Shown here: in pieces, positions 1-64,000 of the stretch
Layout of the letters: each line of letters opens with the position of its first letter
How positions within the stretch are numbered: the first letter of the stretch is position 1
Source: Octopus vulgaris
Lineage: Eukaryota
DNA: 64,000 bases
Direction: 5' to 3'
Assembly: GCA_951406725.2 (NCBI GenBank)
Contig: OX597822.1
Span: forward strand, 28,644,001-28,708,000
Made by a program: the position numbers and the translations under genes
Notes under the pieces: generated by a model
What the model saw: the letters and a program-made list of their open reading frames with translations, nothing else
Database searches by the model: none
What the model was told of the DNA's origin: nothing

Positions 1-181
1 TTTGATGAATCATTAGTATATGATCCAGTTTGATTCATTAGATAACCCAATCTGGTTACGCGTAGCTGATTTTTGTTTAGCAAAGGAGAAATATTATAGA
101 ACTTAAAAATATATTTTATAATTTACACTGCTCGATGTTCTCTTAGCGAAGTTTCTTTTTCATGACATAGTTTAAGTCCAG

Positions 182-245
182 TTTGTTTGTTTGTTTGTTT
201 GTTTGTTTGTTTGTTTGTTTGTTTGTTTGTTTGTTTGTTTGTTGT
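182..245. repeat. (GTTT)n microsatellite
   Basis: Direct tetranucleotide repeat; explains spurious ORF 183..407. Confidence 0.95.
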
Positions 246-439
246 TTTTGTTTTTTGTTTTACTCAATCTCATCTGCTGAGATAGTTTGGTTTTTAGTTG
301 TTTTCTTGGTTTGGTTCTGTTACACACTGGTATCCGTCTATCTCACAGGATCAAGGGCTCGTGGGAATAGGCGTGATTATATGAGTCATGCTTTCAACAG
401 ATCCTGATTAATTCCTCGTACAGAAACTTCATTCCCTCG

Positions 440-760
440 TTAACATTGAGATTGCCGATTTGTTTCCAAGATTTCAGTTTCGATTTCATTCCACTTGACC
501 TTCCTGAAATTCAAGTTCATGAGGAGTGAGCCAGGCTGGATGTTATTTTTGTGTGTTACCCTCTTTGTACCATATACAGATAATTGTATAATGTGGTCGG
601 AAATAACTATCGGAATGATCTGAACATTGTGAGTGAAGTCTGTATTAATGGTAATGACTGGGTCGAGTATTTTACCCCTGGTTGGACTAATAAGGATCTG
701 TGGTATGAGAAAGTCTTTTAATAGTATCGAAAAAAGCATTCATATCTTTCCTCTTCCCTT
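440..760 (-). mobile_element. CR1/L2-type LINE APE-endonuclease fragment (degenerate)
   Basis: Translation PTRGKILDPVITIN...ISDH...LNFRKVKW resembles the C-terminal PTR..ILDL..SDH and NF.KA.W motifs of CR1/L2 endonucleases. Confidence 0.7.
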
Positions 761-1248
761 GCATAATTTCAGGTTGGATATAACCCTCAGGCTAGCTGAG
801 ATTAGGAAAACTAATCAGTTGTCCTCAAAGAGGTTTGGCTTATGAGCGACAAAAACTTTTGAAGTGATCTCCATGGCTATCTACATCAGGAAGACTGTAA
901 GTAATACCTATGATCAAATTGGGGCCAATCACGTGCATTATTAGTGTATCGCGCATTATGTTGGGGTGGGGAAGGAGGACATTTGTTGCCAGGTCTTCTT
1001 GGGTAAAAATTGCTATTTCTCCTTAGTTCCATATTCTGTGATAAGTTCTGAATAGTACAAAACCTGACATATGTATTTCCGCATCCAATATGTCTGGGGT
1101 CAGTTGCGTTTTCTGTAGATTTGGTTGTGGTTTGAAGTCATGCTTTTACTAGAGCATCGAGTCCCTAAAGGATTACTGAAGGGACAGTCATATATCAGAA
1201 ATAATCTTTCGTGTTGCGAAAACAATAGATTCCGGGTTACATATGTGC

Positions 1249-1478
1249 GGCGAGCTGGCAGAGACGTTAGCACGCCGGGCGAAATGCGTAGCCGTATTTC
1301 GTCTGCCGTTACGTTCTGGGTTCAAATTCCGCCGAGGTCGACTTTGCCTTTCATCCTTTCGGGGTCGATAAATTAAGTACCAGTTACGCACTGGGGTTGA
1401 TGTAATCGACTTAATCCGTTTGTCTGTCCTTGTTTGTTCCCTCTGTGTTTAGCCCCTTGTGGGTAGTAAAGAAAATAT
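1249..1478 (+). mobile_element. tRNA-derived SINE, family A (Meta-domain-like central region)
   Basis: Box A-like TGGCAGAGACGTT, box B-like GGTTCAAATTCC, central GCCTTTCATCCTTTCGGGGTCGATAAATTAAGTACCAG; further copies at ~37045 and ~53620. Confidence 0.8.
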
Positions 1479-1554
1479 ATGTAGTAGTTATTAAGCGTCA
1501 TTTAGCATTTAGTGGTGGTGGCGGTGCTGGTGGTGCTGGTGCTGGTGCTCCGTG

Positions 1555-1757
1555 GTCGTCGTCATCGTCGTCGTCGTTGTCGTCGTCGTCGTCGTTGTTG
1601 TCGTCGTCGTCGTTGTCGTCGTCGTCGTCGTTGTCGTCGTCGTCGTCGTTGTCGTCGTCGTCGTCGTTGTCGTCGTCGTCGTCGTTGTCGTCGTCGTCGT
1701 CGTTGTCGTCGTCGTCGTCGTTGTCGTCGTCGTCGTCGTTGTCGTCGTCGTCGTCGT
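1555..1757. repeat. (GTC)n compound microsatellite with 18-bp superperiod (GTC)5GTT
   Basis: Seen directly; produces poly-S/R/V/T spurious ORFs. Confidence 0.95.
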
Positions 1758-2045
1758 GGAAAATCTAGAGACTGTGTTGTATAATAGGCCATCAATTGTT
1801 CTACTATTGAAGAGTGACTGCCAATGGCGATCATGTTGTCGTTGCAATTGTTTAGTTGTGGTAAGAGTAAGAGCAGTAGAACATAATGACAATGATGATG
1901 ATGGTGATGAAGAGTCACTTGAACTATTTCGAGAGAATGAAATAGCTACACAGAGATGGGCTCTTGATTGTGGAGTTTCATATTTCCTTAATTGTATCGA
2001 GGAGTGGCCGTAGTTTTCGTTGTTTTGTTGTTGTAACATTGTTGT

Positions 2046-2085
<40 letters not shown>

Positions 2086-2277
2086 CTCAGTTGATGACCA
2101 CAGCATCTTGTTTTGGCTACACGCGGGTGGGAAGGGGCTGGTGACACAATCTTTTCATTCACACTTGGGTGAATTGGGTGATACTAGTTGCGGATTCTAG
2201 CTCGCTCTGATACTGAGTTGAGTTGGTGCCTTCTAGTATCTCAAAATTCAATATATAATCATTTATGATTATAGTAT

Positions 2278-2377
2278 TCTACGCTGAAGAGAAAAGAAGT
2301 TTGGGTAAGGTAGAATTATTTAATATTTAATTCTTATGCTTTCCTAAAAACTTGATTTCGAAACGTGCGTCCGTAGA
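2278..2377 (+). ncRNA. Type I hammerhead ribozyme with extended stem II
   Basis: TCTACG-CTGAAGA-[GAAA..~70-nt imperfect hairpin..TTTC]-GAAAC-GTGC-GTC-CGTAGA; 6-bp stem I, GUC cleavage triplet. Confidence 0.85.
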
Positions 2378-2564
2378 TAACTTAAAATTGTATGATAGAT
2401 TGCCGTCAATTCATTCTCACTTACCTGTTTGTGTCTGCCTTCCAATTGCTGTGTTTTTACTGAGATCTCCCTTTTTAGTAGAAGAAATAGCTATAAATCT
2501 TTGACTGCTATTTCTAAATTCGGTCTGTGGTAAGGCAATTCGTTGCTAAACCCTTTATTGCTTA

Positions 2565-2622
<58 letters not shown>

Positions 2623-2887
2623 ATATATATGTATGTATAACTTGCATTTAACATATGATCTTCCAATCTAGATCCATACATGTATATTTATACACACACA
2701 CACACACACATATATGTATGTATATATATATATATATATACACACACGTGTGTACCTGCATATATGAGATCCTATACATATATATATGTATGTATTCGTC
2801 CATTCGTATGCGTATGTGCGTGTATCTAGTTGTATGTTTATACCCATATGCTAAGATGTGCGTGTATGAGAGCGTATGTATATGTGC

Positions 2888-2944
<57 letters not shown>

Positions 2945-3222
2945 GATATATGTATATATATATGTATATATATATATATATATGTATCAGAAGAAATGAG
3001 GTACTCAGAAAATCGGATGGTTTGTATTAACAGATATTTGTTTGTATATTACATATTTTATATATCATATAACTTAGATCATGTATTAGCACTTTCTCCC
3101 ATTCTAGTTGGGTTTTCAAATCAAACTAAGTTCCTGTGTGAGGAGTTCTGACCATTTTATAGTGGTATTGAGTTTGTAGTGATGGGGAGGAATATAAGAC
3201 AGTACAAGAGGGTGATGGATGA

Positions 3223-3278
<56 letters not shown>

Positions 3279-3559
3279 ATATGCATGTATGTATGTATGT
3301 ATGTATGTATGTATGTATGTATGTATGTGTGTCTGTGTAAAGGGGTTAATTTCATTCTTAAGAACATGATAACAGTATATTCACTCTGTACAGTGAAGAC
3401 TCATTACGTCATTTTCTCTAAACTAGAATGTTCCATGTTCATATTTGAATTTTTTGGCGTTTTAATTTTTCCTTGTTTTTTACTAATTCGCGAAGTTGAT
3501 GGACATATAGCGGTACGTAAAATCGAATCAGAAACTCTCTACTGAGACTTTGTACCGAT

Positions 3560-3601
3560 GTACCTGAAGAGACCCATAACGGGTCGAAACATGTATCGTA
3601 C
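3560..3601 (+). ncRNA. Minimal type I hammerhead ribozyme (stem III mismatch)
   Basis: GTAC-CTGAAGA-GACCC-ATAAC-GGGTC-GAAAC-ATGT-ATC-GTAC, followed by AATAAA. Confidence 0.8.
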
Positions 3602-3986
3602 CCAATAAAATATTTTACTCAATCCATCTATTTTATTAATACTGTTACCCTAACCGCCACTACGAAGTTCCTACAGTAAATCTACGGATAACAACTTATA
3701 AACAAAACTGTACCGGTGCTTTACTCATCTTTTTATACATTTTGTACAATTTCTTCATTATAGGTAAACATATATGAGATGTATTCGTATCTAGAAGACC
3801 CAAAGAGTAGCAGGTAACGCTAAGTAAATGCTATGGGCAGACGGTAGTTAAACTCTTGGTTCGATAATGATACGAGTGAGGAGTCTAAGGTGGGTCTTGT
3901 ACTAGCATGCATATATATATTAGATAGAATGAGATAACAAAGCAAAGTTGTGAGTTTTCAGGACATGTATAAGGGAATAGTCTTAC

Positions 3987-4058
<72 letters not shown>

Positions 4059-4393
4059 TGACGCATATTTGCCATTTGAATATGGCTAACCCCTAAGTGT
4101 GGATGCTACTGTAGTTTGTAGCCCCAGGAAGATATCTCCTCCAGCTGGCTATAGACACACTATCTGTATCCTCTCAGTATTTGTGAAGGGGAGTCATCCT
4201 CCCCTTCTTCAACTCAGGATACACACGGACCCGAGTTTCAAGGTGTTTACCTTTCATCAACGTGTGACAATAATGGTTGTCGACGAGAAGTCAGCTCCCT
4301 TCACAAATACATATACTTTTTCCAGTGTCGATTGACACTGATATTGAAAAAGTGAAATCAAACAATGATAAATCTCAGAGCGAGTTATAAACA

Positions 4394-4797
<404 letters not shown>

Positions 4798-4941
4798 TTT
4801 AAAAAAACACAAAAATTTCCACACGAAAGCACGTGATCTCTGCCCTTGGCATGTAGCTTCAACCGTGTTTTATCTGACGTGAATTTGCTACCCAGGTATC
4901 GGTTAACCGAATTATCCATGCTAAGAAAATTCATTCAACTA

Positions 4942-5015
<74 letters not shown>

Positions 5016-5184
5016 TCCAATAACACCATATTTGTTCCACGTCCTCGAGTTCTGCTTTCTCTTTGTTCATGTTTGGAGTAACTACATATATATGTGCGTG
5101 CGCGAACCCGTGTGTGTGTGTGTGTCTGTGTGTGTCTGTGTGTCTGTGTGTGTGTGTGTGTGTGCGTGCGTGCGTGTGTTTTCA

Positions 5185-6700
5185 TCAACGAGATGTCCAA
5201 TAGATGAGACTGCGATTTCATGCATTTTAGCTAATGAGAAGAACACTTCTGGGTTGGGTTTTATTTAATCAATGGCCCATTTCTCTTCTGCTTTTCTTTG
5301 ATCGTCAATAACATTTCTCAAACAGTTTTGGAGATTGTGTTTCCTTGATTCTAGTGAGCATATATCCGCCATGTGGAAGTGTTGCAACTAGCAATATCTT
5401 AGCTGGTTTATTTTTCGATTCGTTCTCTTTATCTTTCGTATGAGTGATTTTCTGGGACGCGTTAGTCCGTATTTTGTCTTGTTCATGAACCATAGGGGGG
5501 TGTAATCATATGTTTGTGACAATGTCCATAAATAGCAGCCATGATGAATCAATGCTTCTTGTAGCAAAGGTGTCTGCGAAAGGCCAATCAATGAGTGAGA
5601 GCTCGTGGTTGATTGCAGACCAGTTAGCATTGTGAAGATCCATGAGATTGAAGAGGTGTGAGTGATTGAGATCACTCGGATACGCAATTGTTGCCAGAAT
5701 CTTAGGTGACAGAGAACCATAGAGTGGTCGGAAAGAAGAGTTTTCCACTGTAATATCGTGGATATTGTTTTTGTTGTTACTTTGCACTAAATCCAGAATG
5801 TTCTTGTTGAATCGCGTTGGTACGAGCACGACTTGGGATAGGAAAAATTCATCCATAAATTGAAATAAGGATTCCACTGCGGCTTTGTCTGAAGTGAAAC
5901 TGTACGCACCAGTTTTCAGGGTATGAGTAGACCAGTTAATACAGGGGAAATTGAAGTTGCCAATCATTAAAATATTATCAGGATGACATTGTTGAATGAA
6001 GGACTTGATGTTTGTGAGGCAGTCCTTAAGCACAATAGCAGTGCATGAGCTGGCCTGTAGAGCCCAATTATTTCTAAATCATTGTGATACTGATTCACAA
6101 TAGCCCTTGGAAAATGTGACATTTCTTTCTGCAGTAAATGAGTCTTGTAGGAACATGACAACTCCTACCATTTTTCTACCTATGCGGTCGGCTCGTATTG
6201 TGGTGAAATTCCTTACTTTTACTTCAGCTTCCAAGTGGAAGTTGTTAAGGTAGGTTTCAGTAATGAAGAAGAAGGGAACGTGATGAGTGTAGTCGGTAAC
6301 CCAATCCTCAATGGATTGCATGGAAGGGTGTGCATATGCCTTGAACATTGGGTAAGAATGTTGAGACTGGAGTAGTGGCCTGGTCAGACTTTTTTAGATG
6401 TTTTGGTGCAAATCTATGGGTCAATGACAGTGACGAGGATAGGTTTTGCACTGAGGTAGCGGCAGAGGTTGATTCCGTGTGATAGCCATGATATTCTTCT
6501 GGATCACTTTGGGTCTTTTCTGGATCTCTTTGGATAACCTGGTTAAGGAGAACTCCGTAACTGGAGTTGTGTCTACATTCACAGTTATGTTGATTGCTTC
6601 AGTCCAGATGGAGGATATCTAAACGGAACCCTTTTCCCCTTAAATTTCTTTTTTTACGGAAGCCCACGTTTTATGCTATGGAGATTTCGATTTAAAGAAA
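5185..6700 (-). mobile_element. CR1/L2-like LINE 5' portion (APE endonuclease and linker), frameshifted
   Basis: Motifs ITETYL, RADR, YRP, GNFNFPCINW, PTR..NILDLV across ORFs 6079-6348 and 5506-6033. Confidence 0.85.
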
Positions 6701-6946
6701 ATTTTTCAAAATTCCGCAAATACAAACTATCAATTTCCACCCCTTCCCCATTTCTTCATTTTTCACTTTTTCCGGAAATATTTTTTTGGCGAAATACGAA
6801 CAAAAATACGGAGATTATGAATCTGAAAAATAAAACTATTTGTAAAATTTCAATTATTTAAAAACAAAAATAAATTATCCTCCCCCTCAAGCAGTCTATT
6901 TACATGCTAGAAATAACAGCCGAATCCCAGCATTTATAGAGAGAAT

Positions 6947-6998
6947 GTCTTACAGCTGTTTCTAGGATATTAATTAATAATATCACCTCATCGGAGAC
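6947..6998 (-). ncRNA. Type I hammerhead ribozyme (CCGAUGA core variant)
   Basis: Minus strand GTCT-CCGATGA-[GATATTATTAATTAATATC hairpin]-GAAAC-AGCT-GTA-AGAC; left arm of inverted repeat 6931-7020/7291-7381. Confidence 0.75.
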
Positions 6999-7313
6999 GG
7001 TGTGAGAGGAAACTTAAGTCATAGTTAGTTTAAAGAGTGAGGTGGGGGAAAGAAAATAGATGCAAGATATGTATGGGTATTGATGTTGTAAATCCGTTTT
7101 ATAGGCATAATGGTATATATGCAATATTCTAATATCCTTTGAATAAAATCCAAAAGTCTAAGAGGTTTTAAAATGAGACCTTCCAAATATAGAGTTTATA
7201 AGCAATGTAAGATTCCATTATTTAAAACTTTTAAAACTTGGTTATTCTCAGTAGGAAATTTATATAGAGTGATGCAGAGTCAAAGATTTGTGACTTAACC
7301 TTCCTCTCACACC

Positions 7314-7365
7314 GTCTTCGATGAAGGGATATTATTAATTAATAACCCAGAAACAGCTGTAAGAC
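7314..7365 (+). ncRNA. Type I hammerhead ribozyme (C3U variant)
   Basis: GTCT-TCGATGA-AGGGATATT...AATAACCCA-GAAAC-AGCT-GTA-AGAC; right arm of the same inverted repeat. Confidence 0.65.
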
Positions 7366-7574
7366 CTTCTATCTATAAATGCTCTAATATCTATACAGCC
7401 TTGGTTTTTTATCACATTACGCAAAAAATTCTTATATTCACACGCTGACATAGAGCCAACGTTGAACCTTTATTCGGAATATCACCAAATCTGGAACTTA
7501 ACTATGGTCTGTCTGTCTATAGCACTTATTCAGCATTACCTGATACCTTTGTGTCACAACGATACCATTATCTC

Positions 7575-7641
<67 letters not shown>

Positions 7642-7669
7642 TGTGTGTGTGTGTATGTGAGCGCGCGCG

Positions 7670-7870
7670 TGTTTGTGTGTGTGTGTGTAGACAACAGACA
7701 TTGGGGGAGTTTATGTCCCCGGAAATTAACGGTTCGGCAAAAGAGACCAATAGAATAAGTACTAGGCTTACAAAGACTAAGTCTTGGGGTCGATTTATTT
7801 GACTAAAGGCGTTTTCCACCATGACCGCAGTCAAATGACTGAAATAATGACCGCAGTCAAATGACTGATG
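7670..7870 (+). mobile_element. 3' half of SINE family B
   Basis: CGGTTCGGCAAAAGAGACCAATAGAATAAGTACTAGGC...CATGACCGCAGTCAAATGACTGAAA, tail duplicated. Confidence 0.75.
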
Positions 7871-8849
7871 TAGACAAAGAATTCTTTCTATTTATAGATA
7901 TAGGAAGGGGTAGTATAAATGTCAAAACCATAAACCTATTCCCATTTTGAGGAACTCAGTTTAGATACATTTGAATGTATTATAGCAAGAAGCTGGTAGG
8001 GTGAAGTTAGAGGGATAGGGAAACATAGACTACTAGTGCTCTAGAGGTTTTAATGTCCCTTACCATTTAACATCCAGATTCCATATTAAGAAATTTAAGT
8101 AAATATTCTTTAGATAATTTTCTAAAGAATTTCAATAAATTTAGTATCTTATATAGGGATAGAAAATATAGAAATCATTTCATATTTATATAAATATATC
8201 TATATATATCCATTTCTATTAATATATAATCATAATTAGCTAGTAAATGGTGATATTTTTATTGAGTTGAATTAAAAGAAAATGTTATACATAATATTTA
8301 CTAACTGTGGAAAGAAAAACTGTATTAATTTAGCACATATATCAGGAGTCAATAAAATATATTAAAAACGTAATGAAAGGGAGGTAATCGTGATGAACGA
8401 AGTAATTTTTCTAGATATATAGAATTTTTTACAGTTATTTCATATTTATATATCTTCATTTCTATTGATATAGAATCATAATTAGCTACTAAATGGTGAT
8501 TTGTTTTATTAATGAGTCGAATTGAAAGAATATGTTATACATAATATTCACTAACTGTGGAGGAAAACTTTATCAATTTGATAAATATATCAGGAGTCAA
8601 TAAGATATATTAAAAAGTAATGGAAGGGGGATAATCAAGATGAACCAAGTAATTTCCCTAGATATATAGAGCATTTTTCCATCCTATATAGGAGAGTATA
8701 AAAAAAAATTCTAATTTCATTATATTCAGATTTATATATATAATGAAATTTCTTAGTAATCTATGCAGGTTAAATAAAAGCTAGTATGGTATATTCATTT
8801 TTTATCATCTAACATTATCATCTAACAATGAAATTTTTAATTCTCACTC

Positions 8850-9435
8850 AAATCATTATAAAGTTGCTTTATTTGGAGCTGGATACGACCAGGAAATCAC
8901 TTTCCTAGATCTTGATAATATAGATCTTTCAAATGAATAAATGAATGAAAATAGCGCAAATAATATTGAATCTTGTATTTTTTTAAAATATAAATCAATT
9001 GAAACGAGTAACCTAGTATATTAACCTGATACGATAATTAGAAATGGTAAACAGATCATAGATAAGTATAAAAAGTTTAAGCTAGATAAAATAAATATAA
9101 ATAATAATTTTAAAAATCTCTCCCACAGAGAAAAAACCAAATAAACATAAATATAAGACTAAAGAGAATAACGAATCTCTAAAGGACATAGATAACATTA
9201 TTCTTCCCAACCTTACTCAAATAAAAAAAATTCAAAAGAAAAAATGTTGTATGGTTAAATATCCCCTTCAACTGGATGATTTCTACGAACATATACGGCG
9301 AATTTAGGTCTATACTAGAAAAAACTTCCCTGTTTCCCATAAATATTATAAAATAATTTCTAATAAATCGGTAAGAATATCATACTCCACTCTTCCAAAT
9401 ATGGGTACCATAAGAGCTAGACTAAATGGAAAAAA
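8850..9435 (+). mobile_element. Penelope-like element RT/linker remnant
   Basis: Decayed frames give ITFLDL and FPVSHKYYKIISNKSVRISYSTLPNMG, resembling the PLE KHFP..HK..KI.N...V..SYS..PN motif. Confidence 0.65.
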
Positions 9436-9440
9436 TATCA

Positions 9441-9502
<62 letters not shown>

Positions 9503-11489
9503 TTAATAATTTTAATAATAATAATAATAATAACATTAATATTAGCAATAATAATGATAATATCAATGATAAAAATTAAAATGTGGAACGTGAGGAAATT
9601 GGGAAAAGATTAATAACAAACAACCCTAACTTACATAACGATATAATTATAGATAAGGGAAATAACACTAATGCTAATAACAGCTCTAGTAATGAAAATG
9701 AAAACAATTTGTTCCTAAATAATACTGATACCAAGAATCATAAAAGCTACTATGGTATACAAATTTTTTATTTGGTTACAAATTATTAAGATTTCAAAAT
9801 TTAGGTATGGTCAGAATGTTATTATTTAAAATACTTAAACGTACGGGTAGCACAGTGTATACAGGATTTCAATAGTTCGGAACGGTTATTCAATAAGTTT
9901 GTATTATTCTTATGTTTAAATCAGCCGAAACGTTGTGGTAACAACAAACAAGATGACACATATCCGTCCAGTGTAAATAATGTAAACACAAGTTTTCTTC
10001 CTTTCTTAAACTGCCTGGAACCCTATTTTGTATTTTTTCGATCCAAAAATGCACATCGGCTTCTCTCGATTAAACTTTCTTAAGAAGATTACCAAAGCTT
10101 CTAGACCAAACTAAATATTCACAATTTTAGCAGGGTTTTTTCATTATTTTTTGTATACATATGAATAAATTACTGGGAATTCCAACTTACATCATATTTC
10201 AAAATATAATCACAAATTCTCATAACAATCAATCTGTTTTAAAATGCTTTAAAATTGATTCTTCTTTTATTGTTTATTCTTCCACTACCGTTTTCAAATC
10301 TTAGATCACAGGCAGAAGTTATCGAAAATGGAACGGATTTTCACAAAAGTCCATCCATTGAAGATTTACTTGATAAACCTTATTACATATTGATATTAAT
10401 CTATCCGTTAAGGCAACGAGCTGGCAGAACCATTAGCACACAAGGCAAAATACTTCGCAGCATTTCGTCTGTCTTTACATTCTCAGTTCAAATTTCGTCA
10501 CGACCCCTCCTCGGAAATTGCTATCTTTTTGCCGAAATTTGGAATCAATATTACTCTATTGGTTCTCTCACATTTCCTTTCACTTAGCAGTCGATTGCTC
10601 CCAATATCGACCATTTTGCACTTGCATTTGACTCTCTTCTTCTGTGTGTATACCAGTGACCGTATGTACGATCATATATGCATGAAAAATACATATATGT
10701 GTGTCTATGTATGTGTGCGTGTATTCGTAAAACTTAATGCATACACGTCCATACATATTCACTTATAGACCTAAACATCTATACCTACACACACACACAC
10801 ACACACACACAAGCACATACATACATACATACATACATACATACATACATACATACATACAAAGATACAGGGCAAGCATGAAGTCTATACACAGGGGAAA
10901 CATGACTTACTCATTAATATCGCTAATAATGATTGTGTAGAGTGAGTTTCGTCGCTCATCAGATATTAGTTCGTTTCACGTCTTTTTCTGACGTATGATG
11001 GAGAAGGTGTACTCAGTGAAAATCACAGATGAAAACCATGTTGAAAATGTCATTCTTTCATGAAGTTCAATCATATTATTGAATAATATTATTTTCGCTC
11101 ATGTATGTAGACTTAACGTTCACACTTTACATGCATACATGAATAAATAAATAAATAAATTTCTGATTGAACAAACAAAAGAAACATAATTCAGTATATG
11201 AATATATCACCTTTTTTTTATTTTTAATCGCAAGAATGTTACAAAAGTTACTCAAAGGCCGAGAGCTTCGTAGGCGGCACATAAAACACTGACTTAAAGT
11301 TAAAGGACTAATTACATAAAAAGAGAATATTTCGTGAAGTCTAATATTGGTAGGTCACGTGGATATAATGTAATTGTTACAATAATACTTATTAGTATTA
11401 ACCCTATGCTTGCTAAAAGCAGTATATCATCTGCTCCGTCTATGGTATTACGTATCACTCTATGGCTACTCTTTTACACTTTTACTCTT

Positions 11490-11880
11490 CTACTTGTTTC
11501 AGACATTTGGCTGCGACCATGATGGAGCAACGCCTTTAATCGAGCAACTCGACCCCGGGACTTATTCTTTGTAAGCTCAGTACTTATTCTATCGTTATCT
11601 TTTGCCAAACCGCTACGTGACGCGGACATAAACACAACAGCATCGGTTGCCAAGCAATACTAGGGGAACAAACAAAGACACAGAAATATACACGCACATA
11701 TATATATATATATATACATATATACGACGGGCTTCTTTCAGTTTCCGTCTACCAAATCCACTGTCAAGGCTTTGGTCGGCCCGAAGCTATAATAGAAGAC
11801 ACTAGCCCAGGGTGCCACGCAGTGGGACTGAACCCGAAACCATGTGGTTGGTAAGCAAGCTACTTACCACACAGCCACTC
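11490..11880 (-). mobile_element. tRNA-derived CORE-type SINE, family B (octopus OR-like)
   Basis: Reverse complement of GAGTGGCTGTGTGGTAAG...GGTTCAGTCCCACTGCGTGGCACC..GGC. Confidence 0.85.
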
Positions 11881-12150
11881 CGGTTATAACGCCGGTTATA
11901 AACGTTTCGATATAAATTAAATTCGCTGTGCTATTGGATTCCTTACTTGCTTCCTTTAATTAATGAGTTTCGCCTCAGTTACTTCCCTTACACTAGCTTC
12001 CGTAAATTCACTATTGTTTTTCACTATTAGCTCTAACCAAACAGAACACAGATCTTCATTATTTCTTTAGAATCATTCATATTATGACTTACCTTATCCG
12101 TTTAGTTATCACTTTACAAGTCGTATTATTATTATTATTATTATTATTAT

Positions 12151-15100
12151 CTTTTTTTCTTCTTCTTTCAAATTTGCTTCCATTTCTTGCCGAGTGTCTT
12201 CCCGACTCCTAGGGCAAAGAAACTCATAGTATACATTGGTAGGCCATTAAACTAAACTCACTAGTTCGTTCATTTCTTTTTTTTAAGTTAAATTAAAATA
12301 CATGGGTAGTAATAGTTATCACATCGACAATGCTCTTCTCAATACGTGTGATGTACCAGTTAAGACAATCTTTTGCACTTCTTGCAAGGATGGGAAGCCA
12401 GGGATCATTCTCATATAATTTTCGGTTCCCTTCTTGATCATTCCTAGTGCTCCTACGATCACTGGTATTGTAACCGCCTTGAGATACCACATTTTCTCAA
12501 TTTCAATGAGTAGGTCTTTATATTTTCTGAGCTTGTCAAACTCTTTCGCTGAGATACTATGATCACAGGGGATGCTCATGTCGATCAATAAGCAAACTTT
12601 ATTGTTTTGGTCTTTCACAACAATATCTGGTTTATTGGCCTTGATGGTTCGGTCTGTATGTACTGGAAAGTCCCACAGAATCGTTACATTTTCTCCTTCA
12701 GTTACAGCCTCAGGGTGGTGATTATACCACTTGTCGGCAGTTTTGATATTGTAATGCCGACTTATTAGCCAGTGTAGATATTGGCCAACTCTGTCATGTC
12801 TTAATTTATACTCCTCTGGGGCTAAGACTTTACATCCAGAGATTAGGTGGTCCACTGTTTCAATCATGTCGTTGCAGAATCGGCATTTTGGGTCTGCTCC
12901 ATTTTCATCACATTGGCCTGGTAGTTCCGGGTTAATAGGCTTTGATCTTGACCAGCCAGGATGAAGCCTTCGCTCTCTGCTTTTAGCCCTGAGCTCCGTA
13001 GTCACTGATGGGTTTGCTTCTGGTCAACATCAGCTTGTTTGCTGCGGGTCACATATTTGCCGTGCAGAGGTTTCTCCTCCCACCTATCAGCCAATTGCTC
13101 GTGCGCTTTTTTCGTTGCTATCATCTTCACCATCTTTGCAACAATAGTTGCCGTACTTACCTCGGGTTGTTCAGTTTGGGTATCCTGCACGAGATCAATA
13201 GCAAATCTTTTGCTTTCCTTTATGATAGAATGAAGCTTCTTTCGTCTCTCGTGATTTTCCACGAGCTTTAGCATCCAGTCATTCGATATTTCGAGATATT
13301 TGGCCAGTCCAATTGTGGTTGTTTTGTGAGCTAGTTCAAATTGGATCAGGCCTCGACCTCCTAGGGCTCTGGGAAGGTAAAGGCGATCTACGTCTGCCTT
13401 TGGGTGGTGCATCCTATTACAACTCAGCAGCTTGCGTATTTTCCTATCTATATTCTTTACCTCACTCATATTCCAGTTCAACACATTGTAGCTATAAGTA
13501 ACAACTGGAACTGCTAAGGAATTTATAGCTAACACCTTGTTACGTGCATTTAGTTCAGATTTCAGGACTGCACGAACTCTCCTATAACATTCCTTCCTGA
13601 TCTTCTCTTTCATGCTTGCATTCTGAATACCAGAGCCTTTATTTATCCCTAAATATTTGTATGTTTGTTCTTGCTCAAGCTCTCTTATGGCTGTGTCAAC
13701 ATCTAACGCGACTGCATTTGTGGTCTTCCCTTTCCCTTTCTGGAAAGTGGTCTTGGCACACTTCTCAAGTCCAAACTCAAGCCCGATGTCATCGCTTAAT
13801 GCTTTCACAGTGCGCAATAGGCCTTCAAGTTCATTATTGTCTTTAAGTTTTAAGTCATCCATATAAAATAGATGGCTTGTTTTTTTATTGGCAATTTTAT
13901 ACCCATACTCTGTTCTGTTTAATTCACTTGTAAGGGGTATTAGGGCTATGCAGAATATTAAAGGTGAAAGTGAGTCACCTTGAAAAATTCCACAGTTGAT
14001 GTTTATATTTTCTGAGGCAAGTACTCCATTAGAGTGGTATAATTGGAGATTCGTATTCCACAACGACATATTGTGCTTCAGAAAGTTTGAAATCACAGGG
14101 GAAATTTTGAAGATGTCCAGCGATCTCAAGATCCATGGATGCGGTATACTGTCGAAGGCCTTTTTATAGTCAATCCATGCGGAGCTGAGATTTCTGCGCT
14201 TGTTGTGACAGTTCTCCAGGATCATACGATTAATAAGCAGTTGATCTTTGCATCCGTATGAGCCTCGGCGGCACCCTTTTTATTCAATGGGGAAAATATC
14301 GTTCTTCTCCATGAATGCATATGTTTTCTCCGCCAGGATAGATGTTAGGATTTTATACGTGGTGGATAGACAGGTTATAGGCCGATAGTTTTTTGGAAGG
14401 TTGGTTTCGTTATTCTTTGGGAGTAGGTAAGTAATACCACTTGCTAACCAATCAGGTGTTTTCTTTGGGTCTCTCATAATTCCATTGAGCAGCTGAACTA
14501 GCTTACCGTGTGCACATGGGAGCGATGCGAGCCAGAAATTCGGCACTCTATCTTTACCGGGGGATTTCCAATTATGGGCCTTGGTGAGTGCCTTTCTTAG
14601 GTCTGCTATTGTGATGTCTTCCCCGTGCTTGTTGTCGTAAATTTTGGTAGGATCCTTCAGTTTGTAAAAACCAGTCTGCATTTATGTTGTACGTCTTCTT
14701 GTCACTCCAGATCCATTTCAAAAGTTTTGAACTTCTTCCATGGGAGGGGGTCTTTAACGGTTACTTTCTCCTTCCCTATTTCTCTGTAGAATTTTTTGGC
14801 ATTGGATGTGAACAGCTTATTTTGCTTGTAAAACTTGTTTCTCTTCTCAAATCTTCGTATTCTTTGGGCTTTTGCTTGGACTTTTTGTTTCAGCGTTTCT
14901 TTTATTGATATCAGTTCTTCTCTTGGTGATGATCCAAATTTTCTCTTCATCTTTCTTCCTGTTCTGGATCTTACATCATTTCCACATATTAGTTCATTTA
15001 ATATTGATATTTCCCCTCTCATAAATTCAATCTCTTTTTCAATTTTACTTCTCCAGGTTTTGTTTTTGTTTGTTTTGTCGGGGGCATACAGCTGGTTTCA

Positions 15101-16000
15101 ATTGCCCTAGCAGAAGCGTAAATAATTTCATTTAACTCAGTAAAATCAGGTTTTAATTCTTGTATTAGTTCAGTTGCCAATTTGGATTTGTTTTTTATTT
15201 TGGTTTGTATTTGAGAGTTTATGAAGTAGTTCTCTATCATTCATACTTGTATGTCTTACAACTTCAAGCGTATTCAGGATTTTCTGCCTCATTTCTGCCA
15301 TAGACTCTCTATGTTCTTCAGCAAATGCGAAATCTTCAGTTACTGTTGTTTTATCATTTTCCTGGCTATCTTCAACAGGTACAATAGAATTTCTTGTATC
15401 TTCAGGCCTTTGCGTACTTTGGTCAGATGGCAGTCTTTCAATTAAGCCTCGTGGCGGGCTATACTGTTCATCTGATTCTTCATTTCCTTTGTGTCTTATA
15501 TTTATGTCATTTTCCGTTGCGTGCTTGATCGCGCTTATTTCAGTGTCTGTGAGTCTGTTATTTCTAAGGATATCCCTCCTCACATTTGCCAATTTGTTCT
15601 CGTCCAAATAGGGCCTACTGTCTTGATTCCTTGTTCTCCATATACTGTAAGAGTTTGCGGTGTGTCTCTCTTGAGATGGCCTACCTAATGCATAGTAATA
15701 AGCGTATATTACTTCTTTATACTCTTCTCGCGTCCATTTGTTCCGCTTACATTTTCTTTCTATGGTGGTTGTGGTGGTGAACTTGGAGGGCTCGAGTTGG
15801 GGGATTTCCCGTTCAAGTGACCATCCATGTCCGTATTCGGAGAAGAGTTTGTGTCAGTTTCGATCCCAGGCTGGCTCTTCCCTGGGGGACGCGCTTCCAG
15901 ATTAACCATAGGACAAGCGATTTGGTTAGTTTCCAAAAACATTTTGGTGCTACGATAATGTTATCATTTTTGAGCTTTGATTGGCACGTGGGGAGACGGC
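12151..16000 (-). mobile_element. R4/Dong-clade non-LTR retrotransposon, near full length, disrupted ORF (RT + restriction-like endonuclease)
   Basis: WKSPGKD, NYRPITCL, WIDYKKAFDSIPH, GIFQGDSLSP, YMDDLK, CRFC..ETVDHLISGC, RHD, KPDIVV; adjoins (ATT)n; absent from duplication copy B (~33180). Confidence 0.93.
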
Positions 16001-17149
16001 CATCATTGCTGTTACTATTATAATCGTACCATTATAGCAGCCGTAGTCGGCTTATTATTGTTATTATCATCACCATTATTATCACTATCATCATTATTAT
16101 CACCACCATTACCATCATCATTATCATCAACTCCATCAACATCATTATCATCAATAATATTGTTTTATGTGTAGTCACAGCAGTATCTTATTATTGTTAT
16201 TTTTGTTTTTTATCATTATCACCATCACAGTAGTGTCTGTCTGTTTCGTTGTCTGGCTTGGTGGTTGGCTGGCTGACTGTCTTCAACGCCAGAGTTCTTG
16301 CCTGTCAAATAATACTTTCATATTTGGTTAACATCTAAAGAGCCGAGGTGAGGTTTGTGTTGGTTGAACTATGTGAGTGTGTGTGTGTGTAGATAGATAG
16401 ATAGATAGATTATCAGCACTATTACTATCATTATTATCATCATCACCATCATCACCATCACCATCAGTGATTTTTTTTTTTTCAGGTGGGGTCTTATCGG
16501 TCAAAAAAAGTTCAAATTTTTACTACTACTTAAGAAAAATTAAGGAAGGGCTGTTCTGTATTGTTTGTGGATAGAGAAGTTGTGTTCGACCAGAGAGAAT
16601 CTTAGCATCATTATTTTTTTTTTTCATATGCGTTTGTGTTATTGCAATAAAAAGTGTTTGTTTATTTCGTGTAAAGTAATATTATGGAGGTTGAAGTTGA
16701 CCTTCTAGAGATGTTTGTATGTCCAGTTAGAAGAACAGGTGTGTTTTTGCAATAAAAATTATATGTTTACATTTATATTTGAATATTCAGGAAGGAAGCA
16801 GAGAAAAGTCAGATTTTCAAAGAAAGTTTTAGTGTTTTGAACGTCCACAAATAGAAAAGCGTGATGTTTTTAGAGAGAAGAAAAAAAAGGGTGTGGGTAT
16901 TAAAGTTTTTGAAGCTGATCGGATGTATGTTTGAAAGCTGTAGATATGTAACTTTGTAAATATCTTAACTTATTTTGAAGAGAATTTTTTTAAATACTTA
17001 CAAGATATTGTAGATGTTCCAGTCTTTCAGAGTTATTATTATTATTATTATTATTATTATTTAACTATTGAATACACTAATTTTTTTTTTTAACTTGTGT
17101 GCTGCAATAATTTGGGCTAAACAAATATTCTGCCGATTAGGGTTTAAAA

Positions 17150-17345
17150 AAGTAAATTACATGGCTTTGAGTGGGCTCACTTGGACTTTAACTGATATGG
17201 ACACTAAATATACCATTAGGTATTCGAAATGTGATCTCTGCTTGGAAGAATCATTCCATATCCTTACTTGTACTTTCAGATTATTTAATCCCAGAAACAA
17301 ATTAGCAGTAAAATGCGCACATTTATTTAGAAAAGTTTTCATTAT
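17150..17345 (+). mobile_element. PLE GIY-YIG endonuclease C-terminal remnant
   Basis: KCDLCLEE..HIL...LFNPRNKL..KCAH resembles the PLE C.LC..E...I..LN.R.E...C.H terminus; paralog at ~33340-33510. Confidence 0.65.
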
Positions 17346-19390
17346 TTCCAAATAAGATTCCTTATTTACAAATCACGTAGATGAAAGTACACATAAGTTA
17401 ACCAAGTTAGCTTATATTGCAAATTTACTTACGTTTTAATAAATTTTCACTAATCCTAACTATTATTTATTTTTTGGAAGGGGAGAAATAATACAAAATA
17501 TGGTTAGAATGAATATTTACTTCACACAACATATATTGATTAAGCTTACGTTAACATCTCAGATTGTTTAGCAAAATCTATTGTAATTCATAGAGCAGTA
17601 AATGAAACGGTATTGATTAATTGCTTTGATTTCATAATATTAGCGCAAAGGTTTTGTAATTTAGATAATTATAAAAAAAGGGACATTTTTTTCCTTCATG
17701 CTAATTCATATATATTAGTTACATAAATGGAATAAATGAAGATTGGAACAGCAACGCTAACTGGAAATATACAACACGAGCCGAGCTTTCAGAATTAATA
17801 TTGACTGGACTCGATTCAGAGAACGGATAAGGCAAGAAATGTTACGCTTTCCCAACAACATTAGCAATATCAGTTCACGTTTACACAGAAACCTGCAGTA
17901 ATGTTACTTAAAATCTACTGATAACGTTTACTGAGAAGCTCAAACTATATCGGTAAATTTCATGGAAGATAACTTTCAAATTTCGTTCAGCATTTGAAAT
18001 AGCAGCAGGCAAGCTATGTTAATAGAAAGAATGACTATAACAGAGAGGCTTTTCAGTCTTCATAAACCTATAGAGGAACATGGATATTCAACACGTAATA
18101 AAAAACAAATTTTGTATTTATGAAGTGCTTTTTATTATATTCTCTTTATATAATTTAATATTACAGATATAGAGTACGTAAGTTAAAATGCTCATCATTA
18201 ATGACAGGATATTATGATTCATTTAATCCCGTTGTTTTACTATGTATTAGACCATAAGAATAACAGCTAAGGAGTCGACATCGTCTGATTATTATATGGT
18301 ATATATATCGTGGTTTGGATATTGTCATTGATTTAACACATTTATATGGAAGTAATACCACAATAAGAAATAGGGTTTACAATACACCGATTTTGCTCAT
18401 GGCGAAACAATTATTTTCTTATGCAAAAAGACCAAAAGACTTGTTGAAAATATTATAAAACTGATGCGATGTTGTCAGCATTCTTTTTAACAACATCATA
18501 ACGTTTAACGGACAGAAAGGAAACGCCCAGCAACATTTTGCTTGCTGGACAAATAAGAGCTGATTATTAGAGAATTAATTGGATAACTGAAAGCGACGAA
18601 TAATAATATTTTAATAGAGTTGGCATAGAAATGCGATACATGAGTGGTAGACTATTATCACACACACTAGTGTCTCTACAAATCCCGTTACATGTGACGT
18701 AATAAATGTTTTTCAAAGCCTTTTCCAAAACGTATATCGTGATTATTCCATTTGTGTGAGGAAGAGATTATATAATATAGGAAGTCAACGAGAATATTTA
18801 CAACCATTTAAAATCGTTTGAGCGAACTAAAAGACAGGGAGAGAGACATGAGTGAGCTCAAACTTCATAAAACCCACATATTCGTAAAATGTTAGGTCAA
18901 CAGAAAATAAATGGGATACAAAAAAGGATAGAAAAAAAGATACAATAAAATTACTAACTATATGGGGTTTTCAGCAAAAAGTGAGTCCGTTCAACAGCTC
19001 AGGTGGACATGAAAGTTTTAATATATTGAAGAACAGGAGAAATGGCCGAAAATAAAAGGGCAACTTCCTGAAAGAAATAGGCACGTACCCTTCACATTTG
19101 CAAGGCGTTTATCTTATACGAATTCAAATAGAATCTAGAAAACATAACTTTTCTTTTTTCGTTTTTTTCATTTCTTTTTTTCCGAATCGGCATTTTAGGA
19201 ATTTCAGTTTAGAATGTTGTTAATTGTTGAACTTGGTAACCTCAGCTGATTCATAGTCTCGAAGATCTATAGTCAAAGGTATTCTAGTAACAGCCATCAT
19301 GTCATATATTCAGATTTAATATATAATTTATTATCTACTATTTCCATCTTCATTCCACTGACGATATTGAGTAACCCACATTGGTTAACT

Positions 19391-21405
19391 TCATACAAGT
19401 TTAGCTTGACGGCACACCTGTGGGGTTATATTCGTTGATGTTGTTTTATGAGCGAAATTAACATCAACAGATTCTTTTGCGGATGTTTTTGTAATTTTTT
19501 GCAGATTCTGAAAAATACTGCGTCGAGCAATACTTGTTGATAGAAACGATAAACATATAAGTAATCCAACGAATGAGTTTAAAATACAAAATAATAGAGA
19601 AAATTCTTCAATTCTTGTAAACGTATACAGAAATGCGGATGTCCATGTTAGCCCCATGATAAAGAATAGTTTTACACAAATGATAAACTCCAATTTCTTA
19701 TGTTTTGACAAATATTTCGAAGAGAGTTTGCGTGCCAAATAGAGCCCTCTAGCGGTGAGGGTAAACGCTATGATATTAAGACATAAAATAAACATTACAG
19801 GGATTAAAAAAACCATAGCAGACTTTTTCCATTTTTAATCCAGCAAATATCTTTTCCATACTCTGGGGAAAGTCCATGATTTCCAGGAATATACTCAAAT
19901 ACCAGTGATACTGTTACTATTACAAGTGGACAGATCCAAGCATACAAGGAATACAATACAAATCTCTTGGTGTGTTTTCCTTTACTTCGAAGTTGTGTTA
20001 GTCCCGAGAAAGTGTGACAGGCATCAAAAGACATGACATTCATCCAGAAGAAAGTCGCTAGAAACGAATAATGCATTACTACTGCTAAAGATTTACACAG
20101 CACTGTAGATGTAGCGACTTGTGATGAGATAAGAAAGAGAAGCTCAGCTACAAACAGTGCTGACAAAAGACTAATGAGTAATTTACCTGGTAAGGTACGG
20201 AGATCAGGTATACAGAGATAGACTATAATGGTGATTGCTAGAGCTGGAATTGAGATTATGAGTCCCACTAACGTGATATAGATCTCAGCCACGGAATATT
20301 TTGATATACCATTGATATTTGATATATTATTGGTACCATTGTTTACACAGATACTTATTATACCTTGAGAATCACGAGTGAATTCTGATTGGTTCAGCAA
20401 ACGTTGGGTATTATTTAAGTAGAGAAGACCATCATTAGTGATGTAATACTCAGATTCATTTAATTTTGTTGTCATACATTTTAGCGGCGGATGGTAGATA
20501 ACTTGTCGACATTTCTTAAATCTCAAATCGTAGATAGCGTATTCTGGACAGGAGGGAAGCTGCATATATCTATTTTTGGCTTCGCTTAATTCATTTACCT
20601 TTACAGTATTGGTATCATAATCAAAAAGTATTGTTAGAGGAACAGGTCCTCCAATACCAGCTAATTCCTGATAATTCACTTTACAAATATCACTGGAAAA
20701 CCCGTTGCATATAGCACAACCTTTGTTTTTGTAAACTTTAGGGAATATATGCATGCCATCTACAAAGTAGTGTGCGATAGACTCCGTATATATCAATGCC
20801 ATTGGCTCAGACTCACATGCCATTATTTGTTCCTTAGTATTGTTATCTTGAGGACAATTCGAAATATATGGAGTACAATGATGCAAATATTTGATCAAAT
20901 ATGATTGAAGCTCTACTGTTGGCCTACAGCTATCCTTGAGATAATTTGATATATTTTCAAGTGTGACATTAGAGATTCTGTCGCAGTTATATAAAAGATT
21001 GCAGAGAATGAATTCCTCTCCATGACACAGAGCACAATACAGGTTCCTGTAGAGTCTTTTACTTGTTTTACCAAAAGCAGGAATGATCTGCAGTTGATCG
21101 TCTGAGTCCGGATATTCACAGTTGATAAAATGCTCAATTACATCAGGGTAATGTGAACAACGGTCAAACTGATAAGCATAATAATCACCAGCTTTTCGGC
21201 AACTCATATTTGGGTAGTTTGTGATAGAAGAGGTCTTATTAATAATGTCAGAACAGCATCCATTGTAGAGGTAGCAGTCTGGATGACACGAACAACGTTC
21301 CGATGCGCCATCTGAACACAAAGCAGGGCTACAATTGTTGAAGTATCCTGCATGTGTTATAACACTTGAGAACAAAAGAATGCAAACTAAAAACAATGTT
21401 TCCAT
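19391..21405 (-). CDS. Intronless Methuselah-like/adhesion-type family B GPCR (signal peptide, Cys-rich SMB-like ectodomain, 7TM), one frameshift at ~19806-19812
   Basis: METLFLVCILLFSSVITHA signal; CSCHPDCYLYNGCCSD SMB-like motif; YRNLYCALCH; TM motifs LRTLPGK, HYSFLATFFWMNVMSFD, YSLYAW, PEYGKDICWI, KLFFIMGLTW, LNSFVG; ORFs 19804-21477 and 19391-19816 join into ~671 aa if one T is added. Confidence 0.88.
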
Positions 21406-21834
21406 TTTAAAAGATATAATTAATGATGCATGAATTAACCTTTCAAATCCTAATAGTTCTTTGATATTTTGCTTCACTGCTGTAAATTTACAAGTTCTGA
21501 CAGGTATTTTTGAAATTTAGCAATGTTTCCTAAAAATACAATGACTATTACCTTAACAATATTTTCATTCCGAAGCGGAACAATGAAATTAATTTCGGTA
21601 GATTTAGATTCTTGGATTTTATTGGTATTAAATGCTGAATGTTCGCGACTCGGCTACTTTGCGTCACATATATGCATGTATGAATATATATAGATCCGAA
21701 GATAGTTGAGGCATCTGCAAAAGAACAAATATTTCATTAAACATACTATTATTGTAAACATTGATACATATTCAAGCACACACATGTACACGCAAAAGCA
21801 CACACGCTTATACACAGATAATCACACACGCCTG

Positions 21835-21897
<63 letters not shown>

Positions 21898-21901
<4 letters not shown>

Positions 21902-22281
21902 AATAATTTACAAGATAAGAGCAGAAGAAAAATTCTAATTCCAAATATGCCGAAACAAAAAATTGTCGATAACCATTATAATATATGCGTCTCGAAACAA
22001 ACCGATAGAAATCTCTAAAAAATTCGTTAAAAGATATAATTAATGATGCATGAATTCGAGTAAGTATTTCACTTATATCTCGCGTATTTGCCGCTGAAGA
22101 GGGGAAAAAATACTTATGAATTAACCCCGAAATTGGACCAAAAGGGTAATAACGAACTTTTTAGAGATTTCTATCGGTTTGTTTCGAGACGCATATATTA
22201 TAATGGTTATCGACAATTTTTTGTTTCGGAATATTTGGCATTAGAATTTTTCTTCTGCCCTTATCTTGTAAATTATTTATA
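21898..22281. mobile_element. PLE-like fold-back (~130-bp inverted arms) with a degenerate hammerhead in the spacer
   Basis: 21898-22029 is the reverse complement of 22150-22281; spacer has CTGAAGA-GGGG..CCCC-GAAAT (22094-22133) without a clear NUH; related fragment at 23240-23430. Confidence 0.7.
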
Positions 22282-22361
22282 AATTTAACCCTTAAAGGTA
22301 TTTTTTGACATGCTGGCCATTGATAAAATTTTCTCCCGAAATGAATTTTATCCTACATTAG

Positions 22362-22424
<63 letters not shown>

Positions 22425-22536
22425 TAATCCAAACAAGAAAACACAGAAAAAAGAGAAAAAAAGAGAAAAAAACACAGCAACGCAGGACGTGGAACAATTA
22501 AAGTATTATTGACGCTCAGGAAAGAAGGGAAGGAGG

Positions 22537-22571
22537 GTTTAACGTTTCGAGCGGAGCTCTTCGTCGGAAAC
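22537..22571 (-). ncRNA. Minimal type I hammerhead ribozyme (dimer-type)
   Basis: Minus strand GTTT-CCGACGA-A-GAGC-TCC-GCTC-GAAACGTTA-AAC; palindromic AACGTT in stem III, weak stem I. Confidence 0.65.
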
Positions 22572-22682
22572 AAGGAGAAGGAAAGATCCCAGGGAGGGAA
22601 GACAGAGGAGAAAATATTTGAGCTGGTGGTGCTTAAGAGATCAGATGTTCAAAGAACAGAAATTGAAGGTAGTTGAAATATG

Positions 22683-22754
<72 letters not shown>

Positions 22755-22756
<2 letters not shown>

Positions 22757-22922
22757 CGCAGGAGTGGCTGTGTGGTAAGTAGCTTGCTAACCAACCACAT
22801 GGTTCCGGGTTCAGTCCCACGGCGTGGCATCTTGGGCAAGTGTCTTCTGCTATAGCCCCGGGCCGACCGATGCCTTGTGAGTGGATTTGGAAGACGGAAA
22901 CTGAAAGAAGCCTGTCGTATGT

Positions 22923-22968
<46 letters not shown>

Positions 22969-23160
22969 TTGTGTGTCTGTGTTTGTCCCCCTAGCATTGC
23001 TTGACAACCGATGCTGGTGTGTTTACGTCCCCGTCACTTAGCGGTTCAGCAAAAAGAGACCGATAGAATAAGTACTGGGCTGATTTGCTCGACTAAAAGG
23101 CGGTGCTCCAGCATGGCCGCAGTCAAATGACTGAAACAAGTAAAAGAGTCAAAGAGTAAG
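22755..23160 (+). mobile_element. tRNA-derived CORE-type SINE, family B, full length
   Basis: GGCGCAGGAGTGGCTGTGTGGTAAG, GGTTCAGTCCC, CTTGGGCAAGTGTCTT core, internal (TA)(TG) tract, tail GGCGGTGCTCCAGCATGGCCGCAGTCAAATGACTGAAAC. Confidence 0.9.
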
Positions 23161-23161
23161 A

Positions 23162-23202
<41 letters not shown>

Positions 23203-23615
23203 TACACATATATACACATATATACAACTATAAACAGGGGCAAATGAAAAGAGTCCAATGCCAAATATGCCGAAAATAGACTTAATCGTCAATAACCATA
23301 TAATGTATCACTATAAGCATGCGTCTCGAAAGCAAGCCAATAGAAATTTCTAAAAAAATTTCGTTGTTATCGAATCGGCCCCGATTTCTGAGTTAATTCA
23401 TTTAGCATTTTTCGTCATCAGCGATAAATTCGATTAGAAAATTAATGAAATACTTACTTGTACCCACGGAAGAAATAAACACTAAGTCCTAAGTACACTT
23501 AAGTACCCTAAATATATTCAAAATACAAATTCCACAGCATACCTCGAGACATGTGTGATTCACTTCGGGACTCTCTCACTCTATGAGAATTTTCAGTCCG
23601 ATCACATATTTTATT

Positions 23616-23683
<68 letters not shown>

Positions 23684-24969
23684 TAGTATTGCTGTTATAC
23701 ATACATACATACATACATACATACATGCATACGTAATGATAATAATAATAAGTGGATGTAAACACATGAACAAAATAAGAATAAACAAAAACAGCAATAA
23801 AAGCAAATTACACGAACGTATATAAACAGAAGATACAAATATTACAGGCATCCCTCCACCACACACACACTAACTAAACATAGACGCACATAGAGATATA
23901 AACGTGCGCAAATGAAGACATACGTTAGAAATACAAAATGGCAGACGGTTAGTAAGGAGAGACACAAATAAGAAAGAAGAAAACAAAGGACCACTGATGC
24001 GGTCACAGGAGTGTGACGAAAGAACTCTGGCCGAAATTAAATTAAGATTAATGTACAAAATAAATATCACTGAAGCAAAATAACACCAAATATATCGTGC
24101 GTGTGTTTTTATTGAAAGCAGGATGGGCACAATGTCATTGAAAGTGATGGGAAAAGAAGACAGAGAGAGTGAATGAGAACAATAGAGATATCGACTATAA
24201 AATGGAATCAAATGACAAGTAGCAAAGTGGTCAATATGTAGCTGCCGTTTTCCGGAAGCAATCTAAGAACCATAATACGGCTGAGTCAGAGAGAGAAACA
24301 AAAGAGAGAATACAGTAACATTTTCACTAAGAGAGAGTTCACAAGGAGGACATATACAGTGTATAGTAAATATTTCGAAATACAGCGACATCTTTATGGA
24401 GAATACATTGGTTAATTTGCATGGAAGCTTATGCTGCTGTTCCTGATATCCAGAGTTGGTCTAAGAACTGAGATTGTGGAAGCATTTGCACCTGCAGCTG
24501 TTAATTGATGTTTAATGAAACCAGAATGGGTAAAATGTCATTAAGAGAGAGAAGGATAAAGATGTTACCGATAGATTAAGACGGATTTTCATTAAAACTA
24601 GGATGGGACAAATGTCGTTAAAAGAGAGAGGGGTAGACAGGAGTGACGAGGAAGAAATTGACTATATTTAGGAAACCATTCCGAAAAACATTGATATCCT
24701 TTCGGAAAATACAATAGTTTATTAGAATTGAAAATTATACTGCACTTATTAATAGATTTTAAGTTAAAATGGGAGGTAAAAAGATTATTAAAACAGAGAG
24801 GGAAAGACACAAACAAACTGAGAGGGTGAGTGATAATGGCAGAGATATCACCAAGAGAGGGCCAACGAACGAGAAGTTTGAAAGTAATCAGAATTGATTA
24901 GTTAATTAACTTGTATAACTTGCATTTAACATATGATCATGCAATCTAGATCCATACATATATATTTAT

Positions 24970-25001
<32 letters not shown>

Positions 25002-25613
25002 ATATGTGTATATATATATCTGTAAATGTATGCATATATATATATGTATATGTATGCATGTATATGTGTGTATATGAATATATGTGTACGTGTATGTATG
25101 CATGTATATATATATATGTGTGTGTGTGTGTGCATGTGTGTGCGTGTTGTATTATACATATATATATATATATACGTCTACATCTTCATCTATGCGCATT
25201 TGCATTCTTTGTAGGTGTGTGTATATATTAGAGTGAATTTGTGTATACATGTACGCGGGCGTATGTTTATATATGTATATCCATACATATATGTATATGT
25301 GTGTGTATGTGTATATCTATGCATATCCATGTATATAATTACGTATGTGTATACGTGAGTGTATTAACACGAGTGTGTCAAACTTTGCACAGACGTTTGT
25401 ATCTTGCTTTACGTTCGAATATATGCACATATTTATCTCTGCTATGTATGTATATTTATGTATATATACACGTGTGTACCTACATATATGAGATCCTATA
25501 CATATATATATATGTATGTATTCGTCCATGCGTGTGCGTATGTGCGTGTATCTAGTGGTATGTATATACCCATATCCTTCGATGTGCGTGTTTGAGCGCG
25601 TATGTATATGTGC

Positions 25614-25661
<48 letters not shown>

Positions 25662-25966
25662 ATGTATGTATGTATGTATGTATGTATCTGTGTAAGTATA
25701 TGTGCGTCTAAGCACGAACACACACAAAAAATTTTCGTCTAAGTATTATCTTCCTTTCAACTTTTGCATCCTTTTCTCTCTCTCTTAACACTTACTACAG
25801 TGAAGACTCATTACGTCATTTTCACTAAACTAGAATGTTCCATGTTCATATTTGAATTTTTTGGCGTTTTAATATTTCCTTGTTTTATACTCATTCGCGA
25901 AGTTGATGGACATATAGCAGTACGTAAAATCGAATGAGAAAATCTCTAGTAAGACTCTTTACTGAT

Positions 25967-26008
25967 GTACCTGAAGAGACCCATAACGGGTCGAAACAAG
26001 TGTCGTAC
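25967..26008 (+). ncRNA. Minimal type I hammerhead ribozyme
   Basis: GTAC-CTGAAGA-GACCC-ATAAC-GGGTC-GAAAC-AAGT-GTC-GTAC; paralog of 3560 with intact GUC. Confidence 0.85.
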
Positions 26009-26422
26009 CCAATAAAATATTTTACTCAATCCATCTATTTTATTAATACTGTTACCCTAACCGCCACTACGAAGTTCCTACAGTAAATCTACGAATAACA
26101 ACATATAAACAAAACTGTACCGGTGCTTTACTCATCTTTTTATACATTTTGTATAATTTCTCCATTATATGTAAATATTTATGAGATGTATTCGTATCTA
26201 GAAGACCCAAAGAGTAGCAGGTAACGCTAAGTAAATGCTATGGACAGACCGTAGTTAAACTCTTGGTTCGATAATGATACGAGTGAGGAGTCTAAGGTGT
26301 GTCTTGTAATAGCATGCAAATATATGTTAGATAGAATGAGATAACAAAGCAAAGTTGTGAGGTTTCAGGACATGTATAATGGAATAGTCTTACATATACA
26401 CATATATATACACATATATATC

Positions 26423-26480
<58 letters not shown>

Positions 26481-26565
26481 GTATATATATATGCGTCCAA
26501 TAACACCATACATGTTCCAAGTCCTCGCGTTGTGCTTTCTCTTTGTTCATGTTTGGAGTAACTAC

Positions 26566-26639
<74 letters not shown>

Positions 26640-26642
<3 letters not shown>

Positions 26643-27440
26643 TCAACGAGATGTCCAATAGATGAGACTGCGACCTCATGCTTTTTAGCTAATGAGAAGA
26701 ACACTTTCGAGTTGGCACCAGTTTTCAGGGTATGAGTAGACCAGTTAATACAGGGGAAATTGAGATTGCCCATCATTAAAATATTATCAGGTTGACATTG
26801 TTGAATGAAAGACTTGATGTTCGTGAGGCAGTCCTTTAAGCACAATAGCGGTGCATGAGCTGACCTGTAGAGCCCAATTATTTCTAAATCATTGTGATAC
26901 TGATTCACAATAACCCTTGGAAAATGTGACATTTCTTTCAGCATTAAATGAGTCTTGTAGGAAAATGACAACTCCTACCATTTTTCTACCTCGGATTGTG
27001 GTGAAATTCCTTACTTTTACTTTCAGCTTCCAAGTGGGAGTTGTTAAGGTAGCTTTTAGTAAGGAAGAAGAAGGGAACGTGGTGAGTGTGGTCGGTAACC
27101 CGATCCTCAATGGATTGCATGGAAGGGTGTGCTTATGCCTTGAACATTGAGACTGGAGTAGTGGCCTGGTCAGACATTTTTAGAGGTCTCGGTAGAAATT
27201 TATGGGTTAATGACAGTGACGAGGATAGGTTTTGCACTGAGGTAGCGGCAGAGGTTGATTCCGTGTGATAGCCATGATATTCTTCTGGATCTCTTTGGAT
27301 AACCTGGTTAAGGAGATCTCCGTGGCTGGAGTTGTGTCTACATTCACAGATATGTTGATTGATTCGGACCAGATGGAGGATATGTAAACGGAACACTTTT
27401 CCCCTTAAATTTCTTTTTTTACGGAATCCCACGTTTTAGG
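26640..27440 (-). mobile_element. CR1/L2-like LINE endonuclease fragment (paralog of 5185-6700, internally deleted)
   Basis: Near-identical to copy A, with a deletion at ~26700-26715. Confidence 0.85.
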
Positions 27441-27675
27441 CTATGGAGATTTCGATTCTAAAGAAAACTTTTAAAAAATCCGCAAATACAAAATTTCAAT
27501 TTCCACTCCTTCTCCATTTCTTCATTTTGCACTTTTTCCGGTAATATTTTTTTGGCCATGTACGAACAAAAATACGAAAATTATGAATCTGAAAAATAAA
27601 ACTGTTTGTAAATTTTGAAGCAGGCTATTTACATGCTAGAAATAACAGCCGAATCTCAGCATTTATAGAGAGAAG

Positions 27676-27728
27676 GTCTTGCAGCTGTTTCTAGGATATT
27701 AATTAATAATATCACCTCATCGGAGACG
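27676..27728 (-). ncRNA. Hammerhead ribozyme, likely inactivated (GUA to GCA)
   Basis: Paralog of 6947-6998; conserved U16.1 mutated. Confidence 0.6.
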
Positions 27729-28052
27729 GTGTGAGAGGAAACTTAAGTCATAGTTAGTTTAAAGAGTGAGGTGGAGGAAAGGAAATAGATGTAAGATATG
27801 TATGGGTATTGATGTTGTAAATCCGTTTTATAGGCATAATGGTATATATGCAATATTCTAATATCCTTTGAGTAAAATCCCAAAGTCCAACAGCGTTTAA
27901 TATGAGTCCTTCCAAATATAGAGTTTATAAGCAATGTAAGATTCCATTATGATTGAGATCCATCAGATTTTTAAACTTGGTCATTCCCAGTAGGAAATTT
28001 ATATACAGTGATGCAGAGTCAAAGATTTGTGATTTAACTTTGCTCTCACACC

Positions 28053-28104
28053 GTCTTCGATGAAGGGATATTATTAATTAATATCCCAGAAACAGCTGTA
28101 AGAC
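28053..28104 (+). ncRNA. Type I hammerhead ribozyme (C3U variant)
   Basis: GTCT-TCGATGA-AGGGATATT..AATATCCCA-GAAAC-AGCT-GTA-AGAC; paralog of 7314. Confidence 0.65.
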
Positions 28105-28316
28105 CTTCTAGCTATAAAGGCTCTAATATCTATACAGCCTTGGTTTTTATCTTATTACGCAAAAATTCTTATATACACACGCTTACATAGAACAAACGTT
28201 GAACTCTTTATTCGCAATATCACCGAATCTGGAACTTAACTATGGTCTGTCTATAGCACTTATTCAGCATTACCTGATACCTTTGGATTTCGATGATACC
28301 ATTATCTCTTATATAC

Positions 28317-28395
<79 letters not shown>

Positions 28396-29919
28396 TGTGT
28401 CTGTGTTTGTCTCCCCATCATCGCTAGACAACAGACGTTGGTGGGTTTATATCCCCGTAACTTAACGGTTCGGCAACAGAGACCAATAGAATAAATACTA
28501 GGCTTACAAAGACTAAGTCTTGAGGTCGATTTGTTCAAAATTTAGATTCAGATGAACATTGTACTTAAGTCAAAGGCACCAGAATTTTGTATGGTATTAT
28601 CCACATAAATCAAATGGGGTGATTATAATCAAAATAAGCAACATGTATATCCGAGGTAGAGTAGTACAATTTTTTCATGCTACTTCATTTTATTAAACAC
28701 TGTAAGTATTACATCAGTTTTAAAATGTCGAGCAATCTTCACCCACTTATAGAATTTTCCAGTAAAACGGACCATGCACATTCTTAGCCCTATTTCATTT
28801 GCCAACATTATAAAGAGGGTAGATATATAGACAGAGAGGTTGATTTCATTCTTGAGAATATGATAGCAGCAGATTCACTCTCTGACTGTAGATTTTATCA
28901 CTTTGTTATTTAGATCTGTCAGTGGGGAGATGGATTTTATTTTTGGTTTGATGGAGACAAAGAATTTTTCTATTTATAGATATAGGAAGGGGTAGTATAA
29001 ATGTCAAAACCATAAACCTGTTCCCATTTTGAGGAATTCAGTTTAGATACATTTGAATGTATTATAACAAGAAGCTGGTAGGGTGAAGTTAGAGGGGTAG
29101 AGGAACATAGGCTACTAGTGCTCTAGAGATTTTAATGTCCTTTACCATTTAACAACCAGATTCCATATTAAGAAATTTAAGTAAATATTCTTTAGATAAT
29201 TTTCTAAAGGATTTCTATAAATTTAGTATCTTGTATAGGGATAGAAAATATAGAAATCATTTCATATTTATATAAATATATCTATATATATCCATTTCTA
29301 TTAATATATAATCATAATTAGCTAGTAAATGGTGATTTTTTATTGAGTTGAATTAAAAGAAAATGTTATACATAATATTTACTAACTGTGGAAAGAAAAA
29401 CTGTATTAATTTAGCACATATATCAGGAGTCAATAAAATATATTAAAAACGTAATGAAAGGGAGGTAATCGTGATGAACGAAGTAATTTCTCTAGATATA
29501 TAGAATTTTTTACAGTTATTTCTTATTTATATATCTTCATTTCTATTGATATATAATCATAATTAGCTAGTAAATGGTGATTTGTTTTATTAATGAGTCG
29601 AATTGAAAGAATATGTTATACATAATATTTACTTACTGTGAAGAAAAACTTTATCAATTTGATAAATATATCAGGAGTCAATAAGATATATTAGAAAGTA
29701 ATGGAAGGGGGATAATCAAGATGAACCAAGTAATTTCCCTAGATATATAGAGTATGTTTCCATCCTATATAGGAGAGTATCGAAAAAATTCTAATATCAT
29801 TATATTCAGATTTATATATACAATGAAATTTCTTAGTAATCTATGCAGGTTAAATATAAGCTAGTATGGTATATTAATTATTTATCATCTAACAATGAAA
29901 TTTTTAATTCTCACTCAAA

Positions 29920-30500
29920 TCATCATAATGTTGCTTTATCTGGAACTGAATACGACCAGGAAATCACCTTCTTAGATCTTGATAATGTAGTTCTTTCAAA
30001 TGAATAAATGAATGAAAATAGCGGAAATAATATAGAATCTTCTATTTTAAAAAAATATAAATCAATTGAAACGAGTAACCTAGTATATAAACCTGATACA
30101 ATAATTAGAAATGGTAAACAGATCATAAAAAGTTTAAGCTAGATAAAATAAATATAAATAGGAATTAAAAAATCTCTCCAACAGAGAAAAAAACCTAATA
30201 AACATAAATATAAGACTAAAGAGAATAACGAATCTCTGAAGGATATAGATAACATTAATCTTCCCAACCTTACTCAAATAAAAAAATTCAAAAGAAAAAA
30301 TGTTGTATGGTTAAATATCCCCTTCAACTGTACGATTTCTACGAACATATACGGCAAATTTAAGTCTATACTAGAAAAAAACTTCCCTACTTCCCATAAA
30401 TATTATAGAATAATTTCTAATAGATCAGTAAGAATATCATACTCTACTCTTCCAAATATGGGTACCATAAGAGCTAGACTAAATAGAAAAAATATCAAGT
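29920..30500 (+). mobile_element. Penelope-like RT/linker remnant (paralog of 8850-9435)
   Basis: Same decayed motifs as copy A. Confidence 0.6.
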
Positions 30501-30545
30501 TAGCTAGAAATGGAATAAATAGTAACAACAAGAACAAGAATAATG

Positions 30546-30614
<69 letters not shown>

Positions 30615-31851
30615 TTAATATTAGCAATAATAATGATAATATCAATGATATTAAAATGTGGAATGTTACGAAATTGGGAAAAGATTAATAACAAACAACC
30701 CTAACTTATATAACAATATAATTATAGATAAGGGAAATAACACTAATGCGAATAACAGCTCAAGTAATGAAATTGAAAACAGCTTGTTCCTAAATAATAT
30801 TAATACATAGAATCATAAAAGTTAGTATGGTATATAAATTTTTTATTTGGTTTCAAATTATTAAGATTTCAAAATATAGATATGGTCAGAATGTTATTAT
30901 TTAAAATTCTTAAACGTACGGGTAGCACAAAGTATACAAGATTCCCCTAGTTTGGAACGGTTATTCAATAAGTTTGTATTATTCCTATGTTTAAATCAGC
31001 CGAAACGTTGTGGTAACAACAAACAAGATGACACATATCCGTCCAGTGTAAATAATGTAAACACAAGTTTTCTTCCTTTCTTAAACTGCCTGGAACCCTA
31101 TTTTGTATATTTTCGATCCAAAAATGCACATCGGCTTCTCTCGATTAAACTTTCTCAAGAAGATTACCAAAGCTTCTAGACCAAACTACATATTCACAAT
31201 TTTAGCAGATGTTTTTTCATTATTTTTTGTTTACGTATGAATAAAATACTGGGAATTCAAACGTACATCATATTTCAAAATATAATCACAAATTCTCATA
31301 ACAATCAATCTGTTTTAAAATGCTTTAAAACTGATTCATCTTTTGTTGTTTATTCTTCCACTACCGTTTTCAAATCTTAGATCACAGGCAGATGTTATCG
31401 AAAATCGAACGGATTTTCACAAAAGTCCATCCATTGAAGATTTATTTGATAAACCTTATTACATGTTGATATTAAATTACCCGTTAAGGCAATGGGATGG
31501 CAGAACCATTAGCACACAAGGCAAAAGACATCGCAGCATTTCATCTCCTCGAAAATTGCTACCTTTTTGCCAAAACTTGGAATCAATATTACTGTATTGG
31601 TTCTTTCACATTTCCTTTCACTTAGCTATCGATTGCTCCCAATATCAACCATTATGCATTTGCATTTGACTCTCTTCTTCTATGTGTATACCAATGACCG
31701 TATGTACGATCATAAATGCATGAAAAATACATATATGTGTGTGTATGTGTGTGTGCGTGTATTCGTAAAACTTTATGCATACATGTACATACATATTCAA
31801 TTATACTCCTAAACATCTATACCTACACACACAAACACACACATACACACA

Positions 31852-31885
<34 letters not shown>

Positions 31886-32534
31886 AGCACATACATACAT
31901 ACATACATACATACATACAAAGATACATGGCAAGCATGAAGTCTATACACAGAGAAAACATGACTTACTCATTAATATCGCTAATAATGACTGTGTAGAG
32001 TGGGTTTCGTCGCTCATCAGATATTAGTTCGTTTCACGTCTTTTTCTGACGTATGATGGAGAAGGTGTACTCAGTGAAAATCACAGATGAAAACCATGTT
32101 GAAAATGTTATTCTTTCATGAAGTTCAATCATATTATTGAATAATATTATTTTCGCTCATGTACGTAGACTTAACGTTCACACTTTACATGCATAGATGA
32201 ATAAATAAATAAATAAATTTCTGATTGAACAAACAAGAGAAACATAATTCAGTATATGAATATATCATCTTTTTTATTTTTAATCGCAAGAATGTTACAA
32301 AAGTTACTCAAAGGCCTAGAGCTTCGTAGGCGGCACATAAAACACTGACTTCAAATCAGAGGACTAATTACATAAAAAGAGAATATTTCGTGAAGCCTAA
32401 TATTGGTAGGTCACGTGGATATAATGTAATTGTTACAATAATACTCATTAGCATTAACCCTATGCTTGCTAAAAGAAGAATATCATCTGCTCCGTCTATG
32501 GTATTACGTATCACTCTATGGGTACTCTTTTACT

Positions 32535-32940
32535 CTTTTACTCTTTTACTTGTTTCAGCCATTTGGCTGCGGCCATGCTGGAGCACCGCCTTTAATCGAG
32601 CAACTCGACCCCGGGACTTATCCTTTGTAAGCTCAGTACTTATTCTATCGGTATCTTTTGCCAAACCGTTAAGTGACAGGGACATAAACACAACAGCATC
32701 GGTTGCCAATCAATGCTAGGGGGACAAACAAAGACACAGAAACATACACGCACACATATATACATATAAACATATATACGACGGGCTTCTTTCAGTTTCC
32801 GTCTACCAAATCCACTCACAAGGCTTTGGTCGGCCCGAAGCAATAGTAGAAAACACTTGCCCAAGGTGCCACGCAGTGGGACTAAACCCGTAACTATGTG
32901 GTTGGTAAGCAAACTACTTACCACACAGCCACTCCTGCGC
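32535..32940 (-). mobile_element. CORE-type SINE family B
   Basis: Paralog of 11490-11880, ends ACACAGCCACTCCTGCGCC. Confidence 0.88.
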
Positions 32941-35559
32941 CGGTTATAAAGGTTTCGATATAAATTAAATTCGCTGTGCTATTGGATTCCTTACTCGCTT
33001 CCTTTAATTAATGAGTTTCGCCTCAGTTACTTCCCTTACATTAGCTTCCGTAAATTCACTATTGTTTTTCACTATTACCTCTAACCAAACACAAAACAGA
33101 TCTTCATTATTTCTTTAGAATCATTCATATTATGTCGTACCTTATCTGCTTAGTTATCATTTTACCAGTCGTATTATTATTATTATTATTATTATTATTT
33201 ATATTAGTTCTATTATATGTGGTTATTAGGCTCCAACTAGTGAATACACTAATTTTTTTTAAACTTGTGTGCTGCAATAATTTGGGCTAAACAAATATTC
33301 TGCCAATTAGGCTTTAAAAAAAGTAAATTATACGGCTTTAAGTGAGCTCACTTGGACTTTAAATGATATGGGCACTAAACATACCGTTGGGTATTCGAAA
33401 TGTCATCTCTGCTTGGAAGAATCATTCCATATCCTTACTTGTACTTTCAGATTATTTAATCCCAGAAATAAATTAGCAGTAAAATGCGCACATTTATTTA
33501 GAAAAGTTTTCATTATTTCCAAATAAGATTCCTTATTTACAAATCACGTAGATGAAAGTACACATAAGTTAACCCAGTTAGCTTATATTTCAAATTTACT
33601 TACGATTTATTAAATTTTCACTAATCCTAACTATTATATATTTTTTGGAAGGGGAGAAATAATATAAAATATGATTATAATGAATATTTACTTCACACAA
33701 CATATATTGATTAAGCTTATGTTAAAATCTCAGATAGTTTAGCAAAATCTTTTGTAATTCATAGAGCAGTAACTGAAACGGTATTGATTAATTGCTTTGA
33801 TTTCATAATAATATTAGCGCAAAGGTTTTGTAATTTAGATAATTATAAAAAAAGGGACATTTTTTCCTTCATGCAAATTCATATATATTAGTTACATAAA
33901 TGGAATAAATATGGCTTCAAATGAAGATTGGAACAGCAAGGCTAACTGGAAATATACAACCCGAGCCGAGCCATCAGAATTTATATTGACTGGACTCGAT
34001 TCAGAGAACGGATAAGGCAAGAAATGTTACGCTTTCCCAACAACATTAGCAATATCAGTTCACGTTTACACAGAAACCTGCAGTAATGTTACTTAAAATC
34101 TACTGATAACGTTTATTGCGAAGCTCAAGCTATATCGGTAAATTTCGTTGAAGATAACTTTCAAATTTCGTTCAGCATTTGAAATAGCAGCAAGCAAGCT
34201 ATGTTAATAGAAAGAATGACTATAACAGAGAGGCTTTTCAGTCTTCATAAACGTATAGAGGAACATGGGTATTCAACACGTAATAAAAAAAGAAATTTTG
34301 TATTTATGAAGTGCTTTTTATTATATTCTCTTTATATAATTTAATATTACAGACATAGAGTACGTAAGTTAAAATGCTCATCATTAGTGACAGGATATTA
34401 TGATTCATTTAATCCCGTTGTTTTACTATGTATTAGACAATAAGAATAACGGTTGAGGAGTCGACATCGTCTGATTATTATATGGTATATATTTTGTGGT
34501 TTGGATAAAATTTAATGTCATTTATTTAACACATTTATATGGAAGTAATACCACTATTAGAAATAGCGTTTACTATAAACTGATTTTGCTCAAGGCGAAA
34601 CAATTATTTTCTTATGCAACAAGACCAAAACTTTTGTTGAAATAAAACTGACGAAATGTTGTCAGCATTCTTTTTAACAACAGCAGATCTCTCCGTAGAT
34701 ATGCTATGGACAGGAAGGTAAATGCACAGCAACATCTTGTTTGCTGGACAAATAAGAGCTTATCAGCAGGGAAATAGTTGGATAATCAAAAGCGATAAAT
34801 AATCATAATTAATAGAGTTGGGATGCAAATGTGATACACGAATAATAGTCTCTTATCACACATAACTCTACAAATCCCGTCACATGTGACGCAATAAATG
34901 TTTTCCAAAGCGTTTTCCAAAAGGCTTTTTATTTCATAATTACTCAATATGTGTGTACATTTGTGGGGATGAAGTGATTATATAAGATAGGAAGAGAATG
35001 AGATTATATAAGTTAGGAAACTTAATTCCATAACAATTGCTAGATTAGCAAATTTTGCATGATTCTTTCAAATCGTTTGACCGAAATAAGAGACAATTCG
35101 CATATTCATAAAATGTTAGGTCAACAAAAAATAAATGAGCGCCTCATGTAAAGAATACAATAAAATTACAAACTATATGAGTTTGCAGCAAAAAGTGAGT
35201 CCATTCAACAGTTGACGTGAACAAGAAAATTTTTATATATTTAAGAACAGGAGAACTGGTCTGAGAGAAATAGACATGATTTTTACACTTGTAAGATGTT
35301 TATCTTATATGAATTTCAATAGATTCCAGAAAACATGACTTTTCTTTTGTTTTTTTCGAATCGGCATCTGAGGATTTTCCGTTCAAACTGATGTTAATTG
35401 TTGTCATGGTAACTTCAGCTGATTCACAATCACGAAGATCTATGGTGAAAGGCATTCCAGTTACGACCAACCTGTCGTATATTCAAATTTAATATATAAT
35501 TTATTATCCATCACTTTCATCTTCTTTCCACTGACGGTATTGAGTAACCACACTTATTA

Positions 35560-37020
35560 AATTCATACAAATTTTGTGTAACAACAAAACTGCAGAGTCA
35601 ATTAACAGACCCTTTGGTAGGTATATCCGTTGTGTTGTTTTACGAGAAGAAGTTACATCAACAGATTTTTTGAGGGCAGTTTTATAATTATTTGAAAATT
35701 CTGGAGAATACTGCGACGGACAGTCTTTGTAGATAGAAATGATACACAAATAAATAATCCAACGAATGAGTTTAAAATACAAAATAATAGAGAAAATTCT
35801 TCAATGCTTGTAAACGTAAACAGAAATGCGAATGTCCACGTTAATCTCATGATAAAGAATAGTTTTACACAAATGATGAACTCCATTTCATTATGTTTTC
35901 GTAAATATTTCGAAGAAAGTTTACGTGCCAAATAGAGCCCTCTAGCGGTGAGGGTAAATGCTACGAAATTAAGACATAAAATAATCATTCCGGGGATTGC
36001 AAAAAAATCATAGTAGACCTTTTCCATTTGTAATCCAGCAAATACTATTTCCATATTCTGGATAAAGTCCGTGATTTCCAGGAATATACTCAAATATCAG
36101 TGATACTGTTACTAATACAAGTGGACAGATCCAAGCATACAAGGAATACAATACAAATCTCTTGGTATGTTTTCCTTTACTTCGAATTTGTGTGAGTCCT
36201 GAGAAAGTGTACCAGGCATCAAATGACATGACATTCTTCCAAGAAGAAAGTCGCTAGAAACGAATAATGCATTACTACAGCTAAAGATTTTCACATCACT
36301 AGAGATGTAGTGATTTGTGATGAGATGAGAAAGAGAAGCTCAGCTGCAAACAGTGCTGACAAAAGACTAATGAGTAATTTACCTGGTAAGGTACGGAGAT
36401 CAGGTATACAGAGATAGACTATAATGGTGATTGCTAGAGCCGGAATAGAAATTACGAGTCCCACTAATGTGATATAGATCTCAGCCACGGAAAATTTTTA
36501 TATATCATTGATATTTGATATATTATTTGTACCATTGTTTACACAAATACTTATTATACCTTAAGAATCACGAATGAATTCTGATTGGTTCAGCAAACGT
36601 TGGGTATTATTTAAGTAGAGAAGACCATCATTAGTGACGTAATACTCAGATTCATTCAATTTTGTTGTCATACATTTTAGCGGCGGATGGTAGATAAATC
36701 GTAGATAGCGTATTTTGGACAGGAGGGCGACTGTACATGTCTATTTTCCGTTTTGTTTAATTTATTTGTTACCTTTACAGTATTGGTATGATAATCAAAA
36801 AGTTTTGTTTGGGGAAAAAGTTCTACTCTGCCAACTATTTCAAGATAATTCACTTTATAAATACCACTGGAAATCTCGTTGCATGTAGCACAACCTTTGT
36901 TTTTGTAAACTTTATGATATTTATGTTTACCATCTACATAGTATGGTTCCGTCTCTACATATATCAATGCCATTGGCTCAGACTCACATGCCATTATTTG
37001 TTCCTTATTATTGTTATCAC
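35560..37020 (-). pseudogene. Methuselah-like GPCR pseudogene (paralog of 19391-21405)
   Basis: Same TM motifs in fragments; TGG>TGA at ~36008, CAA>TAA at ~36561, frameshifts, ~23-nt deletion at ~36695; 5' end replaced by SINE/Gypsy sequence beyond 37020. Confidence 0.9.
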
Positions 37021-37023
37021 AAT

Positions 37024-37230
37024 CCCCTTGTGGGTAGTAAAGAAATAGGTATTTCGTCTGTCGCTACGTTCTGAGTTCAAATTCCGTCGAGGTCGACTTT
37101 GCCTTTCATCCTTTCGGGGTCGATTAAATAAGTACCAGTTTCGCACTGGGGTCGATATAATCAACTTAATCCGCTTGTCTGTCCTTGTTTGTCTCCTCTG
37201 TATGTAGCCCCTTGCGAGCAGTAAAGAAAT
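37024..37230 (+). mobile_element. SINE family A (partial tandem)
   Basis: GTTCAAATTCC..GTCGACTTTGCCTTTCATCCTTTCGGGGTCG; tail AGCCCCTTG..AGTAAAGAAATA. Confidence 0.85.
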
Positions 37231-37269
37231 AACAAAGAAATAAGAAAAGTAAACAAGGACCTCATAAAC

Positions 37270-37600
37270 GAAGTCACTCTTCAAAAATTTTTAAGAGTGC
37301 ACAGGGTGATACCGAACCCGAATACACCAGCAGGAAGTTCACCAGCAGAACTGATATTCGCGAGGAAGGTGAAATCAGTACTTGATAAACTGCTACCTGG
37401 CGAGGAAAGAAGCAGTGCCAGAAAGGACATATCAAATTTTTTGGTGATAAGGTTGTACATGAGATTGTATAAAAACGGAAAACAGTACTGAGAAGAAGGC
37501 GAAATTACAAAGTACATAGGAAAAATGATGTATGGGATAAAAAGCAAAAACGTTATTGAAAAAGACACAGTAACCAATTAAAGAAGAGATTCATAGAAAA
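37270..37600 (+). mobile_element. Gypsy/Ty3 LTR-retrotransposon integrase C-terminal fragment
   Basis: HRVIPNPNTPAGSSPAELIFARKVKSVLDKLLP resembles the YR.TP...TG.SPAEL.FGR..R..LD.L.P motif. Confidence 0.75.
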
Positions 37601-37799
37601 TGAACCAAACAGATTAGAGCTACCTATGGCATGGCTGTATGGCACATTCCAAGTACTAACACCGTTACATAATACATACACTCGTCCCAAAAAAATATGG
37701 AAGGTATCAGCCCAGTTTATGTTCAGTAGCTGCATTCAAACAGGCGAGAAAGATATGCAGTAATATACATCGGGAAAATCCTAGAAAAATTTGTACAAG

Positions 37800-38160
37800 A
37801 CTTTGGCATTGTCAGTTACATAAACAATAGGACTGGCGTCACTGCATTGTAGCAAGAATCCTATCATTGCCATCTAGATACAGAACCAGATACTGCAACA
37901 TCTTTAACTTCAGGGCCCACAGTTCTTCAATATCCTCGTACAAAGCCTGAGAAATCTACATGGCATCGATGTAGGCTTCTTTAAAACAAAACTGGATCTC
38001 CTGTCAAGAGTTCCGGATGAACCTACCTCAAGGCAAGAAACACAGATGAGGGTAGCAACATCAAACTCACTCATCCACCAACTGTCACACAACAGAGGAT
38101 GCTTAGTGAAAGTGTAGCAAGGTAAATGGCGGTACCGCCAGAATATCCACAGTCCTTGGA
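37800..38160 (+). mobile_element. CR1/L2-like LINE 3' end
   Basis: GPQFFNIL..SLRNL....FFKTKLD and [10 protein letters not shown]; homologous to 59355-59540. Confidence 0.7.
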
Positions 38161-38190
38161 CTGTATATTATATATATTATATATTATATG

Positions 38191-38697
38191 TGGAGAAAGG
38201 TGGCTTAGTGGTTAGAGTGTTGAACTCTTGATCGTAAGGTTGTGGCTTCGATTCCTGGCCCGGGCGATGCGTTGTGTTCTTGAGCAAAACACTTCATTTC
38301 ACGTTGCTGCCAGTCCACTCAGCTGGCAAAAATGAGTAAACCTGCGATGGACTGGCGTCCCGTCCGTATGGGGAATTTCTACGCCACTGAAAACGGGAAA
38401 CCGACCCTTATGAGCCTGGCATGGCTCGAGAAAGAACATTTATTATTTGTGGATGCGCGTGGCTTAATGGTTAGGGTGTCAGCAATATGATCGTAAGATC
38501 GTGGTTTAGATTCCTGGGCCGGGGGACGCGTTGTCTTCTTGAGCAAAACACTTCATTTCACGTTGCTCCAGTCCACTCAGCTGACAAAAAGGATTACCGC
38601 TGCGATGGACTGGCGTCCCGTCCAGCTGGGGAACACATACTCCATTGAAACCGGGAAACCGGGTCCATGAGCCCGGCTAGGCTTTAAAATGGCGCAA
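38191..38697 (+). mobile_element. Two tandem tRNA-derived SINEs, family C (tRNA head + CORE-like + CTGCGATGGACTGGCGTCCCGTCC tail)
   Basis: Copies at ~38191-38440 and ~38450-38697; box A TGGCTTAGTGG, box B-like TTCGATTCC, CTTGAGCAAAACACTT. Confidence 0.8.
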
Positions 38698-38869
38698 GAT
38701 ATACTATATATTATAAAATAAATATAAGAGAGTGGTCACTATATGGCTCACTCTAGCACCAGTTAATCCAAAAGGTTTCAACCACAAAAATACATGTTTC
38801 CCATGAAAGTCAGTACGATTGTTAGCTCACACGGACAGGGCAAATAAAAAATAACAAAAATACAGATTA

Positions 38870-38951
38870 TTTTGGGACAATTGTTTCGCTATTAATGATT
38901 TAAATGTAATTTTACTTACAAAAAAATCCACTTGTAGCTCGTCAGCCAAAA
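38870..38951 (-). ncRNA. Type I hammerhead ribozyme with large loop II
   Basis: Minus strand TTTTGG-CTGACGA-GCTA-(43 nt)-TAGC-GAAAC-AATT-GTC-CCAAAA; 6-bp stem I. Confidence 0.88.
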
Positions 38952-39291
38952 CTATCTGGATGAAATCCACTCAATCACACGCCAGATTTTACCATAACGA
39001 TAAATACGCGTGTGGTTCAATTGATTACATCCGACGTTATAATTCAAATGCCCCAACTAACAGCGCGCCAAACTTTCACGGAAAACAAATACTGCATTTA
39101 GAAATAAATGCAGCATAATTATAATTAATTAATAAGGGTGAGAGAATTAGATACTAATTTAATAGTATATCTATTCAACACCAAGTGGCCTAGTGCTCCG
39201 ATAAACCTGGATTATTATAATATTTTATAATATATTATAATATACATTATACATTATATATGTGTATCATATATATAATATATATATATAC

Positions 39292-39340
<49 letters not shown>

Positions 39341-40284
39341 CATTCATATATATGTATGTGTATACACCAACTTTCCCTTAGTTTTCGTTCGCCGAATCTG
39401 TTTGCAATCCACTTGTATGCTCAAGGTTATATTAGAAGACACTCAAAATGCGACGCAATGGTACTATGTGGTAGAGAAAGAAACTTCTCATCACTCAACC
39501 ATGCGCATCTATTTATGTATTCGTATGTGTGTTCAACGTTTAGCGTTGTTGATGCAACAGGATTCACATTACGAATCGTTGTCCAGAAATGGAATAAACG
39601 TTTCAAAACAACACAAATACAACGATTTAACAACGATATTAGGTACTACAAGCTGTCAGCTTTACCCACTTGTTTCTCGTAACTTCTTTTATGCGGGACC
39701 GTGAGAAGCACATGGTGTAGTCAAATAAAATCAACAATAGATTTCAAAACGAAAAAGAATGCAAGTACCTTGTGCAAATAAAACTTTCATTGGAGAATTT
39801 TGCAATAGGAAAAGCTCCTATTGAACACATTACTTTCTAAACAGACATCGATAAACAATACAGAAATTCTAAGTATATAATGAGACGTACCTGCAACTAT
39901 GAAGAATATAAACTTCGAACACACTTGGTTGTCTAATACCATGAAATAGCAAAGCTGCCAAGAAATGATAAAACTACTACAGTACTGAATTATAGATATA
40001 GCCTAGAAATGATTGGTCAATGAATATGACAATACTAATTTTTATGCTTTTAAAACAATACTTGGTAGAATGACAAAAGTTTACATATTTATAATTAGAA
40101 GTGTAGTATAATAAAGGTGGTTGCAAAATGCGACAAAACGCAATCATGGTTGTGTGATTCAGAGCTCACTTTCCAACCATGTTGTTTTGTGTACAACCCA
40201 CTGGCGGCATCTTAGGCACACGCCCTGTGAATAAATTTGATAATGTTTGAAATCCTGTTGTATATATAATTATATATATACATA

Positions 40285-40345
<61 letters not shown>

Positions 40346-40369
40346 ATATATGTTTTTTTCGTAAACTCT

Positions 40370-40430
<61 letters not shown>

Positions 40431-40435
40431 TATAT

Positions 40436-40712
40436 AAATTAGAGATAAAACCACTATTATGCAACTCAAACAGTGATAGACATAAACCAAAACATAAATA
40501 ACAAATAGAATATATTTTTATAAAACATATAACTAAATCTCAACAAGTATAAAATGAATAATCAATATATAAGTAAAAAAAAAACTACGTACGTTTCATA
40601 GCTACAGTTACATTCGAATTACAATTAAATTTAAATTTAATTGAAATAAATTCAATTTAAAATTATAGTCAATCACTGTTTGAGTTGCATAATAGTGGTT
40701 TTATCTCTAATC
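40436..40712. mobile_element. PLE-like fold-back with truncated hammerhead
   Basis: 40436-40477 inverted at 40672-40712; minus-strand GAAAC-GTAC-GTA at ~40586-40597 with no CUGANGA. Confidence 0.5.
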
Positions 40713-40791
40713 TATATTTTATATATTTATATTTTGATATTTGATTTAATACTAAATTGATTTTTCCCTGTAATTTTGGAGTTATATTCCC

Positions 40792-40861
<70 letters not shown>

Positions 40862-40864
<3 letters not shown>

Positions 40865-43800
40865 TAGTTTTATTTTTATAGTGTGCTTTCACTTCACTAC
40901 CGAGCGCAGCTCTGTGTGCCTTGGGTATGTGCCGGGATTTGTTGTGATGCTCTGATGGTTATTGTATGGAAAGTGTTTTGCGTAGGTTGTGCGCAGTGCC
41001 TAGTAGTGCAATTTTCTGTATGTTATATGTGTTTGCAAGTCCTGGTGTTTTTGTTATGTATTTGTCTGAATATTTTTTTATCATGCCTAATGCACCTACT
41101 ATGATAGGAATTGTTTCTGTTTTTAGATTCCACTTTCTGGTTACCTCTATTTCCAGGTCTTTGTATTTTGAAAGTTTCTCCATTTCTTTTAGACACGTTG
41201 TCATCCGCTGGTATTGATACACCTATTAGAAAACATTTTTTTCTTCATGATCTCTGACAAATATATCTGGTCTGTTGGCCTTAATTTCTCTATCTGTGTG
41301 TATCGGCATATCCCAGAGTATGGTTGCTTTCTCGTTTTCTCTGACCTTTTCTGGTGTGTGCCTATACCATCTTTTTTCTGTTGTTATTCCATAATGTTGG
41401 CATAGCTTCTAGTGTATGTAGGTCCCAACTCTGTCGTGTCTGTGAATATATTCCTTCTTAGCAAGGACTGGGCAGCCAGAGATAATATGATTTATTGTTT
41501 CTTGTCCATCTCCACATATTCTGCAGTTACTTGTTATATTTCTTTTCATTACATGTTTTTGGTAATTTCTGGTGGGGAGGCTTTGGTCTTGTGCTGCAAT
41601 TAAAAATCCCTCTGTCTCTGCTTTGAGTCCTGAGCTTCTCAACCATTGCTGGGATTTTTCTTTGTCTATTTCTTTTGCATTTAGTTTAGTCCAGTATTTA
41701 CCATGAAGGGACTTTTTTTGCCATCGTCTTATCATGGGTCTTTGCTGTTCTAGTTTTAGTTTGGATTTCATTTGTTTTATAGCTTTTGTTGTTTCTTCAT
41801 CTTCTTCATATTTGTTAGGTGGTATGATGTCTTGTTTGTATTTCTCGGCTTCCTTAAATACTGAGAACAGTTTTTTGTTCTGCTCGTGTTTTGCCGCTAT
41901 TTGTATCAGTTTTCTTTCCTTCTGAAGTAGATATTTTTGCAGTCCTATGGTGGGGTTATTTTATAGTAGTTTTCCAGCTGTATAAGGCCTCTACCACCTT
42001 CTATACTTTGTATATATAGTCTTTCTATGTCAGATTTTGGGTGATGCATCTTAGATCCTGTCATTATTTTTCTTGTTTTCCTATCTATGTTGGTCAGGTC
42101 ATTTAGTGTCCAGTTAAGGATATTGTAGCTGTAACTTATAACTGGGACGGCTAAAGTGTTAATACCTATTATCTTGATTTTAGCATTGAGCTCTGTTTTT
42201 AGTATTGATCTAACTCGTCTATAATATACTTTTTTATCATCTCTTTCATTTGTGTGTGTTGTGTCTTATCTAGTTCATGGATTCCTAAGTATTTGTAAGT
42301 TTGGCTTTGGTCTAATTCTTTTATTTCATTGATTTTATCTAGTGTGATGTTGCTACTCTTAACTAGTTTTCCTCTTTTCAGGGTTACTTTGGCGCACTTT
42401 TCTAATCCAAATTTCATATCTATTTCTTTGGTAAATCCATGAACTGTCTTTAATAGTGTTTCCAGCTGTTTGTTATTTGCAGCGTATAGTTTTAGGTCAT
42501 CCATATATAAAAGGTGGCTGATCGTTTTGCCGTAACATTTATATCCGCATCCAGTTCTATTTAGCATATCAGATAGAGGTGATAGTGCCAAGCAGAAAAG
42601 GAGTGGAGAGAGCGTGTCTCCCTGGAATATTCCTCTTCTAATGGGGATGGCTTTGGTTTTCATGAGTCCCTTTTTTGTTTGGAGCTGTAGCACTGTTTGC
42701 CATTTATTCATAGAGTGTATTTTATAATTGTTGGTGCTACTTTGTTAATGGCTACTGTTTCGAGGATCCATGTGTGGGGGATGCTATCAAACGCCTTTCT
42801 GTAGTCGATCCATGCCAAACTGAGGCCTTTCTTCTTTCTGTGGCTGTCTTCAGTTATGGCTTTAGTAATCATTAGCTGATCTTTACAGCCGTATGAGCCT
42901 TTGCGGCATCCTTTCTGCTCTTCTGGAAACAGGTTGTTTTCGTCCAGGTGCTTGTTTAATCGTTGTGATATTACTGCAGTAAATTCTTTGTACATTGTAG
43001 GGAGAAAGGTTATAGGTCTGTAGTTTTCTGGTTTTGCTGTCTCATTTGATTTGGGAATTAAGATGGTTTTCCCCTTCGTGAGCCATTCAGGCATTGTCTC
43101 TGGCTCTGCCAGTATGTTGTTAAAGTTTTCAGTCAGCTTTTTGTGCATTCCTGTTAGATATTTCAACCAGACGTTGGGAATCTTGTCATGCCCAGGTGCC
43201 TTCCAGTTGCTTAGTCTTTGCAGTGCCTGCGTGACCTCTTCAGTTGTTATGGGGGTCCAAAGTTGCTCAGATGCTGAGTTTGTTGTTTTAATACTCCTCT
43301 TTTTGTTGTTCGTTCGCCGACCATATTTCTCTCCATAATTCTTCCACTTCTTCTGCCGTTGGTGCTGCAGTGATTTCTATTTTATTTTTGCCAAGTTCTT
43401 GGTAGAACTTTTGGAGATTGGAGTTGAACTGTTTGTTTTGTTCAAAGAAACGTTGGCGTTTCTCGTACCGGCGGATCCTTTGTGCTTTGGCAAGGATATC
43501 TTGCTTTAGCTTTTCTTTTATCTCAGGTAAATCTTTTTCTGTGATGTTGTATTTTCGGAGTATTTTTGTTTTCTTTTTGTTGCTTAGTAACGTTGATTGT
43601 CTACTGATTTCGTTAAGAACCGACAGATTTTTTCTCATTTTTTGTATTTTCTTTTGGATGTTATTTATCCACAGGGCTTGTTTGGGTGGTGGTACTCCTG
43701 TTTGTATGGGTTTGAGGGAGTATCCTGCTTCTTTTATGGCTACAGTGGCTGCTGCGTATACTAAGTCATTTAGCTCAGTGATGTCGCTATTTGTTTCAGT

Positions 43801-44992
43801 GGCTATTAGTTCTGTGATGGCTAGGTTTATGCTGTTTATAATTGATGTTGTTGTTTTGTCTATTTTGATTTTTGGGAGGTATGGTCGGTGGTCCATCTTG
43901 AGATCTGTGTTTTTCAGTTCTTTGATTATTCTACTTTTTATAGTTTCATAATCATTAGGCTCCCCTTCTTTGTTTCCAGGTTTTAGATTTGTGTCGCTTT
44001 TTTTCACGTTCGTATGTTTGTCTGTTGTGTTTTGGCTTCCTGTTTGTCGTGTATTATTATGTATCCTTACAGTCTGGGTTTGTTGTTTTTTGTTTACATC
44101 GCTTTTGTTGGAAATGTTACGTTTGTCTTCGTGTTTTACTGTTTCAGTGTTTATATTATTGGGCATTGTTGTGTGGCTTCTATCTACATTTTCCTGGTGT
44201 ATTTTTTCTTTTAAATGTTCTATTTCTATTTCTGATATTTTTTTGCGTTGAGAATATATCTTCGTACGTTAGCTAGTTTATTAGGGTTCATTGTTGTATC
44301 CAAGTCTATATTTATATTATTTTCCTTCCATATTTTATATGTATGTGTTGTTGTATTTTCATTCTTTGGGTAGAGCACTGCTGTAAAGTGAGCGTGTAGG
44401 ATAGAAATGTATTCCTCACGTATCCATTTATGTCTTTGAGGTTTTATTTGCGGGACGTGAGGAACAACGTCCGGCCCATTATTTTGACGGTCGTCATTTT
44501 CGTAGGGTACCGGTTCGTTCATTTCTGTTGTCACATTGTTTTGCACGTGTAGTTTTTCGTACATTTTATGTTGTAAGTTTAAAGTACGTACTTCCCGATT
44601 GTTATTCTTGGGTTGAATAATACCGGTATTATTTAATTTCTTCGTAGTTTTTTGTACATGGTGTTTGGGGCCGGAGATGATCTGGTGTTGATGGATCGTA
44701 ATGTATCACGCATGTTTACATGTGTTGTGTTAGAGGTGGAGATGATATCGAGTTAAAATACATCATTTCGTTTCGAAAATAGTAATAAATTTCAATGAGT
44801 ATTACTTACTCGGTTACAGTCCAATCCTTTGTCAGTTAATTTTTGGCTCTATACGACGTCTTTGTTTTCGATGTTTGTGGATAAATTTCGGAGCACTGTT
44901 TTATCGTTCTCTCATGTTAAACGTCCCCGGTGTTCCTCTCGTCCCCGGCGTTCCTCTCCGTCCCTGGTGTTCCTCTCCATCCCTGGTCTAAT
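40862..44992 (-). mobile_element. R4/Dong-clade non-LTR retrotransposon, full length, disrupted ORF
   Basis: NYRPIT, WIDYRKAFDSIPH, GIFQGDTLSP, YMDDLK, CRICG..ETINHIISGC, RHD, KYKDL..E, IVGALG; flanked on both sides by (TTA)n. Confidence 0.95.
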
Positions 44993-44996
44993 ATTA

Positions 44997-45094
<98 letters not shown>

Positions 45095-45112
45095 TGATTG
45101 AACGCCACGCAT

Positions 45113-45510
45113 CCGAATGTGTGGTATGTAGCTTGTTTACCAGCCACATGGTCCCGGGTTCAGTCCCGCTGCGTGGCACTTTGGACAAGTGTCTTCTACT
45201 ATAGCTTCGGGCTGACCAAAGCCTTGTGAGTGGATTTGGTAGACGGAAACTGGAAAAAGCTCGTTGTATATGTGTATATATATGTATGTGTGTGTATACG
45301 TTTGTGTGTCTGTGTTTGTTCCCCCAACATCGCTTGACAACCGATGCTGATGTGTTTATGTCCCCGTAATTTAGCGGTTCGGCAAAAGAGACCGATAGAA
45401 TAAGTATTAGGCTTACAGAGAATAAGCTCTGGAGTCGATTTGCTCGACTAAAGCCGATGCTCCAGCATCGTCGCAGCCAAATGACTGAAACAAGTAACAG
45501 AATAAATGAG
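45113..45510 (+). mobile_element. CORE-type SINE family B
   Basis: Homologous along its length to 22755-23160. Confidence 0.88.
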
Positions 45511-45797
45511 TAATATATATATAACATGGCTCTTGTAGCTTATCTATTATATCTTAACAAATGGTTTATTATTATGAAATATTCTGTAAAAATATTCTCT
45601 GAAACCATATTAATTCGATGGATAAACATATACATATAAGTATAATTTAACTGTGATGAAAAGAAAAAAATCCTCTGGTGGATATTGGTGTATATTAGTA
45701 CGTATGTATATATATGTAAATGTTGCTTCTATTTGTTACCCATACGCATGGACTTGTGTGCATGAAGAACAATATTGTAACAACCCTGGTCTAACTG

Positions 45798-47710
<1,913 letters not shown>

Positions 47711-47718
47711 TGGCCCTT

Positions 47719-48246
<528 letters not shown>

Positions 48247-48402
48247 TGTTTGTAGGGATTGTGGATTTAAAATTTATAAAATTAAATCTACCGTAAAAAT
48301 TGTTTATATAGTATCGTAATATATGATATATTGGAATCTACTATAATATGTATTGTGAAATGAAGATTACTCTAAATCTAATAATATTGTTATTATTGAT
48401 AA

Positions 48403-48492
<90 letters not shown>

Positions 48493-48500
48493 TAACAATA

Positions 48501-48531
<31 letters not shown>

Positions 48532-48843
48532 TAATAACAATAATAATAATAATATTAGTAATAATTGATTATTGTTTATGTAGTTATGAGCATGGACGTA
48601 TGTATATGTTCCAGTATATATGTATATATATATGTATATGACGAATTGTCTATTTCCTTGGACCTATTGTTTAATTGTGCTTATTTATGTATTTATACAC
48701 ATATATACTTTGCTTTTGTACGTATATATATATATGTGTATATGTATATGTGTATGTGTATATGGATATTTGTTTATATTTATATATATTAAATTGTACG
48801 TGTTTCTTGTTTCATGTATTCATATTTTTAAAGATCTTTATAA

Positions 48844-48969
48844 TCTCTGACGAGGCCTATGGTTATATATAAGTAACCTTTTTTTAAATGACTACAACCT
48901 CAATATAATTGACAACTATAGGCACTGAAGAAAAACTACTTTTTTCCATAGGCTGAAACAGCTGTAAGA
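48844..48969 (+). ncRNA. Type I hammerhead ribozyme with ~83-nt loop II
   Basis: TCT-CTGACGA-GGCCTATGG...CCATAGGCT-GAAAC-AGCT-GTA-AGA. Confidence 0.82.
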
Positions 48970-49159
48970 GTGATTTTAATGATGTCACTAATTTATATTA
49001 AGATTTTTATAATTGTATTCTTATCTTATATGTATTGAATTATAATGTGTATATGTATGTTATTAAGGTTCTCGTTTTTCTTAAATGAATAAATAAGTCA
49101 ACATTCTAATATCCGAAAGCTGATGAACCAACTAAATTGTTTCTCCATTTTCTTATTTG

Positions 49160-49216
<57 letters not shown>

Positions 49217-49467
49217 AATAATGAGGGTGATAAATTGAATATTAATTTAATTAACATCAATTTAAAACCAGTGGCCTAGCATATAGAAAAATCTGAAAAT
49301 TCAGAAACATTGTATTACATGCGTTTAAGAAGGGATGACCACTAAGAGGACATCCAATATGCTAGAAATAGATCACCTACGATCTAGCCACAAAGGAAAA
49401 GAATGTTCAGCGAACACCAGGACATAAGCGGGTAAGACAAATGAAAATATACAAAATAAAGAATTAA

Positions 49468-49532
49468 TTGTAGACTAATTTCGCCATTAACGAATTTACT
49501 TACGTAACAACGTCTGTGGCTCCTCAGTACGA
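49468..49532 (-). ncRNA. Type I hammerhead ribozyme
   Basis: Minus strand GTA-CTGAGGA-GCCA-(30 nt)-TGGC-GAAAT-TA-GTC-TAC. Confidence 0.75.
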
Positions 49533-49652
49533 CTGTTCTAATTCAATATAATTTGCAGAACTGTACACAGGTTGTCCTCATAAAATTAGACGTGTACGCG
49601 TCTGTGTGTGTGTGTATGTATGTATATATATACATATGCGTGTGCGTGCGTG

Positions 49653-49686
<34 letters not shown>

Positions 49687-50106
49687 CATGTATCTATGTA
49701 TGTATGTATGTATATGTGTGTGTGTGTATAATGTACAGATCCGATATTGTTGACGTTATAAGAATTCATAAACTTTCAAGAGAAAATGGAATAATTCTCT
49801 TTTGGAATATCTCGAAGCAAACGCAAAAAACTACAAATAATAATATAAATACCGCGTTGAATATTAGCATGTAATCCCACACACGCTATTACTTTGTGTG
49901 CGCTTCGAGATGTTCCCAAAAAATATATCTAAGAATTACGTGTTTATGTATGTGTATGTCTTTGTATGTCTGTTTGTCGACCACCACCACTTGGAATTTG
50001 GTGGTGGTTTGTTTACATCCCCATTACTTAGCTGTTTGACACAAGAGACGCATAAAATAAGTAGCAGACTTAAATCACGTACTAGGGTCCATTTGTTCGA
50101 CTAAGC

Positions 50107-50750
50107 CAGAGGTCGCCAAACGGGGTCCGAGGAACCCCTAGAGGTCGGCGAGTAATTAAATGGGGTTGCTGATAGCCAAGTAGTCGAAAAGGGGTCGATG
50201 TGCGAAAGACCAGCTCACCGAGATTAACTATTTGAAATACTTAATCAGAGCCATGCTCGTCCCTCAAATTGATGCTGTCAATTTCAATAAACGTTATTCT
50301 TGTAATATGATGCATTTTTCACATTTTCTAATGATATAAAAATCAGAATACAAAAAGTTTCAAAGTCTGAAAGCCCAGAATAACAAATTCTGAAATGCTC
50401 TATGACAAAAAAATTTTATTATTATTTTTCACATTTTCTAACCGTGAGGGCATTTTCATAACAATTGAAAGTTTAATACAGTATACTAGTATACGTAGTT
50501 TAAAATAAAAAGGGTGTGTCATTTTCAATGGAATTTCTTTATTTGTCGTACATGTATATTTTAGCTAACATTTTTATTGCCAGCATCAGTACCCGGTACA
50601 AATTTAAGATATGGTAGGGTGAGATAGGCTATTAAGATATTTTAAATGAGGAAGGTAATAGATACGGAAGGAGAAGTGATTAAAGGGGGTCGATGCGGAA
50701 GGTGAAATGGTTAAAAGGGGTGGATGGCCGAAAACATTTGGTGACCTCTG
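50107..50750. mobile_element. hAT-superfamily MITE inserted in a family B SINE (SINE parts ~49955-50106 and 50751-50810)
   Basis: TIRs CAGAGGTCGCCAAA / TTTGGTGACCTCTG; 8-bp TSD-like GACTAAGC / AACTAAAC. Confidence 0.8.
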
Positions 50751-50806
50751 AACTAAACATTTCAAAGCGTTGCTCCTGCATAGTCGCTGTCCCTTAACTG
50801 AAACAA

Positions 50807-51378
50807 GTAGTAGCGTTAACGTATGGATAAGAACCTTTAGCATCTTCAAATGCAGTTGCTGTATGTAAGATTGCCACTCCTGTGTGACCTTCACAGCCTC
50901 AGCAGATGCGGCACCGTCATCAGCAGGTTACACACAAATTCTCCAGGGGTAATTCCATGGCCTTTCGGGACCATATCAGACACCATGGAAATGGATATCC
51001 GTATCCATATCCAAGGTCTCTGTCGGTCTCGAAAGGCCGTGAAGAATATATTATATATATTGATATATATATTATTAACATTAATATATATATATGTATA
51101 TATATACATATATATACACCCATAGTGAGAGACATATACATATATAAGAAGTGTGTAGGAGACGAGAGGGAGAGAGACGATGCAAACACAAAGACCAAAA
51201 TATCAAATCGATATTGGGACTAAACGATTACTATAGGGAAATATGAAATAGTCAATATGAAGGATAGATTAATATTACTATTCAATAATATTTACAAAGT
51301 TCAAAATGTTAGCAACTTTTGATATAGTAATTAGTTTTATACATAGTTAAGTGGGATCCGAGAATTTATTAATGACAC
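50807..51378. repeat. ~600-bp direct repeat, copy 1 (copy 2 at ~56412-57010)
   Basis: GTAGTAGCGTTAACGTATGGATAAGAA ... ATTTATTAATGACACA present at both sites. Confidence 0.9.
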
Positions 51379-51417
51379 ACAAACTTTTTTCTCTTTCTTA
51401 AACTGCTTGGAACCCTA

Positions 51418-51869
51418 TCTTCTACCATAACAATACTCGCCACAACATATAAAGGAGGAAGGAAGGTGTGATAGATCAATAAGGAAGGAAGGGGTGATGG
51501 CAAACAAGTAGTGGGAGCGTTTCAACTCTGAGTAAATGTGTATGTAAAAGGGAGGAATGTGAATGTGCGTGTGAATGTGTGTGTGTGGAATGGAAGTGTG
51601 ATGGTGAACATTCAACGATGAAAAAAGATCAAACAACGTTTCAACTCTGTGTGAGTATATGTGTATATATAAGTGCGTGTACAAGGGAAGTATGTAAATG
51701 TTTGTATGTGTAAACCAGCGTTCTTTTAGTTACAAACGTTGACCGATGTCACATCTCAAAAGACAACCACTAGATAGCATTGACAAGTATATTAATTTGA
51801 TTTACCATCCATATTTATATATAAAATACTACAATCAACCGTCAGTTTTGACGGCACAATGCCAACTAG
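51418..51869 (+). mobile_element. Non-autonomous Helitron 1 (452 bp)
   Basis: A|TC start, subterminal hairpin CCGTCA-GTTT-TGACGG, CTAG|T end; paralogous empty site CCCTA|TTTTGTA at ~10025 and ~31100. Confidence 0.88.
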
Positions 51870-52139
51870 TTTTATACATTTGCGATCCAAAAAGGCACAG
51901 CGGCTTCTTCTGATTAAACTTTCTGAAGAAGATTAACAAAGTATCTAGACCAAACTCCATATTCGCCATTTTAGTATTTTTTTGTTCACATATGAATAAA
52001 TCACAACATATTTCAATATACAACCTCAAATTCTCATAACCATCGATCTGTTTTAAAATGCTTCAAAGTTGATTTTTTTTTCTTTTATTCTTTATGGTTC
52101 CACTACAGTTTTCAAATCTTACATCATAGGCAGCAGTAA

Positions 52140-52470
52140 TCTGTATATATATAAAAGGCATGATGTGTGTGTGAGTGTGTGTGTACGTGAATGTAAATTA
52201 TGCACATCCACAAATTAGCACGCATGTCTCTCCAATTTTAGGAGGACATTCGGCACGACTCTAGCTGTAATTTCGTCAAATTATTTTCCCCCGAGGCACC
52301 AGTGAATAGCAATAAAAATTAATTTTCGACCATAACTTAACAATTTTCACAGCGGAGAAATCCACCATTGTTTATACAAACATGAGTTAAGTACCCTTCT
52401 AGGTACGGTGTAAAGAGAGGGAGGGAGAGGCTTGATTCACACACACACTCACACATACACACACACACAC

Positions 52471-52501
<31 letters not shown>

Positions 52502-52555
52502 TGAACATGTATGCGTACAAAACACATGTATGCAATGTGTGTGTGTGTGTTGCCC

Positions 52556-52598
<43 letters not shown>

Positions 52599-53279
52599 TA
52601 TATATACACACACACAATATAAATGATATTCTCCGTTTCTCCACAACTAATTTCCAAATTAGCTGAATCCGTTGATCTACTCGTAGAGATATATAACTGG
52701 ACGTGCATGAACATGGGAGAGAGTAGAGGTTACCAGAGCAAAAGACCTATGTGTTGACTGTAGACACGCTCCTTCGCAAACGATCAGCTATTATTTTGTA
52801 AACAATGTTTCGAAACTGTTCATGTTTTCGAAAGAAGAGATCTGACTCTCATATCTCTGTGGAAGAAGGTAGGCCCCCTCTTTTCTGCTCACAAAACTTA
52901 CGTCTGGGTGTTTACAAATTTGCATTTTGTAAACAATGTTTCGAAACTGTCCATGTTTTCAACCATAACGTCTACCAATTTTGATGTATTCTGTTCAAAC
53001 TTGATGCCAGCATTACTTAGGACTCATGGGGTCTTTGAATGTTTTAAGTTCTCCAAAAAACGAAAATAAAACAATCGATGAGTGGAAAAAATCGATAAAC
53101 CGATTCCTTATGGGATTTCCCAATCAAATTGTCTGCAAAACTTCAGCCAAAAGTTTACCAATTTCAACGGATTTCACTCAAATTTGACGTCGATGTTACT
53201 TAGTTTGCTTTGAAATAAAGAGCTTGATTAGCTTAATAATCCTAACTTAATCCCGAGCAAAGCCGGGATATACTGCTAG
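52140..53279 (+). mobile_element. Non-autonomous Helitron 2 (1140 bp)
   Basis: A|TCTGTATATATATAAAA start, hairpin CCCGAGCAAAGCCGGG, CTAG|T end; paralogous empty site GTTA|TCGA at ~10321 and ~31397. Confidence 0.88.
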
Positions 53280-53509
53280 TCGACAATAAAATGGATCCTC
53301 ACAAAAGTCCATCCTTTGAGTATTTACTGTGGTTTACAGTCTACCAGAGTTTACAACTTACGCTCGCATACATTACACATTTAAACGACATTATTCGTAT
53401 CTCCAGAACTGCTATTCTTCTGACATGATTAATAATGTCAATTCTGATCACAAAAATCTTTTCTATCAATAGTTGTAGAAATATTTATTTTAAATTTTAG
53501 TACAATACT

Positions 53510-53750
53510 AGCAATTTCGGGACAGAAGTAAGTCGACTACATAGACCCTAGTGACCCACTGGTGTTTATTTTATCATTTTCTACTCAAGGAACGAGGCCT
53601 GAAATTTGAGGGGAAGGGCATCAGTCGATTAGATCAACCCCAGTACGAAACTGGTACTGAATTTATCGACCTTGAAAGGATGAAAGGCAAAATCGACCTC
53701 TGCGGAATTTGAACTCAGAACGTAAAGACACAATAAATACCGCTAAATTG
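53510..53750 (-). mobile_element. SINE family A fragments
   Basis: CTGGTACT..TTTATCGAC..GAAAGGATGAAAGGCAAA.TCGACCTC..GGAATTTGAACTCAGAACG. Confidence 0.75.
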
Positions 53751-53929
53751 GCTCGGCACCAGAGCTTGTCCTCAAAAGAAATAAGGGTTTGGGGGCATTA
53801 AAAATTATCTTTATTTCTATAGAGGTTAGGTTAGTTAGGTTCTTAGCTAGAAAAAGAGTTTGATTTAGAAGTTAGGAGAAATAGAAGAATAGTAATTGTT
53901 TATGTCGAATTTTTTTGAAGAATTTTTTT

Positions 53930-53979
<50 letters not shown>

Positions 53980-54244
53980 ACAAAAAATTATTTCCTATAT
54001 AAGTACAAATAAAGGTTACAAGCATCATTGAGGGATAGCAAAATCCTATGAAAGTACTGGTTAGTTACCTATACAAAGAATGTTGTACATTACAGTTAAT
54101 ACACTGCAAGGTAACTATATCAACTGTGGTTTATATATTTATTTATTTATTTATTATAAGATAAGAAAATAGAGAGATTATTGATAAATTTTTATTCGTT
54201 AATTAAAAAATTGACCAAATTTTAAATTTTTTAAATAATAATAA

Positions 54245-55110
54245 TGAAATTATTGTATACAGTGCTCAGTTGCACCACAACTTGTCAAAAGTGCGTATAA
54301 AGCATATGCAGTAATGTACAAATGTCTAGAAAGGGAACAGTGTATGAGTCAGATGGAGGGAAAAAAATCAGGTGTAGTGTTGGCAAATCTCAGGAAGCAT
54401 GGAAGTTTTGAAGGATGCAGTGCTCCAACAACTAACAACTGATGCCGGCAGTTTGTTCCATACTTCAGCAACTCTTAGCGTGAAAAATGTTTCCGAAAAT
54501 CATGGGAGCTGTGCTGTTTTCTGACTTTGTAAACATGTTCACGGGTGTTAGACAGGTGGAGTTTGAAAAGGTGCTCAGAGTTATTGTTTGTAACATGGTT
54601 AATAATTTTATGGGTGTCTACCAAGTCAGCTGCCAGGCGTCGGAGTTTCAATGTATCCATGCCCAGGGAAGTAAGGCGTTCAGAACATGGCAAATGCCTG
54701 ATGGAGGGTATTCTCTTGGTTGCACGTCGCTGAATGGTTTCCAGACGATTAATATCCTGGGCAAGATAGGGGTTCCAGACCGGTGATGCAAATTCCAGGT
54801 GAGGTCGCGCCATAGCTATATAAAGCCGCAGATAGCCGGAGAGCGGCTCGCAAAGGACTTAGTAAGTAATGCCAAGACACCCTCAGCCTTCTTGGCAATT
54901 TTAGCAATGTTCTTTGTCCAACGCAAATCGCTGTCGACAATAATGTCCTGGTTACGTTCACAAGAAGACTTTTTGAGATTAGTGTTGTGGAGGGAGTAAG
55001 TAGACGCTGGGTTTTTCCTCCCGAAATGCATGGTGGTACATTTGTCCACAGCCAGCTTGAGTTGCCAGTCCATGATCCACTGCTGCATTGTGTCCAGGTC
55101 TGATTGCAAT
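54245..55110 (-). mobile_element. CR1-like LINE 3' end (RT C-terminus + 3' UTR)
   Basis: QSDLD..QQW..DWQLKL..DKC..MHFG, RPHLEFASPVWNP, QRRATK, L..RR. Confidence 0.88.
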
Positions 55111-55497
55111 AAAGATCTTATCTTTTTACTCTAGCTCAATAATATTTCTTTAAGGGACAAAAGGCTATGTTTTGTAAGTCTTTATACATTTATTTATTTA
55201 TTTTTACTGCGTCTATTTTTACTTTTTACTCAATTTTTTTTTTATTTATTTTACTTTATTCTTGGTTTTATTTTAAAAAGTTTTATGTACCCTAGCATTA
55301 AATTAACATATAAGTCTTTTAACCTTTTCGATATTTATAATAAGTAATATATTGCCTGAAATACCTTCCACCTTAATTAAATATTAATAATAACTAAGAC
55401 ACACTTGAATTAAACTCTACATAATAATTTTCTATTGATTTTATATGGATGGACATAATATCACAATACATGACATTTATACCAATACATCTACTCT

Positions 55498-55561
<64 letters not shown>

Positions 55562-55896
55562 ATCTATTCTTACTTTACAATTCCAATATGCATCTTTCTA
55601 AGGTCTATACCATATTTTACATTATGTTCTTTATGAATAAATTTTATCAGTTAGCAGTTTGCAGCCGTTTACTCAACGTGCAGGAATTAAACACCTATTT
55701 TGTATATTTTAAATTATTTTAGGTGAGATTCGACTTTCAAATAACTTTTAATTTTATTAATTAATTTTCTGAATGTCGTGTATTGAAACAGCTTAAAGGG
55801 ATGCTTGTCAATTTTTAATTAGTAAACAATAATTAATTAATTATTTTCTATTTTCTTACCTTATTATATATATGTATACATGTATATATATGTGCG

Positions 55897-55962
<66 letters not shown>

Positions 55963-56035
55963 AAATGAACACATGCGTGTTTATATATAGATATATACAT
56001 ATATATACTCATATAATGAACACATTTATATATAT

Positions 56036-56382
<347 letters not shown>

Positions 56383-56411
56383 TACACATATTAGAGGAAA
56401 ACCACTACGTA

Positions 56412-56677
56412 GTAGTAGCGTTAACGTATGGATAAGAATCTTTAGCATCTTCAAGTATGTAAGATTGCCACTCCTGTGTGACCTTCACCGCCTCAGCAGA
56501 TGCGACACTACCATCAGCAGGTTACACACAAATTCTCCAGGCGTAATTCCACGGCCTTTCGGAACCATATCAGACACCATGGAAATGGATATCTGTATCC
56601 ATATCCAAGGTCTCTGTCGGTCTCGAAAGGCCGTGAAGAAATATATTATATATATTGATATATATATTATTAACATT

Positions 56678-56751
<74 letters not shown>

Positions 56752-57010
56752 CCATAGTGAGAGACATATACATATATAAGAAGTCTGTGGGAGACGAGAG
56801 GGAGAGAGACGATGCAAACACAAAGACCAAAATATCAAATCGATATTGGGACTAAACGATTACTATAGGGAAATATGAAATAGTCAATATGAAGGATAGA
56901 TTAATATTACTATTCAATAATATTTACAAAGTTCAAAATATTAGCAGATTTTGATATAGTAATTAGTTTTATACATAGTTAAGTGGGATCCGAGCATTTA
57001 TTAATGACAC
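56412..57010. repeat. ~600-bp direct repeat, copy 2
   Basis: Matches 50807-51378. Confidence 0.9.
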
Positions 57011-57669
57011 AAAAATCTTGCATACATTCCACAACTCGAACGTTTAAATACTTTAAATTAAAATTATGAGTATTCCTATATATTTTTCAAATTTTAACTT
57101 TTTATTATAATAATAAGAAGAAATATACTATACTAACCTTTAACTTAACTTTCATAGATGACTAGAAAAACTTCACTGTAATCTTGAAATTGGAACTTTT
57201 CTTAAATCTAATCTAGTTTTAAAATTTAACGCTGTTCCCCCAGTTATAAAATACTATGCCTACTAAAAATAAGTGATGGGTTTTTTTCCCTACTCTCTGT
57301 AAAAGAAATTAATGACCTTTTGACACTGACCTAGTTTCTTCTCACCACATAGTATTAATTGGCTTTTTGTTAGTGGTAACTTGAATTCCTTTATGGTTTT
57401 CTGAAACCTTCCTTAACCTCATTTATACAACCAACTTGAATTCCTTTTATGATATTCTGAGACCTCCCCTACCCTCATTCCTAAACCTAAAACAAAAAAA
57501 AATTCTTATAGCAGTCAGATACAACCAGAGTTTTGGTCAGTTAGCAACTGAACTTCATAACCTCATATGTTCTTAAAATTCAAATCTACATCTTTATCTG
57601 TATATTTACCTTCTCTAAAATGTTACTACTTGATTTGAACTCTTTTATATTATTGGAAAACCTATATAA

Positions 57670-57755
57670 TTGGCTGAAGAGCACTCGGCATCTTAAATCT
57701 GCTGCAATACTTATAGCTTTTAATAAAATGTTGTAGTGCGAAACATTTGTACAAA
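57670..57755 (+). ncRNA. Type I hammerhead ribozyme with large loop II (weak stem I)
   Basis: TTGG-CTGAAGA-GCACT-(49 nt)-AGTGC-GAAAC-ATTT-GTA-CAAA. Confidence 0.7.
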
Positions 57756-57835
57756 ATCACCGGAGTCATTCTTGTTGCTTATTTTTGTGTATAATATGCG
57801 AAGACACATTAGCTGGTACAACCCCCCTCACCTAA

Positions 57836-57929
<94 letters not shown>

Positions 57930-58038
57930 TTAAAGCAGCAGAAAATTCAAATTTTCTGCTGCTGTAAATTATGCATATTACTCTACCACTGGTATTTGAG
58001 TACTCTTTTTTCCACCTTGTTTCACATTTATGTGTTTA

Positions 58039-58095
<57 letters not shown>

Positions 58096-58098
<3 letters not shown>

Positions 58099-59190
58099 GT
58101 TGAAAACCCTATTCACAGGCCTCTCCGGTGGTCTCTACCGCGATGATGGCCTTTTTGCCCTCCACAAAATAAACCCCAGGACCACGGATGGGTTCCGGAA
58201 AAACCTTTACACTTTTTTTAAAAACTTAGGCCTTAGGATTACCTTAGATTCGAACTTAACCAAAGCTAACTTCCTTGGCGTTACCCTCGATTTAGAAACC
58301 CAATGAATCCCTTAGATACATAGACATTAATTCTAACCACCCCAAAAATATATTAGACAACCTAGTGAAAAGTGTCTCCATTAGGATATCTAGCCTCTCT
58401 GCCTCCGAGGATATCTTTAATGCCGCAGCCCCCTATTACAACGAGGCCCTGGCCCGCAGTGGCTTTAGAGATAAGATCACCTACATTAGCATAGCCCCAC
58501 GCCCACCCAAGAATAATATGCGAAGACACATTAGCTGGTACAACCCCCCTTCAACCGTGAAGTTTCAACACCCGTAGCTAAAATTTTCTTCACTCTCTTA
58601 CAAAAACACTTCCCCACCCAACATAAGTACTATACAATCCTTAATAAGAACACCATTAGACTCTCCTACTCCACCACACCCAATCTAGCTAGGAACCTAG
58701 CCAACAACAACGTCAAAAAACTTAATAAATCTACTTTTTCCGCAGCCCATCCAGCATCCGACAGCAACTGCAATTGCAACTGCCCTGATAAGACTACTTG
58801 CCCCCTCAACAACAACTGCCTACAGAAAGATCTCGTCTACATATGCGATGTACGATTAGGCCCCGATGATAAAAGAAAATCGTACATCGGAATGACCTCA
58901 AATAGTTTTAAGACTCGCTGGTACGCCACACACATTCGTTCCGGCGACCTGACAAATCTAACCAGACCACTCTCGCCGCCCATATCTGGCACCTTAAAAG
59001 GAACTCCATCCCCTTCAAGATCAAGTGGAGACTACTCCAGAGAGCGCGTTCTTACACGGGAGGCCATACTTGCTGTGACCTTTGTATTTCTGAGAGCTTG
59101 GAGATCTTATTCGCCAAAGGCCCTCTCCTCAACAAGATCTCGGAACACTCCTCAAACTGTATGCACAAAATCTATGCAAACTACAAAAAT
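58096..59190 (+). mobile_element. Penelope-like element 3' half (RT + Cys-rich linker + GIY-YIG endonuclease), frameshifted
   Basis: GLYRDDGL, FLGVTLDL, SIRISSLS, YNEALARSGF, WYNPP, CNCPDKTTCPLNNNC, VY..YIGMTSNSFKTRWY, CDLC. Confidence 0.92.
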
Positions 59191-59354
59191 TACAGACCCA
59201 CCCGGCCACCCGATTGACGACACCCCACCCACAAAACCCCCCACCCCCCACCACACCACCGTTCCTTCATCACCCCCAATTACCTTCTCTCCTAAGACTA
59301 TATACATATATGTATATATATATACATATGTATATATGCACATATGATTGATTG

Positions 59355-59540
59355 ATTGATTGATTCTAGTTTCAGCTTATGAGCTGTGGCCATGCTGGGG
59401 CACCGCCATTTGGTGTTGCTACTTGGTTTCACTTCATGGAGGCTTTCTAGCAACTGCTATTTGGTGCATGAGAGAGTTCGATGCAGCTGCCCTCATCTGC
59501 CCCTCCTGCCGTGAAGTTGGTTCATCTGGGACACCTGACA
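59355..59540 (-). mobile_element. CR1/L2-like LINE 3' terminus with (ATCA)n tail
   Basis: [10 protein letters not shown]; terminus GGCGGTGCCCCAGCATGGCCACAGCTCATAAGCTGAAACTAGAATCAATC. Confidence 0.75.
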
Positions 59541-59668
59541 GATGTATATATGTGCATATATATGTATGTGTGCATGTGTATATGTACATATGTATGTGTA
59601 TGTGTGTATATGTGTGTATGTGTATATATGTGCATATGTATGTATACGCGTGTATATATATATGTATA

Positions 59669-59710
<42 letters not shown>

Positions 59711-59999
59711 CAACAATTGAGGGTAAAATTAATTAATTAATTATTAATCAATTTCACCAAGTGTTCAGTATGTAAAGGGACCATTTAAGGCGAATTTAAA
59801 TTATTACATTATATAAAAGGGCTTAGTAAAATAAATTACTTTGCCACATACTGAACTCATTAGAAATAGTAGCTAAAAAAAACTTTTTTAAAACTATTTC
59901 TAATATTTAAAGAAAATCTCTCTCATATAGTGTTTTGCTCAATTCAACTCACGAAAGTATGGGGGTAAAGACATTAAAAAATCAAATGCAAAGGTTATT

Positions 60000-60052
60000 T
60001 GAGAACGTACGTTTCAAGATTAGTCAAACTCGACATTTCTATCATCAGCACA
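60000..60052 (-). ncRNA. Hammerhead ribozyme, array unit 1 (stem I mismatch)
   Basis: Minus strand TGTG-CTGATGA-...-GAAAC-GTAC-GTT-CTCA. Confidence 0.75.
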
Positions 60053-60560
60053 GAACTCCTTGGTTTGGATTTGAAAACACTGAAAGTGGGAGCATACCCT
60101 TTCGGCTTCTTATCGCTTCTGAAGATCTGCTCGAAACTAACTGCCAGCACACCCAAAATATGCAAGCGAAGAATTTCTGCTCTCCCTTTCCACCAGCGTG
60201 GGTTAAAATCAGTAAACACTATGCTTTTTCGGTAAATCCGAAACATTAAATAGAGAGAGATGAATTATAATTTCAACAATTGAGGGTAAAATTAATTAAT
60301 TAATTATTAATCAATGTCACCAAGTGTTCAGTATGTAAAGGGACCATTTAAGGCGAATTTAAATTATTACATTATATAAAAGGGCTTAGTAAAATAAATT
60401 ACTTTGCCACATACTGAACTCATTAGAAATAGTAGCTAAAAAAACTTTTTTAAAACTATTTCTAATACTTAAAGAAAATCTCTCTCATATAGTGTTTGCT
60501 CAATTCAACTCACGAAAGTATGGGGGTAAAGACATTAAAAAATCAAATGCAAAGGTTATT

Positions 60561-60613
60561 TGAGAACGTACGTTTCAAGATTAGTCAAACTCGACATTTC
60601 TATCATCAGCTCA
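60561..60613 (-). ncRNA. Hammerhead ribozyme, array unit 2
   Basis: Minus strand TGAG-CTGATGA-T-AGAAATGTCGAGTTTGACTAATCT-T-GAAAC-GTAC-GTT-CTCA. Confidence 0.8.
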
Positions 60614-61198
60614 GAACTCCTTGGTTTGGATTTGAAAACACTGAAAGTGGGAGCATACCCTTTCGGCTTCTTATCGCTTCTGAAGATCTGCTCGAAACTA
60701 ACAGTGCCAGCACACCCAAAATATGCAAGCGAAGAATTTCTGCTCTCCCCTTTCCACCAGCGTAGGTTAAAATCAGTAAACACTATGCTTTTTCGGTAAA
60801 AGTTTTTTTTTTAGCTACTATTTCTAATGAGTTCAGTATGTGGCAAAGTAATTTATTTTACTAAGCCCTTTTATATAATGTAATAATTTAAATTCGCCTT
60901 AAATGGTCCCTTTACATACTGAACACTTGGTGAAATTGATTAATAATTAATTAATTAATTTTACCCTCAATTGTTGAAATTATAATTCATCTCTCTCTAT
61001 TTAATGTTTCGGATTTACCGAAAAAGCATAGTGTTTACTGATTTTAACCCACGCTGGTGGAAAGGGGAGAGCAGAAATTCTTCGCTTGCATATTTTGGGT
61101 GTGCTGGCAGTTAGTTTCGAGCAGATCTTCAGAAGCGATAAGAAGCCGAAAGGGTATGCTCCCACTTTCAGTGTTTTCAAATCCAAACCAAGGAGTTC

Positions 61199-61251
61199 TG
61201 AGCTGATGATAGAAATGTCGAGTTTGACTAATCTTGAAACGTACGTTCTCA
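61199..61251 (+). ncRNA. Hammerhead ribozyme, array unit 3
   Basis: TGAG-CTGATGA...GAAAC-GTAC-GTT-CTCA. Confidence 0.8.
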
Positions 61252-61762
61252 AATAACCTTTGCATTTGATTTTTTAATGTCTTTACCCCCATACTTTCGT
61301 GAGTTGAATTGAGCAAACACTATATGAGAGAGATTTTCTTTAAGTATTAGAAATAGTTTTAAAAAAGTTTTTTTAGCTACTATTTCTAATGAGTTCAGTA
61401 TGTGGCAAAGTAATTTATTTTACTAAGCCCTTTTATATAATGTAATAATTTAAATTCGCCTTAAATGGTCCCTTTACATACTGAACACTTGGTGAAATTG
61501 ATTAATAATTAATTAATTAATTTTACCCTCAATTGTTGAAATTATAATTCATCTCTCTCTATTTAATGTTTCGGATTTACCGAAAAAGCATAGTGTTTAC
61601 TGATTTTAACCCACGCTGGTGGAAAGGGGAGAGCAGAAATTCTTCGCTTGCATATTTTGGGTGTGCTGGCACTGTTAGTTTCGAGCAGATCTTCAGAAGC
61701 GATAAGAAGCCGAAAGGGTATGCTCCCACTTTCAGTGTTTTCAAATCCAAACCTAGGAGTTC

Positions 61763-61815
61763 TGAGCTGATGATAGAAATGTCGAGTTTGACTAATCTTG
61801 AAACGTACGTTCTCA
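61763..61815 (+). ncRNA. Hammerhead ribozyme, array unit 4
   Basis: Identical motif 564 bp downstream of unit 3. Confidence 0.8.
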
Positions 61816-62000
61816 AATAACCTTTGCATTTGATTTTTTAATGTCTTTACCCCCATACTTTCGTGAGTTGAATTGAGCAAACACTATATGAGAGAGATTT
61901 TCTTTAAGTATTAGAAATAGTTTTAAAAAAGTTTTTTTTAGCTACTATTTCTAATGAGTTCAGTATGTGGCAAAGTAATTTATTTTACTAAGCCCTTTTT

Positions 62001-62038
<38 letters not shown>

Positions 62039-62189
62039 ATAAAAATATATGCATACATACAAACATATATGTACGTACCTACATCTACATGTATATATAC
62101 ATGCATATATAAATAATTATACGTGAGTACAGGACACCACAATAAGACGTAGAAACGTTCCACCTCTTGGTTCCTGTTATTTTTATATT

Positions 62190-62777
62190 ATTATATATAT
62201 ATATATACATATGTTTGTATGCGTGTGTATGTATTTATGTATGTATGTGTGTACATGTGTATATATTTATATGTATGTATATGTATATGTATATGTTTAT
62301 GTATGTATATATATATGCATATATGTGTATTTATATGTGTGCATGTATGTATGTATGTATGTATATGTGTATATGTGTATATATATATGCATGTATGTAT
62401 TTATGTATATATATATGTGTGTGTGTATGTGTATATGCTTGTATATGTTTATGTATGCGTATGTGTATTTATATTTACATGTGTATTTGTATATAAATGT
62501 ATGTGTGTATGCATGTATATATTTGTGTATGGATGTATGTATATATATACTTTATTTTAAGCAGCAGAAAATTCAACAAAATCTGTTACTCTGAGTTTCT
62601 CGTTGCCGTTCATCAGACAGTTTTTGCTAGAATGGAACTTATATATTAATTCAATCTATTACTCTTACAAACGCTACACCTTTAAAAAGAAATGGACTTA
62701 AAATAAAGCATATTACTCTACCACTGGTATTTGAGTACTCTTTTTTCAACCTTGTTTCACATTTATGTGTTTACTCC

Positions 62778-62818
<41 letters not shown>

Positions 62819-63235
62819 ACATGTACATTTATGTATGGGTATATATATATGTGTATATGTGTAGATGTGTATATGTATGTACGTGTATGTATGTGTATGT
62901 ATGTGCATGTATGTATATGTGTGTATGTATGTATGTGTATGTATGTATGTATATGCATGTGTGTATTTATATATGCATATATGTATTTATATGCGTATAT
63001 ATACTTATATATGCGTATATATATTTATATACACATATGTTTTTATATGTGCATTTGTGTTTATATATGCGTGTATATATTTATGTGTGTGTTTGTGTGT
63101 ACGTATGTATATTTATGTATGTGTTTATATATGCATAATTATTTATATGTTTATTTGTACATGGGTATATTTATGTATGTATACTTATGTGTATTTGTAT
63201 ATATATATATATGTGCGTGTGTGTGTCTTTCTATG

Positions 63236-63288
<53 letters not shown>

Positions 63289-63400
63289 ATATATGTATGT
63301 ATGTGTATGTATGTATATGTATGTGCGTATGTATGTATACATATGTATATTCGCATGTGTATGTATGTGTGTTTGTATGTATATTTATTTTATATGTTTT
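62190..63400. repeat. Degenerate (TA/TG) low-complexity tract interrupted by a PLE-terminal fragment (62553-62780)
   Basis: Alternating purine-pyrimidine sequence; the 62553-62780 insert matches 57925-58040. Confidence 0.85.
62583..62620 (-). ncRNA. Minimal type I hammerhead ribozyme
   Basis: Minus strand CTGT-CTGATGA-ACGGCAACGA-GAAAC-TCAGA-GTA-ACAG. Confidence 0.8.
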
Positions 63401-63726
63401 TTCATGTATATTTATCTATTCCCTCCACCTAACAATAACAAACTGCCTACCTCTTCTTGACCACCAAAAAGCAATTGTCTTCTAATTTACCTAAAATCCC
63501 ATCCCATATATCTGTTTCTATTCATTTATTCTATTTATTCATTTATTTATGTTCTCACTGTTTCTTCTCTTTTCACAAAACACTCTGGCCTTTTGACCAC
63601 TCCCCTAAGAACAATAGATTGTGCCCTGTTTATGTCCTAAATACCAACCTACCCAAAAAACGTCCCCCACCACCACTCCATTAAATCTGCCTAAATGCAT
63701 AAATACTAGAACTTATTTTGACAGCC

Positions 63727-63777
63727 AGCTTCCTGAAGATTTCATCTGAATGAAACAGTTCTAGTCCTGTAGAAGCT
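63727..63777 (+). ncRNA. Type I hammerhead ribozyme with complete stem III
   Basis: AGCTTC-CTGAAGA-T-TTCATCTGAA-T-GAA-ACAG-TTCTAGTC-CTGT-A-GAAGCT; 6-bp stem I, 4-bp stem III, GUA triplet. Confidence 0.85.
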
Positions 63778-63859
63778 CCTTCTATAAAATAAATTACTTT
63801 ACTCTGCTATGTATTGAGTACCTTATTTACTGTGGTTAACCCCGACTCAACCCGGGACC

Positions 63860-63901
<42 letters not shown>

Positions 63902-64000
63902 CACACACACTCATGAATACATGCACACGCAGAAGTAAATATCGTAAAATGTGCAATGGCTCACACGCGTTCAACGAGAACGAAAATAACATCTTTCAAG

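Follow-up and report, generated by a model that had tools for sequence, protein, structure and literature searches.

Metazoan non-LTR retrozymes are ORF-less tandem units that carry one type I hammerhead each, have a GC content below 50% and are self-paired (Cervera and de la Pena 2020, PMC7229834). Their consensus lengths are given as 51–972 bp by Li, Clavereau and Pollet (2026, bioRxiv 10.64898/2026.07.22.740005), who argue that these elements derive from PLEs as non-autonomous forms and report that only one of nine Xenopus dimers cleaved. Among PLEs, tandem and inverted 5′-truncated copies and a bias towards (TA)n are standard, non-autonomous multicopy forms have been described, and O. bimaculoides is among the species with an entry for an HHR-bearing Hydra family that targets (TA)n (Craig et al. 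2021, PMC8557442). In the one reconstituted element, the Poseidon PLE of Anolis (PAc), reverse transcription begins at an internal site within a stem-loop 3′ of the hammerhead, both target strands are nicked and extended, and hammerhead cleavage is dispensable for insertion (Frangieh et al. 2024, PMC11167929). Pairs of hammerheads on opposite strands, 100–700 bp apart, have earlier been noted in Schistosoma (Cervera and de la Pena 2014, PMC4209133). As for cephalopods, 235 hammerhead loci were counted in the giant squid genome (PMC6962438), and a repeat annotation of O. vulgaris holds 31 recently active Penelope-like families, with no mention of hammerheads or retrozymes in its main text (PMC13282606). 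Our literature searches showed no octopus retrozyme family, although supplements and Repbase may list a cephalopod one.

A two-armed array between (TA)n runs

We analysed a window of 64,000 nucleotides from Octopus vulgaris (contig OX597822.1, positions 28,644,001 to 28,708,000). Positions 59703–62008 hold an insert of about 2.3 kb in which two divergent arms of a unit of about 562 bp, the left one on the minus and the right one on the plus strand, run outwards from a junction. The original prediction of such an inverted and tandem array, with its junction near 60800 and (TA)n at both ends, was thus borne out with the following boundaries, where unit positions are numbered from the predicted hammerhead cut:

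59703..60800, minus strand: left (inverted) arm, 1098 nt, 1.95 units, from unit position 329 to 299
60798..62008, plus strand: right arm, 1211 nt, 2.15 units, from unit position ~116 to 194
60798..60800, no strand: inversion junction, AAA common to both arms, a 3-nt microhomology
59653..59706, no strand: left (TA)n target flank
62001..62031, no strand: right (TA)n target flank, overlapping the TA-rich unit end

The two tandem runs lie back-to-back; their units measure 561–565 bp, have a GC content of 33% and are mutually 98–99% alike. No target-site duplication is readable within the (TA)n flanks. The left arm terminates on a TATA that merges into (TA)n; its end sits at one of the 7 positions, out of 564 in the unit, that offer at least 4 nt of alternating TA, and it reaches 105 nt further 3′ in the unit than the end of the right arm. 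Five substitutions distinguish the copies and, since each of them is private to one copy, the insertion is young. Several further differences between copies are homopolymer indels, and a 2-bp CT indel divides the copies in another way: the left-inner and right-outer copies have CT, the left-outer and right-inner ones lack it. Taken as a whole, the array is a real, young, ORF-less insertion of the PLE type.

Inverted structures of the PLE type are known to trouble assemblies (PMC8557442), and homopolymer indels among the inter-copy differences would also suit an error, so we considered whether the inversion, as opposed to the unit, could be an assembly artefact (a fold-back or a mis-join). In the nearest mirror register, however, 13 of 995 columns differ between the arms, among them the CT indel in anti-mirror order, which is the reverse of what a fold-back would give and argues against one; moreover, the left flank does not mirror the right one, and each arm has its own start and end positions within the unit. 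Other (TA)n-bounded inserts of the window, at 4503–4794, 57930–57967 and 21871–22362, likewise have inverted halves. At least half of 69 sampled words of 60700–61400 were contained in 16 of the 24 listed sequencing runs, which come from seven studies with four organism codes and one of which may be the source of the assembly; no RNA run was listed as containing them, which counts neither way. A simple fold-back, which had been named as a possible refutation, is thus argued against by the arm differences, the reversed CT pattern and the flanks, and we regard an artefact of either kind as most improbable.

Compared with described elements, the array shows the partial tandem, the inverted 5′-truncated copy and the (TA)n target of PLE-type insertions. 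These it has in common with EN+ PLEs and their non-autonomous derivatives (Hydra, Naiad and non-autonomous Chlamys such as MRC1; PMC8557442), as well as the lack of a readable target-site duplication, a hammerhead near the 3′ end and an extension at one end only; it differs from them in having no ORF and in a left-end extension of 105 nt as against 30–40. It equally shows the sequence traits of non-LTR retrozymes, with at least two consecutive hammerhead units that are non-coding, low in GC, of suitable length and predicted to be self-paired. In contrast to the single tandem run described for non-LTR retrozymes, the array has two divergent arms leaving one junction and a 3′ end that appears to be set at a predicted, conserved stem-loop; its unit is also longer than the cloned circles of 170–400 nt, and it is known from sequence alone. 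The suggestion that the unit is longer than typical retrozymes did not hold up, as 562 bp lies inside the published range of 51–972 bp, and we dropped unusual length as a feature. Plant LTR retrozymes, with a type III hammerhead in LTRs and a 4-bp target-site duplication, differ from the array with its type I motifs, tandem arrangement and (TA)n flanks, and no LTR/PBS/PPT layout was seen in the array unit. Overall, the classification as a retrozyme-like, ORF-less, PLE-type insertion made at the outset is supported.

Hammerhead motifs of the units

Four hammerhead motifs are found in the array:

61186..61262, plus strand: type I hammerhead, core 61203–61247, predicted cut after 61247
61750..61826, plus strand: type I hammerhead, core 61767–61811, predicted cut after 61811
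60550..60626, minus strand: type I hammerhead, core 60609–60565
59989..60065, minus strand: hammerhead motif, core 60048–60004, with a substitution at 60050 that disrupts helix I

With U17 at 61247 and 61811 on the plus strand and at 60565 and 60004 on the minus strand, the predicted spacings of 561 and 564 nt are confirmed. In the array hammerhead the core is complete, helix I measures 4 bp and is predicted to extend further, helix III has 2 bp and U17 is present, and the palindromic octamer of helix III and loop 3 (the 2-bp helix with a palindromic tetraloop) is present in all four copies. A 4-bp proximal helix I, a long helix II and a palindromic helix III are also features of minimal PLE hammerheads, some of which have U17 and in which, however, a G10.1–C11.1 pair is highly conserved (PMC4209133); in the array, helix II is closed by U10.1·U11.1 in its place. 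An atypical status of U17 was considered and rejected, because natural minimal hammerheads, whose cleavage in vitro is poor, can have it too (PMC4209133).

We searched for this architecture with a type I descriptor that tolerates a mismatch at the first pair of helix II and that was chosen with the array motif in view. It matched seven times in the window as compared to a mean of 0.04 (maximum 1) in 50 shuffled windows, and among 5000 dinucleotide-shuffled units it matched 10. The seven matches comprise three of the four array copies and motifs at +2284, +4667, +25971 and −38945. The outer left copy fails because the substitution at 60050 breaks helix I. Thus, both cores of the right arm and the inner core of the left arm fit the descriptor, while the outer left one carries a helix I mismatch. 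No hammerhead family was among the 77 Rfam matches, nor among the four of a second scan; the matches are microRNA and snoRNA models on TA-rich DNA, all under their gathering scores. Exact hammerhead patterns gave no stretch in metagenome and viral contigs, which are non-animal collections.

Activity of such motifs has been linked to an MFE below −5 kcal/mol, to G10.1–C11.1 and to loop–loop contacts; the array motifs reach −7 to −9 kcal/mol and have U·U at 10.1–11.1. These values were obtained for the constrained, hammerhead-compatible fold, which lies 4 kcal/mol above the monomer MFE, and the predicted pair probabilities in context are about 0.18 for helix I and about 0.13 for helix II. In predicted folding, a double hammerhead (−28.2) is favored over two monomers (−22.0), the free dimer being lowest (−34.2). 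The palindromic helix III supports the notion that the hammerhead geometry is suited to dimers. Axolotl HHR_Amex2 resembles the array in having U·U at the base of helix II, and its monomer reaches 22% cleavage within one hour, its dimer doing better (PMC7229834). Judged by these models, the array hammerhead looks weak, and weak activity would be expected of it.

Coding content and the neighbouring PLE fragment

The units had been called non-coding, and this is borne out. A tblastn search with 150 PLE-like proteins, relatives of the neighbouring PLE fragment, gave 22 matches at E ≤ 10 on the array with a best E of 0.71, while the same search was strong on true PLE fragments at ~58100–59208, near 9240–9430 and near 30270–30510. 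None of the eight array frames scanned matched Pfam (12 frames were scanned in all, four of them from the PLE fragment). The longest ATG frames in the array have 97, 84 and 82 aa, and the frame that opens at the hammerhead ATG runs for 16 codons in the unit and for 11 residues in the equivalent frame of the diverged relative described below. A single RT plus GIY-YIG ORF between repeats, as is characteristic of autonomous EN+ PLEs, is absent from the array.

The fragment itself lies outside the element:

58100..59208, plus strand: PLE fragment, 5′-truncated RT-thumb/linker/endonuclease in four frame-shifted pieces

It had been placed at 58096–59190; the PLE-like match is real, and its extent is corrected to ~58100–59208. 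Its family assignment draws on 2979 relatives returned by a full HMMER search, of which the Pfam support for RT is weak (RVT_1 below cut-off in two of eight long matches), and on Atlas clusters that have GIY-YIG in 21–27% of their members. A word-based protein search with one frame of the fragment yielded 0 of 143 candidates, and a PDB search with a fragment frame gave matches at E ≥ 0.16 only. The best DNA match of the fragment (57930–59300) to the unit spans 12 nt at E 0.09, and nearness is therefore no evidence of a partnership. The proposal that the adjoining fragment bears on the mobilisation of the array is not supported, and its adjacency was rejected as an argument for partnership, the fragment being broken and without shared DNA.

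These comparisons also bear on whether the unit is the pLTR or 3′ non-coding repeat of a coding PLE, the locus then being a heavily 5′-truncated tandem and inverted insertion. A defined 3′ end with a hammerhead nearby is a PLE feature (PMC8557442), in Xenopus a close relationship links retrozymes to pLTRs (bioRxiv 10.64898/2026.07.22.740005) and axolotl has PLEs with tandem hammerheads (PMC7229834). Against this, the array makes three complete head-to-tail passes from a unit 3′ end into the unit that follows without an intervening ORF, lacks a PLE protein match and shares no DNA match with the PLE fragments compared. We hence consider this origin distinctly improbable.

A diverged relative and the 3′ end

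The window contains a diverged solo relative of the unit, whose combination of hammerhead, long arm and terminal stem-loop is a new observation. The features compared are:

2084..2565, plus strand: diverged solo relative, between two (TA)n runs
2284–2371, plus strand: hammerhead core of the relative, with G10.1–C11.1, GUC and a different yet paired helix I
2529–2552, plus strand: terminal stem-loop of the relative
61592..61885, plus strand: predicted long irregular arm around the hammerhead, 61592–61633 pairing with 61845–61885
61909..61956, plus strand: predicted long hairpin, conserved in the relative at 2483–2515
61969..61994, plus strand: predicted terminal stem-loop with an AA/AA internal loop, candidate RT start signal
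+60842, +61404, −60408 and −59845: starts of the other copies of the terminal stem-loop

The relative is collinear with the last unit (61585–62001 against 2100–2559) at a score of 125.5, which none of 1000 shuffles reaches (66 ± 9, maximum 102). The next-best window tiles for the 3′ part of the unit score 67–73, and the five inspected are AT-rich noise without the motifs. Folded separately, unit and relative are both predicted to form a long arm that encloses the hammerhead, in the relative by pairing of 2099–2158 with 2392–2453, then a hairpin and then a small stem-loop. The folding z-score is −6.9 for the linear unit and −4.8 for the relative as compared to −2.2 to +1.0 across 20 background tiles.

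The spacing of these parts is preserved as well. From the hammerhead cut to the start of the terminal stem-loop there are 158 nt in unit and relative alike, and from the cut to the end there are 197 nt in the right end of the array and 194 nt in the relative, a comparison of two independent insertions. As the right arm and the relative both end 13–14 nt past the terminal stem-loop, the right end reads, at the level of sequence, as a defined 3′ end of the family and not as a random point on a circle. A random circular permutation of both array ends was accordingly rejected, the right end coinciding with that of the relative. Modelled in this way, the defined right end just 3′ of the terminal stem-loop is likely to mark the start of RT. 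In the relative and in the left arm alike, some 15 nt separate the 5′ end from the long arm that follows; with two cases to compare, this shared offset possibly reflects a fixed start too.

All eight pairs of the terminal stem-loop are kept between unit and relative, two of them by two-sided changes and one by a one-sided change. This covariation is not significant, since column shuffling attains the observed value in 130 of 500 trials, and it concerns two sequences from which the structure itself was derived. A structure-only descriptor of the stem-loop found only the five array copies and the relative, and a degenerate pattern of it gave no match in the metagenome and viral contigs, again non-animal collections.

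If the unit were a DNA-level element or satellite (a Helentron- or MITE-type tandem carrier, or a local duplication with inversion), the hammerhead would be a relic and the hairpins would act in DNA. The segment of the unit indeed folds equally well on both strands (z −3.2 sense, −3.4 antisense), and MITEs with tandem repeats occur in molluscs (PMC3879986). However, the relative keeps the hammerhead core, helix I pairing and stem-loop spacing despite its divergence, and 16–18 G·U pairs are among the confident pairs of each fold, that of the unit and that of the relative. In addition, no distinct terminal modules flank the repeats, and both ends face outward into (TA)n in a PLE-like manner. A strand asymmetry of folding is seen in the relative (−4.8 sense, −2.7 antisense) and not in the unit segment. 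On this evidence a DNA-level origin appears very improbable.

Possible template and insertion route

On the original prediction, the hammerheads would release monomers of about 562 nt, which could circularize and be re-inserted by a PLE RT; in this form, the RT would copy the monomer circle repeatedly to give each arm. This agrees with the published retrozyme model, circles having been shown in coral, mussel and axolotl (PMC7229834), and the unit is predicted to be strongly folded as a circle (z −6.3, reached by 0 of 60 shuffles). That the U·U hammerhead of axolotl does cleave, and better as a dimer (PMC7229834), and that U17 is present in natural minimal hammerheads (PMC4209133) likewise speak for it. 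The CT indel speaks against it. Copies of one monomer circle should be identical, yet CT is present in two copies and absent from two, across both arms, which identical monomer copies do not explain; a template with two variants, i.e. a linear multimer or a dimer circle, is needed unless conversion or polishing error intervened. Furthermore, the pairing of the hammerhead is predicted to be weak, eight of the nine Xenopus dimers did not cleave (bioRxiv 10.64898/2026.07.22.740005) and cleavage was dispensable for insertion in vitro (PMC11167929). In view of the right end shared within the family, the two-variant CT pattern and the dispensable cut of the reconstituted PLE, a monomer circle is no longer the evident template and we consider it unlikely.

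Read from the sequence, the CT pattern instead suggests an uncleaved multimer as the template. A dimer circle may have served instead, or copying may have switched between two circles, and the pattern could alternatively stem from one mutation followed by conversion between the inverted arms, or from polishing errors. Since the reconstituted PLE starts internally and extends both strands without cleavage, we read the locus as one insertion. Our preferred reading, which we hold to be moderately likely, is that the array is an ORF-less 562-bp hammerhead tandem unit between (TA)n runs, probably a non-autonomous PLE (non-LTR retrozyme), which a PLE RT-endonuclease probably copied in one event from uncleaved multimeric RNA.

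By this uncleaved-multimer route, a tandem source would be transcribed, and multimers would either be left intact by the weak hammerhead or be re-ligated. A (TA)n-targeting PLE protein would nick both target strands. One nick would prime RT at a fixed start that lies about 195 nt beyond the cut, immediately 3′ of the terminal stem-loop, and give rise to the right arm, while the other nick would prime 105 nt further 3′ at TATA and give rise to the left arm. The two cDNAs would then be joined via the 3-nt microhomology (AAA). Priming of this kind from two strands resembles the twin priming of L1.

The proposed route shares with PAc an internal start at a stem-loop, the use of both strands, an AT-rich target and an uncleaved template (PMC11167929). 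In PAc, however, the start lies inside the ORF, about 85–92 nt past the cut (111–118 nt into the ORF, with the cut at 26), and its loop is AC-rich (PMC11167929), whereas the proposed start in the array lies ~195 nt past the cut in a non-coding RNA, beside the stem-loop with the AA/AA internal loop. Extending this, we tentatively propose, although we are more inclined to doubt it than to accept it, an octopus retrozyme family in which a conserved non-coding signal, made up of the long arm, the hairpin and the terminal stem-loop 158 nt past the cut, would recruit a PLE RT in trans and set its start; the present locus would then be a case of both strands primed on one uncleaved, heterogeneous multimer. 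The further ideas of a circular RNA and of a dsRNA across the junction as an ADAR or small-RNA substrate are possible but speculative.

Significance and window context

Retrozymes are already known as a kind from many animals, and the locus alone changes little. With the array they reach octopus, from which both hammerhead loci and PLEs that target (TA)n had been reported before. Its use is mechanistic: on the questions of which RT animal retrozymes employ, whether a circle or a linear multimer is copied and where copying starts, a young two-armed insertion together with a diverged relative points to one particular stem-loop of 26 nt and to a start site, both accessible to direct testing. What deserves follow-up is the conserved terminal stem-loop, which may signal where RT starts. 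If a signal for recruitment in trans proves true, animal retrozymes could move without a monomer circle, and a substrate of 560 nt would be at hand for testing how PLE proteins choose their non-autonomous passengers.

Elsewhere in the window, a hammerhead-bearing insert at 4503–4943 has an empty paralogous (TA)n site at 26394–26492. In keeping with an octopus host, the closest protein to a GPCR frame at 19807–21405 is one of O. sinensis at 88% identity, compared with 70% for one of O. bimaculoides.

Further hammerhead motifs and (TA)n-associated inserts

A diverged solo relative of the array unit, the ~562-bp non-coding repeat of the hammerhead array at 59703–62008, is located at 2084–2565 (+), where it is flanked by a (TA)n run on each side and carries a hammerhead more canonical than that of the array unit. 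Additional type I hammerhead motifs are present at +25971 and −38945, both with G at position 10.1 (first helix II pair) and GUC, and the stretch holding the former has a duplicate at 3389–3986.

Distinct from the array unit is another (TA)n-embedded family, with one piece at 62554–62779 (−), which contains a hammerhead-like core at −62616, and one at 57930–58040, which includes a short inverted half; the two match at 96% (57966–58040 versus 62701–62775). The insert at 21871–22362 has (TA)n on its borders; its inverted half is long (81% across 392 columns), and a search of this insert for a hammerhead core found none. Two further inserts, 4057–4394 and 4503–4943, both lie within one (TA)n array, while the corresponding (TA)n array in the paralogous block at 26394–26492 is empty of both. 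The latter insert has an inverted half (4503–4794, 79%) and harbors a hammerhead motif at +4667.

Other retroelements and the large duplication

Upstream of the truncated Penelope-like element (PLE) fragment, immediately ahead of a (TA)n run, 57791–57828 is an exact 38-bp copy of 58513–58550, which is internal to this fragment. Additional retroelement-related stretches in the window are:

PLE-like protein remnants, in paralogous pairs (+)
~9240–9430
~30270–30510
~17119–17322
~33332–33493

Non-LTR retrotransposon RT-like frames, frame-shifted
12322–15853 (−)
41412–44705 (−)
45804–48117
54478–55130 (−)

Close to the left side of the array is a repeat (~59350–59530) which may resemble an octopus SINE tail. 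A large tandem duplication (~2600–21000 versus ~24900–37000, 80–95% identity) takes in Mth-like/adhesion-type GPCR frames, one at 19394–21516 that is broken into two frames and a fragmented-looking one at 35656–37063 (−).
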